In this document: positions 1 through 64,000 of the stretch, piece after piece
Layout of the letters: each line of letters opens with the position of its first letter
Numbering within the stretch: position 1 is the first letter of the stretch
Origin: Candidatus Aenigmatarchaeota archaeon
GTDB lineage: Archaea > Aenigmatarchaeota > Aenigmatarchaeia > QMZP01 > JAFGSV01
Direction: 5' to 3'
Length of the DNA: 64,000 bases
NCBI GenBank assembly: GCA_016934325.1
Contig: JAFGSV010000033.1
Location: 1,959-65,958, forward strand
Notes under the pieces: model-generated
The model's input: only the letters and a program-made list of their open reading frames with translations
Databases searched by the model: none
What the model was told of the DNA's origin: nothing
Position numbers and translations under genes: made by a program

Positions 1-11
1 GTAGGATCTCA

Positions 12-1292
12 ATGGGCTTCCTCATAGTGCAGGATGTGATCGCGGTCGTGCTCCTGATGATAATATCAGCGACTTCGGTCGGCGGGCTGGATGCATTATC
101 GGTAACCATTGAGACCATCCTGATCGGCGTGGGCATACTGTCCTTCATCTCGGTCTTCGCGATATTCATACTGCCGAGGATCACCAAGGCGGCCGCGAAG
201 TACCCGGAATTCCTTCTGCTGTTCTCCATAGGATGGCTGCTGCTGCTGGCCGTGATGTTCGGCTACCTGAACTTCTCCGTCGAGATAGGCGCCCTGCTCG
301 CGGGCATATCGTTGTCCATGTCCCCGTACCAGTATGAGATCAAGCTCAAGATGAACGTGCTGAGGGACTTCTTCATACTTTTCTTCTTCGTGCTGCTCGG
401 CTCGCAGATGGTATTCACGAACGTCACGGATTTCCTGCTGCCAATCGCCGTGTTTTCCGTGTTCATCCTCGTGGGCAACCCGCTAATAGTGATGATACTC
501 ATGGGGCTGCTCAGGTACACCAAGCGCAATGGCTTCCTCGCGGGCCTGACCGTAGCCCAGATAAGCGAGTTCTCGCTGATATTGATAGCCCTGGGCGTCA
601 AACTGGGGCACATCCAGAACGAGATACTGTCTCTGGTGACCGCAACGGGGCTCATAACGATATTCGGCTCGACCTATCTCATAATGCATTCAAACTCGCT
701 TTATGCCCGCCTGTCCAGGTACCTGAGGGTCTTCGAGAGGAGCGGCCGGAAGATCGACGAGCATATCTACCACAAGGGTGAGCATTACGACATAATACTG
801 TTCGGCTACGAGAGGATAGGATTCAGCCTGCTCGAGTCGATTAAGAACCTCAAGAAGAAGTTCCTGATAATAGACTACGACCCAGAGAAGATAACGAGCC
901 TTGCTTCCGAGGGCTACGAATGCAGATACGGCGACGCCAACGACACCGAGCTGCTGAACGAGCTCAGCTTCTCCACGGCGAAGATGATAATCTCGACCAT
1001 ACCTGACATGGACACCAACCTCCTTCTGATGAAGAAGGCCAGAGAGCAAAACAAGAAAGCGATAATAATCATAGTCTCATACCACATCGAGGAGGCCCTC
1101 AAGCTGTACGAGAACGGGGCGACCTACGTCATCATGCCCCACTTTCTGGGAGGCGAATACACGTCTACACTCATTCAGAAGCATGGAGTGAACCTCGACG
1201 AGTTCCTGAAGGAGAAGGTCAAGCACATGAACCACCTGAGGACCAGGATGAAGATGCACCACGAGCACCCGAGGCCCCAGAAGCACAGATGA
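12..1292 (+). CDS. CPA2-family cation:proton antiporter (KefB/KefC-like) with C-terminal TrkA-N (KTN/RCK) domain; probably 5'-truncated by window edge
   Basis: Multi-TM N-half with GLTVAQISEFSLIL motif; C-terminal Rossmann-like IILFGYERIG...IIDYDPE...YGDAND. Shorter than typical full-length proteins and starts at window edge. Confidence 0.85.
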   Translation: MGFLIVQDVIAVVLLMIISATSVGGLDALSVTIETILIGVGILSFISVFAIFILPRITKAAAKYPEFLLLFSIGWLLLLAVMFGYLNFSVEIGALLAGISLSMSPYQYEIKLKMNVLRDFFILFFFVLLGSQMVFTNVTDFLLPIAVFSVFILVGNPLIVMILMGLLRYTKRNGFLAGLTVAQISEFSLILIALGVKLGHIQNEILSLVTATGLITIFGSTYLIMHSNSLYARLSRYLRVFERSGRKIDEHIYHKGEHYDIILFGYERIGFSLLESIKNLKKKFLIIDYDPEKITSLASEGYECRYGDANDTELLNELSFSTAKMIISTIPDMDTNLLLMKKAREQNKKAIIIIVSYHIEEALKLYENGATYVIMPHFLGGEYTSTLIQKHGVNLDEFLKEKVKHMNHLRTRMKMHHEHPRPQKHR

Positions 1293-1384
1293 TTCCATTT
1301 CTGCCGAACCGGGCGCCTTTCAGATATTTATAGCAGTGGGACAACTATGTAGAGCAGAATCCATGTCCCGATCCGGTGATTGCC

Positions 1385-2656
1385 ATGAAGATGACGTTCT
1401 TGGAGAACATCATGAGCCAGTTCAATGCAGCCGCGGATGTGCTGCAACTTTCTGACAGCGACATGGAGATGCTCACGACCCCTAACAAGGTCATCACCGC
1501 GAATCTGGTCATCAAGATGGACGACGGCAGCTTCCGGATGTTCCCCGCCTTCAGGGTCCAGCACAATAACGTGAGGGGCCCGTACAAGGGTGGCCTGAGG
1601 TACCATCCGGACGTCGACCTGGAGGAGGCCAAGTCCCTCGCCATGCTCATGAGCTACAAGTGCGCCGTCGCCGACATCCCCTTCGGGGGCGGCAAGGGCG
1701 GCATAGAGGTCAATCCGAAGGCGCTGTCCTCGCGCGAGCTGGAGGCCCTCAGCCGGGCTTTCATAAGGGCCATGCAGTGCGACCTGGGCCCTGAGAAGGA
1801 CGTGCCCGCACCCGACGTCTATACGAACGAGACCATAATGGACTGGATGGAGGACGAGTACAGCAGGCTGGCCGGCAGGGAGACCCCCGCCGTCATAACG
1901 GGGAAATCCGTCAAGAACCACGGGAGCCTCGGCAGGGACGACGCGACCGCGAAGGGCGCGTACTTCATAATCAAGAAGGCCGTCAAGGCGCTCGGCATGG
2001 AAGGCAGGAAGCTGACCGTGGCCGTGCAGGGATTCGGCAACGCGGGCTACAACATCGCCAGGATGCTGGAGGATGACGGCAATTTCACGGTCGTGGCCGT
2101 CAGCGACAGCAAGGGCGCCGTGTACATAAAGGGAGGCGTCCATGCGGATTCCATCATGAGGCACAAGAAGGAAGAGGGCATGATCGACGGGATATACTAC
2201 AAGGGGTCGGTCTGCGAGGAGATTGAGCACAAGCACATGTCCAATCAGGAGCTGCTCGAGCTGGACGTGGACATCCTCATACCGGCCGCTCTCGAGGGCC
2301 AGATAACCAAGGACAACGCCCCGAATATCAAGGCTAAGATCATTGCAGAGCTCGCCAACGGACCCGTGACGTTCGGCGCCGACAGGATACTCGACAAGAA
2401 GGGCGTCCTCGTCCTGCCGGACATACTGGCGAACGCGGGAGGCGTCACCGTCAGCTATTTCGAATGGTACCAGAACATGCACGATGAGAAGTGGAGCAGG
2501 GAGCGGGTGTACGGCAAGCTCAGGGGGAAGATGGAGAAGGCGTTCGACGACATCAACGCGATCAGGCAGAAGAGGAGGGTTTCCTTCAGGACGGCGGCGT
2601 TCGTCTACGCCATACAGTGCATCATGCAGGCCGGCAAGGGGAAGCATTGGCCCTGA
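1385..2656 (+). CDS. gdhA: Glu/Leu/Phe/Val dehydrogenase, likely glutamate dehydrogenase
   Basis: GPYKGGLRYHP, GGGKGG, DVPAPD, VQGFGNAG, ELANGP, ANAGGVTVSYFEW motifs. Start moved from GTG 1376 to ATG 1385 because GGTGA (SD-like) precedes it. Confidence 0.93.
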   Translation: MKMTFLENIMSQFNAAADVLQLSDSDMEMLTTPNKVITANLVIKMDDGSFRMFPAFRVQHNNVRGPYKGGLRYHPDVDLEEAKSLAMLMSYKCAVADIPFGGGKGGIEVNPKALSSRELEALSRAFIRAMQCDLGPEKDVPAPDVYTNETIMDWMEDEYSRLAGRETPAVITGKSVKNHGSLGRDDATAKGAYFIIKKAVKALGMEGRKLTVAVQGFGNAGYNIARMLEDDGNFTVVAVSDSKGAVYIKGGVHADSIMRHKKEEGMIDGIYYKGSVCEEIEHKHMSNQELLELDVDILIPAALEGQITKDNAPNIKAKIIAELANGPVTFGADRILDKKGVLVLPDILANAGGVTVSYFEWYQNMHDEKWSRERVYGKLRGKMEKAFDDINAIRQKRRVSFRTAAFVYAIQCIMQAGKGKHWP

Positions 2657-2719
2657 TTCGCGTCATCCGAATTGTCCGCATGAATGAAATGGAGGGTGCC
2701 GGTTTATATTGAGCTGTAA

Positions 2720-2735
2720 GGGCTTCGCGAAGCCC
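2720..2735. promoter_or_regulatory. Perfect 16-bp palindrome GGGCTTCGCGAAGCCC (operator or hairpin)
   Basis: Exact self-complementary sequence between gdhA and the next gene, flanked by AT-rich TATA-like boxes (TTTATA ~2703, TTTTAAA ~2738). Confidence 0.4.
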
Positions 2736-2763
2736 CATTTTAAAGCGCTATGAAGGTGTCCGA

Positions 2764-3831
2764 ATGGTGAAGGGAAAACTGCCGGGGCTGGGGAAGATCA
2801 ACCCAGCGTTCTTCAACGAGACCATATATCCGCGCCTCGGGGCCGATGACGATTCCGTCCTGGTCAAGCCCCGGAACGGCGTGGACTTCGGGGTCGTGGA
2901 CCTCGGGGACGACGTCCTCGTGGCTTCAACAGACCCTTTCTACATCGCCCCCGCCCTCGGCTGGGAGAAGGCTGCATGGTTCGCGGTTCACATCCTGGCA
3001 AGCGACGTCGCCGTGAGCGGGATCAGGCCCAGGTATCTCGCCGTCGACCTGAACCTGCCCCCTGAGATGTCAGAGGAGACGCTTGAGACCATATGGAAGG
3101 CGGTCGACGATGAATGCAGGAAGCTCGGCATCGCCGTGCTGACCGGCCACACGGCAAGATACGCGGGATGCAGCTACCCGATGGTCGGCGGTGCGACCAT
3201 GTTCGGCATCGGCAAGAAGGAAAGCCTGATCGTGCCGAAGGCGCTTCCAGGCGACATGATCATTGTCTCGAAGGGGCCCGCGGTGGAGACCACCGGCCTC
3301 ATGGCTACCCAGTTCCCCGAGTTCCTGGAGCGGTGCCACGGCGCGGATTTCGTCGAGCTGGCCCAGCGGGTCTTCTACCAGATGTCGACGGTGAAGGACG
3401 CCCTGACGGCGGCCAGCGTGGGGGGCGTCACCGCGATGCACGACGCCACGGAATGCGGCGTGTTCGGGGGGCTGTTCGAGGTCGCCCAGGTGAGCGGAGC
3501 CGGCATGAGGATAGCATTGGAGGATATCGTTTTCCAGGACGTCATCAGGAAGACATGCGAGTGCTTCGGCATAGACGCCTTCAAGGCAATCAGCGAGGGG
3601 ACCCTCATCGCGACGGTCAACCCGGACAAGGCCGGTGCCGTGGTCAAGGCATTGGAGAGGAAGGGCATACCGGCCAGCATAATAGGCGAGGTCCTGCCGG
3701 GCGGTGAAGGCATCACCGTTTCCGAAGGCGGGAGGGAATACGGGCTCGAGCACCCGCATGCGGACCCGTTCTGGATAAGGTTCGAGGAGTACCTCAAGAA
3801 GCAGAATCCGGTACATGGGAAATTAATATAA
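2764..3831 (+). CDS. AIR synthase (PurM-like) family protein, HypE/ThiL-related
   Basis: STDP, ASDVAVSG, GGHT-like VLTGHTARY, TAMHDATECG, ISEGTLI motifs of the PurM/HypE fold. Confidence 0.8.
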   Translation: MVKGKLPGLGKINPAFFNETIYPRLGADDDSVLVKPRNGVDFGVVDLGDDVLVASTDPFYIAPALGWEKAAWFAVHILASDVAVSGIRPRYLAVDLNLPPEMSEETLETIWKAVDDECRKLGIAVLTGHTARYAGCSYPMVGGATMFGIGKKESLIVPKALPGDMIIVSKGPAVETTGLMATQFPEFLERCHGADFVELAQRVFYQMSTVKDALTAASVGGVTAMHDATECGVFGGLFEVAQVSGAGMRIALEDIVFQDVIRKTCECFGIDAFKAISEGTLIATVNPDKAGAVVKALERKGIPASIIGEVLPGGEGITVSEGGREYGLEHPHADPFWIRFEEYLKKQNPVHGKLI

Positions 3832-3877
3832 AAAAGGAATCATCACATATCTTATATCGGTCGATGAAGATGATGAC

Positions 3878-4054
3878 ATGGCTTGGGAAATAGACAGGGA
3901 GAAGTGCCTCAGATGCGGAGCCTGCGTATCCGTATGCCCGGAGCTTGCGCTCAATCTGAAGGAGGAAGGCGTCCTGCATGACGCGGATAGGTGCACTTCG
4001 TGCGGAATCTGCGGCAGGGTCTGCCCAGTAAGGTCCATAACGGTGGTTAAATGA
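3878..4054 (+). CDS. 2x[4Fe-4S] ferredoxin, 58 aa (not in ORF track)
   Basis: Hand translation MAWEIDREKCLRCGACVSVCPELALNLKEEGVLHDADRCTSCGICGRVCPVRSITVVK: two CxxCxxCxxxCP motifs; stop overlaps GGR start (ATGA). Confidence 0.92.
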   Translation: MAWEIDREKCLRCGACVSVCPELALNLKEEGVLHDADRCTSCGICGRVCPVRSITVVK

Positions 4055-5247
4055 GAGCTTTTGTGAAGGACAGCTATGACGTGGTGGTCGCGGGAGCGGG
4101 GCCGGGCGGCAGCAGGACAGCCATGAAGCTCGCGGAGCTCGGCCACTCCGTCCTGTTGCTGGAGAAGAGGCAGGAGATCGGCGCCCCCAAGAGGTGCGCC
4201 GAGGGGCTGACGCTCACTGCCGTGGACATCATGGGCGACATACCGCAAAACTGCAAGATGCGGGAGATCGTCGGCGCCAAGGTATATTCGCCCGACGGGA
4301 ATAGCGTCCTCGTACACTACGGCAAGCATGGGGGATACTGCCTCGAGAGGAAGCAGTTCGACAAGTGGCTCGCCTGCGAGGCTTCGAGGGCCGGGGCGAC
4401 TGTCCTGGCCAACTCCGAGGTCACCGACGTCATCAAGGAAGGCGGCAGGGTGAAGGGCGTCAAGGCCAGGATATGCGGGGAGGACGAGATCGAGATCATG
4501 TCGAGCGTCGTCGTCGCTGCCGACGGCATCGAATCGACCATATCCCGGAAGGCGGGGCTGGACACGACCAACAGCCTTGTCAACGTCGATTCCGGCTTCC
4601 AGTACGAGATGAGCAACCTGCATATGGAGGACCCGGACAAGATCATCCTCTACTTCGGCAACGATATCGCCCCGCGTGGATACGTTTGGATATTCCCTAA
4701 GGGGAAGGACGTCGCCAACGTCGGCATCGGCACCGCCCTGTCGGAGAAGTCTGCGAAGCATTACCTGGACAGGTTCATCGAGAGCCATCCGGAGATATTC
4801 AAGGACGCGGGCATCGTGGAGGTGAACAGCGGCGGCATACCCGTCGGGGGGTTCCTGCGCGACATGGTCCTCGACGGCTTCCTTGCCGTGGGAGACGCGG
4901 CCCACCAGGTCAACCCCATCCACGGCGGGGGGCTCAAGGAGGCCTCGGTGGCCGCAGAAATCGCGGCGAAGGTCATACACAGGGCGCTCATGGAAGGGGA
5001 CGTCTCGCACGATTCCCTCTCCGAGTACAACGACCTGTGGTGGAAGGAGAGGGGGGAAAGGCTAAAGAAGGTGGAGAAGCTGAGGCAGGTGACGGAGAAG
5101 CTTTCCGACAAAGACCTCAACATGCTGGCGAAATCCCTCACGAGCGACGTCCTCATCGGCCTGACGAGGGGCAGCAAGATGGGGACCCTAGCCAAGGTCC
5201 TGATGAAGAACCCGCGCCTCATAGGCATCGCCAGGCATCTTTTTTGA
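4051..5247 (+). CDS. Digeranylgeranylglycerophospholipid reductase (geranylgeranyl reductase family)
   Basis: DVVVAGAGPGG FAD motif, PKRCAEG, GYVWIFPKG, VGDAAHQVNPIHGGG motifs typical of archaeal GGR. Confidence 0.9.
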   Translation: MRAFVKDSYDVVVAGAGPGGSRTAMKLAELGHSVLLLEKRQEIGAPKRCAEGLTLTAVDIMGDIPQNCKMREIVGAKVYSPDGNSVLVHYGKHGGYCLERKQFDKWLACEASRAGATVLANSEVTDVIKEGGRVKGVKARICGEDEIEIMSSVVVAADGIESTISRKAGLDTTNSLVNVDSGFQYEMSNLHMEDPDKIILYFGNDIAPRGYVWIFPKGKDVANVGIGTALSEKSAKHYLDRFIESHPEIFKDAGIVEVNSGGIPVGGFLRDMVLDGFLAVGDAAHQVNPIHGGGLKEASVAAEIAAKVIHRALMEGDVSHDSLSEYNDLWWKERGERLKKVEKLRQVTEKLSDKDLNMLAKSLTSDVLIGLTRGSKMGTLAKVLMKNPRLIGIARHLF

Positions 5248-5328
5248 GCGCATCTTCGCATCATCCATCCAAGCCCGCCTGATTTTCTAACCCGCCAAAT
5301 AAATATCTCCGGTTCCAATATAGAAGCA

Positions 5329-5568
5329 ATGACCTGTTATGTCAAGCACCTGAGCGAGATAATGAGAAGAGCGGGCGCCGAGAACACGTATGAGAACAAG
5401 CAGCTACTTGACAAGATCGTGCGAGAGGTCCTTTCGATGGAGCGCAATGACTGCGCCGACGTGTGGAAAAGCGTGAAGGCCATAATGTTCAGCGGCAACG
5501 AGAAGCACAAGATGCTCTTCGAGGACAGGGTCGTTGAGATTTTCATCAAGAGGCTGATTACGGGGTAG
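5329..5568 (+). CDS. Conserved-looking small hypothetical protein (79 aa)
   Basis: Host-like codon usage, TATA-like region upstream, 1-nt gap to next gene; CY..H and C..VW.xVK pattern. Confidence 0.55.
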   Translation: MTCYVKHLSEIMRRAGAENTYENKQLLDKIVREVLSMERNDCADVWKSVKAIMFSGNEKHKMLFEDRVVEIFIKRLITG

Positions 5569-5569
5569 C

Positions 5570-7111
5570 ATGATCGACCCCCTCTTTGCGCTAAGCGGAA
5601 TCGGGATGATGCTGGTCGGGCTCGTGCCCGTTCTGTGGTGGAGATACAGGACGCTAGTTCCTTGGCGCGATTTCTGGTACGGGGCCGGCATCTGGGCCGT
5701 CGCCATTTCCGCCAAGCTGGTGCTTGACCTTTCCATCACGCCCGTGCTTGTCAGCTGGCTCAGCGGCATATACACGGGGATGGGCATCGCCATCCTCATG
5801 GGCGCCTATGTCGGCCTGAGGACAGGGTTCCTGGAATCCGGCCTGGCTTATCTTGTCGCAATCAAGAAGAAGCTAATGAAATACGATTTCCAGCAGGCCG
5901 TCGCTTTCGGCCTGGGATTCGGGGGTTCGGAAGCGTTCCTGCTGGGGTTATTATCATTCATAAACATTGCCGTGCTGCTGGCATTCCCTCCAATAATAGA
6001 CCTGTTGCCGCCCGCGGACAGGGCCGCGCTGCTGTCCCAGCTAACCAGGCCCAGCCTGTTGGTCCTGGCGCCTATCATAGAGAGGGCCTTCACGATCCTG
6101 ATACACGTGTTCTGCGCCGTGCTCGTCATACTTGCCGTGAAGACTAGGCGGTTCGGGTACTTCATAGCGTCGCTTGCCTTCAAGACATTGGCGGACGGGA
6201 TGCTCCCGTTGCTGACCATGACGTTCGACAGCAGAACGGTCGCGGGCGCCTATTCCATCGAGGCATTCGTCGTCGCCCTGGGGGCCGTGGGCGCCGCGGG
6301 GCTGCTCCTCCTGAGGGGGAGGTTCGGCGAGAGGAGAAAGAGGAGAACCGGGAAGGCCGCTTCGGCATTGATGGTGGTCATTGTGACATTGGCCATCATA
6401 TCCTTTTCCGCAATATCCGCCCAGAGGAACGTCGCCTCTCCGATCGTCAGGAGGACCATAAACTTCGATGACTTTGAGGGAAGGTATAAATTCATCCTGA
6501 ACGGAAGCATGATCGGCCACAGCGAGTTCGAGTACATGGGCAAGTCGATTCATGCCGGCATCGACACCTATATGATATCCGAGGACGTCAACCTTTCAAG
6601 CCCCGATTACGACATGAGCGTCTCGGGGGTGCTCCACGTCACCCTCGATGCGCGGCCGGTGCTCTTCAACATGACCATACGCAAGAACGGCGACCTGAAG
6701 AACGTGCTATGCGAGTTCGGAGACGGCATGGTAACCGAGAGAATCACGGAGAACAACGAGACAAGGGCCGTCCGCTCCGGCGTCCATCCCGACTCCTTCC
6801 TCGTGGCAAACAACATGATATCCCACTGGGCCCTCATGTTCAGGGCCGCGAAGCTCGAGCCCCAGAACACCTACATAGCCCGCATATACAGCCCGAACAT
6901 GGGAGGCGAGCTGGTCAGGTCCCTGGAGATAAGCGATGTCAGGCTGGTCAGCATAAACGGCCACGAGTACGAAGCCTACGTCTTCGAGGAGGAGACGGGG
7001 AACCTGAACTACGTCACTCCCGAGGGGGTGCTGCTGAAGATAGAGAACCACATCCTCGACATCGTGCTGAGCAACGGCCAACCTAGGAGCGGAACGGGGC
7101 TCTTCAGGTGA
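5570..7111 (+). CDS. YhfC/PrsW-like glutamic intramembrane metalloprotease fused to a soluble beta-rich C-terminal domain
   Basis: About 8-9 TM segments with G.LE, GLGFGGSEA and IER...H motifs; last ~230 aa hydrophilic and beta-strand rich. Confidence 0.7.
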   Translation: MIDPLFALSGIGMMLVGLVPVLWWRYRTLVPWRDFWYGAGIWAVAISAKLVLDLSITPVLVSWLSGIYTGMGIAILMGAYVGLRTGFLESGLAYLVAIKKKLMKYDFQQAVAFGLGFGGSEAFLLGLLSFINIAVLLAFPPIIDLLPPADRAALLSQLTRPSLLVLAPIIERAFTILIHVFCAVLVILAVKTRRFGYFIASLAFKTLADGMLPLLTMTFDSRTVAGAYSIEAFVVALGAVGAAGLLLLRGRFGERRKRRTGKAASALMVVIVTLAIISFSAISAQRNVASPIVRRTINFDDFEGRYKFILNGSMIGHSEFEYMGKSIHAGIDTYMISEDVNLSSPDYDMSVSGVLHVTLDARPVLFNMTIRKNGDLKNVLCEFGDGMVTERITENNETRAVRSGVHPDSFLVANNMISHWALMFRAAKLEPQNTYIARIYSPNMGGELVRSLEISDVRLVSINGHEYEAYVFEEETGNLNYVTPEGVLLKIENHILDIVLSNGQPRSGTGLFR

Positions 7112-7237
7112 ATGCCTATCGGATGGTTTTCGTTATCGTCCATGGCATTTCGATCGCCCCATGCCCGGCGCAGCAAGATGCTGACTGAATCGGTCATCGG
7201 CAGCCATTTTTAAGCATTGACAGCTTTTATTATTCCT

Positions 7238-8032
7238 ATGGATTTCATTGAAGCTGTCGTCCTCGCCATCATCCAGGGCATCACCGAATGGCTCCCGATC
7301 AGCAGCGAGGGAGTCTCGAGCCTGGTGATGATAAACTTCTTCGACAAGAGCCTGGTCGAGGCGGTCTTCATGGCCGGCTGGCTGCACACAGGCACCCTGC
7401 TGGCGGCCATCGTGTACTTCTGGAAGGACATCAAGGAGATCATGCGCAACCTGCCCAAGTACTTCAGGAATCCGGCGGACAGGGAGGGCTATTCTGGGCT
7501 GACTAGCTTCCTTCTCATATCGACCGCTTTCACTGCCATCATAGGCGCTCCCCTGCTCTTCTTCAGCTTGGATAATATCGATTTCGCCGGCGGGAACGCC
7601 ATGGCTTTCATAGGCGTCCTGCTGGTCGTCACCGGGCTCATCCAGAAGTTCATCAGGCCCTCAAGCATCTTCGCCGGAACGACCAGGCTGAAGGACGCGG
7701 CGCTCGTCGGAATAATACAGGCTTTCTCGGTGCTGCCGGGGCTGAGCAGGTCCGGCCTCACGACATCGACCCTGCTGCTGAGGAAGCATGACCCCGAATA
7801 CGCCCTTAAGCTTAGCTTCCTCATGAGCATACCGGCAGTCCTCGTGGCCGAGATCGGGCTGTTGCTCCTGCAGAAGGTAACCTTCGACGTTTTCTCGCTG
7901 GTCGCCATCCTCGTGTCGTTCCTGCTAGGGCTCCTCACCCTCGGATCGCTGCTGAGGATTGCCCAGAGGGTGAACTTCGGCTATTTCTGCATCTTCCTGG
8001 GCGCCCTGAGCATGCTGGCCGTTTTGCTCTAG
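7238..8032 (+). CDS. uppP: Undecaprenyl-diphosphate phosphatase (BacA/UppP family)
   Basis: IIQGITEWLPISSEG and LPGLSRSGLT motifs. ATG 7238 preferred over TTG 7217. Confidence 0.9.
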   Translation: MDFIEAVVLAIIQGITEWLPISSEGVSSLVMINFFDKSLVEAVFMAGWLHTGTLLAAIVYFWKDIKEIMRNLPKYFRNPADREGYSGLTSFLLISTAFTAIIGAPLLFFSLDNIDFAGGNAMAFIGVLLVVTGLIQKFIRPSSIFAGTTRLKDAALVGIIQAFSVLPGLSRSGLTTSTLLLRKHDPEYALKLSFLMSIPAVLVAEIGLLLLQKVTFDVFSLVAILVSFLLGLLTLGSLLRIAQRVNFGYFCIFLGALSMLAVLL

Positions 8033-8063
8033 AATCTCGTCTCTGGTCTTGCGTTTGAAAGGT

Positions 8064-8654
8064 TCACAGCATTCTAAGAAGGGATATAGTTATCGACGCC
8101 ACAAGGGGCATCGTGACATTGTCCTCGATCCTTCTCCCCTTGATGAAATCGATAGCCTCTATTACATTCGCGAACAGCGATGCAAGTAATGCTTCAATTG
8201 GGGATACAAACAGGCTGGCCCCCAAAAAGGCGAACAAGAAGCCTGCCATGCTGCCCTCTAGGAATTTCTCGTCGCTGAGGGGGTGCCTGACCTTGCCGAT
8301 CTTGACGCCCACGAGAGGCGATATAGAATCCGCCAATACGAAGACCGTAATCGAAGCCAGAACTATGTCTGTCTCGAACAGGGCCATGGTCAGCAGAAGG
8401 CCGACGCCGAAGAAAAGGGCGCCCCTTCCCGGGATGCCGGCATCGATGTCATGCTGCCGCTCGAAATGGCGCAAGAACCAGCCAATTATCGGCAACGGCC
8501 TCTTCCTGCTGGCCGCAGATATCAGGAAACCGACGAGCACAACGGCGAGCACGATCCATACGTCAAGCACCCCGAGATAAATGCCCGCGACCACTAGCAT
8601 CCCCAGCACGAGATGGAAGATGTTCCTTCTCGTCTCAAGCGAAAAGCCTGTCAT
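8064..8654 (-). CDS. Polyprenol/dolichol/phytol kinase family (SEC59/DGK1-like, CTP-dependent) membrane protein
   Basis: RRNIFHL, DSISPLVG, KFLEGSMAGF, DNVTMP motifs; multi-TM. Confidence 0.8.
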   Translation of the reverse strand: MTGFSLETRRNIFHLVLGMLVVAGIYLGVLDVWIVLAVVLVGFLISAASRKRPLPIIGWFLRHFERQHDIDAGIPGRGALFFGVGLLLTMALFETDIVLASITVFVLADSISPLVGVKIGKVRHPLSDEKFLEGSMAGFLFAFLGASLFVSPIEALLASLFANVIEAIDFIKGRRIEDNVTMPLVASITISLLRML

Positions 8655-8679
8655 AAATAATCATCGTTGAATCCGTTAT

Positions 8680-9585
8680 TTAAAAGGCCTCGACAGCGGG
8701 GAATAGTTCTGAGATCGGTATTATCGGGATTCTGGACCTGCCGAACTTGAACTTGGTGACTCCCATTTCAATCAGCTGCTGGATCTGATCCTCATCGAGC
8801 ACCATTTCCTTGGATTGATAACATACCATCCTGTCAGCACTGATTCCGGAATAAAGATTATAAGATTTGTTCATCTCCGATATCCTTAGATAGTGGTCCT
8901 TGAGGCTTGGACAATCCCTTTGGCATGGATGATTCGCAATAACGATCGACCTGCCACGGTTTTCCGCACCGATTTCATCGAAAAACCCCTTATTGATCCT
9001 GCCGTCCGGCGTGAGCACATGCTCGGGTTTGATGACGACTTGATCATATATCCTGAACAAGTGCTGATATTTGCTGGGATTGAAGTAATGCATGATCAGC
9101 GAGCATACCTGAACCAGATTCTTGCCTCGGCCTCCATACCTTTTCCTGACAGCCTTCGCATACTCCTTGCTTGCCAGGACGACACCATTGCCGCATTCAT
9201 TCTCGGCCAGCATATCCAGATACTCGAAGGCATCATCCAAATTGTCATGTCTGACATCTGGAATAACGTTTGTCATGGTGGCGAAAATCGGAACTCCCAA
9301 CCTGTTCAGCCTCCTCGTTCTGGCCTTTATGAGGCCCTGTGTCTTCCCGCGCCAGTCTTCATTGCCTTCTGCGATGCATTCAGAAACGGTCTTGCCGCTC
9401 CTGAAAGACAAGTAATCCGAATCGAAGTTTTCACCGGCCTCGAAACTTCTGCCCCCGTTCATGTCGCAAGGGTATGATCCGAATCCGCAGACTCTGTACG
9501 TGTTGCCTTGCGAATCCTGATATTTCTTTCTAATCTTTTTTGTATTGAGCAGCACATGCGGGATCTCTAAAGTAATATCGGACAT
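8680..9585 (-). CDS. Hypothetical protein, possibly peptidase-U32-like (Fe-S binding)
   Basis: 301-aa ORF with lower GC than flanks; NGGR, ANHPCQRDCP..KDHY and KFKFGR motifs resemble U32-like proteins (recalled, not searched). Confidence 0.4.
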   Translation of the reverse strand: MSDITLEIPHVLLNTKKIRKKYQDSQGNTYRVCGFGSYPCDMNGGRSFEAGENFDSDYLSFRSGKTVSECIAEGNEDWRGKTQGLIKARTRRLNRLGVPIFATMTNVIPDVRHDNLDDAFEYLDMLAENECGNGVVLASKEYAKAVRKRYGGRGKNLVQVCSLIMHYFNPSKYQHLFRIYDQVVIKPEHVLTPDGRINKGFFDEIGAENRGRSIVIANHPCQRDCPSLKDHYLRISEMNKSYNLYSGISADRMVCYQSKEMVLDEDQIQQLIEMGVTKFKFGRSRIPIIPISELFPAVEAF

Positions 9586-9669
9586 ATTTTCATTACTTTA
9601 TTATGACAAAAATATATAAAGTTTATTCTAATCGGCGATATCCTTCATAGAAGATTAAAAGATGCCGAC

Positions 9670-10896
9670 TCATTTCTTTTTCTTCCTGAGGGCGGCGTTG
9701 ACTAGCCTCAGGGCGTTTATCCTGATGAATCCCCTGGCATCCCTCTGGTCGTATCCGCCGGCTATGTCCATGCTCGACTGCGCCTCGTCATACAAGGAGT
9801 TCGGCGATTCCCTTCCAGTGATTATGATGTTTCCCTTGTATAGCTTGGCTTTCACCTTCCCAGTGACGTACTCCTGGGTCTTGTCGATCATGGTCATGAG
9901 CAGCTCCATCTCCGGGGAGTACCAGAACCCGTAGTAGACGAGCTCCGCGAACTTGGGTATCAGCCCGTCCCTGATGTGCATGACCTCCCTGTCCATGGTC
10001 AGCCCCTCCAGGTCCCTGTGCGCCGCCAGCAGGACAGACCCCGCAGGGGTCTCATATACGCCCCTCGACTTTATCCCCACGAACCTGTTCTCGACCATGT
10101 CTACGCGGCTGATGCCGTTCTTGCCTGCAATCTTGTTGAGGTAGACGAAAAGCTCCAAAGGCGCCGTCTTCACCGTGCCGTCGTCCAGGTTTCTGACCTT
10201 CACGGGTATGCCCTGCTTGAATTCTATCTCGATCGTGGTCTCCTTGTCGGGGGCGTCCTTCGGGGACACCGTCAGCTCGAACATGTCGGGCCTGGGGCCC
10301 TGCGCGGGATCCTCGAGCATGCCGGCCTCATAGCTGATGTGCATGAGATTGGGGTCGGAGCTCCATGGCTCCTTCTTCGTGGCCTTCACGGGGATGCCGT
10401 GCTTCTTGGCGAAGTCTATCAGGTCGGACCTTCCCTGGAACCTCTGCAGGAACTCCTCGTCCTTCCATGGGGCTATGACCTCGACGCCCGGCATGAGGGT
10501 GTAATAGGTCAGCTCGAACCTGACCTGGTCGTTGCCTTTTCCGGTCGCCCCGTGAGCGACAACGTTCGCGCCTTCCTTCCTGGCGATGTCTATCTGCCTC
10601 TTGGCTATCAGCGGTCTCGCGAGTGAGGTCCCAAGCAGGTACCTCCCCTCATAGACGGCATTGGCCTTGATCGCATGGAAGATGAAATCCTTGACGAACT
10701 CCTCCTTCAGGTCCTCGACGTATACCCTGGAGGCTCCCGTTCTGAGGGCCTTCTTCCGTATCTCCCCGAAATCCTCCTGCTGGCCCACGTCGGCCACATA
10801 GGCTATGACGTCATAGCCCTTCTCCTTCAGCCACAGGAGGATGACCGATGTGTCAAGGCCACCGCTATAAGCCAGAACCACCTTTTTTCGGCCCAT
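9670..10896 (-). CDS. argG: Argininosuccinate synthase
   Basis: [55 protein letters not shown]. True start MGRKKVV at 10896. Confidence 0.97.
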
Positions 10897-10926
10897 GTGT
10901 CTAATATTTATAACGCTTATAAATAA

Positions 10927-10950
10927 ATTGTTGACCAATAATTCAACAAT
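10927..10950. promoter_or_regulatory. Inverted repeat ATTGTTGA-N8-TCAACAAT, candidate operator between divergent argG and argH
   Basis: Exact 8-bp arms at 10927-10934 and 10943-10950 in the AT-rich divergent promoter region. Confidence 0.5.
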
Positions 10951-11045
10951 AAATTGTATCTTAAGGGTAATATATTTAAATACAGTCTGTAAAATAACAA
11001 TGATTTTTGGAAAATGTTTCCATAAAATGAGGCAGGGATGATGAG

Positions 11046-12398
11046 ATGAAACTGTGGGAAAACGGCAACGGGGTCGGCGTTCATGAGAAGGTGGAGGAAT
11101 TCACCGCGGGCGAGGACATAAGGCTCGACCAGCAGCTGGTGGAGTGGGACGCCATCGGTTCCATGGCGCACGCGAGTATGCTGAACAAGATCGGCATAAT
11201 AACCCATTCGGAGCTCATGGACCTGAAGAAGGCCCTTGTCGATGTGGTGAACCTGCAAGAGAAGGGGAAATTCAGGATCGAGCTGAAGGACGAGGACGTC
11301 CACACGAAGATAGAGAACTACCTCACCGAGACCCTGGGGAACGTCGGGAAGAAGATACACACGGGGAGGAGCCGGAATGACCAGGTCATGGTGGACCTCA
11401 GGCTTTACACCAAGGAGAAGCTGCTCAAGATCGAGAAGAACCTCCTGACGCTGTGCAAGGAGATGGCAAGGTTCGCCGATTTGCACAAGGATGTGCCTAT
11501 GCCTGGCTATACGCATTTCCAGAAGGCGATGCCTTCATCCGTGGGCCTGTGGGCCATGGCTTACGTCGAATCTTTCCTGGATGACCTGAAGATGCTCAAG
11601 ACCGCCTACAGCATAAATGACCAGAACCCGCTCGGGTCTGCCGCAGGGTACGGGGTCCCGCTCGACCTGGACAGGGACTTGACTACGAAGCTGCTCGGAT
11701 TCGGCTCCTTGCAGAACAACGTGCTTTATGTCCAGAACAGCAGGGGCAAGATCGAGTCCATTGTGCTTTCGGCGCTGATGCAGATCATGCTTGACCTCGG
11801 GAAGCTCAGCAATGACGTGATACTCTACAGCACGGACGAGTTCGGTTTCTTCAAGATAGGCGAGAGGTTCAGGACAGGAAGCAGCATAATGCCGAAGAAG
11901 AGGAATCCGGACATACTGGAGCTTGTCAGGGGCAAGGTTAACATAATCACTTCGTCCCTCAACCAGGTGATCGGCACCATAAAGACCCTGCCGTCCGGAT
12001 ACCAGAGGGACCTGCAGGAGACCAAGGAGCCCCTCATTAAGAGCCTCGGGGTGACGAACAACTCCCTGGAGATGGTGGTCTTGGCGGTCAGGGACATATC
12101 CGTCAGCAGGGAAAGGCTCATCCAATCCTTCTCGTCGGGCATTTTCGCTACGGACGAGGCCTTCAAGCTCGTTTCCCAGGGCATTCCCTTCAGGGATGCT
12201 TACAAGCACGTCGACTACAATTTCCAGAAGTACAAGAAGGAGTCGCCGGAAGAGATAATCAAGAAGAGGAAGTACAAGGGGACCACAGGCGACCTTGGCA
12301 TCCTCAACATAAAGAAGAAGATCGACCGGGAGATGGCCGGCTCAAAGGCCCGGGAGAGGGAGTTCAAGAACGTCATAACGAAACTGATGAAGGCCTGA
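11046..12398 (+). CDS. argH: Argininosuccinate lyase
   Basis: [43 protein letters not shown] motifs. Confidence 0.96.
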
Positions 12399-12438
12399 TT
12401 CACCTCGCATGCTGCCTCCGAAAAAGAAAAAAGCCGTC

Positions 12439-12891
12439 CTATAGCTGCTTCTTGATTATGATGTAGGTCGATATGTTCTCGACGCCCCTCTTCTTGAGAT
12501 TCTGAATGATGAACTCGTTAAGCGTGTCAATGTCACGCGTGGAGACCTTGATGAGGACGTTCGTGGCTCCTGAAATGATGTAGCATTCGTCGACTTCCGG
12601 CAGGGCCATCAGCTCCGCCGAGAAATCGTCCTGATGGAGCTTGGAGGTGTACGCGATGTTAATCAGTATGAAGGCCTCTATCTCCTTGCCCAGCTTCTTC
12701 CTGTCAATGATGGCCGTGTATCCCTTTATCACGCCGCTCTTCTCGAGGTTCTTTATCCTGTTGAATACGGTCGTTATGGGGATTCCGGTCTTCCTGGCGA
12801 TCTGCTTCACTCCCAGCCTCGCATTCCCCTGCAAAGCATCCAGTATGGTCACGTCCTTGTCCTGAAGCTTCTGCAACTTTTCCGCCGTCAT
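12439..12891 (-). CDS. Lrp/AsnC family transcriptional regulator
   Basis: D..ILDALQGNAR...TTVFNRIKNLEKSGVIKGYTAIID HTH plus C-terminal RAM domain. Confidence 0.92.
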   Translation of the reverse strand: MTAEKLQKLQDKDVTILDALQGNARLGVKQIARKTGIPITTVFNRIKNLEKSGVIKGYTAIIDRKKLGKEIEAFILINIAYTSKLHQDDFSAELMALPEVDECYIISGATNVLIKVSTRDIDTLNEFIIQNLKKRGVENISTYIIIKKQL

Positions 12892-13199
12892 AGCCGTCCT
12901 CTCATGCCGAATTCCAATATGATATTTTGAAATATGAAATATTTTTTCATCTTTATTCTATTTAAAGATTATCCATATACCATTCATTCATTTATAGGAT
13001 GGGTATTCCTTTATGATAGCGATTTCCATAAATCTGGCATGAAAAAAGTGGAATTGTATTCAATTTCTGAAAAACGATATGCAGCTCGTCAATGTATTTG
13101 GAATCATTTTCCATTATTATATGATTTTTTAGCATAATTCGTGCATTCTTTCATGTATTGAGGAAAGTGTTTTTATTATAGTTGCGTCAAATCAGTATC

Positions 13200-13403
13200 A
13201 TGGGGATGGAATTTTATTACTCTGAGAAGACGGCCAAGAAGAGGTGCTTGTCAGACGACCATCTCGACACCAGGGAATTCGACTTCATGCAGAAATTCGC
13301 CAGCGACATCGACGAGATCAGAACGCATGGCGCTGAGCAGACCGAGAAATGCCTGACCGTGGTGAACACGTCATTCCACGATTCCTGGGGGAACGTCTTT
13401 TAA
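13200..13403 (+). CDS. Small hypothetical protein (~67 aa)
   Basis: Host-like codon bias begins at ~13220; ATG at 13200/13206 after AT-rich promoter region. Confidence 0.45.
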   Translation: MGMEFYYSEKTAKKRCLSDDHLDTREFDFMQKFASDIDEIRTHGAEQTEKCLTVVNTSFHDSWGNVF

Positions 13404-13429
13404 TCCGAAACGTATGCTGGGTGGGCTTC

Positions 13430-13828
13430 ATGGAAAGCGTCGTTAAGCTCGATTCCAAGGGCAGGATTCTGATACCGGCCAGCTTCAGGAAGAAGCTCGG
13501 CATAGGCGCCGACACGGAGCTGGTTCTCATGCATGGGGAGAGGGATGACGAGGTGAGGATTTTGCCAATCAGCGACCAGGCTGCGGCCAAGTGCACGGTC
13601 ATGCTCAACAACGGTCCAGGGAACTTGACCAACGTCATGGAGGTCCTCGACATGCTCAATGTCGGGGTCCTTCTGAGCGAGAGCAGGAACCTTGCGGGCA
13701 ACGGCATGTCCGAATGGACCTTCGTCCTTGACACCAGCAAATCGAAGGAGCAGAACGATGACATCCAGAGCAGGCTCAAGTCTCTCGATGGTGTAATATC
13801 CGCGGTATTCTCGAAAAAGGAATCGTAA
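13430..13828 (+). CDS. AbrB/MazE/SpoVT DNA-binding domain fused to an ACT-like domain
   Basis: VKLDSKGRILIPASFRKKLGI AbrB motif; C-terminal PGNLTNVMEVL ACT-like pattern. Start reassigned to ATG 13430. Confidence 0.75.
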   Translation: MESVVKLDSKGRILIPASFRKKLGIGADTELVLMHGERDDEVRILPISDQAAAKCTVMLNNGPGNLTNVMEVLDMLNVGVLLSESRNLAGNGMSEWTFVLDTSKSKEQNDDIQSRLKSLDGVISAVFSKKES

Positions 13829-13944
13829 ACATGAACCCGATGGGCTACTGCTTTTCTTTCCGAAATCAGCGGCTGTGAAGATTCCCGGCGTCCTTCCCGA
13901 AATTATTAAATAAAGCAGAACAAATTTATACAGTGGTGATTCGA

Positions 13945-15804
13945 TTGGACTACGGGAAGCTGGGCCTGAGATGCGGAATCGAGATACACCAGCAGCTGGA
14001 CACGGCGCACAAGCTTTTCTGCGGCTGCCCTCCAATGTTATCTTCCGACAAGCCCGTATCCGCCGTCAGGCGCAGGATGAGAGCGGTGGCGGGGGAGCTG
14101 GGAGAGGTGGACGCGGCCGCCATGCATGAGCTGATCATCGGCAAGGAATTCAATTACCAGGTTTACGAAGATTCATCCTGCCTCGTGGAGACCGACAGCG
14201 AGCCCCCGCATTCCCTTGACAGCGAGTCGCTGCGTACCGCTCTGACAATCGCCGTCATGCTGGGCTGCGAGATACCGAACGAGGCCCATGTCATGAGGAA
14301 GACCGTGATCGATGGCTCGAACACTTCCGGTTTCCAGAGGACGCTTATCATCGGGCTCGATGGCAGGCTGCCGACAGGCTTCGGCCCTGTTGGTATAACC
14401 AACGTCTGCCTGGAGGAGGACGCCGCCCAGATCCTCCAGAGGGACGCCGGGGCCGTCACGTACGGCCTAGACAGGCTCGCCATCCCATTGGTCGAGATAG
14501 GGACATCGGCTGACATAGGGACCCCGGAGCAAGCCAGGGAGGTGGCCAGCGGGCTGGGGACGATGCTCCGATCGACCGGAAAGGTCAAGAGGGGGATAGG
14601 AACCATCAGGCAGGACATAAACATATCGATAAGAGAAGGGGCGAGGGTCGAGATCAAGGGAGCGCAGGAGCTCAGGCTTGTTCCCAAGCTGGTGGAGAAC
14701 GAGGCGCTGAGGCAGCTGTCGCTCGCCGGGATAAGGGACGAGCTCAGGAAGAAGGGGTTCAGGAAAGTCAGGTCCGCAGTGAAGGACGTATCGAGCGCGT
14801 TCAGGAAGACTGACAGCCGGATAATGAAGGGCAAGCGCACTTTCGCCATAGTCATACCCGGTTTCGCGGGGTTCCTGGCAAGGAAGCTCACCGAGACCAG
14901 GACCCTCGGAAACGAGATCGCCAGCTACGTCAAGGCCAGGGCAGGAATCCCCGGGATCATCCATTCCGACGAGGATCTGCAGAAATACAGGCTCGAGAGA
15001 GAATTCGAGGATCTCAGGGGCAGGCTCGACGTCAAGCACGGGGATACCCTCATCATCATGGCGGCAGAAAGGCCTCTCGCTGAGAAAACGGCAAGGGCGC
15101 TGGAGGAGAGGGTGAACCAGCTGCCGCTTGGCGTCCCCAGGGAGGTCAGGAGGGCATTGCCGAACGGCGACACCGAATTCCTGAGGCCATTGCCGGGCGC
15201 CGCGAGGATGTATCCTGAGACGGACGTGGAGCCCATCCAGATAGTACCCGCCATGTTAAAGGAGGTCAGGAAGAACCTGCCCGAGACATGGGAGAAGAAG
15301 ATAACGAGGCTTGCGAGGTCGTACCCGATTTCCAAGGAGCTTTCCGGGCAGATGGTCCATTCGGGGATGGACGTCATGTTCGAGAGGCTGGCAGGCAGGC
15401 ATGACCCCAGGCTGGTTTCCTCCACTCTGCTTTCCGCGATGAAGGGTATAGAAAGGGAGGGGCTGGATACGGGCGCAATAACGGAGAAGAACCTGGACGA
15501 GCTCTTCGGGCTCGTCGAGGGGAAGAAGATGGCCAAGGAGGCCATCCCCGATGTTCTGAGGGCCTTGGCGAAAAGCCCGGGGAGGAGCACTACCGACATC
15601 GTCAGCAAGCTGGGCGTGGGAGGCATGACGAGTGCTGAGCTGGTCGGAATAATCCGGAAGATCCTAACGGAGAAGAAGGGTCTGCTGAGCCACCCCAGAA
15701 GGGAGAATGTGCTGATGGGGCTGGTCATGCGCGAGGTCAGGGGGAAGATAGACGGCAAGGCCGTCCTTCAGGCCCTGCGGAGCGAGCTCAAGAGGTCAGG
15801 ATAG
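13945..15804 (+). CDS. gatE: Glu-tRNA(Gln) amidotransferase subunit E
   Basis: GIEIHQQL, MRKTVIDGSNTSGFQRT, CLEEDAA, LDRLAIPLVEIGT, KRGIGTIRQDINISI, ARMYPETD. Likely TTG start at 13945 after GGTGA (track gives 13933). Confidence 0.96.
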   Translation: MDYGKLGLRCGIEIHQQLDTAHKLFCGCPPMLSSDKPVSAVRRRMRAVAGELGEVDAAAMHELIIGKEFNYQVYEDSSCLVETDSEPPHSLDSESLRTALTIAVMLGCEIPNEAHVMRKTVIDGSNTSGFQRTLIIGLDGRLPTGFGPVGITNVCLEEDAAQILQRDAGAVTYGLDRLAIPLVEIGTSADIGTPEQAREVASGLGTMLRSTGKVKRGIGTIRQDINISIREGARVEIKGAQELRLVPKLVENEALRQLSLAGIRDELRKKGFRKVRSAVKDVSSAFRKTDSRIMKGKRTFAIVIPGFAGFLARKLTETRTLGNEIASYVKARAGIPGIIHSDEDLQKYRLEREFEDLRGRLDVKHGDTLIIMAAERPLAEKTARALEERVNQLPLGVPREVRRALPNGDTEFLRPLPGAARMYPETDVEPIQIVPAMLKEVRKNLPETWEKKITRLARSYPISKELSGQMVHSGMDVMFERLAGRHDPRLVSSTLLSAMKGIEREGLDTGAITEKNLDELFGLVEGKKMAKEAIPDVLRALAKSPGRSTTDIVSKLGVGGMTSAELVGIIRKILTEKKGLLSHPRRENVLMGLVMREVRGKIDGKAVLQALRSELKRSG

Positions 15805-15809
15805 TCCCA

Positions 15810-15870
15810 GGCCCCGGTTTCTTATTGGTTTATTGCCGGGCCATTTTTCGGGGTTTTGTTGTTTTTTTCG
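15810..15870 (+). terminator. Possible terminator after gatE (imperfect GC stem followed by T-tracts)
   Basis: GGCCCCGG...CCGGGCC then ATTTTT and TTTTGTTGTTTTTTT. Confidence 0.4.
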
Positions 15871-15935
15871 GGAATTGACATTGCATTTATAAAATTTATT
15901 GCATAAAACATCGTATTAAATGATTGATGATAAAC

Positions 15936-16457
15936 ATGATGCTTGACGATGACGCAAGACGAAACGCTTTCGCGATGGTCTCCATCGCGGTAATAGCTGC
16001 ACTCTCATTGGCCGCGATAGCGCCTTTGCTTGCCGCAGGAGAGGAAGGCGTTGACTCGGGCGCCGACCTTATGCAGATAAGGAAATCCCAAGCGATATGC
16101 AGGGTAATCGGCGAGGATGTGCTCAGCGGCAGGCCCATCACATCCTGCTTCTATGGTGTTAAGGTCGACAGCAGCACCGTTAGGCATGGAGAGGAGATAA
16201 CCAACGTCAGGATCCTTGCGAAGGAGCAGCTTTATTTCGGCGGCACGTACACCGATGGTGAATACAACTATGACGGGGAGTTTATCGGGAAGTTCGGCAA
16301 GGTGTTCAAGTACAACGACAACGCCGACGTGTTCTGGAAGGTCGAGGTCGGGCTGAACGGAAGCACGCTGGAATACTGCTCAATGAGGGACATGGAATAC
16401 GACGGCACCGCCCGCACCAAGGAAACCTGCGAGTCCCTGAACATCGACATACAGTGA
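15936..16457 (+). CDS. Hypothetical membrane-anchored/secreted protein
   Basis: N-terminal hydrophobic segment AFAMVSIAVIAALSLAAIAPLLAAG followed by a Cys-containing hydrophilic domain; start uncertain (15924-15939). Confidence 0.6.
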   Translation: MMLDDDARRNAFAMVSIAVIAALSLAAIAPLLAAGEEGVDSGADLMQIRKSQAICRVIGEDVLSGRPITSCFYGVKVDSSTVRHGEEITNVRILAKEQLYFGGTYTDGEYNYDGEFIGKFGKVFKYNDNADVFWKVEVGLNGSTLEYCSMRDMEYDGTARTKETCESLNIDIQ

Positions 16458-16578
16458 GAAAGCGACGCATTCTTTTTCCGAGACGAAATAGCCGACAGGC
16501 TTGTCTAAAGACAGCATACCATTAAGGTTATAAATATAAACCACCATGTTATATTGGAAACTCCTTATGGGTAATGGC

Positions 16579-16749
16579 ATGAAGTCCGGAAAGGAAGGCA
16601 TCAAGTGCAATTGTACGGTGTGCGGCTCCAGGTTCAGGATTAGGGTCGACAGGCAGGGGAACGTGAACCACGAGGCCACCTACTGCGTCTTCTGCAGGGC
16701 GATGCTGGAAGATATAGAGGACGCTGACATCGATTCCATCAGGAAGTGA
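16579..16749 (+). CDS. Small zinc-finger protein (CxxC...CxxC)
   Basis: CTVCGSRF...YCVFCRA; TATA-like TTATAAATATA upstream; start uncertain. Confidence 0.6.
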   Translation: MKSGKEGIKCNCTVCGSRFRIRVDRQGNVNHEATYCVFCRAMLEDIEDADIDSIRK

Positions 16750-16815
16750 ATTCTGCACAGAAACTGAAAGGTCGGGTTCAATAAACTGGCCAGAAATTCT
16801 ATGGGATCATAATAT

Positions 16816-18345
16816 CTAATATAATCCCTCTAACACGCACATTTCCCTGTAGTCATGAAGGTTTGCGGCACCGACATTGCTCATCGTCATCGCAACCCCA
16901 AGGGCGGTCTTCTCCATTCCCGGCTTCAGCCTTCCGACCAGGGGTATCAAGTAGAAACCGCCCTCCTCTATGTCGGCTCTCCTGACACCTTCCCCGACAT
17001 CGTATCTCGCGAAAGACCTTGCCTTGTAGGAGCCTTCTCCCCAGTTCTCTATGTACAAAATCCCTCCTTCATTATGAACAGGTCCCGCCGCCTCCTCGAA
17101 CATGTTGAAATACGTCCCCATCATGGCAGCATCGGCGAATGCAAGGGCTGCGTTGATGCTTCTCGTATCCTGCCTCAGGTTTCTTCTTACCAAAACCCTC
17201 TTGTCAAAATCAGGGTCAAGGGTACCGATGCCGCCATCGGCTATCATGGGACGATACACGCCAAGTTTCTCTCTCGCTTTGTAGAAGTCATATAATGCTC
17301 TCAGTATGTCTCCGCCGACCCCCCTGTTATCAGTAGTCAGGCACATCCTTCCGCTGCCCATTCCGACTTTGAACAAGTCGGCCCCGGCTTCGACAAGGGT
17401 GTCATAGACAGGAACTTCGATCAGCTTGCCGCTCCTGGTCTTCTTGATTGCCGTGGTAGCGACGACATTACCGGCACATATGTAAGAGTCCGGAAACAAT
17501 CTCTTGAACTTGCGGAGAGTGCGGACCTGGAAATCGCTTGCACCGTCTGACGCGTCAATGAATATGATGTCCGCGCCCGCTTCGAGCAAGGCCTCCGCCC
17601 TCTTCTCCCACTTGTATGTATGTATTGCCCCTCCCACAGCGTACCCGTTATGCATGTAATTGAATGTAAGACCTTTCATGACGCCGTTCCGATCAACCAC
17701 GGGCATGCATCCTTTTCTTGCCTTCTTCATTCTGTTCTGGATCGTTTTCGGCTGGCATCTTTCCGATACGTAGTCCTCTCCATTTTTCGCTTTTTCAATA
17801 TCGAACGGTATCACAATCTTGCCCCATTCGTTTTTCCTGCTCCTTGCCAGCCCTATCGCTTCATGCAAATCAACGTTCAAGCAATCGTTCGGGATCCCCT
17901 CACGATAACGAAAAAGGCCTTTAAGCTTCCTTTCATCATCGCATATTGGTATTACGGAGTGGCCTACCTTGTTATACCTGTCGATGGCATCGCCGACTTT
18001 TGATGCGTCACCGTCGACATTTATCCATTCCGGCTGTTCCACGAATTCAAGGTCCCCCCTTCTGACTTCGTTTTTCTTGACATTCTCAACCATCCTTTTT
18101 GCGACTTCGATGGGATATTGCGAAGGGACAACCGCCATCGCTCCGTTTCTTGCACATTCCCCCAGCAGGCGTTCATTGACCACCGAAGTCATGGCGGCGC
18201 CTATGAAGGGAACGCTCAGTTCGACGTCAGGGACAAGCTCGACGGAAAGGTCTACCTTGTCGTGCGTTGTCTTAGAAGTGGTCCATCCGGGAAGAATGTT
18301 CATCTCGTGGGGCTCCCCGAGATTTCCGATTATTTTATATGCCAT
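16816..18345 (-). CDS. guaB: Divergent IMP dehydrogenase / GMP reductase family protein with CBS insertion
   Basis: PFIGAAMTSV, IDASDG, ICAGNVV, KVGMGSGRMCLT (catalytic Cys), IADGG, MMGTYF, WGEGS, EEG motifs; CBS-like region in the N-half. Confidence 0.75.
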   Translation of the reverse strand: MAYKIIGNLGEPHEMNILPGWTTSKTTHDKVDLSVELVPDVELSVPFIGAAMTSVVNERLLGECARNGAMAVVPSQYPIEVAKRMVENVKKNEVRRGDLEFVEQPEWINVDGDASKVGDAIDRYNKVGHSVIPICDDERKLKGLFRYREGIPNDCLNVDLHEAIGLARSRKNEWGKIVIPFDIEKAKNGEDYVSERCQPKTIQNRMKKARKGCMPVVDRNGVMKGLTFNYMHNGYAVGGAIHTYKWEKRAEALLEAGADIIFIDASDGASDFQVRTLRKFKRLFPDSYICAGNVVATTAIKKTRSGKLIEVPVYDTLVEAGADLFKVGMGSGRMCLTTDNRGVGGDILRALYDFYKAREKLGVYRPMIADGGIGTLDPDFDKRVLVRRNLRQDTRSINAALAFADAAMMGTYFNMFEEAAGPVHNEGGILYIENWGEGSYKARSFARYDVGEGVRRADIEEGGFYLIPLVGRLKPGMEKTALGVAMTMSNVGAANLHDYREMCVLEGLY

Positions 18346-18480
18346 ATGATTCTTATGCATAAAAATTTTTTAAGGTTACGGTTCTTTCGAGGAATTTTGG
18401 GGGGAAATGATGAAAAACAATTTAAAGGTTGCCGCGGTATATATAGAAATTAGGTCCGCCGACGGCGGCGGTGATTAGGC

Positions 18481-18675
18481 ATGATAATACCCGTGAGATG
18501 CATGACCTGCGGGAAGCCCGTGGGCCAGTTCTGGGAAGAGTACAAGAAGAGGACAGGGAAGGGGGAGGATCCCAAGAAGGTGCTGGATTCCCTCGGAATA
18601 GAGAGGTACTGCTGCAGGTCGCTCTTCATGACCCACGTCAGCCTGACGGAAAGGGTCGGCCAGTTCCAGAAATAA
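18481..18675 (+). CDS. rpoN: DNA-directed RNA polymerase subunit N (Rpo10)
   Basis: [12 protein letters not shown]...[12 protein letters not shown]. Confidence 0.97.
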
Positions 18676-18745
18676 GAGAAGGTCGCCCCTGCTTTCTCGC
18701 CCGCGGGGCCGAATCATTTTTAAGGCGGGGCCGCATTCTCTATTA

Positions 18746-19873
18746 ATGGCTTCGCCTTTCGATCAGATCGGGAATTTCATAGGCCCCTACTCGGACAGCG
18801 TCCTGGCCATCATCATAATCGTGGGGGCATTGATAGCGATCAAGATCGCGTTCATGGTCATCGGGAGGCTGAAGAGGGGCGTGAAGGCCATGGGGGGCAA
18901 GAACCTTTATGTGAACATGCTCGACGCCTTGAAGCAGCCTATAAGCCTCGGCATCTTCTTGCTGGGCGTCTACCTGGCGCTCAGGTCGCTGACGGCCCTG
19001 GCGCCGTTTTCGGGCGACATGGCCTCGGCCTTCGCGGTGATATTCTCCTTCTACCTCGCTTATTTCGCAGCCAAAATCGTGGGGATTTTCATAGACTGGT
19101 ACGCGGTCGAGATTGCCGAAAAAACAAAGACCACCCTGGATGACCAGTTCCTGCCGATAATCAAGAGGGCCGCCTACGGGATCATATTCGGAATAGTCAT
19201 AATAATAATGCTCAACCAGCTGGGGGTCCGGGTGGAGACCCTGATCGCCACCCTCGGGATAGGCGGCCTTGCCGTCGCCCTTGCCTTGCAGCCCACGCTT
19301 GCCAACTTCTTCTCAGGCATGCAGATGGTGCTTGACAGGCCGCTGAGGATCGGCGATTTCGTCGAGCTTGATGCGGGAGAAAGGGGCACCGTGGTGGACA
19401 TAGGGTGGAGAAGCACCAAGATAAGGACGTACATGAACAACATAGTCACCATCCCCAACAGCAAGCTTTCGGACAGCAAGATAACGAACTTCAACACGCC
19501 GAGCCCCGAGATCGGGTTCTCGATCGACTGCGGCGTCGCCTACGACTCCGACCTCGACAAGGTGGAGCGGGTCAGCATCGAGGTGGCCACCGAGATCATT
19601 GAAAAGTACAGCGGCGTCAATGGCTTCAAGCCCGTATTCAGGTTCAGGGAGTTCGGCGACTCCAGCATAAACTTCAAGGTGGTGATGCGTACAAAGACGC
19701 TCGCCGACAGCTACCTGGCGACACACGAGTTCATCAAGGCGCTCAAGAAGCGGTTCGACAGGGAAGGCATAGGGATTGCCTTCCCGCAGGTCGACGTCCA
19801 CATGGACAAGCCCAGGGCGAGGCCCGCAAGGAAGAGCCCTGCAAGACAGAAGAGGAAAGGCGGGCGAAGGTAG
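18746..19873 (+). CDS. mscS: Small-conductance mechanosensitive channel
   Basis: GIGGLAVALALQPTLANFFSG, RPLRIGDFV, TIPNSKL, FREFGDSSINF, GIAFPQ. Confidence 0.93.
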   Translation: MASPFDQIGNFIGPYSDSVLAIIIIVGALIAIKIAFMVIGRLKRGVKAMGGKNLYVNMLDALKQPISLGIFLLGVYLALRSLTALAPFSGDMASAFAVIFSFYLAYFAAKIVGIFIDWYAVEIAEKTKTTLDDQFLPIIKRAAYGIIFGIVIIIMLNQLGVRVETLIATLGIGGLAVALALQPTLANFFSGMQMVLDRPLRIGDFVELDAGERGTVVDIGWRSTKIRTYMNNIVTIPNSKLSDSKITNFNTPSPEIGFSIDCGVAYDSDLDKVERVSIEVATEIIEKYSGVNGFKPVFRFREFGDSSINFKVVMRTKTLADSYLATHEFIKALKKRFDREGIGIAFPQVDVHMDKPRARPARKSPARQKRKGGRR

Positions 19874-19936
19874 CCGGTTGGAAATATTCCAGGGATTCTT
19901 ATAAAACGATAAAATGCGCCCCCTGCGGGCGTATCC

Positions 19937-20272
19937 TCAGAACCTCCAGTAGACCGTGAAGATCCTGATTATGGCCTGCAGCGTGCATCCCACGCAGACG
20001 ATCAGGTTGAACACGAACAGCGCCGTGAGCGGCCAGGCCCATTCAACGCCGAACACCGCAGCCACCCATGGCAGGACATAGAACCATATGAGCCACGCAT
20101 ACAGCACGACCCCGACGACAGGGATGAAACCGAGAAGCAGCAGTATGCCCAGGATGATCTGCGTGACTATGGCCATCAGGATTCCCAGCGGCCCGTATGC
20201 GATCGTGCAGAACACCATCCCGAGTATCAGCGCAATGACGTTCGAGTAGATGTAGAGCTTCTTCTTTACCAT
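19937..20272 (-). CDS. Hypothetical small multi-pass membrane protein
   Basis: 111 aa almost entirely hydrophobic; host-like codons. Confidence 0.6.
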   Translation of the reverse strand: MVKKKLYIYSNVIALILGMVFCTIAYGPLGILMAIVTQIILGILLLLGFIPVVGVVLYAWLIWFYVLPWVAAVFGVEWAWPLTALFVFNLIVCVGCTLQAIIRIFTVYWRF

Positions 20273-20357
20273 ACCGATCCCATGTCTATGCTCAAATGCC
20301 GATTTATTACCCTATATTATATATTCACTGTGGCTAAAAATATAAAAGCTGGTCAAT

Positions 20358-20906
20358 ATGGTCGATCTTCCGATAAGGGTTGAGAACGTGGTCGCTGTGG
20401 CCCTGCTCGGGGTTGACGTCCCCCTCGACAAGCTGGTTTCCCAGGCAGACAACGCGAACTACGAGCCCGAGCCGTTCTCCGGTCTCGTCTTCAGGACCGG
20501 GGAGAAGGGCGTTGCATCGCTGATATTCTCATCGGGCAAGATAGTGTGCACGGGCGCCAAGAGCATAGAACACGCGAAGGAAGTGCTCAGGACCGTAGTG
20601 GATAAGATCGGTGAGATAGGCGTCAAGGTGCCGGCCGCATATCCTATTGAAATCGAGAGCATGGTCGCCAGCAGCAGGCTGGACTCCGAGTTCAGCCTGC
20701 ATGATGTCGCCTCATCGATGGAAAGCGCCGAATACGACCCTGCCCGGTTCCCGGGCCTCATATACAACGTCCCTGATTCTTCAATCTCGATGATGCTTTT
20801 CGCCGACGGCAGGATACTGTGCTCGGGCGCCCGCAGCGAGCAGGGGATTAAGGACGCCATCATGCAGCTTGTCGCTGGGATGAAGAAAGCCGGTGTGCAT
20901 GCATAG
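20358..20906 (+). CDS. tbp: TATA-box-binding protein (divergent second repeat)
   Basis: Two repeats: VENVVA...YEPEPFSGLVFR...LIFSSGKIVCTGAKS and IESMVAS...YDPARFPGLIY...MLFADGRILCSGARS. Confidence 0.88.
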   Translation: MVDLPIRVENVVAVALLGVDVPLDKLVSQADNANYEPEPFSGLVFRTGEKGVASLIFSSGKIVCTGAKSIEHAKEVLRTVVDKIGEIGVKVPAAYPIEIESMVASSRLDSEFSLHDVASSMESAEYDPARFPGLIYNVPDSSISMMLFADGRILCSGARSEQGIKDAIMQLVAGMKKAGVHA

Positions 20907-20926
20907 GGAATCTGGGGGTGTTTGGG

Positions 20927-21544
20927 ATGATTTCTGTTAAATCGATGCGCGCGGTCGAGAGGAAGGCGAGTGCTATGGGGATAGACGATTCGATCCTCAT
21001 GGAGAACGCAGGGGCGAACGCGGCGAGGATAGTCGATGACATGGTCGGCCTGCGCGGAAGGGAGGTCCTGGTCTTCTGCGGGACCGGGAACAACGCAGGT
21101 GACGGGCTCGTCTTCGCCAGGCACGCGCTCATACTCGGGGCCAAGGTCAGGATATACATGATGAGGGGCAAGGGTTTCCTGAAGCCGCTGGCGAAGCGCA
21201 ACTACGCCATACTGAAGAACCTTGGCCTCGCCAAGCATGACGTGGGCTTCTACACGAAGATAACGCCGGCGGTCAGCGCTGACATCCTCGTCGACGCAAT
21301 GCTGGGCATTGGCCTCAAGGGAAAGGTCAGCGACGAATACGGCAAGGCCATCAGTCTGTTCAACAGCATGCCGGGCATCAAGGTCTCGCTCGACTGCCCG
21401 TCGGGCATCGATGCCGACACGGGGAGGAGCATGGGCAACGTCGTCAGGCCCGATATCACCATTACCTTCCACGACAGGAAGAGGGGGCTGTCGAAAAGGA
21501 ATTGTGGCCAGCTGGCCCTCGCAGGCATAGGGATGCCTAAGTGA
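20927..21544 (+). CDS. nnrE: NAD(P)H-hydrate epimerase (stand-alone YjeF-N)
   Basis: LMENAG, CGTGNNAGDG, LVDAMLGIG, SLDCPSGIDADTG motifs. Confidence 0.9.
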   Translation: MISVKSMRAVERKASAMGIDDSILMENAGANAARIVDDMVGLRGREVLVFCGTGNNAGDGLVFARHALILGAKVRIYMMRGKGFLKPLAKRNYAILKNLGLAKHDVGFYTKITPAVSADILVDAMLGIGLKGKVSDEYGKAISLFNSMPGIKVSLDCPSGIDADTGRSMGNVVRPDITITFHDRKRGLSKRNCGQLALAGIGMPK

Positions 21545-21677
21545 TTAATGAAGCGTAGCATTCCATTTTCTGCCGAAATGAAGTCGCAATCTGAACAACT
21601 TCTTTGTTATTATATGACCTTTTTTTAAACAATGGGTTCGATAATACTTTTATTAGGTTCTGGATTGGGCGGTAATC

Positions 21678-22862
21678 GTGAAGATATGCTATCTTTATCT
21701 GCACAGGCTTGCGGGCAGGGGAAGCGGCAGGTACATGCAGTCCCTGCTCACCTACTTCAAGGGGAAGAGGCACCAGCTCTTCCTCGTCGAGGGCATGAGG
21801 TCCAAGCTGAGCATCCTCAGGGGCGTCTACGTGAGGTACGTCCATTTCCCATTCCAGATACCGGTATACCAGGGGAGGGCGGACGTGAAGAGGAACGTCA
21901 GGATGTCGACCGTTCCCGATTCCCAGCTTTTCAGCCTCATAAGGAGGTTCGCGGAATGGGCGGTCAAGATCAACGAGAGGTTCGGCATTGACATCGTCCA
22001 CGCGAACCACGCGAGCATAACCCCTTTCTCGGCATACCTCTCCAAGAAGATCAACGGCGTACCCTACGTGGTCACTGCCCACGGGACAGGCATGCTCTCT
22101 TCGATGGAGAGCAAGAGGAACTACGAGATCGCCAGGCTCGGCCTCGAGGAATCCGAGAAGGTGATATCCAACAGCAAGTTCACCAAGAGTGGCCTGGTGC
22201 GGGACTTCGGAATCCACAAGAACAGGATAAAGGTGGTCTATCCCGGCGTCGACACGGAGGTCTTCAGGCCAGCCACCGAGAGGGTCAAGAAGGCCGTCAG
22301 GAGGAAGTACGGATGCGACCGCAAGAGGATCGTTTTATCCTCGGGGTTCTTCAGCGAGGAGAAGGGGTTCCAATACCTCATAGAAGCGGCCAGGGCTTAC
22401 GAGAAGGGGAACGATGACATAGTCACCCTCATAACAGGTCAGGGCCCCTACCAGCGCGAGCTCGAGGCCATGATCAAGAAGCTCGGGCTGAAGAACACCA
22501 GGATACTTGGCTGGGTGCTTAGGAAGGACCTGATAAAGCTCTACGGCACCGCCGACATCTTCGTGACCCCCTCGATATGGGAGGAGCCGTTCGGCCTGGT
22601 CTCGGCAGAGGCGCTGGCTTCTCGGACCCCTGTCATCGCTACGAACATGGGAGGCATACCGGAGATAGTGACCCGGGACGTCGGGGATGTCGTGGAGGCG
22701 AAATCGGGAGCCAGCATCGCCGATGCGGTGCTGAGCAGGATATACGATGACGGTTGGCTCAGGAGACGCGGGAAAGCGGGAAGAGAAAGGGTGATCGAGC
22801 ATTTCTCCGTCAAGGTTTGCGGCAGGGAGACGGAGAATGTGTACAAGAGGGCCATAGGATAG
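21678..22862 (+). CDS. Glycosyltransferase family 4
   Basis: VTAHGT, VYPGVD, FVTPSIWEEPFGLVSAEALASRTPVIATNMGGIPE. Confidence 0.9.
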   Translation: MKICYLYLHRLAGRGSGRYMQSLLTYFKGKRHQLFLVEGMRSKLSILRGVYVRYVHFPFQIPVYQGRADVKRNVRMSTVPDSQLFSLIRRFAEWAVKINERFGIDIVHANHASITPFSAYLSKKINGVPYVVTAHGTGMLSSMESKRNYEIARLGLEESEKVISNSKFTKSGLVRDFGIHKNRIKVVYPGVDTEVFRPATERVKKAVRRKYGCDRKRIVLSSGFFSEEKGFQYLIEAARAYEKGNDDIVTLITGQGPYQRELEAMIKKLGLKNTRILGWVLRKDLIKLYGTADIFVTPSIWEEPFGLVSAEALASRTPVIATNMGGIPEIVTRDVGDVVEAKSGASIADAVLSRIYDDGWLRRRGKAGRERVIEHFSVKVCGRETENVYKRAIG

Positions 22863-22877
22863 GCGCGCATCCGCCGG

Positions 22878-23903
22878 CTATCGCCTGGATTTCAAAATCC
22901 TCCTGTAGACGCGCTCATAGCTGTCGGCCATGACCTCTATGCTGAATTTCCTCTTGACCCACCTGCGGCAGGCCCGCGGGTTTATCTCATGCGCCCTTTT
23001 CACGTAAGCCAGGAACTGCCTGTAGTCGTCCGCGATGAATCCCGTCTCGCCGTGCTTTATTATCTCGGGCACTGAGCCCTTGCCGAAAGCGACAACCGGC
23101 GTTCCGCAGGCCATCGATTCTATCATCACGAGGCCGAAGGGCTCCTCCCACCTGATCGGGAAGAGAACGCATCTCGCGTGCTGGTACAGATCGAGCTTCT
23201 CCTCGAATGGGATGAGCTTCCTGAAGATTATCCTCTTGCCGTCCACGTGGGGGGCGACGTTCTTCATGAACCACGCCTCCTGCCTGCCAGGATCGTACTT
23301 GCCGGTTATGATGAGCTTCATGCCGAGCCTCTTCGCTACCCTGATTGCGATGTCGGGGCCCTTGTGCTTGTAGCAGTTACCCAGGAAGAGAAGGTAATCC
23401 TCCTTGTCGGGGCTGAAGGTGTACTCGTCGGTGTCGGTCGCGTTGTAGACGACCCCCGCGGACCTAAGCCCGTGCATCCTCTTCTCCTGCTTCTTTGAGA
23501 TGAACACGAAGTTCGTGGCGTTCCTGAAGAAGTGGAATTCCGGGAACTTTGGCAGCAGGTAGTCGTTGTGCATCGTGGTGACGGTAGGGCGGCTGATGAA
23601 CTTGGAGCTCGCTATCCCGAAGAATCCCGCGTGGTTGTGGATGATGTCGAACTCGTCGGCTTCCCTGTAGGCGGAATATACCTGCGCCATGTTGAGGAGA
23701 TGGCTGCAGCTGCCGATGCCCGTCGCTTCCTTCACCAGGTATCTGAGCTTCGCATGGGTCTTGGAATCGCCGGTCGCGAAGAGGGTCACCTTGTGTCCCC
23801 TACTCACGAGCTCCTCCGTAAGCATGCTCGCCACCCTCTCCGTCCCGCCGTAAAGCTTGGGAGGCGTAGGCACGATGGGTGGGACGAGCTGGGCTATCTT
23901 CAT
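22878..23903 (-). CDS. Glycosyltransferase family 4 (YGGTERV subtype), paralog A
   Basis: MKIAQLVPPIVPTPPKLYGGTERV...FPIRWEEPFGLVMIESMACGTPV. True start 23903; the track's longer N-terminus is a shadow of the neighbour. Confidence 0.9.
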   Translation of the reverse strand: MKIAQLVPPIVPTPPKLYGGTERVASMLTEELVSRGHKVTLFATGDSKTHAKLRYLVKEATGIGSCSHLLNMAQVYSAYREADEFDIIHNHAGFFGIASSKFISRPTVTTMHNDYLLPKFPEFHFFRNATNFVFISKKQEKRMHGLRSAGVVYNATDTDEYTFSPDKEDYLLFLGNCYKHKGPDIAIRVAKRLGMKLIITGKYDPGRQEAWFMKNVAPHVDGKRIIFRKLIPFEEKLDLYQHARCVLFPIRWEEPFGLVMIESMACGTPVVAFGKGSVPEIIKHGETGFIADDYRQFLAYVKRAHEINPRACRRWVKRKFSIEVMADSYERVYRRILKSRR

Positions 23904-23911
23904 TGCAACAT

Positions 23912-24934
23912 TCACCCCTTCAGTATCCTCCTGTAGACCCTTTCGTAGCCGTCGGCCATGACCTTGACGCTGAATTTCCTCTCGACCCAGCGCCTGCATT
24001 TCGCCGGGTCTATCTCCCCCGCCCTCCGAGCGTAGCTGACGAACTCCCTGTAGTTGTCGGCAATGAACCCGGTCTCCCCGTGCTTGATGACCTCTGGCAC
24101 GGACCCCCTGTTCATCGCCACCACGGGCGTGCCGCAGGCCATGGCCTCCGTCATGACCAGGCCGAAGGGCTCCTCCCAGCGTATGGGGAAGAGCACGCAC
24201 CTGGCGTGCTGGTAGAGGCTGAGCTTCTTTTTCATGCTTATGGTCGAGTACAGGACAACCTTCTTGCCGTCGACGAACGGCTTCACCTTGCTTTCAAAGT
24301 AGGGCGTGTATTTCTTGTCGACCTTCGCGGCCATGATGAGCCTCCTGCCGAGCCGCTTGGCCGCCTTTATCGCCAAGTCCGGTCCCTTGTTCTGGTTTAT
24401 GTTCCCTATGAAGAAGAAGTAATCCCGCTTGTCGCCGCTGAACTTGTACTGCCCGGTGTCGGTCGCGTTGTAGACCACCCCCGCCGAGCGCAGGCCGCGC
24501 AACCTTCTCTGCTGCTTCCTTGAGATGAAGACGAAGCGAGAGGCGTCCTTGTATGTGTCGAATTCCATGGTGCCCGGCCTGATGTAATCGTTGTGCAGGG
24601 TCGTCACGACCGGCGTGGACATGTATTTGGCGACCATCAGGCCGTAAGCGCCCGTGTGGCTGTGCACGATGTCGAAATCAAGCTGGTCGTCGAATATCAT
24701 GGAAGCCTGCAGGATGCCCTTGGTCTCCCTGAAATAGTCTATCCCGACGTTCTTGCTGTAGATGTATTTCAGCTTCGCCTTGGTCCGGGAGTCCCCGGTC
24801 GCGTAGAGGGTCACCTTGTGGCCCCTGCGGACGAGCTCCTCCGTGAGCAGGCTCGCTATCCTTTCCGTACCGCCATACTTGGGGGGCGGCGTCGGAAGAA
24901 TGGGGGGGCAGAGCTGCGCGATGCGGAATCTCAT
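23912..24934 (-). CDS. Glycosyltransferase family 4 (YGGTERI subtype), paralog B
   Basis: MRFRIAQLCPPILPTPPPKYGGTERI...FPIRWEEPFGLVMTEAMACGTPV. True start 24934. Confidence 0.9.
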   Translation of the reverse strand: MRFRIAQLCPPILPTPPPKYGGTERIASLLTEELVRRGHKVTLYATGDSRTKAKLKYIYSKNVGIDYFRETKGILQASMIFDDQLDFDIVHSHTGAYGLMVAKYMSTPVVTTLHNDYIRPGTMEFDTYKDASRFVFISRKQQRRLRGLRSAGVVYNATDTGQYKFSGDKRDYFFFIGNINQNKGPDLAIKAAKRLGRRLIMAAKVDKKYTPYFESKVKPFVDGKKVVLYSTISMKKKLSLYQHARCVLFPIRWEEPFGLVMTEAMACGTPVVAMNRGSVPEVIKHGETGFIADNYREFVSYARRAGEIDPAKCRRWVERKFSVKVMADGYERVYRRILKG

Positions 24935-25000
24935 GAGAACCATTCCATAAATATTATTTATGGCCCGGGACCAATAAATAAATTCAAGTGGGGATTTCCG

Positions 25001-26077
25001 ATGAGAATAGCCCAATACTGCCAGTCCGTTTTCAACGTCAGCAGGGGAACGGAGACCTTCGTCAAGAGCATAAGCCTGGAGCTGGCGAAGCGCTGCGAAG
25101 TCCATCTTCTCGCGGGAGAGGGAGGCAGCAAGCTGGACGTGAGGGCATTCAGCGGCAGGACGCTGCGCACGTTCAGCTTCCCGTATCTGAAGAGGACGGA
25201 CCTTCCCTCGACGCTGCCCAGGGAATGGCAATACGCAGCCGAATGCGGCACATTCTACATGAAGTCCGCGTCCCATTTCAGGAGCCACAAGTACGATGCG
25301 ATCCATATCCATCTTCCCCTGAACCTCATGCTCAAGTCCGTGACGCATGATCCCATCCTGCTCAACTTCCACGGGGGCGGGTCGATCGTTTCCTATCAAG
25401 ACATACTGAAATCCACGGAAGCGGACTCGTATTGCGCATGCTCCAAGTTCATAGCGGACTGGGCCAAGAGGACCATAAGAAAGCCGGTTCACGTGGTCCA
25501 TGACGGCGTGGATCCCGACTACTTCAGGCCAATGCAGGTCCAGAGGCCCAGGAAGTTCATCCTGTTCTCGATAGGAGCGCTGCTCTGGTGGAAGGGGTTC
25601 GAGTACCTGCTCGAAGCCATGAGGATCGTCCAGGGCAAGGACAAGGACATAGAGCTTTGGATCGCAGGCAGCGGGGCCGACGTCGAAGCGATAATGAAGA
25701 GGTCTGAGCGCCTGGGCCTGCGCAATACCAAGTTCCTGGGGTACGCCATGCAGGAGGACGTGGTCAAGCTATACAACAAATGCGACGCCTTCATATCCGC
25801 GTCACCCGAGGAGCCCTTCGGCATAACGTTCGTCGAGGCAATGGCGTGCGGGAAGCCCGTCATAGCGGCGAACAACGCGGGCCCCAAGGAGATAGTGGCC
25901 AAGGGGACGGGATTCCTTGCGAAGCCCAGGTCCGCCAGCGACCTGGCCGCCAAGATAATGGAAGCTAAGGGAAGCGACCTGGTCGGCATGGGAGAGGGCG
26001 CCAGGCGCCACGTGATGAAGAACTTCACATGGAAGAGAACGGCCGATTCCCTGCTGAAGATCTACAGGAAGATGTAA
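25001..26077 (+). CDS. Glycosyltransferase family 4
   Basis: MRIAQY...GTE, KGFEYLLEA, EEPFGITFVEAMACGKPVI. True start 25001. Confidence 0.9.
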   Translation: MRIAQYCQSVFNVSRGTETFVKSISLELAKRCEVHLLAGEGGSKLDVRAFSGRTLRTFSFPYLKRTDLPSTLPREWQYAAECGTFYMKSASHFRSHKYDAIHIHLPLNLMLKSVTHDPILLNFHGGGSIVSYQDILKSTEADSYCACSKFIADWAKRTIRKPVHVVHDGVDPDYFRPMQVQRPRKFILFSIGALLWWKGFEYLLEAMRIVQGKDKDIELWIAGSGADVEAIMKRSERLGLRNTKFLGYAMQEDVVKLYNKCDAFISASPEEPFGITFVEAMACGKPVIAANNAGPKEIVAKGTGFLAKPRSASDLAAKIMEAKGSDLVGMGEGARRHVMKNFTWKRTADSLLKIYRKM

Positions 26078-27094
26078 TCATTTCTTCATGGAGGACTTGA
26101 TGCAGCTCATGAAGAGCTGCCTGTCCGAGAATACGTCATACGGCTTGAAGTCATATCTCTTCGGAACCCTCTTCCTGCTCTTCTCCATGGCCTTCCAGTT
26201 GTGCGCGATCCAGCCAAGCGTCCCCGACAGTGAAGACAGGATCATGTACTCCGACCCGTCGCCGAAGTTCCTCTCCGATTCGAGCGATATGGTCTTCCTC
26301 CAGTTCGATTTGGCCGGGTCCGGGCCCCCGTACTTGTAGAAATACAGCAGCATGGAGCGCAACATCATGGCAGTCCTGTGCATGTTCCAGTTATGGTACA
26401 GGTAGGGCGACTTCATCTTCTCCCTCTTGGCGTAGCCGCTGAGGTGGTGGACCTTGATCCCGTGGTCGTACACGAGGGGGTATCCGGCCCTCCAGAACCG
26501 TATGCTCAAATCCGGACCCTCCCCCTGGAGCGGGAACAGCTCCCAGTCATATCCCCCGACCGCCATGAACGCCGGCCTCCTGAAGGCGACGTACCGGCCG
26601 TGGAGCATCTCTATGTACGTTGTCTTTCCTACCCTCACGCGCCTGTCATGCTTCCTCGGCCTGTCAAGCTTGCCGTCGACGGCTCCTCCCCGCCAGAAGA
26701 CCCTGCCGCTCACCATGGCCGCGTGCGGGTTATCCTCGAAAGCCAGCAGCGTGTTCAGCACCGTGTCGTTCTCGACCTCTATGTCGCTGTCCGTAGCTAT
26801 GATGATCCCGTTTGAAGCGGCGCGGACGCCCATGTTCCTGGCTTTTGCGATACCGGCGCTCTGTCTTGGCTTGATATATCTGAATGTCGCGCCCTTCTCC
26901 CCGTTGGACGTGAGCCTGTCTATCCTTCGCTTGACATTGTCGTTCGGCGAGTCGTCAACAACGATGACCTCGAGAACGAAGCGGTCGCCCAGGCCCTTGC
27001 TGCCGAGCAGCAGCATTATGCACCTGCTCACCTGCCCCGGCCTGTTGTACGTCGGTATGACGACTGAGATGCCGACGGGCCTTTTCTCGTGCAT
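26078..27094 (-). CDS. Glycosyltransferase family 2
   Basis: ISVVIPTYNR, VIVVDD, AKARNMG, TDSD (DxD), EGPDLSIR. Confidence 0.88.
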   Translation of the reverse strand: MHEKRPVGISVVIPTYNRPGQVSRCIMLLLGSKGLGDRFVLEVIVVDDSPNDNVKRRIDRLTSNGEKGATFRYIKPRQSAGIAKARNMGVRAASNGIIIATDSDIEVENDTVLNTLLAFEDNPHAAMVSGRVFWRGGAVDGKLDRPRKHDRRVRVGKTTYIEMLHGRYVAFRRPAFMAVGGYDWELFPLQGEGPDLSIRFWRAGYPLVYDHGIKVHHLSGYAKREKMKSPYLYHNWNMHRTAMMLRSMLLYFYKYGGPDPAKSNWRKTISLESERNFGDGSEYMILSSLSGTLGWIAHNWKAMEKSRKRVPKRYDFKPYDVFSDRQLFMSCIKSSMKK

Positions 27095-27217
27095 AAAGAA
27101 GATTCATCCGAATCCTATAAATTGTTTTCGTGCTCATCGTTCGGAAGAGTGGGGGGCTGGAAGGCCGTCGCGGAAGGAGGGCTCGGATTTAAAAAATATG
27201 CCCGGCAATTATTGGTC

Positions 27218-27901
27218 ATGGAGGGAAAGCTGAAGCTCCCCGAGCCCCTGCATTCGCTCCTGGAAGGCATCGATTTCAGCGCGCTCACCAACTTCTACGG
27301 GGCCCCGGGAACCGGGAAGACGAACCTTTGCCTGCTTGCCAGCATCGAGTGCATCAGGAACGGCGGCAAGGTAATCTACATCGACACAGAGGGCGGATTC
27401 TCGACCCAGAGGCTGTCCCAGCTGACCCCCGACGTCGACCAGGCGCTCGCGAAGATCCAGCTCATCGAGCCGCGGGATTTCAAGGAGCAGGGCGACGTCA
27501 TCAGGAGCCTCGAGAAGAAGAGCCCTGACATGATAGTCCTCGATTCAGCGGCGGCGCTGTACAGGCTCGAGTACGCCGATCCCGACAAGGAGGCCCTGCC
27601 GGCCAACCGTGAGCTCAGCAGGCAGATGTCAATCCTCAGCAGCATCGCCAGGAACAAGAAGATACCCGTAATCGTCACCTCGCACACCTACAAGAACTGG
27701 GAGACCGAGAGGAACGAGATCGTTGGCGGCGATTCGGTCAAGTACTGGTCCAAGGTCCTTGTCTTCCTCGAAAGGACAGGGAAGATGGCCGAGAGGAACG
27801 CCACCGTGATCAAGCACAGGTGGATACCCGAGGGCAAGTCTGTGAAGTTCGTGCTGACCCAGGACGGCATAAAGCCCGCCAGCGGGTTCAGGCTCTTCTA
27901 G
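27218..27901 (+). CDS. radB: DNA repair/recombination protein RadB
   Basis: FYGAPGTGKTN Walker A, VIYIDTEGG, IVLDS Walker B, KHRW C-terminal patch. Start ATG 27218. Confidence 0.9.
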   Translation: MEGKLKLPEPLHSLLEGIDFSALTNFYGAPGTGKTNLCLLASIECIRNGGKVIYIDTEGGFSTQRLSQLTPDVDQALAKIQLIEPRDFKEQGDVIRSLEKKSPDMIVLDSAAALYRLEYADPDKEALPANRELSRQMSILSSIARNKKIPVIVTSHTYKNWETERNEIVGGDSVKYWSKVLVFLERTGKMAERNATVIKHRWIPEGKSVKFVLTQDGIKPASGFRLF

Positions 27902-28053
27902 AAGATTCGGATATTGTCATCCTGCCGCCCCGGACCTTCCTCGACGACGATGGGCCCCCTGTATCCGCACCGCTTGCAGAAATATATCATCCCGAGCTTC
28001 CCGCCCATCCATAGGGAAATGCTCCCGGATTTGCACTTCGGGCATCTCAGCAT
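27898..28053 (-). CDS. Small zinc-ribbon protein, 51 aa (not in ORF track)
   Basis: Hand translation MLRCPKCKSGSISLWMGGKLGMIYFCKRCGYRGPIVVEEGPGRQDDNIRIF; CPKC...CKRC; lies downstream of topA on the same strand. Confidence 0.75.
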   Translation of the reverse strand: MLRCPKCKSGSISLWMGGKLGMIYFCKRCGYRGPIVVEEGPGRQDDNIRIF

Positions 28054-28099
28054 CTTATCCGACCTCCCGAGCTACCGGATTCGGGACGGGGGACTCTAA

Positions 28100-30196
28100 T
28101 CATTTCTTGTCCCGCTTGGGCTTGGCTGCCTTTTCCTTCTTTTCAGCCTTTTCCTTCTTCTTGTAATAGTTGAAGCCGTGCTCCACGCAGAACTTCCAGG
28201 GCCTCTTGCCCTTGGTCCTGACCATAATCAGCCCAAGCCCGCAGAAGCATTTCCTCGTTGTCACGTTTATGAAGCCGTGCTGGGGCAGCGGGAATGAGTT
28301 GTTGCACTTGGGGTAGTGGCTGCATCCGACGAACCTCTTGCCCGTCTTGTGCGAATGGATTATCATCAGGTCCCCCTTGCCGCACTTGGGGCACTTCCCC
28401 ACGTCGTGCTGCTCGTGCTCGTACTCCTTCACGGCCTCCTTGATCTCGCTGCCTATGTGATGCTCGTGCTCCTTGAACTTCGCCAGTATGCCCCTCAGCT
28501 CGCGCTCGGCCCCCTTCACTATCTGCTCCCTGTCCTTCTTCCCGCTCTCTATGTCCTCCATGTCCTGCTCGAAGCTCCTGGTGAGCTCGACCGATATGAT
28601 CTCCGGGCAGTACTTCTCGAGGGCCTTTATGACAGCCTTGCCGAGGTCTGTGACTATGATCGACCTCTCCCTTATGTATCCCCTCTCGTAAAGCGTGTGG
28701 AGTATGTGGGCCCTGGTGGCCTTGGTGCCCAGGCCGAGATCCTCCATCTCCTTCAGTATCGATGCCTGGGTGAACCTGCTTGGCGGCTGCGTCTCCTTCT
28801 CCAGCACCTCGATCTTCTTGACCTTGACCGCGTCACCTTCGCGTATGTCGGGCAGCACGACGTCCTTCATCCTCAGGAAGGGCTTGTAGAATTCCATCCA
28901 GCCCGGCCCGAGGGTCGTGATGCCGTGCGCGGCGAACTGCTCGCCGTTGACATCGACGCCAACCCTTACGAGCTCCCTCGTTGCAGGGTCGGCGAATGCC
29001 GCCATGAACCTGTGGACTATCAGCTCGTACAGCTTCTTCTGGTATGTGTTGAGCTTCTTGGGCTTCGTCCCCGTAGGGAATATAGCCGGGTGGGCGGGGT
29101 CGGTCTTGCTCCCCTGCATCGGCTTGAGCGTGCCCCTCGCCAGCAGCTTCTTGCAAAGCCCGCTGAACCACGGCTGGCCGGAGAGCTTGGTTATTATGCT
29201 CTTGTATCCGATGGCGGGCGGCAGTTGCTGGCTGGATGTCCTCGGATAGGATATCAGAGCGTGCTCGTACAGCGACTGGGCTATGTCCAGTGTCATCTTC
29301 GGTGAATACCCGAAAAGGCCGTAGCTCTCCCTCTGCAGCGTCGTCAGGTCGAAGGGCACGGGTGGCAGATGGCTCTGCTGCGTCCTCTTGACCGAGGAAA
29401 CCCTTCCCGGCTTCCCCTCGCACCTGTGAACTACGCCCTTCGCTTGCTCATGCTTCCAGAACTTCCCCTTGACGTGCTGGGCAGTTATGTCCTTGCCGTC
29501 AACGTTGCCGTGCAGCTCAATCTCCCAGAAGGGGACCGATTTGAAGCGGGATATCTCGTCCTCCCTCTTCTCGAGCAGCTCCAGCGTGGGTCCCTGGACC
29601 CTGCCGGTCGAAAGGATCCAGTAGCCCCCCACATGCTCAAGGGAAAGGGTGAGCGCCCTCGAGAGGTTCACGCCGAAGTACCAGTCCAGGTAATGCCTGG
29701 CAAGGCCCGCCTCGATCTGGGGGAAATCCAATTTCGGCGATGCCTTGTCATAGGCCTTGACCAGGTCGGGGGTGGTCAGGGTCGAGAACTTCATCCTCTT
29801 CGCGTGCTGGGTCTTGCATATGAACCTCAGGACGTTGTACGCTATTACCGAGCCCTCGATGTCGAAGTCGCAGGATGATATGAAATCGCTCGCTCCGGCG
29901 GCAAGCTCGGAGACGTTATCGAAGTACTTCTTGGACCACGAGCTGCCCCTCTCGGTGTAGGTGGGCTTCCATTCTACGGAGAAGACAGGATACCTCCATT
30001 TCGCCCCCTTGTCGACCTCGTCCAAGACGAACAGGTGGCCCACCGCGGAAACCACAACGATGTCCCTGCCTCCCCTCCTGATCCTGTAATAGGGCGCCCC
30101 CTTCCTGGAGAGCTTCTGGACGCCTTCCTCCGCGAGCGCGTGGGCGATCCTCTTTGCCGCGTTGGGCTTCTCGGTGACTAACAGCGTGTAGCTCAT
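28100..30196 (-). CDS. topA: DNA topoisomerase IA (archaeal TopA/Topo III type) with C-terminal zinc ribbons
   Basis: LLVTEKP Toprim, CDFDIEG, STGRVQGPTL, ISYPRT (catalytic Tyr), AHPAIFPT, GLGTKATR, CPKCG...GCSHYPKC. Confidence 0.96.
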   Translation of the reverse strand: MSYTLLVTEKPNAAKRIAHALAEEGVQKLSRKGAPYYRIRRGGRDIVVVSAVGHLFVLDEVDKGAKWRYPVFSVEWKPTYTERGSSWSKKYFDNVSELAAGASDFISSCDFDIEGSVIAYNVLRFICKTQHAKRMKFSTLTTPDLVKAYDKASPKLDFPQIEAGLARHYLDWYFGVNLSRALTLSLEHVGGYWILSTGRVQGPTLELLEKREDEISRFKSVPFWEIELHGNVDGKDITAQHVKGKFWKHEQAKGVVHRCEGKPGRVSSVKRTQQSHLPPVPFDLTTLQRESYGLFGYSPKMTLDIAQSLYEHALISYPRTSSQQLPPAIGYKSIITKLSGQPWFSGLCKKLLARGTLKPMQGSKTDPAHPAIFPTGTKPKKLNTYQKKLYELIVHRFMAAFADPATRELVRVGVDVNGEQFAAHGITTLGPGWMEFYKPFLRMKDVVLPDIREGDAVKVKKIEVLEKETQPPSRFTQASILKEMEDLGLGTKATRAHILHTLYERGYIRERSIIVTDLGKAVIKALEKYCPEIISVELTRSFEQDMEDIESGKKDREQIVKGAERELRGILAKFKEHEHHIGSEIKEAVKEYEHEQHDVGKCPKCGKGDLMIIHSHKTGKRFVGCSHYPKCNNSFPLPQHGFINVTTRKCFCGLGLIMVRTKGKRPWKFCVEHGFNYYKKKEKAEKKEKAAKPKRDKK

Positions 30197-30342
30197 ACTA
30201 AGATGTAAACCGCCAAATAGTATTTAAGCTTTAAGCGAAAATCCTCGGAACGGTTAATACATTATAAATATAACTGTTAATATGAAGAACTATTACACAT
30301 CATAGCATGAAAATCACACGAAAATGAGCGAGTTTGCACAAT

Positions 30343-30442
30343 GCCGGGGTGGCAGAATCTGGCCAATGCGCCCGCCTCGAATGAGGCTGAAGGGAAAGCG
30401 GGTGTCCTCACGGACGTGCAGGTTCAAATCCTGCCCCCGGCG
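30343..30442 (+). tRNA. tRNA-Ser(CGA) with ~15-nt intron at canonical position 37/38 (30382-30396)
   Basis: Acceptor GCCGGGG/CCCCGGC, discriminator G, anticodon stem CCCGC/GCGGG with loop CT-CGA-A|A, long variable arm GTCC-TCAC-GGAC, T-arm GCAGG-TTCAAAT-CCTGC. Confidence 0.9.
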
Positions 30443-30559
30443 CTGATATCTTTTTCTCATGAAAGTTAGACCAATGCGATTGGTGTATCGAAATATTGAA
30501 TCCCACCTTTCCCCCAGACTATGGAAGGTTATTTAAGTAAGCCTCTAAAAGAAAGAATC

Positions 30560-30820
30560 ATGTCCGCAGAAGCCTGCTGCGAGTTCGATGTGGTGCCGCC
30601 CCCGGGGATGTCGCCAGGAGACGTTGGATCTTATATTCGTAACGTGTTGCATGGGAATTTGGAAGGGCTGGAAAATAGTCCTGTTTCTGTAACATATATG
30701 GGGTCATTCCCCTTCAGAAAAGCCAGGATAAGGGTGACAGGAAGCGATAATCAGGATCATATCGGGCCGGCGATTATTTCCGGCTTGCAGGCAAGCTACT
30801 GGGACATAGACAGTAGATGA
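30560..30820 (+). CDS. Hypothetical protein (~86 aa)
   Basis: TATTTAAG ~25 nt upstream of ATG 30560; no recognised motif. Confidence 0.4.
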   Translation: MSAEACCEFDVVPPPGMSPGDVGSYIRNVLHGNLEGLENSPVSVTYMGSFPFRKARIRVTGSDNQDHIGPAIISGLQASYWDIDSR

Positions 30821-30870
30821 CCCGGTTTTGAGCGAATATCATATGTATATCGGGGGGAATGTCCAAGGCG

Positions 30871-31140
30871 TTACAGCAATCGCCTTTGTGGTGGCATGGG
30901 AAGGTTTCTGCAATCGCCACATATTGTCACTGCATATTCGATTTCATTCAATTCTTCCCCGTTCATGGTACTTTTTATCGCTTCAATGTCAATAATATTG
31001 GACCCGCTTATCCCGAGGACCTGTGCAATATATGTTCTCAACTGTGCATGATCGCTAAACGCAGGGATATCACCGCCACTCACAAATGCTACTGTGTTAT
31101 CTATTCCTATGCTTCCCATGCGACTTTGATAACCGCACAT
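30871..31140 (-). CDS. Possible hypothetical protein
   Basis: 89-aa ORF, plausible composition, no motif. Confidence 0.3.
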   Translation of the reverse strand: MCGYQSRMGSIGIDNTVAFVSGGDIPAFSDHAQLRTYIAQVLGISGSNIIDIEAIKSTMNGEELNEIEYAVTICGDCRNLPMPPQRRLL

Positions 31141-31293
31141 TTATTCACCACTTAGTAACTACATTATGATAATATTTTATAATCCCTCCTTAATAAAGAT
31201 TTGCATTGTCACAGTAGATGGAAATGACAGATTTGTCCAATAACGCCGTTATGAGCTTATGATGCTATTTAATTACGAAATTCAAAAGTACGT

Positions 31294-31923
31294 ATGTTCG
31301 TGACTCTCAATATCCGTGACTTGAAAAGCGGCAGGACCGGCAGATTCCCGTTGAAACCTCTTGAAAAGATTCTCCCGCTGGGAAAGACACCGGAGATAAT
31401 CGATGTTGATATAAAATACAGTCCTCCTTCGGGAAAGGTTCCAGGAGATATAATCAAAATTGATAAACCCGAAGTCTATTTTTACGGCACGCTGCTGATA
31501 AGGCTTTCATCAAAAGACAGAAGAGAGTTCATCAGAGAGATAGAGATAAGATTCGATAATAGTAAACACGACGGCACTGATATACACCTCAATTTGGATG
31601 AAATATACCGTCTGGGGAAGCACATAAAGGATAAATTGCCTCGAAGTGAAAAAATCGGCGAGTTTCATATGACTCCACTGGGTGATGATAAGACACCGAG
31701 AATGATAGATTTGACCGTGATTACTTCTTTTGGTAAGGGTACGCACATGAGAATTGGTTATTATCCCCACAAAGATGACATAATTATAGCCAAGGCTGTC
31801 AAAGACTTCATGGAAAAGGTAAAGCGAGGAACTTTAATCAAGCGTGATGAAAAACGAATGGAGGTTCTCAACAAGAAATATTACAAATCCTTCACGAGAC
31901 GTAAAGCGAATGAAGTGAAATAA
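31294..31923 (+). CDS. Hypothetical protein (209 aa)
   Basis: Long ORF in AT-rich DNA; no motif recognised. Confidence 0.6.
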   Translation: MFVTLNIRDLKSGRTGRFPLKPLEKILPLGKTPEIIDVDIKYSPPSGKVPGDIIKIDKPEVYFYGTLLIRLSSKDRREFIREIEIRFDNSKHDGTDIHLNLDEIYRLGKHIKDKLPRSEKIGEFHMTPLGDDKTPRMIDLTVITSFGKGTHMRIGYYPHKDDIIIAKAVKDFMEKVKRGTLIKRDEKRMEVLNKKYYKSFTRRKANEVK

Positions 31924-31953
31924 TGGTGGTAGAACTATCGTAAATCTGTAAAG

Positions 31954-32310
31954 TCAATGTTTACTCCAATAATCCCATACTCTCTTTATTTCATCGACCC
32001 AGAATCTATATCTTTGTCCCCATTTGTTGAAACACCCTAATTCAAACGCCAATTCAAAAAATCCATTGCCAGGCATTTTTGTGTCTTTTCTCACAACCAC
32101 AGCCGTAATTAGAAGACCTGTCTTTTTACGGTCTGCCCTGTTTATATCATCGAGAATTTTTCCTATTTCATGATATCTGTCATCTGGATTTTCATGCCCG
32201 AGACCCACAAGAGACATCAGTTCTTCATAATAGATTATACCCTTTATGTTATCAGATTTCCCTTTACGGGCAACTTCCTTTATTTTGTTGTAGATAACAT
32301 CATTTACCAT
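31954..32310 (-). CDS. Hypothetical small protein, putative nucleic-acid-binding domain
   Basis: YYEELMSLVG...EIGKILDDI...LITAVVVRK...PGNGFF pattern, HTH-like; family name not confidently recalled. Confidence 0.55.
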   Translation of the reverse strand: MVNDVIYNKIKEVARKGKSDNIKGIIYYEELMSLVGLGHENPDDRYHEIGKILDDINRADRKKTGLLITAVVVRKDTKMPGNGFFELAFELGCFNKWGQRYRFWVDEIKRVWDYWSKH

Positions 32311-32397
32311 TCATTTCATAGTTTTCGCAAAGACTAATAAAACCGACGTTTAAACGGTTTTGTAGAAATCATCAATAACAGCGTTACGAGACATTTA

Positions 32398-32811
32398 TTA
32401 CTTCTTCTTTGTCACTTTGTCAAATTCTTCGTCTACATTCCCCTCATATGCAACATCAGTAATTTTACTGATGTTAACGATTTGCTCTGCGAATATTAAA
32501 AATACACTCAACGCAACGAGTATTATGAGAAATATGTCCCCTAATGAAATCACTAAACCAGGGAAAACAACGTTGATTAACAAGTATGAATCAATTATTA
32601 TGCCTAGAACTAAAATACTCCCAATAAAAATTTGATAACGCATACCGCTTTTCAGTGCATTGTAATGTTGCTTATTTTTCTCAATGTGCTCAAAATTTTC
32701 AACTATTATCCTTCTAACGTTCTCCAAGGTCTGCAAATACTTGGTTGCAAGAAAAATAAGTATCGCCAATATGAAACTGTAGTATGTGGCGAGTACCTCT
32801 GCTCCAGCCAT
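32398..32811 (-). CDS. Hypothetical membrane protein (~3 TM)
   Basis: 137 aa, hydrophobic segments at the N-terminus and in the C-half. Confidence 0.55.
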   Translation of the reverse strand: MAGAEVLATYYSFILAILIFLATKYLQTLENVRRIIVENFEHIEKNKQHYNALKSGMRYQIFIGSILVLGIIIDSYLLINVVFPGLVISLGDIFLIILVALSVFLIFAEQIVNISKITDVAYEGNVDEEFDKVTKKK

Positions 32812-32885
32812 GATAAGTGAATGTTTTCTGGATTAAAAAGTTTCTCTATTAAAATTCGAACATGATATATCATTAGGATGACTTT

Positions 32886-33413
32886 ATGGAAAAAGTGAAG
32901 AAAGTGGGTTTGGATGATTTCATCGAAGAAAACCATAACCTTCTGACAGTTTTTGGGGTTTTTGCAGCATTGACAGCATTGTTCTCAAGAATAGGAGAAA
33001 GTGGAAATGATGTGATAACGATATCCATTTACATGGCATCAATGTCTTTTCTCATGCTGATTATGATAGCTTGGGTAATATGGACAAAATTTCCAAAAAG
33101 CGAGAAAGCAAGTGATACCATTAAGATATTCGAATTTCTTTACTTGGGTCTGCTTTTGTCAATGTCATTATTTGTTTTACTGACTTACAAAAATACAATC
33201 AAGTCATTTTCATTTCTTATCTTCTTTGCACTATATACCACTATAACTGTGAAACTTATTGGTCAAAGAGAGATTCCTAAGAAAGTCAGAAAACTGATGA
33301 AAAAACATAAGAAAATAAGAACATTTATTGCGGTTACGGTAGCTCTCATGTTCATACTGGTTGTATTCATATTAGCTCACTTCTCATCTCAGGCTTTCAA
33401 CCAATATTTTTAG
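32886..33413 (+). CDS. Hypothetical membrane protein (~5 TM)
   Basis: 175 aa with repeated hydrophobic stretches. Confidence 0.6.
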   Translation: MEKVKKVGLDDFIEENHNLLTVFGVFAALTALFSRIGESGNDVITISIYMASMSFLMLIMIAWVIWTKFPKSEKASDTIKIFEFLYLGLLLSMSLFVLLTYKNTIKSFSFLIFFALYTTITVKLIGQREIPKKVRKLMKKHKKIRTFIAVTVALMFILVVFILAHFSSQAFNQYF

Positions 33414-33486
33414 CCAGATATTCCGATAGTTTTATTATTCCTGTATCTAATTTATGAATAGTGGGCTACTGCCATAGCCCAGAAAG

Positions 33487-33870
33487 ATGTCGGTGATTGA
33501 TATAGACGGAATAGAATATAAATATATGTCTGTATATCAGGAGGAATTGAAGCACAAAGAATATTTAACGATCCTTCAGGCTGCAATAACGGTCATCATG
33601 ACATTTTTGGTGTTGTTAGCTATGGCGGTAATAACGAGTCCAGAAAGAATTGACGTAGGAACGATTTCACTGATAGGATTAGTCTCCGTAATGGGAATGA
33701 TAATAACGGTTCTACTAATACACTTTCTCGGTTTAAAACCCCTCCAAGAAAAAATACCGAAGAGGAAAGGTCAAGCATGGTCTATAATTCTCATTATTAT
33801 CATATTCCTAATACTTATTTTTCTGCTCGTTACATATGGTTCTTTGCCAGCATCAAGAACAACGCCTTGA
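33487..33870 (+). CDS. Hypothetical membrane protein (~3 TM)
   Basis: 127 aa with three hydrophobic stretches. Confidence 0.55.
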   Translation: MSVIDIDGIEYKYMSVYQEELKHKEYLTILQAAITVIMTFLVLLAMAVITSPERIDVGTISLIGLVSVMGMIITVLLIHFLGLKPLQEKIPKRKGQAWSIILIIIIFLILIFLLVTYGSLPASRTTP

Positions 33871-33971
33871 TTGCTTATAAATAAGTTATAAGGGGGATAT
33901 ATGATAAAATAAGGGTAAAGTATTTAAATATATAAGTTAAAAATATCCTATACATAATAAAAGGTACCCTT

Positions 33972-34943
33972 ATGGAATTAAAAATAAAAGTGACATCAAA
34001 AAATGTAAATGTCGTTGCCAGGTTCCTAAAAGAACTGGCATATGCAGACACATCAATTACACCTGTTCCTTCAGAAGAATCAGAAATTGAGGAAACAGCT
34101 AATTACATGACTAAAAATGATTTCAATTTAAAGGATTCTCTTCTTAAAAAACCTGAAAAACCTGAAATTACTTTATCGGGCGATATAGTTAAAAATGAAA
34201 CCACAACAGAAGTTGGAAATTGGGGTCTTTTTAATAGCTTTTTTCCCATAAAGGCGGTTCTTAGAGTTTTGATAAATAGAGAAAATGAGAATGAGAAATC
34301 TTTGACTTTAAGAGAATTGGTTGAAATATGCAGAATCGAATTTTCAAAAGGCAACCTTAGAAAACTGAGAGGTTTGCCCAGTAATTTAAGTAAAGAGAGT
34401 TCTATTGGTAGGCTTGTTTGGCATTTCATTGGACCAGCTCGGGAAATGGGATTCATTGTTATTGAAGGTGAAGTCAAGGGAGAAAAAGTTGATTATATTC
34501 CAATTTCGGATAAGGATTGGAATAAGGTTAGATTATTCCCAACGAAGGATGGTGCAAAATTTGCATTACTGGAAAATAACGTTTTTGATAAAGGTAGTAG
34601 CGATCAGGTTCTTACTATTGAAGAGAGGAAATGGTTAATGGATTATCTGAAAAAAATAGAAAAGAGGGGTCATAAAGAATTCACTATATTGAAAAAAGTT
34701 TTCGAATTCCTTTCTTCTGGACATGATGGTAAAGAGGATTTGAGGAGTTGGTTTAGAAATAACTCGGCTTTTTTAAATTATATTAAGAAGTCATCTTCCA
34801 AAAGCGGAGAAGCCCTGAATAATCAGCTAGATAATTTGTCAATTACATTCGCTGCAAGTAAATTGGCTTTGCTTAGAGAATTTGGTCTTGTTAGTAATAA
34901 AAGAGGTGACTATTCAATAATTGGTGATTTGAATGAGCTTTAA
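33972..34943 (+). CDS. Hypothetical protein (323 aa), possible tandem winged-helix DNA-binding protein
   Basis: AT-rich promoter upstream; LTLRELVEI, AREMGFI and C-terminal LLREFGLV..KRGDYSI resemble wHTH elements; overlaps next gene by 11 nt. Confidence 0.6.
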   Translation: MELKIKVTSKNVNVVARFLKELAYADTSITPVPSEESEIEETANYMTKNDFNLKDSLLKKPEKPEITLSGDIVKNETTTEVGNWGLFNSFFPIKAVLRVLINRENENEKSLTLRELVEICRIEFSKGNLRKLRGLPSNLSKESSIGRLVWHFIGPAREMGFIVIEGEVKGEKVDYIPISDKDWNKVRLFPTKDGAKFALLENNVFDKGSSDQVLTIEERKWLMDYLKKIEKRGHKEFTILKKVFEFLSSGHDGKEDLRSWFRNNSAFLNYIKKSSSKSGEALNNQLDNLSITFAASKLALLREFGLVSNKRGDYSIIGDLNEL

Positions 34944-37254
34944 AGATGACGAAGTTGATATAGAGAGAGGAGAAATAAAATTTCATACATTTGGAACTCT
35001 CAAATCACTAACTCAGTGGGTTAATACACATGAAGATGGATTTCCAGAATGGATTAAAAATGTTAGATCTGCATATTGCAGATTAAATCTTCCAGAAAAA
35101 CATAGAGCTGCTGTAATTCTTATCAAGGATAAAGACAATTTAGGTCCAGCAAGATTAGGCATTTTAGATGTTGGGGGAGCTACTGAAGAAGATGTAAATT
35201 ATTGGTCTGTTTGGCAAGATCCCGATGCTTCTTCGAGAGGGGGACAAAAAAAGGAAGAAACACAAGGCAATGGTGGGAAAGCGTATATGTACAAGCTTTT
35301 CAACGGTCCTTCGTACTTTATGGGTGTAAATAATAACATTGTAAATCGGATAGGATTTATCGGTGAACATGCTTCACTTGATAGAGGAAATCCTGGTTAT
35401 ATTCCAAGTGAAAAGGAAGCGAAAAATTTCAAAATATCTGATTGGGAAGATTTATTGATTTTTGAATTACAGAAATTTGGAACAAACATAGCGGAATTAC
35501 CCACTGAAGTGAAAGATATTATTTTTGATAGAAAATCTTATACTATCGTCAATGGAAGCGAACCAAGAGATTGGAACCAAAAAGATATTAAATTTTTTCT
35601 GAAAAAAATATCCAGACAATCACAATCAGTTCTTGCTCTGAATCAAGTGAGATTTTATGTTTTACATAATGGAAGGCTTTTGAATGAGGGTAAACCCTTA
35701 AAACTTGAAGAAATTGAACCGCACCCTAAATTTAAAGATCCAATCATCTATGAAATACCAAAAATTGTACTAAAAAAGGATGGAAATCAGGTTAATACGA
35801 CCAAATCATCATCTGGGATACATAAACTTGGGCGTATCATTCTATACACATCGAAAGAAAATATGTCAGCATCCTATGTAACTTTGAAACCCAGATGGGT
35901 GGTTACTTATAAAACCCAATATGAAGTTGTTGGGCAAAAAACAATTCCTGAAATTATTTCTGCACCTGGTATTCATTTTATTTATGCTGTTGTTGAACTC
36001 GACGCTTTGAGTCCAGATTATGTAAATTTAGGTAGAAAGAGACCAAATCCAGGATCTCTTATTGATGCTGTAGACCAATTTCTATCTGAAAAGATACGTG
36101 ACTTGGCAAAAGAAATAAATGAATTGAATAAAGAGGAGCTTAGTAAACTATTCTTAGATGAAATCCAAAAAGAAAATAAATATCTCAATGAAATAAAAAA
36201 TCGTTTTTTGCCTAAAGGTGGACTACTTGAAGTGGTAGATACAGAGGGTGATGGTGAAGGTTCGAAAAATAAGAAAAAGGTGAAACCAATAAAATGGGGC
36301 AAAGATGTACATAAAATTGAAACTCAATCATATGCTCTAAAAATTGGTGTTTCAGTACCTGTTAATCTAAAGGTATTATTGAAACCAAGTGCAAAGGATT
36401 TGCACGATAACCCAATCCCATCACCAAACTGGGAATGGAAATCTGATAATAAAAATATAATTGAAATTGACAATGATGGTAATTGCATACCAAAATCCAA
36501 AGGTTCTTGTAGAATTTGGGTATCGATACCAAAAACAAGTGCAATATCAGCACCAATAGAAGTGGAAGTTTGGAAAATCAAAGAGATAATTTTATCGCCA
36601 AGAAATTTAGAAATTAGTACTGGTTCTATCAAAATGATTACAGCCCAAGTTACAAATGATGAAGGAGAGAAATCTGCTGATGTAATATTAAAATGGAAAC
36701 ATGATGCAGAAAATGAGCGAATTGTAAAAATTAGTCCTAGAGGGTACGTATTTGGAAATTCTGTAGGAAAAACGAACGTTTTTGCTGAATCAGAAGTTTC
36801 ATGTACAAATCCTTGTGAAGTAGAAATCGTAAAGGGGGAGAATAAAGAAGGCAAAGGGAGTGGAGTCCCTCAACTACTGCTTACTGAAAAGGACATAGAT
36901 CCATTTACAGGTGAAATAAGACCCAGTGACCCAGAAGCAGCTGCACTATGGCAAGAACCTTGGGATGTTCAAAATAACATATGGTGGTTGAATTTGCAGA
37001 GCAAAGATGCATCGTTTGCTTATAGGAATATAAAAGAAAATCCGCATTTATGGAGATTGTTTCATGCAAAAATTCTTGTCGATATGATGATTCAGGTACA
37101 TATGCAAGAAGAGTATAATAAAAAAATTCAGGAAAAGGCTTACTGGTCTGACCATAAATATTTTTATGATAGAAAATATGTTGAGCTGTGTCAAGTTATG
37201 TGGGAAAAATTAAGTCAATACGTTCAGTTCGGAATGGAGGAAGGAAATGACTGA
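34933..37254 (+). CDS. GHKL (Hsp90/MORC-like) ATPase with two C-terminal Ig-like (Big_2-type) repeats
   Basis: Bergerat-fold motifs EWIKNVRSAY (N-box), ILDVGG (G1), QGNGGK (G2); two repeats WEWKSDNKNIIEIDNDG..IPKSKGSCRIWV and LKWKHD..RIVKISPRG.VFGNSVGKTNVFA. No signal peptide. Confidence 0.65.
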   Translation: MSFKDDEVDIERGEIKFHTFGTLKSLTQWVNTHEDGFPEWIKNVRSAYCRLNLPEKHRAAVILIKDKDNLGPARLGILDVGGATEEDVNYWSVWQDPDASSRGGQKKEETQGNGGKAYMYKLFNGPSYFMGVNNNIVNRIGFIGEHASLDRGNPGYIPSEKEAKNFKISDWEDLLIFELQKFGTNIAELPTEVKDIIFDRKSYTIVNGSEPRDWNQKDIKFFLKKISRQSQSVLALNQVRFYVLHNGRLLNEGKPLKLEEIEPHPKFKDPIIYEIPKIVLKKDGNQVNTTKSSSGIHKLGRIILYTSKENMSASYVTLKPRWVVTYKTQYEVVGQKTIPEIISAPGIHFIYAVVELDALSPDYVNLGRKRPNPGSLIDAVDQFLSEKIRDLAKEINELNKEELSKLFLDEIQKENKYLNEIKNRFLPKGGLLEVVDTEGDGEGSKNKKKVKPIKWGKDVHKIETQSYALKIGVSVPVNLKVLLKPSAKDLHDNPIPSPNWEWKSDNKNIIEIDNDGNCIPKSKGSCRIWVSIPKTSAISAPIEVEVWKIKEIILSPRNLEISTGSIKMITAQVTNDEGEKSADVILKWKHDAENERIVKISPRGYVFGNSVGKTNVFAESEVSCTNPCEVEIVKGENKEGKGSGVPQLLLTEKDIDPFTGEIRPSDPEAAALWQEPWDVQNNIWWLNLQSKDASFAYRNIKENPHLWRLFHAKILVDMMIQVHMQEEYNKKIQEKAYWSDHKYFYDRKYVELCQVMWEKLSQYVQFGMEEGND

Positions 37255-37981
37255 TAAACAACAGTTAACTTTGAATGAAAAAGTACTATTAGCTGCATTT
37301 GCATTACAAAAAGGTGATATTAAAAATAAATTTACAGCTGAAGACCTTCTCGTTGAAGTGTGGCAGCAAGATAAAGGTGCATTTGGTTTGAGAAATTATG
37401 AGAACAAATATCCAGATTCAAATAAATTATTCACAAAATTAGATGGGAAAGGTGGACTGGTTAGGAAAGGTTTATTGAAAAAAGTTTCAGAAAGAACATA
37501 TATATTAACTCCAGCTGGAATGTCTCTATCAAATTCAATAAGACCTGTTGACGAAATAACTACAACAAAGGTTAATAGAGAGCTTTATGAAGAGATTAAA
37601 AAAATCATTAATCATCCAATTTTCTCTGAATGGCTAAAAGATTCAAATAAGCCCGAAAAATTCAGAGATGCCGGTTGGTTTTGGGGTATTGCACCAGGAA
37701 ATCCCCCAAGTATTGTAGCAGAAAGGTTAGCGAATATAGAACAAAATTTGATTGAGGCTAAGAAAAAAACTGCTGAATGCGGAGGGAAGCTTGTATTAGA
37801 TACTAGGGGTATGGATCAAAATGTTAAACTTGCTCTTACAACAAAGGGTAACGCAAATATCGACAGTGATAAATCGAAGATTTATCTGGATTCCAAGGAC
37901 ATAAATAAATGTATAGAATTTCACGAATTGCTAAAAAAACGGTTTGAAAAAGAGTTAAGTATTATGCTGAAGAAAAAATGA
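37247..37981 (+). CDS. Hypothetical protein with N-terminal winged-helix domain (244 aa)
   Basis: FTAEDLLVEVW...GLVRKGLLKKVSERTYILTPAG wHTH wing pattern; overlaps upstream gene by 8 nt; stop abuts MTase stop. Confidence 0.6.
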   Translation: MTDKQQLTLNEKVLLAAFALQKGDIKNKFTAEDLLVEVWQQDKGAFGLRNYENKYPDSNKLFTKLDGKGGLVRKGLLKKVSERTYILTPAGMSLSNSIRPVDEITTTKVNRELYEEIKKIINHPIFSEWLKDSNKPEKFRDAGWFWGIAPGNPPSIVAERLANIEQNLIEAKKKTAECGGKLVLDTRGMDQNVKLALTTKGNANIDSDKSKIYLDSKDINKCIEFHELLKKRFEKELSIMLKKK

Positions 37982-39112
37982 TTATTTCTTTAGAACAAGT
38001 ATTCTGTCAACTTTTGTGGCATTCCCCCTTTTTTCTCCCCATATTCTTGATACTTTCGGGTTTCCATTATTTTCATCGTAAATAACATCATTGATTATGT
38101 CTTCAACTTTAGAAAATCCTATTTCTTTAGCACATCTCTCCCATACGCTTTCCGCTAAATTGATGGTGTCTGTGGATTCTTTCTTTTTTACATCTCCTAT
38201 TACAAGTACAGCTTTCCCTTCGGGTTTTAGTACCCTTTCAAATTCTCGAAGAACATCATTCATGAAGTTACAATATTTATCAATAGATTGGGTCACGAAT
38301 AGTTTTTTATCCACTTCTACACCATCTTTTCCAAGAAACCATAACCTAATCCAGTTGAATGTTCCATAAGTAATTAAACGAGTATATGGAGGTGAAGTTA
38401 CAATTAAATCAACAGAGGAATCCTTTATACGACTCATATTCCTTGCATCCTGCATGTATATCTTTCCTTTATTACTACATTTTTGGTAGCATCTTTCTAG
38501 TTTTTCATTCAGGATTCTGAAAACATCCCTTTTCGGTTTTCTGAGATGATGCTCTTTTATGTAATTCTTCACGTAATTGGGTGACATCGAAAATGTGTTG
38601 GGCATTTGAATAGAAAGATAACCCTTTGAGCCACCGTGCATTATTCCGAGAACCATTGCCGTGATAAAGATGTCTACATTACTTTTCTTCCATTTCAATT
38701 CCTTTTTGAGATACACGAGCTGGTTTAATGTATACTCACCAAAAATCATTTTGATTTTCTTATCAACATGCTTTGTGTCTATCTCTTCTTTTTTGTAATT
38801 TTCCTTTAAGCTTTTAATCCTACTTATTATTCTCCCTTTCTGAGGCACAGAAGCCTTCGATCTCGAAAGTACTGCTGCTAATATATTTCTATCATTTCCT
38901 ATCGCTTTTCTTTCAAGAAGACAACCTTCCAGAACCGTAGTTCCCCTGCCAGAAAATGGATCTAATACTAAATCACCCTTTTTCGAATATTTATCAATGA
39001 AGTAATTCGGAATTGATGGTGGATACATTGCCATATAACTACATATGGAATGTAATTTGTTTCCCATATTTTTCGGATATATCTTCCATTCAGGACAATT
39101 TATTTCTCCCAT
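37982..39112 (-). CDS. Amino-DNA methyltransferase (likely N4-cytosine; motif I before motif IV, alpha-type order)
   Basis: VLDPFSGRGTT (motif I) near N-terminus, DLIVTSPPY (motif IV) later; LHSICSYMAMYPP N-terminal block; GGAGTAGT SD-like upstream. Confidence 0.88.
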   Translation of the reverse strand: MGEINCPEWKIYPKNMGNKLHSICSYMAMYPPSIPNYFIDKYSKKGDLVLDPFSGRGTTVLEGCLLERKAIGNDRNILAAVLSRSKASVPQKGRIISRIKSLKENYKKEEIDTKHVDKKIKMIFGEYTLNQLVYLKKELKWKKSNVDIFITAMVLGIMHGGSKGYLSIQMPNTFSMSPNYVKNYIKEHHLRKPKRDVFRILNEKLERCYQKCSNKGKIYMQDARNMSRIKDSSVDLIVTSPPYTRLITYGTFNWIRLWFLGKDGVEVDKKLFVTQSIDKYCNFMNDVLREFERVLKPEGKAVLVIGDVKKKESTDTINLAESVWERCAKEIGFSKVEDIINDVIYDENNGNPKVSRIWGEKRGNATKVDRILVLKK

Positions 39113-39125
39113 ACTACTCCCTATT

Positions 39126-39335
39126 TCAAAAAGTATAATCGATTCTTATTTTCCAATACTTTTTGTTCCCGATTTTTTTTGTCACCACATATTTTCTTTT
39201 ATGCAATTGCTCCAAGTTTTTGTTTGTAGTTGCCCAGGACGTACCAGTTTTTTTTGTCATCTGAGTTGTTGTAAGTGGTCGTGAAGCATTGTATAAAATA
39301 TTCAATATTTTTCTTTCAATATCCGTGAAAGGCAA
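39126..39335 (-). CDS. Small winged-HTH transcriptional regulator (controller-like)
   Basis: IERKILNIL...LTTTQMTKKTGTSWATTNKNLEQL.KRKYV; TTG start 5 nt after upstream stop. Confidence 0.7.
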   Translation of the reverse strand: MPFTDIERKILNILYNASRPLTTTQMTKKTGTSWATTNKNLEQLHKRKYVVTKKIGNKKYWKIRIDYTF

Positions 39336-39340
39336 CCTAC

Positions 39341-39631
39341 TTATCGATTTTCTTGAAGATATTCTATTTTTAATGTTTTTTCACCCCTTTCATTCGGCAA
39401 AATCTTTAAAGTAAATTTTACTTTATCGTCCTTTGTAATTTTCATTGTTTCAGATATTTCTTTAGGAAATCTTATCAGATATTGACTACCATCATAAACT
39501 ACTTTCCTCGTTTTTTCTATGATTTCTGGTTCTGGTTCAATAATTTTTTTAATTTGTTCGGGAATTGTAGAGTAATCTGTATTGAAAAATTCTTTATCAT
39601 CCTGACTGACTTTATTTTTTTTCTTTACCAT
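39341..39631 (-). CDS. AbrB/MazE-like DNA-binding protein
   Basis: RKVVYDGSQYLIRFPKEISETMKITKDDKVKF swapped-hairpin pattern. Confidence 0.7.
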   Translation of the reverse strand: MVKKKNKVSQDDKEFFNTDYSTIPEQIKKIIEPEPEIIEKTRKVVYDGSQYLIRFPKEISETMKITKDDKVKFTLKILPNERGEKTLKIEYLQENR

Positions 39632-39644
39632 AATTAATATATGA

Positions 39645-39761
39645 TTCGTACTATTTATATAAATTTCGTACTATTTTTACTAAATTTTACGATTGGTGAG
39701 TGATAAACGTACGAAAAACGATAACTTTATAAATATGTACACCAAATAATAATCGTACGAA
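39645..39761. repeat. Four TTCGTAC motifs (two direct, two inverted) and five GTAC cores upstream of the AbrB-wHTH-MTase operon
   Basis: TTCGTACTATTT at 39645-39656 and 39665-39676; GTACGAA at 39709-39715 and 39755-39761; extra GTAC at 39737-39740. Confidence 0.75.
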
Positions 39762-39780
39762 TATTATTCATAATATTTTC

Positions 39781-39815
39781 CAAAGGGGGAGAAAGTTAGA
39801 GCCTTTCCCCCTTTG
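39781..39815. other. Hairpin CAAAGGGGG...CCCCCTTTG immediately upstream of the transposase
   Basis: 9-bp perfect outer stem plus inner AAAG/CTTT pairing. Confidence 0.55.
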
Positions 39816-39829
39816 GGTGGAGTATCCGT

Positions 39830-41410
39830 ATGCAGGAAGACACCACAATTAAGGAATTGAAGGATGAGATTAATAAGCTTTTCAGTCAGATGGGAGAATA
39901 CCCACTCGACCTTGCGGTATTCCTTTCACGGTTGAGACTTGAGCCAATCCGTGGGCTAATCGATAATAGGTACAGTGTTAGTGAAAAGGATGGACGCATG
40001 AAGCATAATCCCATGTCCATAATAAAGGCACTTATGCTGAAGGATTTGCGTGGCATAAAGCATTATTCCCAGCTTCTGAATCGTCTGTCAAGGCATCCTG
40101 AAGAGGCGGAAATTCTGGGATTCAATACGAAGATGACTAGGCAGTCAATGAGCGTTTTCACCTTGGGAAAGCTCACTCAGGAAATCGAAGACCTCATCGT
40201 GGTTGCAGTGGATCATATAAGAGATAAGGCGAAAGAGACTGGAAAGCTTCTGGATGTCTATTTCTTGGATGAAAGCGGTACATACAAAGGAAAGTCTACT
40301 CGGACCATCGAAAGAAGGAAGAGCGAAAAGTCGGGCGAGGTTGTCAGAGTGCTGAAAAGAGAGATATTCCCGAATCTCGACTTTCCCCTCAAGTCGAAAG
40401 CCAAGTATGATAAAATGCACTTTCTTGATCTGCTGGCTTATGTCGCATACGAGAACGTGTGTGCAAATCAAGGCTCGAAGCTGATGAAGGAAGACGCCAA
40501 TTTCAACGGCAGAGTTCCCCATTCCAGGACGCTTATGGGCTACTTGAAACTTCTTGACAAGCGTGAGATAGAGCTAATGTTCATCAATTCTTTCGAAAAA
40601 GTGTTCAAGATAGCTAAGATGCAGGGATTCTTCAACAGGGAAGTCGACGTGGCGATAGACTTCACGGACTGGCTGTACTACGGCGACAAGAACGATCTCG
40701 GAGTCATGGAAGGTCAGACCAAGCAGGGAACGTCCCACAGGTTCAGGTTCGCCACCATCAAGATAGTCGAAAAAAACAACGATTTCGTCCTGATGGCATT
40801 ACCCGTGTTCAAGTTCAGCGATAGAAGGGAAGTAGCGAAAAGACTCATAAATTACGCCAATTCGAAGGTGAACGTGAGGTACTTCTACGTCGACAGGGAG
40901 TTCTTCTCCTCCACCTTCATAAGCCTCTTCGAAGAACTCGGAATAAAGTACATAATGCCAGCCATCAAGAACGAGAAGGTGGTGAAGCTTATCGAGAACC
41001 GCAAGTCGGATTTCATAGCCTACACGTTCACTGGAACGGCGAGGAAGTATGACGCCAAGATGACGCTCGTCGTGAGGAAGGATGAGGAGGGAAAGGACGT
41101 CTGTTTCGCTACGAACGTCCCCATCCTGAGATTAGTATGGTCGAACCTTTTCGAGCTTTACGGAAAGAGATGGGGCATAGAGACCGCATACAGGGTCGCA
41201 AAGCACGAGTTCCGACCCAACACTACGTCCAAGAACCACAAGATAAGGCTCTATTATTTCCTGTTCTCATCGCTGCTTTACAACATCTGGGTAATCGTGA
41301 ACTCCATAGTCAGCGTCTACCTGTTCAGGGAAGTCGTGGATTACAGGGTCATAACGGCGAAGCTGTTCATGAAGAAGTTCTACCAAGCTTATACGGAAAC
41401 CATCACTTAG
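39830..41410 (+). mobile_element. DDE transposase, IS4 superfamily / ISH3-like, with N-terminal extension
   Basis: VDVAIDFTD (D1), FYVDREFFS (D2), YGKRWGIETAYR (YREK/E) intact; 526 aa. No terminal inverted repeats identified. Confidence 0.85.
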
Positions 41411-41591
41411 CCTCTTCCAGAAGCTTTCTGAAAAACTTCTCTATCGAAGAGCCCCCCGGGCAGAATGTGTGACCTTTGCTACTTGTTACGTGGATTGTCC
41501 CGTCCTTGTGCTCGAAAACCCTGATGCCCTTGACGTAAATCGCCTTCCCTTTGCTCTCCACTACCTCCGTGTAGAACGGCTTGTCGACCAT
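41403..41591 (-). CDS. Small hypothetical protein (62 aa)
   Basis: Plausible codon usage; 3' end overlaps transposase stop by 8 nt. Confidence 0.4.
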   Translation of the reverse strand: MVDKPFYTEVVESKGKAIYVKGIRVFEHKDGTIHVTSSKGHTFCPGGSSIEKFFRKLLEEAK

Positions 41592-41754
41592 AATCAGGCT
41601 TGGTTTCCGGCTTTAATAATCAAATCGTTGGACAATTCCAACTACTGTGTCAATGGGCACGGGCGATCAGGGAGAAGGCTGGATTACAAGGGTAGGTATT
41701 TGGATATTCCCGGGCGTTCGAGAATAAAAAATTTACTTCCCTAGTATCAATACC

Positions 41755-42423
41755 ATGATTGATTACTGGATCCGGGAAGGGGATGAGAAATTGCTGGGGT
41801 ACGCCTTAAATGCCGATGCTCGCCCCTGCCACCCGGGGTACCTTACCGGGGACATCCAGAACGATTGCACCGGCTGGCTATCGAATGTGAATGACTATTT
41901 CATTCTCGCCCGGTGGAAGCTTTGGAAGCCTGGTAGGGACTCGGAGCAGGAATACGATTTCGCCCATGTCAAGAAGGCGGCCCTCTACCCCCAGGGCGTC
42001 GTCTTCACGCCGTTCACGGCCAACGAGATCCAACTTGACTATAAGAGCAGGTTGGTGCACAGGAAGGAGCGGATCGAGCTTGTCGGAAGCGACAGCGATG
42101 GCTTCGTACAGAGATTCTTCCCGACGCAAGAGCAGTTGTTCAGCAAGCAGGAAACCAGGGACCATCACCCCTTTCTGTACCGAAGCGCCGATGAATTCAT
42201 AGTGGAGGTTCCCGGATCATTCCCGATCTCGGCGCTCGACAGCTTGCTGAGGGCTGAGGGCGTGCTGATGGACGAGTGCGTCAGGGGATCGAAGTACAAG
42301 GGGATAATCAGCATGTGCAGCAGAACCGTGGTCTTCACCGGCTGGCCCCATCATACGGAAGAGTCCATGAAGAACATGCCGGAATTCATCGCAGCTTTCG
42401 CCGATAAAAACAGCATCTTCTGA
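41755..42423 (+). CDS. Hypothetical protein (222 aa)
   Basis: Long ORF with host-like codon bias; no motif recognised. Confidence 0.55.
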   Translation: MIDYWIREGDEKLLGYALNADARPCHPGYLTGDIQNDCTGWLSNVNDYFILARWKLWKPGRDSEQEYDFAHVKKAALYPQGVVFTPFTANEIQLDYKSRLVHRKERIELVGSDSDGFVQRFFPTQEQLFSKQETRDHHPFLYRSADEFIVEVPGSFPISALDSLLRAEGVLMDECVRGSKYKGIISMCSRTVVFTGWPHHTEESMKNMPEFIAAFADKNSIF

Positions 42424-42444
42424 AGCCGCGGCTGGGCCAAATGG

Positions 42445-42493
42445 TTAAACAAGAGAAAAAGACAAAAAATAAAGGAATGGGGGTTTTGTCCCC
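42445..42493 (-). terminator. Probable terminator of tuf
   Basis: On the minus strand GGGG-ACAAAA-CCCC followed by a long T-rich run, directly after the tuf stop. Confidence 0.55.
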
Positions 42494-42496
42494 TTA

Positions 42497-43768
42497 TTAC
42501 TTCGCCTTGACAAGGTCCGTGCAGATACCTGCTGCCACCGTCTTGCCCATGTCCCTGATAGCGAACTTCGCTAGCTCGGGGAAGTCTGACTGCTTCTCGA
42601 TAGCCACGGGCTGAAGAGGCTGCACCCTGATGACGGCTGCGTCACCGGTCTTTAGCGTGTCCGGGTGCTCGGCGACCACAGCTCCGGTCTTCGGGTCAAG
42701 CTTCTTCAGGATCTCCACGACCTTCCCAGCTATGTGCGCTGTGTGTATGTGGAAGACCGGGGTGTATCCCTTGGTGATCACTGTAGGGTGCTGCAGCACG
42801 ATTATCTGTGCCGTGAACTCCTTCGCCACCGTGGGCGGGTTGCTCGGCGAACCGATGACGTCGCCCTTCTTGATGTCCTTCTTGCTTATTCCCTTGACGT
42901 TGAAGCCTATGTTGTCGCCAGGCTCTGCCTTGTCGAGCTGCTTGTGGTGCATCTCGATGGACTTGATCTCGGCTGTGGTCCCTGATGGCTCGATGACAAT
43001 CTTGTCGTTCGGCCTGAGCACACCGGTCTCCACCCTTCCGACAGGGACGGTCCCGACACCAGTTATGGTGTAGACGTCCTGCACAGGAAGCCTGAGAGGC
43101 TTGTTGACAGGCTTCTCAGGAACTGTTATGGTGGAGTCCATGGTCTGCAGCAGGGTCGCCCCCTTGTACCAGGGCATGTTGGTGGACTTCTTGACGACGT
43201 TGTCTCCGATGTAAGCTGACAACGGGATGAAAGGTATCTTATCCGTCTTGTATCCTATCGACTGCAGAAGCTTGGCTATGGAATCCTTGACCTCGTTGTA
43301 CTTCTTCTCTTCGTAGTTGACCTCGTCCATCTTGTTGACGGCGACGATCACCTGGTTTATGCCCAGGACCTTGGACAGGTACAGGTGCTCCTTGGTCTGC
43401 TCCTGGATGCCGTCCTTGGCCGAAACCACCAGTATCGCTGCGTCTGCCTGGCTGGCACCCGTGATCATGTTCTTCACGAAGTCCCTGTGGCCCGGGCAGT
43501 CTATCGCTGTGAAGTAGAACTTGTCGGTGATTATAGGCTTGTACATCAGGTCGATAGTGACGCCTCTCTCCCTCTCCTCCTTCAGCTTATCCATCACGAA
43601 GGCGAACTCGAACGTCTCCTTCTTCACTTCCTTGGCGATTTCCTTAAGCTTTCGCATCTCCTGCTCTGAAAGTGAACCCGAATCGTATAAGAGTCGGCCT
43701 AGCAATGTTGATTTCCCGTGGTCTACATGACCGGCAGTTATTATATTCACATGCGGCTTTTCTGCCAT
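42497..43768 (-). CDS. tuf: Translation elongation factor aEF-1alpha
   Basis: [64 protein letters not shown]. Confidence 0.98.
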
Positions 43769-44057
43769 ACTGTATCCCTCCTATATTATCGTCCGGCGGG
43801 CGGCGCATATCGTATATGCGGCCCTTGTGGACTGTATAATATAAAAGGTTTATATATTTATATGTATTGGTCGCGCCTTCTGAGGCGAATCCCGGCCATT
43901 GGTACCGTTTTTCCACTCCATGAACGCGCGCCACCGGCATGCGCCCTGCAGTGACTGGCGCAAAACAATAAAAGAAAGGCTTAATTATTAAAACCCATAA
44001 CTTCATTAATCTATAATCCATAACCTCAGTTGGGGTTTTGCGGAACCAAGGGATAAT

Positions 44058-44396
44058 ATGATGAAAAAGGACATAGGGCTCGGGCTGCAACCGCCGGAGC
44101 ATGAGTGCTCAGACAGGAACTGCCCGTGGCACGGGGAACTGCCGGTGAGGGGAAGGGTCCTCGAATGCGTCGTCGTCTCATCGCACGCCCACTCGACGGC
44201 CATCGTGGAGAGGAGATACAACCTCTTCATCCCGAAGTACCAGCGGTACGAGAGGAGGAAGTCGAGGATAACGGCCCACAACCCGGCGTGCATGCAGGCC
44301 AAGAAGGGCGACAGCGTGGTGATAGCCGAATGCAGGCCCCTCGCTAAGACCAAGCATTTCGTCATCGTTGCAAGGCAAGGCTGTGAGCAGGCATGA
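44058..44396 (+). CDS. rps17: 30S ribosomal protein S17 (uS17)
   Basis: CSDRNCPWHG.LPVRG, PKYQRYERR, IAECRPLAKTKHFV. Confidence 0.96.
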   Translation: MMKKDIGLGLQPPEHECSDRNCPWHGELPVRGRVLECVVVSSHAHSTAIVERRYNLFIPKYQRYERRKSRITAHNPACMQAKKGDSVVIAECRPLAKTKHFVIVARQGCEQA

Positions 44397-44791
44397 AGGC
44401 CATATCCTCGAGGACAGGCGAGGCTTTGCAGGTCGGGTCGCTGCTCAGGTGCGCCGACAACAGCGGAGCCAAGGTGCTGAGGATCATATCCGTCAGGGGC
44501 TACAAGGGCATCAGAAGGACGAGGCCCTCTGCGGGGGTCGCGGACCTCGTGATGTGCAAGGTCATTACCGGCACCGAGAAGGTCAGGCACCAGGTGTTCA
44601 AGGCCGTCATCGTGAGGCAGAAGAAGGAGTTCCGCAGGCCCGACGGCATGCGGATTGAGTTCGAGGAGAACGCAGCCGTAATAGTCAATGACAAGTTCGA
44701 CCCGACTGGATCCATGATAAAGGGTCCCATAGCGAAAGAGGTCGTTCAGAGGTTCAAGACCATAGGGAAGGTCGCAAGCATCATAGTATAG
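44393..44791 (+). CDS. rpl14: 50S ribosomal protein L14 (uL14)
   Basis: CADNSGAK, AVIVRQKKEFRRPDG, FEENAAV, IKGPIAKE. Confidence 0.97.
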   Translation: MKAISSRTGEALQVGSLLRCADNSGAKVLRIISVRGYKGIRRTRPSAGVADLVMCKVITGTEKVRHQVFKAVIVRQKKEFRRPDGMRIEFEENAAVIVNDKFDPTGSMIKGPIAKEVVQRFKTIGKVASIIV

Positions 44792-44870
44792 GTGTTGGTA
44801 TGCTCTTTTCATATCCTTTGGGATCGCACGCTCTCCGGAGTGAGAGGCGTCGGGAGCGAGGGTGGTCTGA

Positions 44871-45317
44871 ATGAAGAACGAGTGGTCCAGCAAATGGAAG
44901 GCGAGCTCCCAGCCCAGGAAGCAGAGGAAGTACAGGCTGAACGCGCCGCTGCACATAAGGAGGCGCTTCATGGCGGCCAACGTTGACCCCTCCCTGAGGC
45001 AGAGGTTCGGCAAGAGGTCCATGGTCGTCAGGAAGGGCGACGAGGTCATGGTGACGCGCGGCAAGCTCAGGGGCACCAAGGGAGTCGTCGAGCGCGTCGA
45101 CCTCAAGGGGGAGCGCGTCTTCATAGAGGGGGTCAAGATGAAGAAGGTCGACGGCTCCGACGTGTCCAGGCCGCTCGCGCCTTCGAACCTGGTAATATTG
45201 AAGCTGAACGTGGATGACAAGAGGAGGCAGGCCGTGCTGGAGAGGTCCGGCAGGCAGGCCGGGTCCAAGTCAGGGAAGAAGGAAGTGAAGGAAGAGGGCA
45301 AGAAGGAAGGTGGATGA
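44871..45317 (+). CDS. rpl24: 50S ribosomal protein L24 (uL24)
   Basis: SSQPRKQRK...APLH.RR, RKGDEVMVTRG, PSNLVILKL. Confidence 0.96.
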   Translation: MKNEWSSKWKASSQPRKQRKYRLNAPLHIRRRFMAANVDPSLRQRFGKRSMVVRKGDEVMVTRGKLRGTKGVVERVDLKGERVFIEGVKMKKVDGSDVSRPLAPSNLVILKLNVDDKRRQAVLERSGRQAGSKSGKKEVKEEGKKEGG

Positions 45318-46000
45318 GCATGCACATGAAGAGATACTCCATGCCGGGATTCTGGCCGATGGGGAAGAAGGTGGAGAAGTTCGTGGTGACTCCCATGCCG
45401 GGACCCCACGCCAAGCGCTCCAGCATCCCGCTGCTGATCATCCTCAGGGACGTTCTCAGGTTCGCCAGGAACGCGAAGGAGGCCAGCCTCATTCTCAACA
45501 AGGGCGAGGTCCTTATCGACAAGAGGCCCGTGAAGGACGGGAAGCACCCCGCCGGTCTCATGGACATAGTAGAGTTCCCGACGATCAAGAGGCAGTTCAG
45601 GGTCGTGGCGGGGACGAAGGGCATGGCCCTGCTTGAGATACCGGCGAAGGAGTCATCGAGCAAGCTGTGCAGCATCAAGGGCAAGAACGCGATCAAGGGC
45701 GGCAAGTTCCAGATAACGCTGCATGACGGCAGGTGCATCCTGGTCGGGAAGGAGAACAAGTACAAGCCCGGGGACTCATTGCTCATCGAGGTGCCGGGCC
45801 AGAAGATATTGAGCCACTGGCAGATGAAGGCCGGCGTGCCGGCAATGATCGTCTCAGGCAAGAACATGGGCGTCAGCGGCAAGATCAAGGACGTGCATGC
45901 CAGGCGGAAGATGCAGGAGAAGAGCAGGGTTGTGCTGCTCACCAAGAGCGGGGAGATAGAGACCCTGAAGGATTACGTGCTGGTCGGTGAGGTGAAATGA
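45314..46000 (+). CDS. rps4e: 30S ribosomal protein S4e (eS4)
   Basis: HMKR..MP.FW, PGPH, PLLIILRD, PAGLMDIV. Confidence 0.95.
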   Translation: MSMHMKRYSMPGFWPMGKKVEKFVVTPMPGPHAKRSSIPLLIILRDVLRFARNAKEASLILNKGEVLIDKRPVKDGKHPAGLMDIVEFPTIKRQFRVVAGTKGMALLEIPAKESSSKLCSIKGKNAIKGGKFQITLHDGRCILVGKENKYKPGDSLLIEVPGQKILSHWQMKAGVPAMIVSGKNMGVSGKIKDVHARRKMQEKSRVVLLTKSGEIETLKDYVLVGEVK

Positions 46001-46500
46001 ACCAGATGAAGCGGATTCGCCTGGAGAAGTTGACACTGAACATGTGCACGGGGGAGCCGGGCCCCGAGCTCGAGAAGGCGAAGAGCCTCCTTCAGCTTGT
46101 AAGCGGCAAGAAGGTCGTCATAACGCAGAGCCGGAAGAGGAGCACGTTCGGAGTCGCCAAGGGCAGGCAGATCGGCGTGATGACCACCCTGAGGGGCGCC
46201 GAGGCGCACGGGCTGCTCGCCAGGCTGCTCCAGGCGAAAGAGAACAAGCTCAGTTCCTCCGTCTTCGATTCCAGCGGCAACTTCTCATTCGGGATCGCCG
46301 AGTACATAGACGTCCCCGGCGTGACCTACGATCCCGACATAGGCATAATGGGCTTCGATGTTGCGGTCACCCTCGAGAGGCCGGGCTACCGGGTCAAGAG
46401 AAGGAAGTACAAGCGCCAGAGTGTCGGGAAATCCCATCGGATAACGGCTGAAGAGTCCATCGAGTGGGTGAAGCGGGAATTCGGTATCGAAGTGGCTTGA
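45997..46500 (+). CDS. rpl5: 50S ribosomal protein L5 (uL5)
   Basis: EKLTLN, FDSSGNFSFGIAEY.DVPG..YDP.IGIMG.DV...RPGYRV.RR. Confidence 0.96.
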   Translation: MNQMKRIRLEKLTLNMCTGEPGPELEKAKSLLQLVSGKKVVITQSRKRSTFGVAKGRQIGVMTTLRGAEAHGLLARLLQAKENKLSSSVFDSSGNFSFGIAEYIDVPGVTYDPDIGIMGFDVAVTLERPGYRVKRRKYKRQSVGKSHRITAEESIEWVKREFGIEVA

Positions 46501-46504
46501 TTCT

Positions 46505-47050
46505 ATGAGCGCGCCTGACATTGGGAGCATCGTCGGTCTGTTCCGCCATGTCCACAGGCTCAAGACGACCCCGAGGACCGGCTGGCTCAGGCATGGCATC
46601 GAAAAGCCCGAATCGATCGCGGCGCACGCTTACGGCGTGGCATTGCTCGCCTGGGTATTGGCCGGGCGCGATGTCGATGTCGGCAAGGCCCTGAAGATGG
46701 CGCTGGTGCACGACCTGGGCGAAGCCCTCGCTGGCGACCTTACCCCGCAGGACAAGGGATATGAGCGGGAAAGCATTATAGTCGCTGAGAAGCTCAGGGA
46801 AATCGTTTCTCCGCTGCCCGAAGGCCTCAGGAATGAGTTCGTCTCCCTGTACGGGGAGCTGGTGTCAATGAAGACCGAAGAGGCCAGGCTGGTGAACATG
46901 GCGGACGACCTGGACCTCGCGCTGACGGCAACGGAGTACCAGAGGTCGGGGCCCGACCTGCGGGAGTTCCTCGACGTGGATGAGCGGGATTTCACAGAAA
47001 GGGGCAGGGAGCTGATAAAATATTTAAAAAGATTGGGCGACAGTGAATAG
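46505..47050 (+). CDS. HD-domain phosphohydrolase (YfbR/HDDC2 5'-deoxynucleotidase-like)
   Basis: [31 protein letters not shown] motifs. Confidence 0.85.
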
Positions 47051-47051
47051 T

Positions 47052-47273
47052 ATGAGTTTCCAGAACGCCAAGAAGCAGATACTGCACAAGCCGGCAAAGC
47101 TGGCCAGGTTCCTGAAGTTCTCCGCGCCTAAGGAGAGGAAGTTCGGCCGGAACGCCCAGCAGTGCAGAAGGTGCGGCAAGACCGAGGGGCTGATCAGCAA
47201 GTACGGGCTGCTGTACTGCAGGCAATGCTTCAGGGAAGAGGCGAAGAAGCTCGGTTTCAAGAAGTATGATTGA
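47052..47273 (+). CDS. rps14: 30S ribosomal protein S14 type Z (uS14) with N-terminal extension
   Basis: CRRCG...[20 protein letters not shown]. Confidence 0.95.
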
Positions 47274-47278
47274 TCGCT

Positions 47279-47665
47279 ATGAGGCACGATTTGCTGGCTG
47301 ACATGTTCTCCACAATAAAGAACGCAGAGGGTATAGGCAAGCACGGCTGCGTCACCCCGGCGTCGAACCTGATAAAGCACATACTGCTCATCATGCAGAA
47401 GGGCGGGTACATAGGCGAGTTCGAGTTCGTGGACAACGGCAGGGGAGGGGAGTTCAAGGTCCAGCTGCTGGGCAAGGTCAACGACTGCGGCGTGATAAAG
47501 CCCCGCTTCTCCGTGAGCAGCAATGACTTCATAGGCTGGGAGAAGAGGTACCTGCCAGCCAGCGAAATGGGAATCCTGATCGTTAGCACCTCCCAGGGCG
47601 TGCTGTCGCACGGCGACGCCAAGAAGAAGAGCATCGGAGGGAAGCTGCTCGGCTTCGTGTACTAG
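47279..47665 (+). CDS. rps8: 30S ribosomal protein S8 (uS8)
   Basis: DLLAD...IKNAE, GYIGEFE, IKPRF, YLP...GILIVSTSQG...IGGKLL.FVY. Confidence 0.96.
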   Translation: MRHDLLADMFSTIKNAEGIGKHGCVTPASNLIKHILLIMQKGGYIGEFEFVDNGRGGEFKVQLLGKVNDCGVIKPRFSVSSNDFIGWEKRYLPASEMGILIVSTSQGVLSHGDAKKKSIGGKLLGFVY

Positions 47666-47675
47666 GTGGTTCGCC

Positions 47676-47939
47676 ATGTCTTCTGACAAGGTAATCAAGG
47701 AAGCATTGAAGGAAGGGAAGGTCAGCATCGGCAGGAGCGCCGTCCTGCGCATGCTGAAGCGGGGCTCGCTGCAATCCGTGATACACGCGAGCAACTGCCC
47801 CGACGGGACCATGAGGGACCTGCGATTCTACGCTGGGATGAGCAAGGTGGAGATCGAAAGGTTCAAGGGCGACTCGGCCAGCCTCGGCCAGCTCTGCGGA
47901 AAGCCTTTCAGCATAACGGTGCTTGGAATAGGGAAGTAG
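47676..47939 (+). CDS. rpl30e: 50S ribosomal protein L30e (eL30)
   Basis: GKV.IG...VIHASNCP...LGQLCGKPF.I.VLGI. Confidence 0.9.
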   Translation: MSSDKVIKEALKEGKVSIGRSAVLRMLKRGSLQSVIHASNCPDGTMRDLRFYAGMSKVEIERFKGDSASLGQLCGKPFSITVLGIGK

Positions 47940-47947
47940 TTGTTGTC

Positions 47948-48352
47948 ATGAGCGTAAAGCTAGCCACCCAGAACATAAGGGACATCGCCGTGTTCGAGAG
48001 GATAACGAAGGTCCACGCGAAGGACTGCATCAGGGCGGACAGCTGCGTTTACTTCATGATCGAGCCGGGAAAATCGGGCCTCGCGATCGGGAAGAACGGG
48101 AACGTCGCCAAGAGCGTCGGCAGGGTGATAGGGAAGCCCGTCAAGGTCTTCGAGTTCGCCGGCGACGTGGAGATGATGGTCAAGAACATGGTTCCCACGG
48201 CGAAGAGCGTGGAGGTCAGCGGAGATTCCGTGACGGTCTCGATCCCCGAGACCGACAGGTCGGTCGTGATAGGAAGGAACGGCCAGAACATAAAGGCCGT
48301 GAAGGAGTTTTTAAAAAGACACTTCGAGATAAATTACCTGAGGCTGAGATGA
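47948..48352 (+). CDS. nusA: Archaeal NusA (KH-domain) transcription factor
   Basis: FERIT...[21 protein letters not shown]; conserved position between eL30 and uS12. Confidence 0.9.
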
Positions 48353-48353
48353 G

Positions 48354-48779
48354 ATGACCGGGGAGTTCGCTTCGAGGAACGTGAAGAGGAAGAGGAAGAG
48401 GTTCAGGTGGAGCAGCAAGCACGGCAAGAAGCAGCTGCTCAAGCTGTGGCAGAAAGACCCGCTCGAGGGCGCCCCGCTGGGCAGGGGCATCGTCCTGAAG
48501 AAGAAGGGCGTCGAGCAGAAGCAGCCCCACAGCGGCATAATCAAGTGCGTCAGGGTGCAGCTGATCAAGAACGGCATACAGGTCACCGCCTTCGTCCCCG
48601 GCACCAACGCCATCAAGTTCATAGACGAGCACGACGAGGTGACGATAGTCGGCGTCGGGGGATCCCAGAAGTCGGCCGTCGGCTCCATGCACGGGATCAA
48701 GTACAAGGTGGTGGCCGTCAACGGCGCCTCGCTGAACGAGATGCTCAAGGGGAAGAAGGAGAAGCCGAAGACCGCGTGA
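48354..48779 (+). CDS. rps12: 30S ribosomal protein S12 (uS12/S23 type)
   Basis: DPLEGAP..RGIVL.K...[32 protein letters not shown]. Confidence 0.96.
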
Positions 48780-48791
48780 TGAAGGGGTGAG

Positions 48792-49382
48792 ATGATGAGG
48801 ATGTTCGACAGATGGGATGTGAAGGGCGTAAAGGTGGAGGACCCCGGCCTGGTCAAGTACGTCAACCTTAGGCCGGTCGTGATGCCAAGGACCTTCGGCC
48901 GCAACAGGGGTGACTTCAGGAAGAACGACATGAACATAGTCGAGAGGTTCATGAACAAGCTCATGATCACGGGGCACCAGGGCAAGAGGCACAAGACGAC
49001 GAGCGGCAGGTTCTGCGGAGGCTACCAGACCGTCATGATGCACACCATGAGGGCCTTCGAGATTATCGAGGAGAGGACCAAGAAGAACCCGGTTCAGGTT
49101 CTGCTCACGGCCCTGGAGAACGCCGCGCTCTACGAGGAGATCGCGGCCTACCAGCTCGGGGGCATGATAGCCAGGAAGGCCGTCATAACCAGCCCCCAGA
49201 GGAGGGTGGACGTCGCACTTCGGCACATGACACAGGGGATCTACAAGTCGAGCTTCAAGAAGAACAGGACCCTGGCGGAGGTCATCGCAGACGAGCTCAT
49301 AGCGATCTCCAGGAACGACCCGAAGGCCATGGCCGTCAGGGAGAGGAACAGGATAGAGAAAGAGGCGGAAGGGGCCAGGTAA
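48792..49382 (+). CDS. rps7: 30S ribosomal protein S7 (uS7)
   Basis: V.DPGL..YV, IVERFMNK, NPVQVL..A.EN, SPQRRVD.ALR, LADEL, EAEGAR. Confidence 0.96.
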   Translation: MMRMFDRWDVKGVKVEDPGLVKYVNLRPVVMPRTFGRNRGDFRKNDMNIVERFMNKLMITGHQGKRHKTTSGRFCGGYQTVMMHTMRAFEIIEERTKKNPVQVLLTALENAALYEEIAAYQLGGMIARKAVITSPQRRVDVALRHMTQGIYKSSFKKNRTLAEVIADELIAISRNDPKAMAVRERNRIEKEAEGAR

Positions 49383-49406
49383 GGCGCTTCTTCGGATATC
49401 TCCGTA

Positions 49407-49919
49407 TCAGTTTATCTCTATCATTATTTCTGCAAGGCCATATTTTATCATGTAAGTTCCGGCCGGGGCGTATTCAAGGGAATAGCTGCTCATAGGTTCG
49501 CCTGTCATTCCGCCGTGGGCCATGTTTTCGCAGGATTCCACCGGCCCCAGGTAAACGTACATCTTCCCGTTCCAGGTGAATTCGCCGCTATTTGAGTACG
49601 GGAGCGGGAAGTAACAGGATACGACGTCGCAGGGCATCGGCAGCATGACCGCCTTCCCGTCCACGCAGGCGGCGTCGAAGCCGTACAGGCTGTGCTGAAC
49701 GTTTGTCCAGCCTTCGGGTTCCTGCCTGTATATGCTCACTTCCCTGATCCGGCAGGAGCATGACGCCAGCCCGAAATCGGACCATTGCATGATCACCGGC
49801 TCGCCGGGATCATAGGCGGATTTGTCGGTCGACACGGTCTGCATGCCGAAGACGGCAAGGAAAGAGGTGCTCAATAAGACGATAAGGATGACTGCGATTA
49901 TGATGATTAATCTTTTCAT
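49407..49919 (-). CDS. Hypothetical secreted Cys-containing protein
   Basis: MKR + hydrophobic signal/anchor; TDKSAYDPGEPV Ig-like surface-protein start motif; seven Cys. Confidence 0.65.
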   Translation of the reverse strand: MKRLIIIIAVILIVLLSTSFLAVFGMQTVSTDKSAYDPGEPVIMQWSDFGLASCSCRIREVSIYRQEPEGWTNVQHSLYGFDAACVDGKAVMLPMPCDVVSCYFPLPYSNSGEFTWNGKMYVYLGPVESCENMAHGGMTGEPMSSYSLEYAPAGTYMIKYGLAEIMIEIN

Positions 49920-50110
49920 AGATTATTATTCGGTAATTAATCGTATTTATGCGTATAGGTTTTTTCGGGCCTGCCGCGGGATATCTTGACCGGTTCGGTC
50001 CCGTGCGGCAAACAGGGAAAATGCCCGGGAATGCGGAGAAAGAAATAAAAAAGGTATATACTTATATATAGACTCATAGACATATTAAAGAATCCGAAAG
50101 GTGGTTCATA

Positions 50111-52306
50111 ATGGCGAAAGCAGAAATCGCGCAGACTATCAAGGAACTGATGATGAAGCCGGATCAGATCAGGAACATCGGGATAGTCGCGCATATAGAC
50201 CACGGGAAGACGACCCTGACGGACAACCTGCTGGCAGGCGCCGGCATGATGTCGGAGGAGCTCGCGGGCCATCAGCTCGCCATGGATTTCGTCGAGCAGG
50301 AGCAGGAGAGGGGCATAACGATCTACGCCGCCAACGTGAGCATGGTCCACAAGGTCGGCGACAGGGACTACCTGATCAACCTCATCGACACCCCCGGGCA
50401 CGTCGATTTCGGCGGGGACGTGACCAGGGCCATGAGGGCGGTCGACGGGGTGGTCGTCGTCGCCGACGCCGTCGAGGGCTGCATGCCCCAGACGGAGACG
50501 GTCCTGAGGCAGGCCCTCAAGGAGAGGGTCATACCAACTCTCTTCATCAACAAGGTCGACAGGCTCATCAAGGAGCTGAAGCTGACGCCAGAGCAGATGG
50601 AGGAGCGGTTCAAGAAGATAATAACCGAGGTCAACATCCTGATACAGAAGTTCAGCGAGCCCGAGTACAAGAACAGGTGCACGGTGAACGTCGTGGAGGG
50701 CAAGGTCGCTTTCGGGTCCGCCCTGAGGAACTGGGCAATTTCCATCCCCATGATGAAGGAGAGCGGGATATCGTTCAAGGACATCATAGAGATGACCGAG
50801 CGCGGCGAGGAGAAGGAGCTGGCCAAGAAGGCCCCCCTGCACAGGGTGGTCCTGGACATGGTGATAAAGCACCTTCCCAATCCCCTCACCGCCCAGTCCT
50901 ACCGGGTGGAGAGGATATGGCAGGGAGGTGAGGAGGAGTCCGTTGTCGGCAAGAGCATGAGGTCATGCGACCCGGACGGGAAGCTGGCGGCTATCGTCAC
51001 CAAGATATACCCCGACCCGCACGCGGGATACGTCGCCACCGTTAGGATATTCTCGGGCAGGATAAGGAGCGGCCAGGAGCTTTACCTGGTCGGCTCGCAG
51101 AAGAAGGAGAAGATACAGCAGGTCTCCATCTACAAGGGACAGCAGAGGGTAACGATGGACGAGGTCGTCGCCGGCAACATCGTCGGCATCGTCGGCCTGA
51201 AGAGCGCGTTCTCTGGGGAGACGCTGTGCCAGCCCGACCACGTTATACCCGCTTTCGAGAGCATCAAGCACATATTCGAGCCTGTCGTGACGAAGGCCAT
51301 CGAGCCGAAGCAGCCCAAGCAGCTGGCGAAGCTCATAGAGTTCCTGCGCAAGACCAGCATGGAGGACCCCACGATGACCGTGAAGATCAACGAGGACACG
51401 GGGGAATACCTCGTCAGCGGGCTGGGTGAGCTTCACATAGACGCCAAGATAGAGAGGCCCCTCAAGGACGCGGGCATAGAGGTCAGCGTCTCGCCGCCCA
51501 TCGTCATCTACAAGGAATCCGTCAAGGAGAGGACCCCGGCCCCCGTCGAGGGCAAGTCCCCGAACAAGCACAACCGCTTCTATTTCATCACGGAGCCCCT
51601 TGAGGAGGCCGTGTTCAAGGCCATGATGGACGGGGATATCCCCGACCAGGAGGTCAAGAAGAAGAACCTTGAGCTGATCGACAAGCTCACCGGGCTGGGG
51701 ATGGACAGGGACGAGGTGAAGAAGATGAAGCTCATCCACAACAGGTGCATATTCCTGGACGTCACGAGGGGCGTCCACGCCATCCTCGAGGTCATGGAGA
51801 TGCTCAAGCAGGCCTTCCAGGAGTCCATGGACGAGGGTCCGCTTGCCAGGGAGCCATGCTCCGCCGTGAAGGTCAAGATCATAGACGCCAAGCTCCACGA
51901 GGACGCCATCCACAGGGGCCCGGCGCAGGTCATACCGGCCGTCAGGAGGGCTATAAGGCAGGCCATGGTAGGCTCTAAGGCTTTCATACTGGAGCCAAAG
52001 CAGATCATCAGGATAGACGTCCCGACCGAGCAGATGAGCGGGGCCATGAAGGAGGTCCAGAACAGGAGGGGACAGATCGTCGAGATGAGCGAGGAGAGGG
52101 GCGTCAGCATAATCAAGGCTAAGCTGCCGGTCGCCGAGATGTTCGGGTTCAACTCCGCCCTGAAGTCGGGAACGGGGGGGCAGGGCTTCTTCTGGCTCAT
52201 AGACGTGAAGTACGAGCCGCTCCCAAAGGAGCTGGAGCAGAAGGTCGTAACGCAGATCAAGCAGAGAAAAGGCATCACTGAAGAACAGGAAGACGTCGAA
52301 GAATGA
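50111..52306 (+). CDS. fusA: Translation elongation factor aEF-2
   Basis: AHIDHGKTTL, EQERGITI, DTPGHVDF, NKVD, GLGELH, diphthamide loop LHEDAIHRGPAQ. Confidence 0.98.
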   Translation: MAKAEIAQTIKELMMKPDQIRNIGIVAHIDHGKTTLTDNLLAGAGMMSEELAGHQLAMDFVEQEQERGITIYAANVSMVHKVGDRDYLINLIDTPGHVDFGGDVTRAMRAVDGVVVVADAVEGCMPQTETVLRQALKERVIPTLFINKVDRLIKELKLTPEQMEERFKKIITEVNILIQKFSEPEYKNRCTVNVVEGKVAFGSALRNWAISIPMMKESGISFKDIIEMTERGEEKELAKKAPLHRVVLDMVIKHLPNPLTAQSYRVERIWQGGEEESVVGKSMRSCDPDGKLAAIVTKIYPDPHAGYVATVRIFSGRIRSGQELYLVGSQKKEKIQQVSIYKGQQRVTMDEVVAGNIVGIVGLKSAFSGETLCQPDHVIPAFESIKHIFEPVVTKAIEPKQPKQLAKLIEFLRKTSMEDPTMTVKINEDTGEYLVSGLGELHIDAKIERPLKDAGIEVSVSPPIVIYKESVKERTPAPVEGKSPNKHNRFYFITEPLEEAVFKAMMDGDIPDQEVKKKNLELIDKLTGLGMDRDEVKKMKLIHNRCIFLDVTRGVHAILEVMEMLKQAFQESMDEGPLAREPCSAVKVKIIDAKLHEDAIHRGPAQVIPAVRRAIRQAMVGSKAFILEPKQIIRIDVPTEQMSGAMKEVQNRRGQIVEMSEERGVSIIKAKLPVAEMFGFNSALKSGTGGQGFFWLIDVKYEPLPKELEQKVVTQIKQRKGITEEQEDVEE

Positions 52307-52381
52307 TATTCTGGCGGGGATGGCTTCTTATCGACTGAATTTAAAGTCCCTGTGGCAAAATTAAGACATCGGTAGAGTGAG

Positions 52382-55135
52382 GTGTTCCATACGGCGAAGC
52401 CGAACATAGCCCAAAAGAAGCTGCTTGCCCTCATCAAGAAGCTGGCGGCGATCAGGGGCAGGCATACCGAGCTCATAACCATCTACGTCCCGGCCGGCTC
52501 GAACCTGAACATAGTGGCCGACCAGGTCAAGCAGGAGCAGGGCACGGCGTCGAACATAAAGTCCAAGACCGTGAGGAAGAACGTGCTCGGGGCGCTCGAG
52601 AAGATAAACCAGCACCTCAAGCACTACAGGCAGACGCCCCCCAACGGCCTGGCCCTGTTCTGCGGCAACGTGAGCGAAAAGGAGGGGGAGAGCGACCTTG
52701 AGCTGTGGGCGTTCGAGCCCCCGGAGAGGCTGAACCAGAGGCTGTACAGGTGCGACCAGGAGTTCGTCCTTGACCCGCTTGCGCACATGGTCAGGGAGAG
52801 GGAGATATACGGCCTCGTCGTGCTGGACAAATCCGAGGCGGAGATTGGCACCCTGAAGGGCAAGCGGGTGGAATCGCTCAAGCATCTGGAGTCCCTCGTC
52901 CCGGGAAAGACGAAGAAGGGGGGCTGGTGCGTGCATGAGGATACCCTGATACAACTGGCTGACGGGAGAATCGAAAAGGTTAAAGATCTGAAGGATGACG
53001 AGTTTCTATGTTACGATTTCAATAAGCTGGGAGTTGCTCCCGGAAGACATGCCCACTTCTTTTCAAGGAATTCCGACGATGCGTTGAGAATAAGAACATC
53101 CGCGCCTACGTCGGAGATAGTCGTAACTCCTGAGCATAAGTTCTTCATAGCGAATGAAGACGGTTTCGGAACGAAGGATGCCGCCGATATCAGGCCGGGC
53201 GATCGGCTTCTTGCGGTGAAATCGCTCGCAATAAATGGCGTGAAGATAAACATCGACGTAAAGCTACCATTTAGATATCAGATTACGGAGAAAGGTCTGC
53301 GACATCTCGTGAAAAGAAGGGAGGAGCTAGGATTATATCAATGGATGGTAGCAAGAAGGGTTGGGATATCCCAAACCGCCATCTCGAAACTCGAGCTTGG
53401 TGAAAGAACGCTGAAATTGGCTAATTTGAACAAGATATTAGACATGTACGGGATTGGGAAATCGGAATTCTTCGATAATTTCGTAATCAAGGAAAATAAG
53501 CTGGATTTCACGCCTGAATTGAACCGGGACCTTGCTCAGCTGCTTGGATACATGCTTGGGGATGGGAACAGGGATAAGAACAGAATAACATTTTCTGAAA
53601 GGGAATTGCCGACATTGAAGATATATGAGAGAATGGTTCAGCGGCTATTCTCCATCAGCGCCAGAATAAAACCGAGGGTGGGGAAAGGCTATTACGAAAT
53701 GAGGATTCACAATAAATTCATACTTTCCCTGATCGAAAGGGAGTTCCCCGGCATATTGACACCTTGCAGAAAGGACATCCCCGATAACGTCTGCAAATCA
53801 AGAAAACCCGAACTTGGGGGGTTCATCAGGGGCTTGTTTGATGCCGAAGGCTGGATCGACAAGAAAGCGAAGATTCTGGGCATAACCATGAACAACAGGG
53901 AAGTCATCAATAAAGTTCGGCTGATCCTTCTGAGGTGGGGCATAGTGTCCTCATTGAGAGAAGTCAAACGGAAAGGGAGCTTTGCCAGGAAGATGCGTTA
54001 TAATCTGAGAATCACAGATGCGGAATCATTGAGGGAGTATTCGAAGAGTATAGGATTTTCCTCCGCTAGGAAGAGGAAAGAACTCATAGGTGTAGTCGTA
54101 AAGTCAAATGTTTCATATGTAGACCAAATCCCTATCAGCGGTCGGCATCTTCTAAATTTGGTCCATAAGCTGGGATTAACGACGGGGGATTTTCCCAAGG
54201 TTCAGGATTTCTTTTACGACAGAAAGGGCATGAGCTATAGAATTTTCAAAAAGAACATTTATGACATTGTTAGAAGGAAGTTTTCCGGGAGCAATGAATC
54301 TGAAGAATTAAGTTATATGAAAAGCATCTTGGACTCGGATATGATATCGGTCGTAGTGAAGTCTGTTGATGCCGTGAAGACGAATAGGCCTTTTTATGAC
54401 ATGCATGTTCCCGGTTTTAATAGCTTCATAGCAAACGGTTTCGTATTGCACAATTCCCAGGCAAGGTACGCCAGGGTCAGGGAGGGATTGCTGAACGACC
54501 ATATGAAGAAGACCGGGGAAATCGCCACGTCATATTTCAGGGAGATGCGGGACCTGAAGGGGATAATAATCGGTGGGCCCGGCCCGATAAAGGACATGTT
54601 CTTCAACGGCGGCTTCCTGCCGACGGACGTGAAGTCGAAGGTCTTGGGCGTGGTTGACACCTCCTACACCGGCAAGTTCGGGCTCAATGAGATTCTGGAA
54701 AGGGGGGAGGACATCCTCGCCGAGGCGTCCGTTACCGCCGAGAGGAAGCTGCTCGAGAGGTTCTTCTCGGAGCTGGCGAAGGATTCCGGCCTTGGGGTCT
54801 ACGGCCTCAAAGAGACCATGAAGGCCCTCGAGTCAGGGGCCGTGGAGATACTGCTGGTATCAGAGTCCTTCGACTGGGTCCACGCTCAGCTCGAGTGCCC
54901 GTCATGCGGCGCCAAGCTGGAGAGGATGGTCAGGCGCGACAGGCTGGATTCCGTCAAGTGCCCCAAGTGCGGGGCGTCGATGGAAGCCGGGCAAGAAGAG
55001 GACGCCATTGAGAAGCTGGCGGATGCGGCGGAGAAGGTGGATACCACGCTGGAGATAGTCTCCGTGGATACGAGGGAAGGCGAGCAGCTCTTCGAGATGG
55101 GCGGCATAGCCGGTATACTGCGGTACAGGGTCTAG
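52382..55135 (+). CDS. prf1: Peptide chain release factor aRF1 precursor containing an intein (predicted spliced product 408 aa)
   Basis: RGRHTELITIYVP, TASNIKS, YRCDQEF, spliced GKTKKGGW|SQARYAR, GPGP.K, C-domain with zinc ribbon, GGIAGILRY. Confidence 0.93.
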   Translation: MFHTAKPNIAQKKLLALIKKLAAIRGRHTELITIYVPAGSNLNIVADQVKQEQGTASNIKSKTVRKNVLGALEKINQHLKHYRQTPPNGLALFCGNVSEKEGESDLELWAFEPPERLNQRLYRCDQEFVLDPLAHMVREREIYGLVVLDKSEAEIGTLKGKRVESLKHLESLVPGKTKKGGWCVHEDTLIQLADGRIEKVKDLKDDEFLCYDFNKLGVAPGRHAHFFSRNSDDALRIRTSAPTSEIVVTPEHKFFIANEDGFGTKDAADIRPGDRLLAVKSLAINGVKINIDVKLPFRYQITEKGLRHLVKRREELGLYQWMVARRVGISQTAISKLELGERTLKLANLNKILDMYGIGKSEFFDNFVIKENKLDFTPELNRDLAQLLGYMLGDGNRDKNRITFSERELPTLKIYERMVQRLFSISARIKPRVGKGYYEMRIHNKFILSLIEREFPGILTPCRKDIPDNVCKSRKPELGGFIRGLFDAEGWIDKKAKILGITMNNREVINKVRLILLRWGIVSSLREVKRKGSFARKMRYNLRITDAESLREYSKSIGFSSARKRKELIGVVVKSNVSYVDQIPISGRHLLNLVHKLGLTTGDFPKVQDFFYDRKGMSYRIFKKNIYDIVRRKFSGSNESEELSYMKSILDSDMISVVVKSVDAVKTNRPFYDMHVPGFNSFIANGFVLHNSQARYARVREGLLNDHMKKTGEIATSYFREMRDLKGIIIGGPGPIKDMFFNGGFLPTDVKSKVLGVVDTSYTGKFGLNEILERGEDILAEASVTAERKLLERFFSELAKDSGLGVYGLKETMKALESGAVEILLVSESFDWVHAQLECPSCGAKLERMVRRDRLDSVKCPKCGASMEAGQEEDAIEKLADAAEKVDTTLEIVSVDTREGEQLFEMGGIAGILRYRV
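52928..54454 (+). mobile_element. Intein (509 aa) with LAGLIDADG homing endonuclease and XRE-type HTH
   Basis: Cys1 (CVHEDT), block B TPEH, LLGYMLGDG and FIRGLFDAEG, block F/G FYDMHV...FIANGFVLHN followed by Ser+1; visibly lower GC than exteins. Confidence 0.93.
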
Positions 55136-55340
55136 TCCTGGCGGGGCTATTTATACCCCATTGATATGGGTTTTTATAACCATATATCTTCATTTCGAAT
55201 GCAAATATGTTAGGAACTGGTCATGAAAACCCCAAAAGATGCAATATTTCCTTCTTAAAGCCCTGAAGCCAATTATACATATAATTATTCAATTTCTCTG
55301 GAAAATTCTGGAAAATGAATGATTTATAAGGAGCAAGGGC

Positions 55341-55562
55341 ATGTCAAATCTATTTACCGGGAGGAAACTGGTATTCAGACCAATGGAACAATTTGAAGTT
55401 AATCTAAGCAAAATGAGTAGGGATGCTAAAATTGAGAAAATAAATTCTTTTGCTCAACACGATCATTATCAAGTGAAGTATAAATCCGGATTTCTTCATT
55501 TGTTAGACAAGATTTTCGTTGAAAAGGGTGAATGGGTAGAAATCAGAACAAATGAAAATTGA
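55341..55562 (+). CDS. Hypothetical protein (73 aa) in AT-rich islet
   Basis: SD-like AAGGAG upstream; no motif. Confidence 0.4.
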   Translation: MSNLFTGRKLVFRPMEQFEVNLSKMSRDAKIEKINSFAQHDHYQVKYKSGFLHLLDKIFVEKGEWVEIRTNEN

Positions 55563-55693
55563 AGAAATAACTACTTATACCCATTATATAATAATTAACC
55601 CCTGAACAAACTCAGAGTAAGTATTCCTGGCAGGGCCACTGTTACTGGAAAAATGTGATGATTATTTATATGAGTGTATAATAAAATATACAT

Positions 55694-56236
55694 ATGTCTA
55701 TAAAAATAGACAAACTGATGAATTTGTTTCTGGAAGACTCCTATAGCGAGTTCAATCTGAGGGAAGTCGCAAGAATTGCAAAGTTAAATCCAATGACTGC
55801 TTCAAAATATCTTAAATATCTCTTGAAGGAGTCTGTAATTAAAAAGAGGCCGGAGAGAAATTTCATCCTGTTTTCTGCAGATACAGAAAGTGAGAGATTC
55901 AAGGATATGAAAAGGTGCTTCAATATAAAAAAAATCAGATCATCAGGACTTGTGGAATATATAGAGAAAGAGCTTAGCTATCCAGAGGTGATAATCCTTT
56001 TTGGATCCTATGCGAAGGCAGAGAACAGTGCAGAAAGCGACATAGACATTTTTATTCTTTCCGAGTCGAATAAGAAGCTGGACCTGTCGGTATTTGAATC
56101 AAGAATCGGAGCGGAGATTCAGATTTTCAAACATTCAAGGAAGGAGTTCGATGCAATGAAGAGGGACAACAAAGAGCTTCTGAACAACATATTGAACGGG
56201 GTCTGTTTGAGCGGTTTTTTAGAGGTTTTCAAATGA
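55694..56236 (+). CDS. MNT-type nucleotidyltransferase with N-terminal HTH (putative antitoxin)
   Basis: FNLREVARIAKLNPMTASKYL HTH; IILFGSYAKAE...SDIDI Pol-beta motif. Confidence 0.85.
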   Translation: MSIKIDKLMNLFLEDSYSEFNLREVARIAKLNPMTASKYLKYLLKESVIKKRPERNFILFSADTESERFKDMKRCFNIKKIRSSGLVEYIEKELSYPEVIILFGSYAKAENSAESDIDIFILSESNKKLDLSVFESRIGAEIQIFKHSRKEFDAMKRDNKELLNNILNGVCLSGFLEVFK

Positions 56237-56655
56237 GATTTGAAGATTTCATAACGTCAAAGAAAGTCAGAAGGGGAAATCCCGATATACAGCTTGCAAA
56301 ATCACTGGTGAAGATGTCGGATAATCACCTGAAATCGATAGAATATATGAAACTGACGGAAACAAGTTCGGCCACCATAATGACAAACTATTACGAGTCC
56401 CTCAGAGAAGTGGTTGAGGCGATTGCGGCAATTGATGGCTACAAGGTATACTCCCACGAAGCATTTACCCATTTTCTCAGAGAGAAAGGAGAAGATATTA
56501 TATCCATTAAGTTTGACAACTACAGGAAAATCAGGAACAGCGTCAACTACTATGGGAAAACTGTCGAAGTAGGGATTACGGCGGCAAACACAGAGGAAAT
56601 CAAGAGAATGATATATCAATTAAAGGAGAAATATCTGAAAAGAATACTGGGCTGA
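56233..56655 (+). CDS. HEPN-like protein (putative toxin)
   Basis: ATGA overlap with MNT; YYESLRE...SHEA...YRKIRNSVNYYG (R-N-x3-Y variant of Rx4-6H). Confidence 0.75.
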   Translation: MRFEDFITSKKVRRGNPDIQLAKSLVKMSDNHLKSIEYMKLTETSSATIMTNYYESLREVVEAIAAIDGYKVYSHEAFTHFLREKGEDIISIKFDNYRKIRNSVNYYGKTVEVGITAANTEEIKRMIYQLKEKYLKRILG

Positions 56656-56681
56656 AATTCGCAATAAATCAATAAAATCAA

Positions 56682-56933
56682 CTAACCCCTGAAATCGTGC
56701 GAATATGGCAGCTGATTCGGGATCTCGATCTCGTCGTTCTCGACGTTCGTACTGTTTCCCCATGGAATGTCATCAGAGCTGACGATGATGTGCAGATGCT
56801 CGTCCCGCTCATATCGCATGTCGTATCCCTGCAATTTGTCCGCGAAATGAAGTATAAGCGCCCAGTCTGCGCTGGATAACCCCCAGCCGGACAGCGTTCT
56901 TCTAAGCTCGACAAGGGCATCATCAAGATTCAT
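56682..56933 (-). pseudogene. Short ORF, possibly a truncated gene remnant
   Basis: 83 aa, own TATA-like TTTAAA upstream, ends abruptly at the GC/AT junction of the islet; truncation is inferred. Confidence 0.3.
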
Positions 56934-57043
56934 GATAATCTATTGAAACACATATTTAAAACACAAGTCAATGGTAGGCGGCTAGTATCAATTTTTTATG
57001 CTCAATTCTCAATTTTATATGTGATATGATTCAACAAATACTG

Positions 57044-57598
57044 ATGAGGCTTTTCATAGCGTGCGAAATACCTGAGCAAGTCAGGAAGAAGCTGGTTACA
57101 TTACAGGAGGATATAGGTGAAGAGCAAGCCAGAATCAAGTGGGTCGAGATGAAAAACATACACCTGACCATGAAATTCCTCGGCGAAGTGGACGATGGCA
57201 AGGTCGAGGAAATCAAATCCAGTTTATCGAAGATAAAGTCCAAAGCCATCGATGCTCACGTTTCGGGATTCGGCGTTTTCCCGAACGAGAGCTATGTCAG
57301 GGTCATGTGGGTCGGCCTCGAGCCGGCGCATGATCTGGGGAAGCTGCATGACGGGATCGATGCGGCTCTGTCAAGCCTCGGATTCGGAACGGATTCTAGC
57401 TTCAGGCCCCATGTGACCTTGGGCAGGGTAAGATCGGTCATGGACAAGAACGGATTGATGCGGAAGATTGCCGAGGCCAAGGAAAGTCTTGCCGATATCG
57501 GTTCTAAATTCAGGATAGATGAATTCAAGCTGAAGAAGAGCACCCTTACTCCCCGGGGTCCCGTCTATGAGGACGTGGCTGTCGTGGTCCTCTCGTAG
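57044..57598 (+). CDS. thpR: RNA 2',3'-cyclic phosphodiesterase (2H family, ThpR/LigT)
   Basis: MRLFIA, HLTMKFLGE and PHVTLGR twin HxT motifs, L..STLTP.GPVY. Confidence 0.92.
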   Translation: MRLFIACEIPEQVRKKLVTLQEDIGEEQARIKWVEMKNIHLTMKFLGEVDDGKVEEIKSSLSKIKSKAIDAHVSGFGVFPNESYVRVMWVGLEPAHDLGKLHDGIDAALSSLGFGTDSSFRPHVTLGRVRSVMDKNGLMRKIAEAKESLADIGSKFRIDEFKLKKSTLTPRGPVYEDVAVVVLS

Positions 57599-57651
57599 GA
57601 TGCCGTTCAATCACATTTATGTTTATCACGAGCGACGAACAGGCGAAACGG

Positions 57652-58173
57652 TCAGATGAAATCGGAAATCTTGTGCCTGGCTTCCTCGTGCCAAAGCCAC
57701 AATATGAGAATGGCCGCGTCTATGGCCGCGGGAATGTTCTGGATGTTGAACATGGGGATTATGTGTATCTTCCATGACTCGAAAGAGAAGGGGAATAGCC
57801 ACATTATCCCCTCGTAGGCGCCTCCGCCCAGGACATAATCAAGAGAGATGTGGAGCAGGATCCCGAAAGCGATGACGAAGAAGTACATGGCCAGCTTCTT
57901 CCTGTCCATCCTCCAGAGCAATGCTCCCGGGACGATGAACAACGCCGCGAAGAACGGGGTATGCGTTATGCCCCCGTGCTGCATCAGCTCGCCGGATATT
58001 CCGAAGAACCCCAATATCCAGTTGATCGGGATGTCTATGTCGGGAAGCAGCCCTCCCATTCCCGCGACAAAGATGGTGTGCAACGTGAAATTGCGCTTAT
58101 TCTTCGCGAAGTAATCCCTGTACAAGTCAACCAGGATTATCGTGGTCAGCACGTGGGTGACGGCGAGGGGCAT
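57652..58173 (-). CDS. Membrane-bound metal-dependent hydrolase (YdjM/DUF457-like)
   Basis: THV, GGLLPDID, HGGITHT, H..LD motifs plus TM segments. Confidence 0.8.
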   Translation of the reverse strand: MPLAVTHVLTTIILVDLYRDYFAKNKRNFTLHTIFVAGMGGLLPDIDIPINWILGFFGISGELMQHGGITHTPFFAALFIVPGALLWRMDRKKLAMYFFVIAFGILLHISLDYVLGGGAYEGIMWLFPFSFESWKIHIIPMFNIQNIPAAIDAAILILWLWHEEARHKISDFI

Positions 58174-58292
58174 AAATAAATAATCTTGCTCATCATTTAT
58201 ATTTCGTGCGTCTGGGAAGAAGCCGATGGGGCATCATTTCAGGCGATAATAAATCTTTTATTCTACCGGTGACAAATAATATCGTGGTTAAA

Positions 58293-58646
58293 ATGGAGAA
58301 ACACGCCCTGAACGTCGAGTACAAGAAGTTCGGGGAGATCACCATAAACGGCCAGGTGTATTATTCCGACATGACCGTCTACTGGAACGGTAAGATCGCC
58401 TACCGGGGCAAGGAGCACGTCATCGAGTTCGGGGAGTTCATGAAGATTCTCAAGTCAGAGCCGGAGATCGTTGTGATTGGAAAGGGCGATGAGGGAGTCC
58501 TCAAGATCTCCGAGGAGGTCCTACAGTGGGCCAAGGGCAAGAGCGTGGACCTCTACTTCGAGAGGACGGCGAAGGCCGCAGACATCTTCAACGCGTTCGC
58601 GAACCAGGGGAAGAGGGTGGTGGGCATATTCCACGTCACCTGCTGA
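58293..58646 (+). CDS. Mth938-like (DUF498) domain protein
   Basis: FGEITING..Y..D, PEIVVIGKG, T..AA..FN, GIFHVTC. Start reassigned to ATG 58293. Confidence 0.8.
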   Translation: MEKHALNVEYKKFGEITINGQVYYSDMTVYWNGKIAYRGKEHVIEFGEFMKILKSEPEIVVIGKGDEGVLKISEEVLQWAKGKSVDLYFERTAKAADIFNAFANQGKRVVGIFHVTC

Positions 58647-59291
58647 ACGAGAAATATCAAACAGCTATGGTTCATTCTGTGCGGAAAGGGGACAGGGGAC
58701 AGTTACTTGTTTTGATAACAGATCTGGCACTTGCTTGGAGGATTCCCAACTATATCGGAACGAATGCCATTCATAGTTTCCGATTGCTTCTTCAGCTCTA
58801 ATTGTCTTTGTATCGAAAAAGGTCAAGCGGCCGCCTCCACATACACGATAACAAATATTGTTATCACAATCAACTTCAGCATAGTCTCCAGTTCTTATGG
58901 CACCTGATCTAAACTGATCCATGAATTCCCGCCAGCCTTTGCCATCCGGACCGCTTACCCTCTCCATCATATCATGGAGCTAACAGCAGAATTTATAAAG
59001 ATTTCACTTATCGTGCAAGACTTGCTGCTACCTAAAATGCCTATGTATTTAGTCACGGATTGTTAGGATATCCGGTTATGTGAAGTTTTAAATACTTACC
59101 CACCCATAAAATATACTTAAGGTGCCGAGATGAAGGGTGGATGTCGGATCTTTGAGTGAAGCTTGCTCTGATTTCATCAGCCCTTCAGCCGTTTCGAATT
59201 CTCCGGATATTTTCGCGCTCAGTTCCCTCAATAGAATCGTTTTGAAGCTGAAATTCTTCTTAAATGCTTTTTTATTGGAAGGTTGGTCAGA

Positions 59292-60005
59292 ATGAATAAA
59301 GAAAGCGGTGCTCGGCCTGTCCCCCCAGGATATTTGAACTCGATAATTATAGCCCATTTTGACAATGAATACGGGATGTCATTCTCAAGCCTTTCCAACC
59401 CAAGGTCGTATGACAAGATGATGAACAAGATCAGGAAATGGGGTCTGGATTATCCTGACGCTGAGGGCGTGTTCCGCAGATTCTACACGGGAGATCAGAA
59501 CAGCTATGTCGGTTATGCGCAGGTATTCCTTGCTCTGCTTGATGAGGTCCCAGGCTACGAGAGGCCTATAAAGGTAGATTCGATGAAAGTCCATGACACC
59601 ATATTCATCAATGGTTCCGTGGTCGATGAGGACAGCGATGATCTCCCAGAAGCGACCTTGAAGGCGCACATGAATGGCTCGATGGCGAATGTCATCGGAG
59701 AGGGTGACGGCCCGGTGAATGCGATTGACAAAGCGATACAGAAGGCATTATCTGAATGCCGGGTCGATAAGGTTATCCCGGAGATCGGTAATGTCAAGCT
59801 CCATGATTATACGGTCCCGCCTACGGAGTCCAGCGGCTCGGAAGCAAAGGTGCAGGTCGTCGGCTTGCTGGGCACCGATGGGAAGAAGATCACATCAGCG
59901 AGAAGCCATGTCGATATCGTCGCCGCCAGCGGGCTGATGATGCTCGACGGCTATGACAGCTTGTTGACACAATGCGGATACGGGCAAAAGGGGTCTCATG
60001 TCTAG
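59292..60005 (+). CDS. Stand-alone LeuA/CimA allosteric (dimerisation) domain protein lacking the catalytic barrel
   Basis: EATLK...GEGDGPVNAIDKAI..AL, VKLHDYTV, GSEAKVQV, DIVAAS motifs of the 2-isopropylmalate/citramalate synthase regulatory domain. Confidence 0.7.
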   Translation: MNKESGARPVPPGYLNSIIIAHFDNEYGMSFSSLSNPRSYDKMMNKIRKWGLDYPDAEGVFRRFYTGDQNSYVGYAQVFLALLDEVPGYERPIKVDSMKVHDTIFINGSVVDEDSDDLPEATLKAHMNGSMANVIGEGDGPVNAIDKAIQKALSECRVDKVIPEIGNVKLHDYTVPPTESSGSEAKVQVVGLLGTDGKKITSARSHVDIVAASGLMMLDGYDSLLTQCGYGQKGSHV

Positions 60006-60070
60006 GAATTGAATTAATATAAGGATACAAGTATAATTTACTGGGATTTTACGATAGCGGAGGCTGATGC

Positions 60071-62947
60071 ATGTCGCTGTTTGACCACAAGAGAGTGGAG
60101 GAAGAGATTCTCGCGTTCTGGAAGAAGGACGGTACCTATGATAAGGTCAAGCGCGCGGGGAAGGGGAAGAAGCCCTTCTTCTTCGTTGACGGGCCGCCCT
60201 ACGCGACCGGGTCCATACACATGGGCACGGCCTGGAACAAGATAATAAAGGACGTTTACCTGCGCTACGCCAGGATGCTCGGGCTCGACGCTTGGGACCA
60301 GCCGGGCTACGACACGCACGGGACGCCGATCGAGACCAAGGTCGAGAAGCAGCTGGGATTCGGATCGAAGAAGGACATAGAGAAGTACGGGATAGGCAAG
60401 TTCATTGAAAAATGCAGGATTTACGCGACGAAGTACATAGACGTCATGAGCGGGCAGTTCGCCAACCTCGGGGTCTGGATGGACTGGAAGGATCCCTACC
60501 TGACGCTCGATAACCGCTACATTGAAGGCGCGTGGTACACGTTCAAGAGGGCTTTCGATGGGGGCTTCCTGTACAAGGGGAAGTACCCCGTGCACGTCTG
60601 CCCCAGGTGCGAGACAGTCGTGGCCTATAACGAGATAGAATACTCGAAGCTGACGGACACGTCGATATACGTGAAGCTGCGCATCAAGGGCGAAAAGAAC
60701 AAGTACCTCATAATCTGGACGACGACCCCATGGACCCTGCCGGGCAACACGGGCGTCATGGTTCACCCCAAGTTCACTTACGTCGAGGCGGAGCTCGGCA
60801 ACGGGGAGGTCTGGATAGTCGCGAAGGAGAGGCTGCAGGAGCTCATGGGCGCCATCGAGGCCGGATACAAGGTCGTTCGCGAGATGCCGGGGAAGGAACT
60901 GGCCGGCATGGAATACGAGGGGCCTCTGCAGAGCAGGATGCGCATGCCGAAGCTGCGCAACGCCTACAGGGTGATACTGTCTGACAGGTACGTGCATCTC
61001 GAGGAAGGCACGGGCCTGGTCCATACGGCCCCGGGGCACGGCAAGGAGGACTTCGACGCCGGGACCAAGGCGGGGCTGCCAGCGATTTGCCCGGTCATGA
61101 ACGACGGCTCGCTCACTAAGGAGACAGGCAAATACAGCGGCAAGCACGCGAGGGTCGTGGATGAGGAGATAATCAGGGACCTGGAAGAGGAGGGCATGCT
61201 CGTCTTGAAGCACCCCCACACTCACGACTACCCCATGTGCTGGCGATGCGACACCCCGCTGCTGCAGGTAGGCGTGCCCCAGTGGTTCTTCAAGGTCACT
61301 GGGGTCAGGGACAAGCTGCTCAGCGAGAACAGGCGCGTGAACTGGATGCCGGGCTGGGCCGGGGACAGGTTCAACGACTGGCTCGAGAACCTTGGGGACT
61401 GGCCGATATCCAGGCAGAGATACTGGGGCATTCCACTGCCGATCTGGGAGTGCGGATGCGGGAACATAATGGTGATAGGGTCATTCTCGGAGCTGAAGAG
61501 GCTGTCCGGAGTGAAGAGGGAGATGGACTTCCACAGGCCGGCGATTGACAAGGTCAGGCTGCGATGCACGAAATGCGGCAAGCTGGCGAAGAGGGTCCCA
61601 GACGTCCTCGACGTATGGTTCGATTCGGGCGTGTGCACGTGGGCGTCGCTCGAATACCCGAGGAAGAAGGCCCTCTTCGAGAGGATGTGGCCGTCCGTCT
61701 TCCAGACGGAGGGCCCGGACCAGTTCAGGGGCTGGTGGAACTCGCAGATGATAACGAGCGTGCTCACCTTCGGCAGGGCGCCTTTCAGAAACGTCCTGCT
61801 GCACGGCTTCGTCATGGACGTCAAGGGGATAAAGCTTTCGAAGTCAAAGGGCAACTTCGTCGATCCCGCCAAGGTCATCGAACAGTACGGCAGGGATGTC
61901 CTGCGCTTCTACCTGCTGCGGAACCCGTTATGGAACGACTTCTACTTCAACTGGGAGGAGGTCAAGGAGGTCAGCAGGCTCTTCACGGTCTTCTGGAACT
62001 CGTACCTGTTCGTCAGGACGTACGCCCCGAAGCCCCCCGCCAGGAAGCCTGCGCTCAGGGCCGAGGACAGGTGGATAATCAGCAAGGTTAACAGCCTCAT
62101 CGGCGAAGGGAAGGCGCCTGAAGAGCTGCAGGTGCACAGGCTCGTACAGGGGCTTTGGGATTTCATACTGAACGATTTCTCCAGGTGGTACATTAAGATA
62201 ATCAGGGACAGGGTGTCCCCCTGGTACAAGGGCGCCGACAGGGCGGGCGCTGATTACGCCCTGAATTACGTGCTGGAGAGGCTGCTCAGGCTGATGGCAC
62301 CCATAACGCCGTTCATATCGGATAAGATATGCACGGACCTGTACGGGAAGAAATCCGTTCATCTGAGCCGCTGGCCGATGATCGACAAGAAGATGCATGA
62401 TAGAACCCTCGAGTCCCAGATGGAGGTCGTCAAGAACATGATCGAGACGATGAATTTCGCCAGGCAGGAGAAGGGAACGAAGCTCAGGTGGCCGATCCGG
62501 ACGGTAGAAATCTGGCCGGCAAAGGGCAAGGGAGGCGAGCTTCGCAGGGTTGTCGGCAATTTCGACCGGGTCATAATGGGGATGGGCAACGTTAAGGAGC
62601 TGCGCGTCGCAAGGAAGGGCAAACCGGCAGGAAAGGGTTTCGTGCTGGGGAAGCTGCGACTCGGGGATGTGATGCTCGACGAGGCCATGCTGAGGGAGAT
62701 CATCAGGAAGGTCCAGGTCGCGAGGAAGGAGAAGAACCTTTCCGTACGCGACAGGATTGGCATATGGTTCGATGCCGACGGCGGTACGAGGGAAACGCTT
62801 AAAAAGCATCGAAACGAATTGCTGGTAGGTGTCGGGGCTGCCAAGGCGTCCTTCTGCAAAATAGAGGGCGAAGGGCTTGGCTGCCTGGATTTCAAGGGCA
62901 AAAGGATCAAGTTCGAGTTCGGCAAGTTGAGAGAGAAGGTGAAATGA
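60071..62947 (+). CDS. ileS: Isoleucine--tRNA ligase (archaeal/eukaryotic type)
   Basis: DGPPYATG.IHMGT, WTTTPWTL, GTGLVHTAPGHG.EDF, W.ISRQRYWG.PLP, DVWFDSG, KLSKSKGN. Confidence 0.97.
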   Translation: MSLFDHKRVEEEILAFWKKDGTYDKVKRAGKGKKPFFFVDGPPYATGSIHMGTAWNKIIKDVYLRYARMLGLDAWDQPGYDTHGTPIETKVEKQLGFGSKKDIEKYGIGKFIEKCRIYATKYIDVMSGQFANLGVWMDWKDPYLTLDNRYIEGAWYTFKRAFDGGFLYKGKYPVHVCPRCETVVAYNEIEYSKLTDTSIYVKLRIKGEKNKYLIIWTTTPWTLPGNTGVMVHPKFTYVEAELGNGEVWIVAKERLQELMGAIEAGYKVVREMPGKELAGMEYEGPLQSRMRMPKLRNAYRVILSDRYVHLEEGTGLVHTAPGHGKEDFDAGTKAGLPAICPVMNDGSLTKETGKYSGKHARVVDEEIIRDLEEEGMLVLKHPHTHDYPMCWRCDTPLLQVGVPQWFFKVTGVRDKLLSENRRVNWMPGWAGDRFNDWLENLGDWPISRQRYWGIPLPIWECGCGNIMVIGSFSELKRLSGVKREMDFHRPAIDKVRLRCTKCGKLAKRVPDVLDVWFDSGVCTWASLEYPRKKALFERMWPSVFQTEGPDQFRGWWNSQMITSVLTFGRAPFRNVLLHGFVMDVKGIKLSKSKGNFVDPAKVIEQYGRDVLRFYLLRNPLWNDFYFNWEEVKEVSRLFTVFWNSYLFVRTYAPKPPARKPALRAEDRWIISKVNSLIGEGKAPEELQVHRLVQGLWDFILNDFSRWYIKIIRDRVSPWYKGADRAGADYALNYVLERLLRLMAPITPFISDKICTDLYGKKSVHLSRWPMIDKKMHDRTLESQMEVVKNMIETMNFARQEKGTKLRWPIRTVEIWPAKGKGGELRRVVGNFDRVIMGMGNVKELRVARKGKPAGKGFVLGKLRLGDVMLDEAMLREIIRKVQVARKEKNLSVRDRIGIWFDADGGTRETLKKHRNELLVGVGAAKASFCKIEGEGLGCLDFKGKRIKFEFGKLREKVK

Positions 62948-63513
62948 TGGATTACTACAAGGGGATGCTGGGGCTGGCTGAAAGCATAAGGAACAAGGAT
63001 CTGAGGCTGAAGGTGATAGACATAATAAAGAACCCCAAGCTCAGCAATCCGAAATTCGCTTATAAGGGCATATCGATGAAGGACGCTCCCGCCTCGCTGG
63101 GATGGCATCACGTTGAGGAAGGCGGCCTTGCGAAGCACACGTACGTCGTTACCAAGCTCTGCGTCGATATCGGTGAATTGATGATGGCTAACTATGAGAT
63201 AGAGCTCAACATGGACACCCTGATCGCCGGAGCGCTGCTCCATGACATAGCGAAGCTGTTCGATATGGAGAAGAACGGCAAGGGGTTCGACCAGACCAGC
63301 CTGAGCATAGACCATATCATCATGGGTTCCGCGGAGCTGTATGCAAGGGGTTTTCCCGAGCCGGTCGTGCACATGATCGCGTCGCATTTCGGTGATCAGG
63401 GCACAACAACCCCGCAAGTGCCTGAGGCCGTGATACTCCATCACGTGGATACTCTGGACGCGATAATTGGAACGAGCAAGACGCACAAGCTGCTGCAGCT
63501 CCTGACCCAGTGA
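62944..63513 (+). CDS. HD-domain protein (YhaM-like HD region, no OB fold)
   Basis: APAS..WHH...GGLAKHT, ALLHDIAK, H, SH, H..D; ATGA overlap with ileS. Confidence 0.8.
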   Translation: MMDYYKGMLGLAESIRNKDLRLKVIDIIKNPKLSNPKFAYKGISMKDAPASLGWHHVEEGGLAKHTYVVTKLCVDIGELMMANYEIELNMDTLIAGALLHDIAKLFDMEKNGKGFDQTSLSIDHIIMGSAELYARGFPEPVVHMIASHFGDQGTTTPQVPEAVILHHVDTLDAIIGTSKTHKLLQLLTQ

Positions 63514-63607
63514 GCTTCGGTTACCAGCCCCTTCTCGAAAATCCGCACCCGGGACCGATCTTTGTAAGATGAGCCTATAACTTATATAAGTAAAACATAA
63601 TTAACAG

Positions 63608-64000
63608 ATGGATTCGGACAAGATTTCCAGGCTTCTGGGGAGCAGCGGAAGGAAGGTGCTGCTTTACCACACGGACTCCGACGGCATATCCTCGGCAGCG
63701 CTGATACTCAGGTTCTTCGGGGGTTTCGCGGCTGTCCCGAGGGACGGCCCCATAATAGATGACAGGTTCCTGCATGAAATAATCTCCATGAAGCCGGACC
63801 TGCTCGTGGTCCTCGACATACCCATAGACCAGGAATGGAAGAAGATGGAGTTCTTGCAGCAGAGCCTTCCCGGCCTCAGGCTGGTCGTCATAGACCACCA
63901 CATCCCGGAGAAGAATCTCACCTCGCGCAGGAGCTTCCACATAAACCCCAGGTTCGAGCGCGAAGTATACATACCTGCGAGCGCGCTCGTCTACCGCCTC
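63608..64000 (+). CDS. DHH-family phosphoesterase (RecJ/NrnA-like), 3'-truncated by window edge (not in ORF track)
   Basis: Hand translation MDSDKIS...LYHTDSDGISS...VLDIP...VIDHH...HINP...ASALVY runs off the end. Confidence 0.85.
   Translation, partial: MDSDKISRLLGSSGRKVLLYHTDSDGISSAALILRFFGGFAAVPRDGPIIDDRFLHEIISMKPDLLVVLDIPIDQEWKKMEFLQQSLPGLRLVVIDHHIPEKNLTSRRSFHINPRFEREVYIPASALVYRL

Follow-up and report, generated by a model that had tools for sequence, protein, structure and literature searches.

The window analyzed, a 64-kb stretch of a small archaeal genome, contains three genes on the forward strand, A (positions 33972 to 34943; 323 aa), B (34933 to 37254; 773 aa), and C (37247 to 37981; 244 aa), which overlap by 11 nt (A/B) and 8 nt (B/C). 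They converge on a reverse-strand methyltransferase (MTase) gene (37982 to 39112; 376 aa), whose stop abuts that of C at 37981/37982 with zero gap. Upstream of the MTase on the same strand lie, after a 13-nt gap, a winged-helix (wHTH) gene of 69 aa with a TTG start (39126 to 39335) and, after another 5 nt, an open reading frame (ORF) of 96 aa (39341 to 39631). The ORF coordinates agree exactly with the overlaps, gaps, and stop-to-stop meeting of two operons given in the first-pass annotation. The conserved cassette consists of four genes, encoding a presumed DNA-binding protein, a MORC/Hsp90-like ATPase, its winged-helix partner, and a methylase of predicted cytosine-N4 type. A, B, and C belong to no family in Pfam, NCBIfam, PHROGs, or PADLOC, and searches of these databases and of PDB sequences returned no nuclease family for the three, consistent with the earlier failure to find a nuclease motif in them; nor was a nuclease family found among any of the six genes of the two operons. 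The family to which the cassette belongs is large and unnamed, with no match to a named system in PADLOC or NCBIfam.

The left edge of the island is a forward-strand tRNA gene of 100 nt (30343 to 30442; RF00005 in Rfam, 47.2 bits, E = 5.8e-07), which probably contains an intron and was missed by ARAGORN. It lies 3.5 kb upstream of gene A, as expected from the earlier remark that these genes follow a tRNA. Between this tRNA and the EF-1alpha gene is a variable insert of ~12 kb (30443 to 42496), with the cassette inside its low-GC core (31.1 to 39.8 kb). The GC profile reads 0.32 to 0.39 from 31 to 40 kb versus 0.55 to 0.60 in the flanks (33% in the island and ~57% outside), in line with the AT richness first reported. 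Near the right side of the island is an ISH3-family transposase (39830 to 41410, forward strand) that matches DDE_Tnp_1 above the Pfam cutoff and the NCBIfam model transpos_ISH3 at an E value of 1.5e-42, under that model's curated cutoff. In relatives, the tRNA gene sits directly between topA and EF-1alpha; five genomes of the same family hold all three in a single 3.1-kb locus, and in L136 the spacing between EF-1alpha and topA is only ~320 bp. Gene B was found in 0 of 40 relatives. These observations show that the island was acquired horizontally and inserted beside a tRNA gene, where relatives have an empty site. Since B is missing from the 40 relatives and the island was inserted at this empty site, the forward-strand genes are not housekeeping genes.

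Residues 1 to 430 of B (34933 to 36222) comprise a GHKL (Bergerat) ATPase and an S5-type transducer, followed by a coiled-coil helix pair. The N-box ExxxN (E39 and N43) is invariant in 34 homologues, as are the G1 box (D79, G81, and G82, in which LDVGG is a DxGG variant of DxGxG) and the G2 box or ATP lid (Q111-G-N-G-G-K116). K336, conserved in at least 90% of B homologues, we infer to be the conserved transducer lysine of the S5 domain. Foldseek aligned this region with Hsp90, MORC3, and SMCHD1 over 430 to 460 columns (E of ~1e-7). B has no GHKL match at an E value of ≤0.1 in Pfam or NCBIfam. Motifs and fold together place B among the GHKL+S5 ATPases, with intact ATP-binding motifs and predicted ATP hydrolysis, and confirm the GHKL call of the first-pass annotation. 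The presence of Hsp90 chains among its best fold matches, together with a winged-helix neighbor in C, might suggest that B senses in the manner of a histidine kinase or serves as a chaperone of Hsp90 type, with C as its regulator. However, B begins with its GHKL domain and continues into an S5 transducer, the arrangement of the GHL class; a DHp domain or phospho-acceptor is absent, as are Pfam matches to HATPase_c, HisKA, or HSP90; and B, missing from 40 of 40 relatives, is not a housekeeping gene. This reading of B is already disfavored, and we consider it extremely unlikely.

Downstream of the ATPase module, residues ~460 to 635 of B (36311 to 36837) form two Big_2 Ig-like domains. The Ig assignment in the first-pass annotation is upheld by a Foldseek match to LigA Big_2 (E = 8.5e-12), while the Pfam Big_2 match is weak in the island's own B (E = 0.05) and significant in a homologue (2.6e-08). 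Residues 640 to 773 (36850 to 37254) constitute a family-specific C-terminal domain, a profile of which found no match among PDB sequences. Its invariant residues (G644, P646, D656, P657, Q674, D678, W684, W685, N687, W707, R708, H711, and W738) remain so in relatives at 24 to 27% identity, making the domain a candidate effector or dimerization domain. Five tryptophans are counted among the invariant residues, which may therefore belong to an interface and not to an active site.

Gene C encodes a tandem winged-helix protein according to its AF2 model (pLDDT of 89), in agreement with the wHTH call made from the letters. The best folds for the model were MukF chains, a weak resemblance (E = 1.7e-3 to 6e-2, TM of ~0.3), followed by generic winged helices. 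In every genome locus with room for it, C follows directly after B, and in 80 metagenome loci seeded on C, B was immediately upstream wherever there was room, L124 aside. C is thus shown to be an obligate partner of B, in a family of 1,738 clusters at 50% identity (E ≤ 1e-3).

The three forward-strand genes had been taken as a triad, but only B and C form an invariant unit, and the first gene of B-C loci is exchangeable: its place is taken by A, by c2 (an unnamed family of ~200 aa), by c3 (a family with a subthreshold HARE-HTH match), by a DUF262-like protein assigned by motif, or by nothing. The accessory A, presumably a DNA-binding adaptor, belongs to a small family of 17 clusters with no match in Pfam, NCBIfam, PADLOC, or PDB, and the wHTH-like segments once seen in it found no counterpart in sequence searches. 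Wherever context was readable, A homologues opened a cassette that also contained an MTase and an ATPase of MORC-like or GHKL type. Two such cousin loci are the only ones with nuclease genes: L047, in which A is followed by a different GHKL ATPase and an MTase, with a BglII-like nuclease gene adjoining, and L046, in which A precedes a putative GHKL protein of 619 aa accompanied by an MTase and an HNH nuclease.

The MTase is an amino-DNA methyltransferase (PF01555, 80 bits against a cutoff of 26.7; PADLOC MTase_II, 6e-44) in which motif I (DPFSGRG, residue 51) precedes motif IV (SPPY, residue 240), so the SPPY-type assignment stands. The SPPY motif is typical of N4-cytosine enzymes, and the PDB relatives of the MTase include N4-cytosine MTases and M.PvuII. 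We therefore predict an enzyme of N4-cytosine type and, tentatively, m4C as its product. Of the proposed AbrB-wHTH-methyltransferase operon, only the MTase is conserved; the other two genes are local to the island. The 69-aa regulator matches HTH_24 (E = 2.7e-06) and an Lrs14-like model (E = 8.8e-05) but has no homologues in related loci, and the ORF in the matching position of L007 is unrelated by inspection. The 96-aa ORF gave no support for its earlier AbrB-like label: it has no AbrB/MazE profile match, no match in Pfam, NCBIfam, or PADLOC, and no homologues in related loci. Its PDB matches are spurious leucine-rich-repeat (LRR) matches, and a BLASTP comparison with a MazE-like protein (E = 0.023) covered only 21 residues. 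Upstream of this operon, the motif TTCGTAC occurs four times, twice direct and twice inverted (39645 to 39761), so that four of its eight copies in the window fall within 117 bp; the array is probably an operator.

The B-C pair was found in archaea, in at least six bacterial phyla, and on one conjugative plasmid. In the island's clade, A and a convergent orthologous MTase accompany it in 9 of 9 loci with B identity down to 49% (MTase orthologues converge on C in L001, L007, L048, and L050 to L054), which confirms that the forward-strand genes co-occur with the MTase elsewhere. Beyond this clade, three further lineages have a linked MTase, and two B-C lineages carry MTases of other types; the three types of B-C-linked MTase all carry SPP[YF]. 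Family-wide, linkage was seen in 16 of 66 judgeable loci. A large bacterial crown clade, which makes up 87 of 107 rows, includes no locus with a linked MTase, 46 without, and 41 that are not judgeable. On the C tree, MTase presence requires only 4 state changes, whereas shuffling the labels gave 14.5 on average (0 of 500 shuffles as low). The lack of any MTase-linked member in the crown clade implies that the B-C core does not need a linked methylase in order to work, and since this single clade holds 46 of the 50 MTase-less loci in the sample, marking of self by a linked MTase characterizes some clades and not the family.

These data also bear on whether the cassette is one system at all. The MTase, wHTH, and 96-aa genes could form an orphan or regulatory methylase operon that merely shares an island with an unrelated A-B-C. 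The MTase is missing from most B-C pairs, its two small neighbors are not conserved, and the two operons are convergent and hence not cotranscribed. However, an orthologous MTase has been kept stop-to-stop across a clade in which B identity falls to 49%, and other B-C lineages gained MTases of two other types, always with SPP[YF]. We regard two independent units as improbable.

The surroundings of B-C loci are of a conflict type, with PIN/MazE and HEPN toxin-antitoxin pairs, serine and tyrosine recombinases, HamB, and HmaC, which speaks for a self/non-self module. Alternatively, B-C could be selfish or counterdefense cargo, for example, an addiction, exclusion, or antirestriction module that aids the establishment or upkeep of a mobile element, with the SPP[YF] methylase as that element's protective orphan. 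On the conjugative plasmid, from Ensifer, genes for a methylase and for repair or regulation lie close to B-C; integrases and recombinases adjoin B-C loci, with integrases flanking the same cassette in L048; and the host island is itself an insertion with an insertion sequence (IS). Conversely, acidobacterial loci (e.g., L003, L028, and L033) share common chromosomal neighbors and lack mobility genes, bona fide defense genes are among the neighbors, and no phage records carrying B-C were found. Cargo of this kind is, in our view, a doubtful explanation.

GHKL ATPases have been described in restriction-modification operons, namely, the GHKL+S5 proteins of the prokaryotic MORC and paraMORC1 to -5 families (Iyer, Abhiman & Aravind 2008, PMC2292703). 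The present cassette resembles these in its GHKL+S5 engine, its sporadic and laterally mobile spread in bacteria and archaea, its DNA methylase linkage, and a family-specific C-terminal extension of B, as in paraMORC1, 3, 4, and 5. It differs in that B has no match to HATPase_c_3 or any other Pfam family and the island's cassette lacks both an SF2 helicase and any nuclease of the RE-fold, HNH, or Vsr type. Further differences are the two Big_2 Ig domains of B, its obligate partner with tandem winged helices, the exchangeable first gene, and the linked SPP[YF] amino-MTases, where PMC2292703 reports mostly cytosine and rarely adenine methylases; a search of that paper by term turned up none of these additions. 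Tiamat, a GHL ATPase with DUF3684 and a PD-(D/E)xK DNase (bioRxiv 10.64898/2026.09.30.754977), likewise puts a GHL ATPase to use in prokaryotic defense, with methyltransferases among its neighbors and swappable effector domains. However, it is a single giant protein, whereas the B-C cassette has two to four genes, and B has no PADLOC match and neither DUF3684 nor PD-(D/E)xK in PADLOC or Pfam. Type II restriction-modification systems with a controller share the PF01555 amino-methylase, the small HTH gene upstream, and the mobile island, but the island has no restriction endonuclease gene, and the conserved partners of its methylase are A-B-C. MukBEF and Wadjet are SMC-kleisin-KITE DNA-loop machines that restrict plasmids. 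The likeness is one of concept, an ATPase clamp and a winged-helix partner acting against foreign DNA, beside the marginal resemblance of C to MukF; the ATPase here is GHKL rather than SMC, and the Toprim nuclease (JetD) is absent.

Altogether, the cassette is a credible candidate for a new defense system that tells its own DNA from foreign DNA. We put about even confidence in A-B-C and the convergent methylase being a mobile module of paraMORC type that separates self from non-self much as restriction does, a function that we infer. The methylase would place an m4C mark on the host's own DNA; C, with A in the island's clade, would bind DNA and recruit B; and B, like MORC, Hsp90, and MutL, would dimerize once ATP is bound and would close around unmarked DNA. 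The C-terminal domain of B (D656, Q674, D678, N687, R708, and H711) would then be the effector, most likely an unrecognized nuclease by analogy to MutL, paraMORC3, and Tiamat, whose nucleases are C-terminal. Control of methylase expression is the probable role of the wHTH gene, the 96-aa gene, and the TTCGTAC array, in this island only.

Alternatively, cutting may play no part. MORC2/MORC3 and SMCHD1 are eukaryotic ATP-dependent DNA clamps and silencers; they are among the best structural matches to residues 1 to 430 of B, share a coiled coil after the ATPase module, and undergo an ATP-driven dimerization that is plausible for B, although identity is just 10 to 14%, B lacks CW, chromo-like, and hinge domains, and its gene shares a prokaryotic island with that of a methylase. 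B-C (with A) could be a MORC-type ATP-gated clamp that entraps or compacts unmarked DNA and blocks replication or transcription of the invader, the C-terminal domain of B being merely a dimerization or partner interface. The lack of a nuclease signature anywhere in A, B, and C, the closeness of B in fold to MORC3 and SMCHD1, both ATPases of clamping or compaction, the weak kleisin resemblance of C, and the tryptophan richness of the C-terminal domain are consistent with such a clamp. However, the nuclease genes adjoining A-bearing cousin cassettes suggest that cleavage is the usual output, C-terminal nucleases are typical of GHL ATPases in conflict systems, and the invariant D, D, N, R, and H of the C-terminal domain are active-site-like. 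We consider it possible but unlikely that the family is a nuclease-free MORC-type immune or silencing system, in which C and the gene 1 protein would read missing m4C and load a GHKL clamp that, spaced by its Ig domains, entraps or compacts foreign DNA. If true, the silencing by MORC/SMCHD1 in eukaryotes would have a counterpart in bacteria and archaea.

The layout of six genes in two operons that meet stop to stop, proposed in the first-pass annotation together with its overlaps and gaps, was reproduced exactly by our ORF listing. On the forward strand, gene A (33972-34943, 323 aa) is overlapped by 11 nt by gene B (34933-37254, 773 aa), which is overlapped by 8 nt by gene C (37247-37981, 244 aa). 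The stop of C touches the stop of a methyltransferase gene on the reverse strand (37982-39112, 376 aa), and gaps of 13 and 5 nt separate this gene from a 69-aa ORF (39126-39335) and that ORF from one of 96 aa (39341-39631), both on the same strand. The cassette is AT-rich, as had been noted, with a GC content of 0.32 to 0.39 over 31 to 40 kb versus 0.55 to 0.60 elsewhere in the window. The tRNA reported ahead of it was also recovered, as a 100-nt Rfam match (30343-30442, 47 bits) that probably bears an intron and that overrides the ARAGORN search of the window, in which no tRNA was reported. A same-genus orthologue of this tRNA was matched in two pieces, suggesting that its intron differs.

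We probed relatives with the tRNA and inspected the hits for the genes that flank it in the window. Five same-family genomes have topA, the tRNA, and the EF-1alpha gene inside a single 3.1-kb locus, and in L136 EF-1alpha is only ~320 bp from topA. In the window, ~12 kb separates the tRNA (ending at 30442) from EF-1alpha (42497), a stretch that contains the cassette, several ORFs that are unknown or look membrane-bound, and a transposase gene recognized by family match as ISH3-type (39830-41410). B was found in 1 of 41 same-order genomes, namely, the window's own (a 1.24-Mb assembly that is 79% complete). The gene content of this host, including topoisomerase I and EF-1alpha, is that of an archaeon. 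The low-GC island is an insertion. We looked for an att-type repeat in which the 3′ end of the tRNA recurs directly and found none.

Other features of the island were recorded alongside the cassette. Between 31294 and 33870 lie two ORFs without a family match (209 and 118 aa) and three that resemble small membrane proteins (137, 175, and 127 aa), none of which is conserved beside the cassette elsewhere. Upstream of the reverse-strand operon, four copies of TTCGTAC occur within 117 bp (39645-39761), two direct and 20 bp apart and two inverted, each containing GTAC; these are half of all copies within the 64-kb window, and the array is probably an operator. A near-perfect GC-rich hairpin at 39781-39817 (CCAAAGGGGG ... 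CCCCCTTTGG) directly precedes the transposase gene and may be an insertion sequence (IS) terminal structure or a terminator.

Searches of Pfam, NCBIfam, PADLOC, and PHROGs returned nothing for A, B, or C except a weak Big_2 match in B, in agreement with the earlier failure to find a PD-(D/E)xK, HNH, or PLD nuclease motif in any of the three and with the suggestion that the module is undescribed; A and C were also without a match among PDB sequences and profiles. B has 114 full-length homologues of ~780 aa (37 to 71% identity), from archaea as well as many bacteria; nearly all are labeled hypothetical, and one is labeled an "Ig-like domain-containing protein." E39xxxN43, D79xGG82, and Q111GNGGK116 are invariant in their alignment and are the N box, G1 box, and G2 box of a Bergerat ATPase, with K336 (90% conserved) as the candidate transducer lysine. 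An AF2 model of B (pLDDT 82) matched Hsp90, MORC3, and SMCHD1 in Foldseek over 430 to 460 columns (E about 1e-7), and residues ~460 to 635 of the same model matched LigA at its tandem Big_2 domains (E 8.5e-12). Both the GHKL ATPase and the Ig part of the original description therefore stand, and the GHKL+S5 engine is intact. Readings of B as a histidine kinase, a chaperone, or a topoisomerase VI-like protein were set aside, given its GHL-class fold, its absence from relatives, and the lack of a Toprim motif in C.

In the AF2 model of C (pLDDT 89), a helical linker lies between a winged helix at the N terminus and a second, small unit that is winged-helix-like. Its best Foldseek matches were five chains of the kleisin MukF (E 1.7e-3 to 6e-2, TM about 0.3), and generic winged helices came next, which bears out its designation as a winged-helix protein. 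A possible PD-(D/E)xK site in C (P56-D57 ... D67xK69) was rejected because its second half is not conserved. Against 1.84 billion representatives, the C profile retrieved 863 clusters (50% identity) at E<=1e-10, a count that rises to 1738 at E<=1e-3. The A family is small, with 17 clusters.

The methyltransferase matched PF01555 (80 bits) and PADLOC MTase_II (6e-44); N4-cytosine methyltransferases and M.PvuII are among its relatives in the PDB. Its motif I (DPFSGRG, residue 51) precedes motif IV (SPPY, residue 240) by ~190 residues, and the protein is the SPPY-type amino-methyltransferase that had been proposed. The 69-aa protein is, as described, a winged-helix regulator (HTH_24, E 2.7e-06). 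No search supported the "AbrB-like" label of the 96-aa ORF, and neither small gene has a counterpart in any related locus, which speaks against their having been counted as parts of the system.

We compared 38 genome loci seeded with B, 80 metagenome loci seeded with C, and the surroundings of individual homologues. Wherever a locus had room, C lies directly 3′ of B, and B lies likewise directly 5′ of C, except in one (L124) where no B match was found. Given this mutual adjacency, the invariant core is the B-C pair, and the winged-helix protein is an obligate partner of the ATPase. The first gene is exchangeable: the occupants seen were A in archaeal loci, c2 (an unnamed ~200-aa family), c3 (a ~170-aa coiled-coil protein with a subthreshold HARE-HTH match), a DUF262-like protein of ~420 aa assigned by motif only, PIN/MazE pairs, or no gene at all. 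The profile of A did not align significantly with the bacterial families c2 and c3 in hhalign (E 0.05 to 0.24). The ~420-aa protein occurs in some bacterial cassettes; in L093 and L114 its gene ends 12 to 35 nt before B, and it has an "IDG(I/L)QRTH" motif resembling the DUF262/ParB-like domain found in the type IV GmrSD enzymes.

An orthologous methyltransferase gene, convergent and stop-adjacent, follows C in L001, L007, L048, and L050 to L054, and one of the same type is divergent from a c2 gene in L041. A second type occurs in L032, L042, L083, L090, L091, and L104, and a third in L056 and on an Ensifer plasmid, there 4 kb from B-C. All of these B-C-linked methylases, across the three types, have SPP[YF]. 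On a tree of C (107 rows), the window's clade has a linked methylase in 9 of 9 loci (support, 96), and methylase-linked loci form four lineages, all outside an 87-row crown clade (46 without, 0 with, and 41 not classable). The label requires only 4 changes on this tree, against a shuffle mean of 14.5, and was as low in 0 of 500 shuffles. This distribution indicates that the methylase is an integral part of the system in the window's clade, where the SPPY link is clade-wide; the bacterial crown clade either lost it or did not acquire it. The proposed co-occurrence of A-B-C with a methylase therefore holds for the methylase in this clade; beyond it, only B-C is invariant. That two units are merely co-located is a lesser alternative, which we disfavor because the stop-to-stop arrangement has been kept and methylases of three different types have been recruited.

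Homologues of A also lead cassettes based on other ATPases. In one (L047), A is accompanied by a C-like protein of 217 aa (HMM E 7e-10) and an HATPase_c_3 protein of 854 aa, after which come a convergent methylase with DPPF and an endonuclease resembling BglII. In the other (L046), it is accompanied by a 619-aa protein that is putatively GHKL-like by its motifs, a protein of 189 aa, a methylase with SPPY, and an HNH endonuclease. A nuclease gene thus adjoins both. In hhalign, neither B against the GHKL proteins of these loci nor C against the 189-aa protein was significant. Since A leads these cassettes as well, it is a connector, and it is specific to cassettes in which a methylase is linked to a GHKL or MORC-like ATPase. 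In L046 (7530-8241 and 315-5348), a SACS/Tiamat-like giant gene (1387 aa, PF25794) further lies 2 kb from the cassette, placing two different GHL-type systems, one with a putative GHKL protein, side by side. In L047 (1300-6689), the neighbors of the cassette are a gene that matches NurA faintly, a DUF87 ATPase that may be HerA-like, and a large terminase subunit, which could be a provirus or a second defense pair.

The cassette is mobile. Genes found up to 2.6 kb from B-C include those for serine/tyrosine recombinases, the Hachiman helicase HamB, HmaC, PIN toxins, and a Dcm-type methylase. A distant B-C pair, annotated as hypothetical, is carried on a conjugative Ensifer adhaerens plasmid (pCTYH.Ch1_3, NZ_CP118613.1, 59460-62548); none was found in phage records. 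A selfish or antidefense role serving mobile elements is a lesser alternative to defense. Two neighboring genes in the PADLOC tally match HamB (E 3.7e-204); we think that these are the ~700-aa genes that directly follow B-C in two genomes of Solirubrobacterales (L010, 11011-13128; L025, 6570-8666). Damaged copies of B were also seen. In L029 (8001-11822), ~1.4 kb with a 410-aa ORF splits B, and its C-terminal portion starts again at 11079; an IS insertion has probably inactivated the ATPase here. In L041 B is likewise truncated beside a 410-aa ORF. In several MAGs (L017, L021, L024, L031, and L033), some of them assembled into multimegabase contigs, B lies in two or three frames, which may reflect sequencing frameshifts or real pseudogenes.

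We propose that the methylase would mark self DNA with m4C, that C and A would read or bind DNA and bring in B, and that ATP would cause B to dimerize and close on unmarked DNA. The effector would be the family-specific C-terminal domain of B (residues 640 to 773), in which G644, P646, D656, P657, Q674, D678, W684, W685, N687, W707, R708, H711, and W738 are invariant in relatives down to 24 to 27% identity. A profile of this domain had no match in the PDB. Its "FHAxxxxEM" helix was considered as a MutL-like DQHAxxE motif, a reading left unsupported, with H711 alone invariant in distant members. We favor a cryptic nuclease as the probable effector, because A-linked cousins adjoin nuclease genes and because the GHL ATPases of conflict systems usually carry C-terminal nucleases. 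MutL is a GHL ATPase with such a nuclease. Among conflict systems, paraMORC3 (PMC2292703) and Tiamat (bioRxiv 10.64898/2026.09.30.754977) are built in this way. The main rival to a cryptic nuclease is a cut-free clamp or silencing mechanism in place of cleavage.

To our knowledge, almost none of the GHKL/MORC ATPases with a predicted role in restriction-modification have been tested. That role was predicted in 2008 (PMC2292703), and the demonstration that Tiamat is a DNase (bioRxiv 10.64898/2026.09.30.754977) is recent. The MORC/paraMORC ATPases of restriction-modification operons (PMC2292703) are the nearest described kind and share the engine, mobility, and methylase link. B has no HATPase_c_3 match, so membership in that kind fails at the sequence level; the window's cassette lacks helicase or nuclease partners; and the Ig domains, the exchangeable first gene, and the tandem winged-helix partner are additions of the B-C family. 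The family is distinct from Tiamat (bioRxiv 10.64898/2026.09.30.754977), as it has no PADLOC match, DUF3684, or PD-(D/E)xK. A full-text literature search found no description of this architecture.

The B-C cassette is a candidate defense system with real potential. It can be tested directly, since its cassettes are compact, at two to four genes, and the Ensifer adhaerens plasmid has a cultured host. Members of the family occur in archaea and in at least six phyla of bacteria, with C in ~1,700 clusters at 50% identity, yet it is unnamed in Pfam, NCBIfam, and PADLOC and has no recognizable effector. If the defense role is true, the consistent SPP[YF] partners would make this a rare system keyed to N4-methylcytosine, and it would reveal a nuclease fold that is new or else a clamp-type way to disable foreign DNA without cutting it. 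The latter outcome would tie prokaryotic immunity to eukaryotic MORC silencing.

Follow-up and report, generated by a model that had tools for sequence, protein, structure and literature searches.

A candidate four-site operator array between a regulator-methylase operon and a divergent transposase gene in an archaeal cargo transposon

Closest described systems

C proteins of restriction-modification (R-M) systems such as PvuII, Esp1396I and Kpn2I are small regulators that head the R-M operon and bind repeated palindromes (C-boxes) upstream of their own gene, a form of control which times expression once a mobile R-M system enters a new cell. Archaeal auto-repressors such as Lrs14 and LrpA, which are chromosomal and use one or two sites, occlude the TATA/BRE region or the start site. 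In Tn10 (TetR/tetO) and Tn3 (TnpR/res), imperfect palindromes lie between divergent transposon genes, and a single protein represses in both directions. Among archaeal mobile elements, the AbrB-like protein C68 of the Sulfolobus plasmid-virus pSSVx (PDB 3o27) binds between divergent promoters at two sites, one of which covers the BRE (PMC5569661), and Stf76, a small winged-helix (wHTH) protein of pSSVx, is reported to bind two sites in its own promoter (PMC4027180). Insertion sequences (IS) of the ISH3 family have CRGT termini, target duplications of 4-5 bp and lengths of 1.2-1.5 kb; no cargo appears in the table of the family (De Palmenaer et al. 2008, PMC2266710). According to a 2019 survey of integrated archaeal mobile elements, passenger-gene transposons were undetected in archaea (PMC6563490); in a 2026 survey of archaeal IS, the word "passenger" is absent and "cargo" appears only in the reference list.

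The window analyzed here, meaning the whole 64,000-nucleotide stretch of DNA (C15:1959-65958 of a source genome of 1.24 Mb, 54% GC and 35 contigs), contains a repeated motif inside an ISH3-type transposon, between a regulator-methylase operon and a divergent transposase gene. As with C68, an AbrB-like protein of an archaeal mobile element is accompanied by a repeated motif between its own promoter and a divergent one. However, the motif bound by C68, TATG(C/GG)TTTTC, is unrelated and is present at two sites, as compared to four in the present array; C68 is encoded on a plasmid-virus and is not co-transcribed with a wHTH protein and a methylase, whereas the corresponding 96-aa protein of the window belongs to a transposon and its homology to C68 is marginal (E 0.08). 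C proteins have an Xre-type helix-turn-helix, usually gate an endonuclease and act at bacterial sigma-70 promoters, in contrast to the wHTH and AbrB-like proteins, archaeal TATA/BRE promoters, four sites and downstream methylase found here. The 69-aa wHTH protein is of the HTH_24/MarR-type by Pfam rather than Xre-type, and no nuclease was recognizable among the open reading frames (ORFs) and Pfam matches of the convergent cassette or the cargo; with a different fold and no gated nuclease, the system does not fall within the C-protein family.

The mechanism proposed below is reminiscent of Lrs14 and LrpA, in that operators over the BRE and the TATA-to-start stretch would block TBP/TFB or polymerase, but these regulators differ in their chromosomal location and in having fewer sites than the four present here, and the match of the 69-aa protein to Lrs14 is below cut-off. 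Repeated imperfect palindromes in a divergent intra-transposon spacer are shared with Tn10 and Tn3, which differ in their protein folds; TnpR is also a recombinase and TetR is ligand-responsive, whereas the present element is archaeal, of ISH3 type, and carries defence-like cargo. Its CAGT ends, its 5-bp duplication and the best transposase score, which is to the ISH3 model, are ISH3-like. Unlike described ISH3 elements, it is 10,436 bp long and carries cargo together with its own regulators, and its transposase scores below the NCBI curated cut-off. As compared to the 2019 statement, an ISH3-type element bounded by terminal inverted repeats (TIRs) and target site duplications (TSDs) here carries ~9 kb of cargo plus regulators. 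The element is ordinary in kind, in a setting that is unusual and apparently undescribed; an auto-regulatory operator array alone would be routine, and value is added by the transposon setting.

Sequence and promoter context of the array

The array lies in an intergenic spacer of 198 bp (39632-39829), flanked on one side by the ATG of the 96-aa gene (39631, reverse strand) and on the opposite side by the transposase gene on the forward strand. Five GTAC tetramers begin at 39648, 39668, 39709, 39737 and 39755, all within 117 bp, and four of the five are part of the heptamer TTCGTAC, which is found on the forward strand at 39645 and 39665 and on the reverse strand at 39709-39715 and 39755-39761. 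A first-pass annotation made from the sequence alone had described a GTAC-core array of two TTCGTACTATTT copies 20 bp apart, two inverted copies and a fifth GTAC. Each of these components was confirmed, the two TTCGTACTATTT copies being the first two TTCGTAC sites. The accompanying claim that GTAC exceeds its expectation in such AT-rich DNA also held: the 117-bp array has a GC content of 24.8%, and dinucleotide-preserving shuffles of a 148-bp AT-rich spacer contained 0.585 GTAC on average, with five or more in 0 of 5000. In 45 of 2000 shuffles of the window spacer, some 7-mer containing two or more G/C reached four copies, a test which is only moderately strong because the shuffles retain the motif's own dinucleotides. 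Across the 1.24-Mb genome TTCGTAC occurs 53 times, and the only copies that form pairs less than 500 bp apart are the four of the array.

Each of the four array sites is an imperfect TTCGTACGAA palindrome. Candidate operator site 1 (39645-39657; TTCGTACTATTTA) has its heptamer at −14 to −20, counted from the A of the AbrB-like start codon, and the heptamer of candidate site 2 (39665-39677; TTCGTACTATTTT) is at −34 to −40. Candidate site 3 (39703-39716; ATAAACGTACGAAA) carries TTCGTAC on the reverse strand with the core CGTACG, and candidate site 4 (39745-39768) is the near-perfect 24-bp palindrome AATAATAATCGTACGAATATTATT, likewise centred on CGTACG. The fifth GTAC (39737-39740) lies outside the repeated motif and is probably a chance occurrence or a degenerate half-site. 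A scan allowing up to two mismatches detected no operator-like sites before the ATPase cassette of the same element.

The array had been placed upstream of an AbrB-like/wHTH/methyltransferase (MTase) operon. This position was verified for the operon, which is on the reverse strand, and the array is at the same time 5' of the divergent transposase gene (39830-41410, forward strand). The first operon gene (39341-39631, reverse strand) encodes the 96-aa AbrB-like protein (SpoVT/AbrB swapped-hairpin-like, with weak matches); the gene of the 69-aa winged-helix protein (HTH_24; 39126-39335, reverse strand) follows after 5 nt, and that of a 376-aa DNA methyltransferase (N6_N4_Mtase, SPPY motif; 37982-39112, reverse strand) after a further 13 nt, gaps consistent with the three genes forming one operon. 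The 69-aa protein matches PF13412 with 27.3 bits (E 2.7e-6), which passes the gathering threshold of 21.9, and has a weak, below-cut-off NCBIfam match to Lrs14 (E 8.8e-5). A Pfam scan of the 96-aa window protein gave no match. PF04014, the SpoVT/AbrB-type MazE domain, was matched weakly by one of six homologues (E 0.0025), and a profile of the six homologues gave weak PDB matches to 7xi6 (E 0.03) and 3o27 (E 0.08). An AlphaFold (AF2) model from the six sequences was poor (pLDDT 55) and as such not suited to a fold search, with elements in the order strand-strand-helix-strand-strand. From these weak matches, an AbrB-like assignment of the 96-aa protein is plausible. The MTase belongs to a large family, with 3256 proteins above the search threshold. 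Its SPPY motif (motif IV) suggests N4-cytosine methylation.

In homologous loci the wHTH genes directly follow the AbrB-like genes. A very basic ORF of 40-51 aa is found between the wHTH and MTase genes at L185 (11560-11682), L005 (470-625) and L169 (2051-2203); the window is without this ORF, and its wHTH protein has a longer C-terminal wing instead.

A putative palindromic archaeal TATA box (TATA1; 39654-39663, reverse strand; TTTATATAAA) can be read directly from the sequence upstream of the operon, its centre ~27 nt from the AbrB-like ATG. Under the established spacing rule for archaeal promoters, an mRNA with no leader, or almost none, is predicted from this distance. TATA1 is flanked by sites 1 and 2, with site 2 on the BRE position of the operon promoter (P1) and site 1 between TATA1 and the predicted start. 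A second, TATA-like box (TATA2; 39726-39735; TTTATAAATA) lies between sites 3 and 4 and recurs, together with its flanks, in the G033 locus. TATA2 probably serves a second promoter (P2) directed towards the transposase gene; the box is palindromic, and the direction of P2 is not readable from it. If used, a rightward P2 start would fall at the centre of the site 4 palindrome. Farther along the spacer, a hairpin with a 13-bp stem (39780-39816, forward strand; CCAAAGGGGGA...TCCCCCTTTGG; folding ΔG −34.6 kcal/mol, z −5.1) ends 13 nt before the transposase ATG, just 5' of the SD/ATG region. The hairpin is kept upstream of the homologous transposase genes of L169, L175 and L177, is absent from L167 and L186, and may attenuate or insulate transposase expression.

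The cargo transposon and its relatives

The window contains just two copies of CAGTAGWTGGAAWTGWC, inverted relative to each other, at 31212-31228 and 41631-41647, with 0 occurrences expected by chance. These 17-bp repeats, which correspond to the left (CAGTAGATGGAAATGAC, forward strand) and right (CAGTAGTTGGAATTGTC, reverse strand) TIRs, mark the element ends with the terminal motif CAGTAGWTGGAAWTG, and the 5-bp direct repeat TGTCA immediately precedes the left one (31207-31211) and follows the right one (41648-41652). As described for ISH3 ends, the element begins with CAGTAG... at 31212 on the forward strand and at 41647 on the reverse strand, inside the 5-bp TGTCA duplication. The TIRs enclose the transposase gene and the entire low-GC island (~33% GC, as compared to 54-58% outside). 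The segment 31212-41647 is a 10,436-bp ISH3-type cargo transposon, and the array is its proposed internal control region. The 526-aa DDE transposase, encoded divergently from the operon, has its best match to NF033541, the NCBI ISH3 model (E 1.5e-42), with a score of 145.8 bits that is below the cut-off of 225, and is 24-28% identical to haloarchaeal plasmid IS copies. A search of the genome for further copies of the IS found this single copy. In addition to the transposase, the element encodes ~13 ORFs of at least 69 aa. The cargo of ~9 kb includes a cassette with a MORC-like ATPase (defence-like), the MTase operon with its regulators, and several small membrane proteins.

Two other delimitations of the element were rejected. 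The hairpin at 39780-39816 was considered as the left IS end and ruled out, as the terminal repeats lie 8.6 kb and 1.8 kb away from it and the related block of G033 is absent as a whole from an empty site (see below). A longer terminal repeat, CATTG(T/A)CA, was only apparent and is accounted for by the 5-bp target duplication, seen once on each strand. Between the transposase stop and the right terminal repeat there is an unannotated 62-aa ORF (41403-41591, reverse strand). A tRNA of ~100 nt lies outside the element at 30343-30442, extended by an intron or a long variable arm; it is detected with Rfam (47 bits) and missed by ARAGORN. In relatives, the counterpart of this tRNA and the EF-1alpha gene are only ~120 bp apart, which makes 30456-42496 a 12-kb variable hot spot that also contains extra segments beyond the transposon (30456-31206 and 41653-42496).

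The transposase recurs divergently beside homologous AbrB-like/wHTH pairs at 32-50% identity, a divergence similar to that of the regulators themselves. The G033 element likewise carries the terminal motif at each of its two ends, and in G057 the motif lies ~200 bp past a fragment of the transposase. In a sister genome, G043, the site is empty (G043:C7 25732-25737), and positions 9059-16030 of L185 (G033:C5) are missing between flanks of 88-89% identity; the missing block comprises the transposase, tRNA-Gly(TCC), array, regulators and MTase. No clean target duplication was found for the G033 element, and ~100 bp with repeated ACGCATCA separate its cargo-side terminal repeat from the flank. A second transposase family, IS5-like (312-344 aa), is divergently paired with AbrB-like/wHTH modules in L167, G007, G016 and G082 (transposase genes at L167 221-1255, L225 6096-7127, L226 5005-5943 and L227 6084-7094). 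The presence of this second family indicates that the regulator-operator module is portable, and it seems common to unrelated transposon families. The overall layout of the window is matched by L186 (G057:C32) at 3757-11207, where an MTase-wHTH-AbrB operon has a GHKL ATPase cassette converging on it and an ISH3-like transposase gene divergent from it; the methylase of L186 is a C5-cytosine methylase, so that the MTase slot is exchangeable.

Conservation of the array and alternative explanations

AbrB-like/wHTH pairs were gathered by way of the MTase family, by a profile search and by a search of same-order genomes. Single-sequence searches of genome contigs with the MTase or the transposase gave no matches, and the wHTH protein alone matched only itself; profile or alignment queries were needed to recover related loci. 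Upstream of homologous operons, where the first-pass annotation had suggested that the motif be sought, a similar four-site array was found at five other loci, in the form TCGT(A/C)C. The six TCGTMC-array loci are thus the window, G033 (L177/L185), a metagenome contig (L167/L031), two loci of G058 (L217 and L222) and G007 (L218). Sites of the form T-CGT-(A/C)-C are located at about −130, −90, −45 and −10 from the AbrB ATG in the six loci; those of the window are at −128, −82, −40 and −20, and the offset of its proximal sites (−40 and −20, as compared to −45 and −10 in relatives) indicates a promoter geometry that differs from that of the relatives. Site 3 was aligned with the −82 to −98 site of the five other loci, and site 4 with the −125 to −147 site of other array loci. 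In all six, the distal copies are forward and the proximal copies inverted, bracketing TATA-like boxes. The motif thus lies at the regulator's own BRE/TATA or start region in the window, with a similar layout in the five others. For G033, none of 2000 shuffles contained four copies of a heptamer.

In two regulator clades that are more distant, other motifs occupy the equivalent place. L169 and L175 have GTAATACTAC three times, with the distal copy inverted in L175, and G057 has a TTTAGTACTAAA palindrome plus split half-sites. The regulators of L169 and L175 are 74% (AbrB-like) and 77% (wHTH) identical and share GTAATACTAC, and their MTases are unrelated; those of L167 and G033 are 52% and 56% identical, respectively, both with TTCGTCC, and again the MTases are unrelated. 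The three motif types therefore track three regulator clades, regardless of MTase and transposase type. At the position following the conserved recognition-helix Trp, the wHTH proteins have I, V or A where the motif is TCGTMC, K where it is GTAATACTAC and R where it is TTTAGTACTAAA, a small sample which hints that the winged helix may read the motif and which constitutes a small natural specificity series. Two unrelated transposase families accompany the TCGTMC array, and the array also occurs where no transposase is visible next to it; it therefore belongs to the regulators. The GTAC repeats of the window are likely to be four operators for the two small repressors encoded downstream, and the GTAC within the sites looks incidental.

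In the first-pass annotation the array was taken as a set of binding sites for the wHTH/AbrB regulators and also, more speculatively, as a methylation switch, in which GTAC (or a longer word) would be the target of the SPPY methylase and operator methylation would alter repressor binding or promoter strength, giving epigenetic feedback. A switch of this kind would be consistent with co-transcription of the MTase from the array promoter, with an SPPY motif suggestive of N4-cytosine methylation and with five GTACs in 117 bp, far in excess of chance, and some R-M systems, such as the CfrBI type, are regulated by target sites embedded in promoters. However, at the base that decides whether GTAC is formed, 14 of 26 site readings have A and 12 have C, and single arrays in G007 and G058 mix the two. 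With A and C about equally frequent at the central base, the conserved word is TCGTMC rather than GTAC, and GTAC arises as a by-product of TTCG-TA-CGAA. The MTase of L005/L175 shares 70% identity with the window MTase and that of L167 shares 59%, and the arrays of these loci are without GTAC; more generally, no GTAC is present in the promoters of homologous operons encoding MTases of 75%, 73%, 70% and 59% identity. The closest MTase relative (L001, 75%) has neither the regulators nor the array. Conversely, the MTases encoded behind identical arrays can be unrelated (375 vs 456 aa, and 371 vs 288 aa), a C5-MTase fills the same slot in G057, and in both G058 loci a secreted-protein gene follows the regulators, with no MTase before the contigs end ~770 bp past the AbrB-like gene, even though one of these two arrays has GTAC-type sites. 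Genome-wide, GTAC is not avoided, and with an O/E of 1.18 it is the most over-represented of the 16 palindromic tetramers. Because the motif follows the regulators and not the methylase, and because GTAC is not avoided, the methylation switch is unsupported and very unlikely; a tempting epigenetic story is removed by the comparison. The binding-site part of the annotation is instead favoured by the four-site arrays at homologous regulator pairs, while the feedback part is not supported, given the degenerate base and the GTAC-free arrays before MTases of 59-70% identity. Among the palindromic tetramers of this genome (G000), CTAG was strongly depleted (O/E 0.53) and GATC mildly so (0.79).

The position of the array, adjoining the transposase gene within a transposon, brings to mind the divergent tnpA-tnpR spacer of the Tn3 family, which carries repeated recombinase sites, and the repeats might accordingly be subterminal or res-like sites for transposase binding or recombination. 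This explanation is highly improbable: distances of 1.9 kb and 8.4 kb separate the array from the element ends, the array does not resemble the terminal repeats, it accompanies both ISH3-like and IS5-like transposases as well as loci with no neighbouring transposase, and in G033 a complete tRNA-Gly intervenes between the array and the transposase gene. No recombinase gene was seen among the element ORFs, six of which were scanned against Pfam. The fixed positions of the sites relative to the TATA boxes and the regulator ATG in six loci likewise argue against iterons or an origin inherited from a formerly autonomous plasmid or virus, and against sites for a host chromatin protein or global factor. 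The array region is AT-rich with short direct and inverted repeats, and in L001 a related MTase cassette lies beside an integrase and a D5-type primase, as might be expected for such an ancestry; yet no Rep or primase gene was seen among the element ORFs and no other cluster of the motif exists in the genome, leaving these explanations extremely unlikely. Chance clustering in low-complexity AT-rich DNA has the low GC content of the spacer as the sole point in its favour and is of virtually negligible probability, given the absence of five GTACs from all 5000 shuffles, the only TTCGTAC cluster in 1.24 Mb, and the conservation of both motif and positions at five other loci.

If the repeats are operators for the downstream-encoded repressors, the four imperfect palindromes would be occupied by the 69-aa winged-helix protein, by the 96-aa AbrB-like protein or by both, in the form of a dimer or tetramer. 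Protein binding to the sites, the resulting repression, the orientation of P2 and the protein that reads the motif are predicted here from sequence. At P1, a repressor on the BRE and the TATA-to-start stretch would block TBP/TFB or RNA polymerase and hence the pre-initiation complex, a block which would auto-repress the AbrB-like/wHTH/methylase operon. The array lies between the divergent transposase gene and the operon and thus may control both. With sites 3 and 4 occupied, the transposase may likewise be repressed from P2, the predicted start of which is overlapped by site 4 and the transcript of which would cross the hairpin leader into the transposase gene. On entry into a naive cell, the promoters would stay active until enough repressor had accumulated, producing an early pulse of methylase, and perhaps of transposase, followed by shut-off, much as C proteins time the expression of R-M systems.

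A tentative extension, somewhat more doubtful than probable, is that the TCGTMC array and the AbrB-like/wHTH pair form a portable hub of DPANN cargo transposons, ISH3-like and IS5-like, which represses transposase and cargo operon from a single spacer. If so, a newly arrived element would fire its transposase and protective methylase once and then silence itself, and the hub would be an establishment switch for archaeal defence-carrying transposons. The array provides a precise cis-element and two candidate repressors for a module that recurs in DPANN mobile defence islands; to our knowledge, there is no genetic system and there are no regulatory data for these organisms. Four TCGTMC sites around TATA boxes also provide a search handle for more elements.

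At one further pair of loci, L171 and L169, the operons are near-identical up to a breakpoint at TGTAATACTAC, exactly 59 bp from the AbrB ATG. Upstream of this point, the transposase and hairpin are present in one locus and are replaced by unrelated DNA in the other. The L005 contig starts at the same base, a pattern suggestive of recombination, or of an assembly break, at the distal operator.

What the first reader, a model, noticed from the sequence alone, without database searches (positions are those of the whole stretch)
52382..55135. aRF1 lacking the universal GGQ motif: GGW-SQ in the catalytic loop
Seen: after removing the intein the M-domain loop reads GKTKKGGW-SQARYAR. The stop-recognition motifs (TASNIKS, YRCDQEF) are intact and the spliced length (408 aa) is normal. 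Established: GGQ is essentially invariant in class-I release factors and its Gln positions the hydrolytic water, while the Vms1/ANKZF1 (VLRF1) clade uses a shifted GGxQ-type loop. From memory, some bacterial VLRF1-like proteins have GGWSQ (not verified). Inference: either this lineage terminates translation with a register-shifted Gln (GGWSQ), or this is a specialised rescue or tRNA-cleaving paralog with a canonical aRF1 elsewhere. All three stop codons are used by core genes in this window, so a general release factor is needed.
Basis: partly seen in the sequence, partly recalled or inferred. Interest (0 to 1): 0.82.

Follow-up and report, generated by a model that had tools for sequence, protein, structure and literature searches.

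The report
Archaeal release factor with GGW loop
The only stop-codon release factor found in this tiny DPANN archaeon has tryptophan where release factors are described as universally having a catalytic glutamine. The change is fixed across its whole order and goes with loss of the enzyme that methylates that glutamine, so it looks like a working natural alternative, not an error.

Summary
Observation confirmed. ORF 52382-55135 (+) is a three-domain aRF1 interrupted by a 509-aa class-1 LAGLIDADG/HTH intein (52928-54454). Canonical splicing gives 408 aa with the loop GKTKKGGW|SQARYAR; W182 (TGG, 52925-52927) aligns without gaps to the Gln of GGQ in solved aRF1 and eRF1.

It is neither an error nor a splice artefact. 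Intein-free orthologues read GGWSQARYAR, 116 of the 120 closest homologues have GGW, and almost the whole order (Aenigmatarchaeota) does too. Sister lineages carry GGM, GGF or GGA.

No second aRF1, no bacterial RF domain and no GGQ-bearing Pelota was found. All three stop codons are in use.

New here:
- The Mtq2-type glutamine methyltransferase is absent from all 139 Gln-less genomes read, this one included. It is present in 45-50 of 57 GGQ genomes of the phylum, including the few GGQ genera inside the window's own order.
- Of all aRF1 columns, only +2 (A/S to Q) and +5 (F to Y) co-vary with the loss.

Best reading: a functional general release factor with an alternative catalytic loop. The specialised-paralogue idea is not supported. 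The register-shifted-Gln idea is plausible but not universal, because GGWSAN and GGWSAS forms exist. I found no description in the papers searched.

The parts
52382..52927 (+). aRF1 N-extein (residues 1-182): N domain and the first part of the M domain, ending in K-K-G-G-W
   Evidence: Pfam eRF1_1 and eRF1_2; translation
52544..52564 (+). TASNIKS stop-codon recognition motif (residues 55-61)
   Evidence: N58, I59, K60 and S61 are invariant in the 45-sequence alignment
52745..52765 (+). YRCDQEF (YxCxxxF) stop-codon recognition motif (residues 122-128)
   Evidence: Y122, C124, Q126 and F128 invariant
52919..52927 (+). GGG GGC TGG = G180 G181 W182, the position of the universal GGQ. The Trp codon is 52925-52927.
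   Evidence: DNA; gapless alignment to GGQ of 4af1 and 1dt9; G180 and G181 invariant, W182 at least 90% conserved
52928..54454 (+). Class-1 intein, 509 aa, inserted between W182 and S183. It has Cys1, block B TPEH (53126-53137) and terminal His-Asn (54449-54454).
   Evidence: Pfam Intein_splicing; motifs; intein-free orthologues have the exact joined sequence; GC 0.44 against 0.61 in the exteins
53312..53467 (+). HTH_3 (Cro/C1-type) DNA-binding domain inside the intein
   Evidence: Pfam PF01381, 35.6 bits, residues 311-362
53540..54055 (+). LAGLIDADG homing-endonuclease region of the intein. Motif 1 is LLGYMLGDGN (53540-53569) and motif 2 is FIRGLFDAEG (53822-53851); both keep the acidic residue.
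   Evidence: Pfam LAGLIDADG_3, 73.8 bits; motifs
54455..55135 (+). aRF1 C-extein (spliced residues 183-408) and the TAG stop. It begins S183-Q184-A-R-Y187-A-R, where S183 is the intein +1 nucleophile. The rest is the remainder of the M domain and the C domain, with a CPSC...CPKC zinc ribbon (54896-54970).
   Evidence: Pfam eRF1_2, eRF1_3 and Zn_ribbon. Q184 and Y187 are the two columns that co-vary with loss of the canonical Gln.

Best explanation
This is the orthologous, and apparently only, general class-I release factor (aRF1) of an Aenigmatarchaeota (DPANN) archaeon. It is made as a precursor from which a class-1 LAGLIDADG/HTH intein splices out exactly at the catalytic loop.

The mature protein reads stop codons in the ordinary way (NIKS, YxCxxxF). 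It carries an alternative catalytic loop, GG-W-S-Q-x-R-Y, in place of GG-Q-S-A/S-x-R-F. This loop state is inherited and under selection across the whole order. Sister lineages carry Met, Phe or Ala at the same site.

Shown:
- the residue replaced is the canonical Gln;
- no back-up release factor was found;
- the Gln-N5 methyltransferase Mtq2 has been lost wherever the Gln is lost.

Inferred mechanism: the two invariant glycines still deliver the loop into the peptidyl-transferase centre. Ester hydrolysis is promoted mainly by the backbone NH of residue 182, as proposed for the Gln backbone amide of bacterial release factors. The hydrophobic side chain (W, M or F) fills the pocket normally taken by the methylated Gln side chain. 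Gln184 and Tyr187, in the first turn of the helix that follows, probably supply polar groups that help position water.
For: Identity and fold.
- Pfam eRF1_1, _2 and _3 are all above cut-off.
- 4af1 matches at E 7e-82 over residues 16-407, with W aligned to Q.
- The AlphaFold model (pLDDT 82) matches 4af1 (Foldseek E 2e-40, TM 0.66) and accommodated eRF1 (5lzu, 5lzv, 3jag).

Lineage-wide and selected.
- GGW in 116 of the 120 closest homologues.
- GGW in 48 of the 55 Gln-less aRF1s placed on the tree, the others being M, F or A.
- G180, G181, S183, R186 and R189 are invariant.

Sole factor.
- Only one aRF1 in this genome.
- In 41 relatives, one aRF1 each and otherwise only Pelota-length ORFs.
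- No PF00472 domain in 26 genomes.
- The eight Pelota genes read are ordinary.
- TGA, TAG and TAA all terminate long ORFs.

Mtq2 coupling.
- TIGR00537 (HemK2/MTQ2) is above cut-off in 127 of 371 genomes of the phylum.
- By my tally, a true NPPY Mtq2 is present in 0 of 139 Gln-less genomes and in 45 (plus 5 likely) of 57 GGQ genomes.
- Inside the window's own order, the GGQ genera (G030, G314, G311, G312, G021, G318) keep an NPPY Mtq2.
- This genome's best hit to a phylum Mtq2 profile is 31 bits, and its one NPPY ORF is KsgA.
- HvoMtq2 methylates the aRF1 GGQ in vivo (PMC6144793).

Loop module. An unbiased scan of all alignment columns ranks +2 (Q in 48 of 55 Gln-less, 1 of 20 GGQ) and +5 (Y in 48 of 55, 1 of 20) as the only strong co-variants. 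The helix starts at residue 184 in the model.

Backbone catalysis. Stated for bacterial release factors in PMC6742477.
Against: - There is no biochemical evidence. Activity of a GGW loop is inferred from conservation alone.
- From my own knowledge, not checked here: substitutions of the GGQ Gln are lethal or strongly deleterious in E. coli and yeast.
- The MAG is 79% complete, so absence of a second factor or of Mtq2 in this genome alone is weak. The case rests on relatives.
- The Mtq2 association has only 2-3 phylogenetically independent contrasts, so it cannot be tested statistically.
- A few GGQ genomes lack Mtq2 (family f10, for example G068), so the two losses are not strictly simultaneous.
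- The 23S rRNA is missing from this MAG, so the pocket that must take the Trp could not be examined.
Confidence: 0.78

Rival explanations
1. Register-shifted catalysis. Gln184 (the Q of GGW-S-Q) has taken over the job of the canonical Gln, as in the GGxSQ loop of VLRF1-type factors, and is indispensable. The Trp is only a spacer.
For: - GGxSQ / GxuQ is the stated motif of aVLRF-1 and acVLRF-1 (PMC6514570).
- VLRF1-like ORFs in this phylum read GGFSQGRFER and GGWSQGRFAR.
- +2 = Q in 48 of 55 Gln-less aRF1s against 1 of 20 GGQ aRF1s in the phylum.
Against: - 17 of the 116 close GGW homologues read GGWSAN or GGWSAS, with no Gln in the loop.
- They include G014 (95% complete), G016 (96%) and G022 (93%), each with one aRF1 and otherwise at most a Pelota-length hit.
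- GGQSQ is common in ordinary archaeal aRF1: 13 of 62 intein-free GGQ cluster representatives. So +2 Gln exists without any shift.
- VLRF1 loops are described as longer, whereas here the loop length is unchanged.
Confidence: 0.25
2. Hydrolysis-dead decoder. The GGW aRF1 still recognises stop codons and recruits ABCE1 to split the ribosome, but no longer hydrolyses. Peptidyl-tRNA is then cleaved off the ribosome or on the 50S subunit by another enzyme, in the manner of Pelota/Dom34.
For: - Pelota shows that a GGQ-less member of the family can act on ribosomes.
- From my own knowledge, Gln substitutions are lethal in model organisms.
- DPANN genomes are reduced and unusual.
Against: - The loop is not decaying. 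G180, G181, S183, R186 and R189 are invariant and W182 is at least 90% conserved over sequences down to 57% identity. In Pelota of the same genomes the loop is simply absent.
- The replacements are restricted to W, M, F and A, and they co-vary with two neighbouring loop residues. That indicates a constrained functional site.
- No VLRF1-like or bacterial RF-type hydrolase was found in this genome or its family.
Confidence: 0.07
3. Specialised paralogue (a rescue or tRNA-cleaving factor), with the true GGQ aRF1 encoded in an unassembled part of the genome.
For: The MAG is only 79% complete.
Against: - In 41 genomes of the order (22 at least 90% complete), each has one aRF1 and otherwise only Pelota-length ORFs.
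- The protein keeps NIKS and YxCxxxF, the full three-domain layout and the zinc ribbon.
- On the aRF1 tree it is nested among the GGQ aRF1s of the phylum, as an orthologue would be.
Confidence: 0.03
4. Artefact: a sequencing or assembly error, or a non-canonical splice junction that restores GGQ.
For: Read support could not be checked. The codon lies next to a G6 run.
Against: - TGG to CAR needs at least two substitutions.
- The same TGG occurs in 74 independently assembled genomes.
- Intein-free orthologues give exactly the predicted spliced sequence.
Confidence: 0.01

Closest known systems
Canonical archaeal aRF1 / eukaryotic eRF1 (Pfam eRF1_1/2/3; solved structures 4af1, 3agk, 1dt9, 5lzu, 3jag)
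   Same: Three-domain layout and fold; NIKS and YxCxxxF; the two glycines, and Ser and Arg after the motif; C-domain zinc ribbon as in 4af1; single copy.
   Different: The third residue of the motif is Trp, not Gln. The +2 residue is Gln instead of Ala/Ser, and +5 is Tyr instead of Phe. The Mtq2 methyltransferase is absent. The gene carries an intein at the motif.
VLRF1 / Vms1-like release-factor family (aVLRF-1 and acVLRF-1, Pfam PF18859; Burroughs and Aravind 2019, PMC6514570)
   Same: Loop motif of the GGxSQ type. VLRF1-like ORFs of this phylum read GGFSQGRFER and GGWSQGRFAR, close to this aRF1's GGWSQARYAR.
   Different: VLRF1 proteins have no NIKS/YxCxxxF decoding domain and are described as having a longer loop. 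Here the loop length equals that of aRF1, and the whole protein is an aRF1 orthologue. The acVLRF1 Pfam hit is marginal: 27.2 bits against a cut-off of 27.1, with no stretch passing the E-value on its own, the best being residues 146-182.
Pelota / Dom34
   Same: A member of the same superfamily that acts in the ribosomal A site without a GGQ Gln.
   Different: Pelota lacks the whole GG-x loop and the NIKS domain. This protein keeps both.
Laboratory GGQ Gln mutants of RF1/RF2 and eRF1 (Shaw and Green 2007; Korostelev 2008; Santos 2013; Seit-Nebi 2001; cited from my own knowledge, apart from the backbone-amide statement in PMC6742477)
   Same: They led to the view that the Gln backbone amide, not the side chain, does the catalysis. 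A working GGW factor would need exactly that.
   Different: Those are engineered, mostly unfit variants. This is a natural state fixed across a lineage, with co-varying neighbours and loss of the modifying enzyme.
Class-1 LAGLIDADG inteins at conserved active sites of archaeal proteins
   Same: Cys1, TxxH, His-Asn, +1 Ser and two LAGLIDADG motifs; inserted at the most conserved site of the host; patchy presence among close relatives.
   Different: It carries an extra Cro/C1 HTH domain. Its -1 residue is Trp here, and Gln, Met, Phe or Ser in relatives. I found no paper describing an aRF1 intein.

Membership tests
aRF1/eRF1 class-I release factor | Three domains eRF1_1, eRF1_2 and eRF1_3 | tested here: met
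   50.4, 106.2 and 92.4 bits against cut-offs 23.8, 27.1 and 25.8
aRF1/eRF1 class-I release factor | Stop-codon recognition motifs NIKS and YxCxxxF in the N domain | tested here: met
   TASNIKS at 55-61, YRCDQEF at 122-128; invariant among homologues
aRF1/eRF1 class-I release factor | GGQ tripeptide at the tip of the M domain | tested here: not met
   GGW. W182 aligns gaplessly with Q of 4af1 and 1dt9. GG is kept.
aRF1/eRF1 class-I release factor | Overall fold of solved aRF1/eRF1 | tested here: met
   AlphaFold model pLDDT 82.4; Foldseek 4af1 E 2e-40 and TM 0.66; 5lzv and 3jag TM 0.66
aRF1/eRF1 class-I release factor | Orthology: single copy, nested among the aRF1s of related genomes | tested here: met
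   One copy in this genome. One aRF1 plus at most Pelota-length ORFs in 41 relatives. The clade of the order has SH-aLRT 98 inside the phylum's aRF1 tree.
aRF1/eRF1 class-I release factor | Stop-codon-dependent peptidyl-tRNA hydrolysis | not testable with these tools
   Needs a release assay
aRF1/eRF1 class-I release factor | N5-methylation of the motif Gln by Mtq2 | tested here: not met
   There is no Gln to methylate. The TIGR00537 best hit in this genome is E 2e-6. A phylum Mtq2 profile scores 31 bits at best.
VLRF1 (Vms1-like) family | GGxSQ / GxuQ catalytic loop | tested here: met
   G-G-W-S-Q
VLRF1 (Vms1-like) family | VLRF1 domain as the best family match, with no aRF1 decoding domain | tested here: not met
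   PF18859 gives only 27.2 bits, with no stretch passing the E-value on its own (best: residues 146-182). The eRF1 domains score far higher and the NIKS domain is present.
Class-1 intein with LAGLIDADG homing endonuclease | Cys/Ser1, block B TxxH, C-terminal His-Asn, +1 Cys/Ser/Thr | tested here: met
   C183, TPEH at 249-252, HN at 690-691, S692; Pfam Intein_splicing 58.7 bits
Class-1 intein with LAGLIDADG homing endonuclease | Two LAGLIDADG motifs with acidic residues | tested here: met
   LLGYMLGDGN and FIRGLFDAEG; PF14528 73.8 bits
Class-1 intein with LAGLIDADG homing endonuclease | Precise excision giving the host sequence of intein-free alleles | tested here: met
   The predicted junction GGW|SQARYAR is identical to intein-free orthologues. 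Actual splicing was not tested.
Pelota/Dom34 | No NIKS motif and no GG-x loop | tested here: not met
   Both are present here. The Pelota genes of relatives lack them.

The most novel reading that the evidence does not exclude
Archaeal aRF1 has a second, naturally evolved catalytic-loop design, GG-[W/M/F]-S-Q-x-R-Y. In it a hydrophobic residue replaces the 'universal' methylated Gln, and an amide and a hydroxyl move to the first turn of the following helix. This design converges on the GGxSQ loop of VLRF1 factors. It arose at least twice: in the window's order, in the f17-f22 lineages, and in an Iainarchaeota MAG. It makes the Mtq2 methyltransferase dispensable. If so, the Gln side chain and its methylation are not mechanistically essential for termination, and these proteins are ready-made natural mutants for testing what the Gln does.
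Probability: 0.4. Interest if true: 0.9.

Novelty: new variant of a known kind. Interest (0 to 1): 0.8.

Why it matters
GGQ is the textbook example of a motif shared by all class-I release factors in all three domains of life, and its Gln is methylated in all three. What the side chain and its methyl group contribute is still debated.

Here a whole archaeal order lives with Trp at that position in what appears to be its only release factor. Relatives use Met, Phe or Ala. The methyltransferase disappears in step.

This does three things:
- It contradicts the published statements that the motif is universal and that Mtq2 orthologues occur in all archaea (PMC6144793).
- It gives independent genomic evidence that the change is functional and not cosmetic.
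- It identifies a three-residue swap (Q-A-F to W-Q-Y) that can be moved into tractable aRF1 or eRF1 systems, to test directly how peptide release is catalysed.

It also matters for annotation. Motif-based checks would wrongly flag these genes as inactive.

Tried and rejected
- Peptidyl-transferase pocket: RF02540 finds no 23S rRNA in this MAG.
- 'GGQREHRYDR' hits in the pattern scan looked like a second GGQ protein but are aspartyl-tRNA synthetase by sequence appearance; I ran no family search on them.
- The weak eRF1_3 hit on contig C26 looks like a tRNA-thiolation-type ATPase (my reading of the sequence, no family search), not Pelota. No Pelota was found in this MAG.
- Two 'above cut-off' TIGR00537 hits in GGW genomes (G026, G087) are 382-384-aa paralogues with WNGPT in place of NPPY. 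Hits of 80-85 bits in G016, G313 and G339 are a separate paralogue clade with NLPF, NVPF or NPPF. I do not count them as Mtq2, and their substrates are unknown.
- Phylogenetically independent contrasts for Gln state against Mtq2: only 2-3 pairs, all in the expected direction, so no test is possible.
- Direction and number of changes:
  - The free aRF1 tree needs at least 3 Q/non-Q changes.
  - Holding all 43 GGW rows of the order as one clade is not rejected (p-AU 0.53), so one Q-to-W change inside the order is enough.
  - Holding all 55 Gln-less rows of the phylum as one clade is borderline rejected (p-AU 0.0498).
- Recent horizontal arrival of the intein. Its GC is much lower than that of the exteins, but this holds for every host examined, and inteins are more diverged than exteins. 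So this is not evidence of recent transfer.
- Literature searches for GGW + aRF1, GGQ + Aenigmarchaeota/DPANN, and intein + aRF1 found no description.
Full report
**What is there**

ORF 52382-55135 (+) encodes 917 aa. Pfam finds eRF1 domains 1, 2 and 3, an intein splicing domain, a LAGLIDADG_3 domain and an HTH_3 domain, all above their cut-offs.

The DNA at the two junctions reads aag aag ggg ggc TGG | tgc gtg cat gag ... gta ttg cac aat | tcc cag gca agg tac. The intein therefore spans 52928-54454 (509 aa). It has Cys1, block B TPEH, two LAGLIDADG motifs that keep their acidic residues, a terminal His-Asn and a +1 Ser.

Canonical splicing gives a 408-aa protein with TASNIKS (55-61), YRCDQEF (122-128) and the loop GKTKKGGW|SQARYAR. 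The junction is not a matter of interpretation, because intein-free orthologues 82-88% identical read GKTKKGGWSQARYARVREGLL at that place.

phmmer against solved structures aligns the protein end to end with Halobacterium aRF1 (4af1, E 7e-82) and human eRF1 (1dt9). There is no gap in the loop, and W182 sits on the Gln of GGQ. An AlphaFold model (pLDDT 82) has the eRF1 fold: Foldseek gives 4af1 at E 2e-40 and TM 0.66, and accommodated eRF1 in termination complexes at TM 0.63-0.66. In the model the loop residues 177-182 are disordered, and a long helix starts at residue 184.

**It is a lineage trait, not an error**

The window lies in a 1.24-Mb, 35-contig MAG that is 79% complete. Source names of the closest homologues say Candidatus Aenigmatarchaeota.

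- Of the 120 closest database homologues, 116 read GGW: GGWSQ 98, GGWSAN/S 17 and one with an intein.
- In 40 genomes of the same order, nearly all aRF1 genes read GGW, with or without an intein.
- A codon-level pattern scan of the 371 genomes of the phylum finds GG-TGG-S..R[FY] in 74 aRF1 genes.
- A scan that leaves the third codon free shows the position is variable in this phylum:
  - GGQ in many families;
  - GGW in the window's order and in parts of f18, f22 and f33;
  - GGM in f19-f22;
  - GGF in f17;
  - GGA in one f18 genus.
- Among representatives of 50%-identity clusters from 1.8 billion proteins, 23 of 114 readable loops are Gln-less: W, M, F, and one each of S and E.
- One GGW representative (GGWSQRRFERL) comes from a MAG labelled Candidatus Iainarchaeum, which is outside the phylum.

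**No back-up factor**

- This genome has no second aRF1-like gene.
- All 41 genomes searched have one aRF1 and otherwise only 334-374-aa ORFs, 22 of them at least 90% complete. The eight such ORFs I read are ordinary Pelota without any GG-x loop.
- The bacterial RF-1 domain is absent from all 26 genomes tested, while the control rang in 10 bacterial genomes.
- TGA, TAG and TAA all end long ORFs (573, 222 and 213 ORFs of at least 250 codons). EF-2, just upstream, ends in TGA, and the aRF1 gene itself ends in TAG.

A general release factor is therefore needed, and this is the only candidate.

**New evidence: the glutamine methyltransferase goes with the glutamine**

Archaeal Mtq2 methylates the GGQ Gln of aRF1 in Haloferax in vivo. 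That paper states that Mtq2 orthologues occur in all archaea (PMC6144793).

I searched the NCBIfam model of that family (TIGR00537, HemK2/MTQ2) in all 371 genomes. It is above cut-off in 127. Combining this with the loop states read gives:

- 0 of 139 Gln-less genomes have a true Mtq2;
- 45 of 57 GGQ genomes do, and 5 more have full-length NPPY proteins just under the cut-off or cut by a contig end;
- the 7 GGQ genomes without it are 58-87% complete.

The contrast inside the window's own order is the most telling. The GGQ genera (G030 and G314; G311, G312, G021 and G318) have 190-230-aa NPPY proteins that match the model over its full length. The seventh GGQ genome, G321, shows none but is only 58% complete. 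The GGW genera of the same GTDB family have none.

The two 'above cut-off' hits in GGW genomes are 382-384-aa paralogues with WNGPT. A few 80-85-bit hits form a separate NxPF paralogue clade.

In this genome the best hit to a profile built from the phylum's own Mtq2 proteins is 31 bits, and the only NPPY ORF is KsgA.

Caveat: on the aRF1 tree there are only 2-3 phylogenetically independent contrasts. All go in the expected direction, but that is too few for a test. Family f10 has GGQ without Mtq2, so loss of Mtq2 may come before loss of the Gln.

**A three-residue module**

I aligned 75 aRF1s of the phylum and ranked every column by how well it separates GGQ from Gln-less proteins, both overall and within the window's order. 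After the Gln position itself, two columns stand out:

- +2: A/S in 19 of 20 GGQ proteins, Q in 48 of 55 Gln-less proteins;
- +5: F in 19 of 20, Y in 48 of 55.

Nothing elsewhere in the protein comes close. In the model both residues lie in the first turn of the helix that follows the loop. The two states are GG-Q-S-(A/S)-x-R-F and GG-(W/M/F/A)-S-Q-x-R-Y.

**History**

On an aRF1 tree built without the loop columns, the GGQ families are basal. One clade (SH-aLRT 83) holds every Gln-less protein plus the seven GGQ proteins of the window's order.

- A tree that holds all 43 GGW proteins of the order together is not rejected (p-AU 0.53). One Q-to-W change within the order is therefore enough, with the GGQ/Mtq2 genera as early branches.
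- The order's Mtq2 proteins cluster together (SH-aLRT 92). That fits vertical retention.
- Holding all 55 Gln-less proteins of the phylum together costs 47 log-likelihood units (p-AU 0.0498). At least two origins are therefore likely, plus the Iainarchaeota case.

**How it probably works**

- Shown: the replaced residue is the canonical Gln, the loop is strongly constrained (G180, G181, S183, R186 and R189 invariant, W182 at least 90% conserved), and the modifying enzyme is gone.
- Inferred: the glycines still place the loop in the peptidyl-transferase centre.
- Inferred: the backbone NH of residue 182 does the catalytic work proposed for the Gln backbone amide of bacterial factors (PMC6742477).
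- Inferred: a hydrophobic side chain occupies the pocket that normally takes the methylated Gln side chain.
- Inferred: Gln184 and Tyr187 contribute polar groups.

It has a real precedent in the GGxSQ loops of VLRF1 families (PMC6514570), and VLRF1-like ORFs of this phylum read GGFSQGRFER and GGWSQGRFAR. But GGWSAN and GGWSAS factors occur in genomes with a single aRF1, so the +2 Gln cannot be indispensable. A hydrolysis-dead decoder is unlikely, because the loop is conserved and not decaying as it has in Pelota.

**The intein**

It sits exactly between the third motif residue and the Ser that serves as its +1 nucleophile.

- The same site is occupied in 44 of 114 cluster representatives, in GGQ, GGW, GGM, GGF and GGS hosts.
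- In the window's family it is present in 4 of 14 genomes.
- Inteins of GGW hosts start CVHED and are 40-47% identical to this one. Those of GGQ hosts start CL(A/S)xDT and are 30-34% identical.
- The intein's GC is 0.44 against 0.61 in the exteins (GC3 0.53 against 0.84-0.90). Intein GC is lower than extein GC in every host examined, so this is not evidence of recent transfer.

**Known or new**

Full-text searches found no paper describing GGW or other Gln-less aRF1, or an aRF1 intein. The nearest is Burroughs and Aravind 2019 on GGxSQ in VLRF1 families.

Earlier notes of this scan report the same GGW trait from 13 other genomes. None mentions the Mtq2 pattern. I treated those notes as leads and re-derived the distribution, the loop module and the single-copy status here.

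The protein is an aRF1 orthologue that fails one defining feature of its family, so I class it as a new variant of a known kind.

**Limits**

- There is no biochemistry.
- This MAG has no 23S rRNA.
- The genome is incomplete.
- The tallies combine several outputs by hand, and the listing was truncated, so the GGQ and GGM counts are lower bounds.

Noticed in passing
window 31000-41400: A low-GC island (GC 0.33-0.34 against about 0.58 around it), just downstream of a tRNA gene (30343-30442). It holds an N6/N4 DNA methylase (37985-39145, -), a DDE transposase (39800-41407, +) and three large ORFs with no Pfam match (33936-37978). It is probably an integrated mobile element.
   Followed up: partly
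window 30343-30442: A 100-nt tRNA found by Rfam (47 bits) but not by ARAGORN. It may contain an intron.
   Followed up: no
window 53312-53467 (inside the intein): The intein carries a Cro/C1-type HTH_3 domain in addition to the LAGLIDADG endonuclease domain. The large inteins at this site in relatives are of similar length (492-510 aa).
   Followed up: no
P0122-P0241 (representative clusters): An insertion starting with Cys directly after GGX, the same intein site, is present in 44 of 114 aRF1 cluster representatives from diverse uncultured archaea. Both mini (135-157 aa) and large (about 500 aa) forms occur. I found no paper on aRF1 inteins.
   Followed up: partly
L053 (G297), L055 (G303), L065 (G133): Short (about 330 aa) VLRF1-like proteins (PF18859) with GGFSQGRFER or GGWSQGRFAR loops and an N-terminal coiled-coil region. 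In family f39 they coexist with a normal GGQ aRF1.
   Followed up: partly
L109 (G026), L110 (G087); L111 (G016), L112 (G339), L113 (G313): HemK-superfamily paralogues in GGW genomes. One type is 382-384 aa with WNGPT in place of NPPY and with extra N- and C-terminal regions. The other is 230-256 aa with NLPF, NVPF or NPPF. Their substrates are unknown.
   Followed up: partly
L123 (PWMI01000075.1, Candidatus Iainarchaeum MAG): An aRF1 with GGWSQRRFERL in a MAG labelled as a different DPANN phylum. This is an independent origin, a transfer or a mis-binned contig.
   Followed up: no
L075 (G107), P0212, P0240: Rarer states at the Gln position: GGA-SQ (family f18), GGS followed by an intein, and GGE-SQ.
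   Followed up: no
G068, G067 (family f10): G068 (about 0.5 Mb, 87% complete) has a GGQ aRF1 but no Mtq2 hit. G067, of the same family, also lacks Mtq2, but its loop was not read. Mtq2 loss may come before, and perhaps permit, loss of the Gln.
   Followed up: no
window 55694-56233: Directly downstream of aRF1 is a small nucleotidyltransferase-domain protein (Pol-beta/NTP_transf_2 fold). It has a winged-helix-like N-terminus of the MNT/HEPN-partner kind. No HEPN partner was looked for.
   Followed up: no
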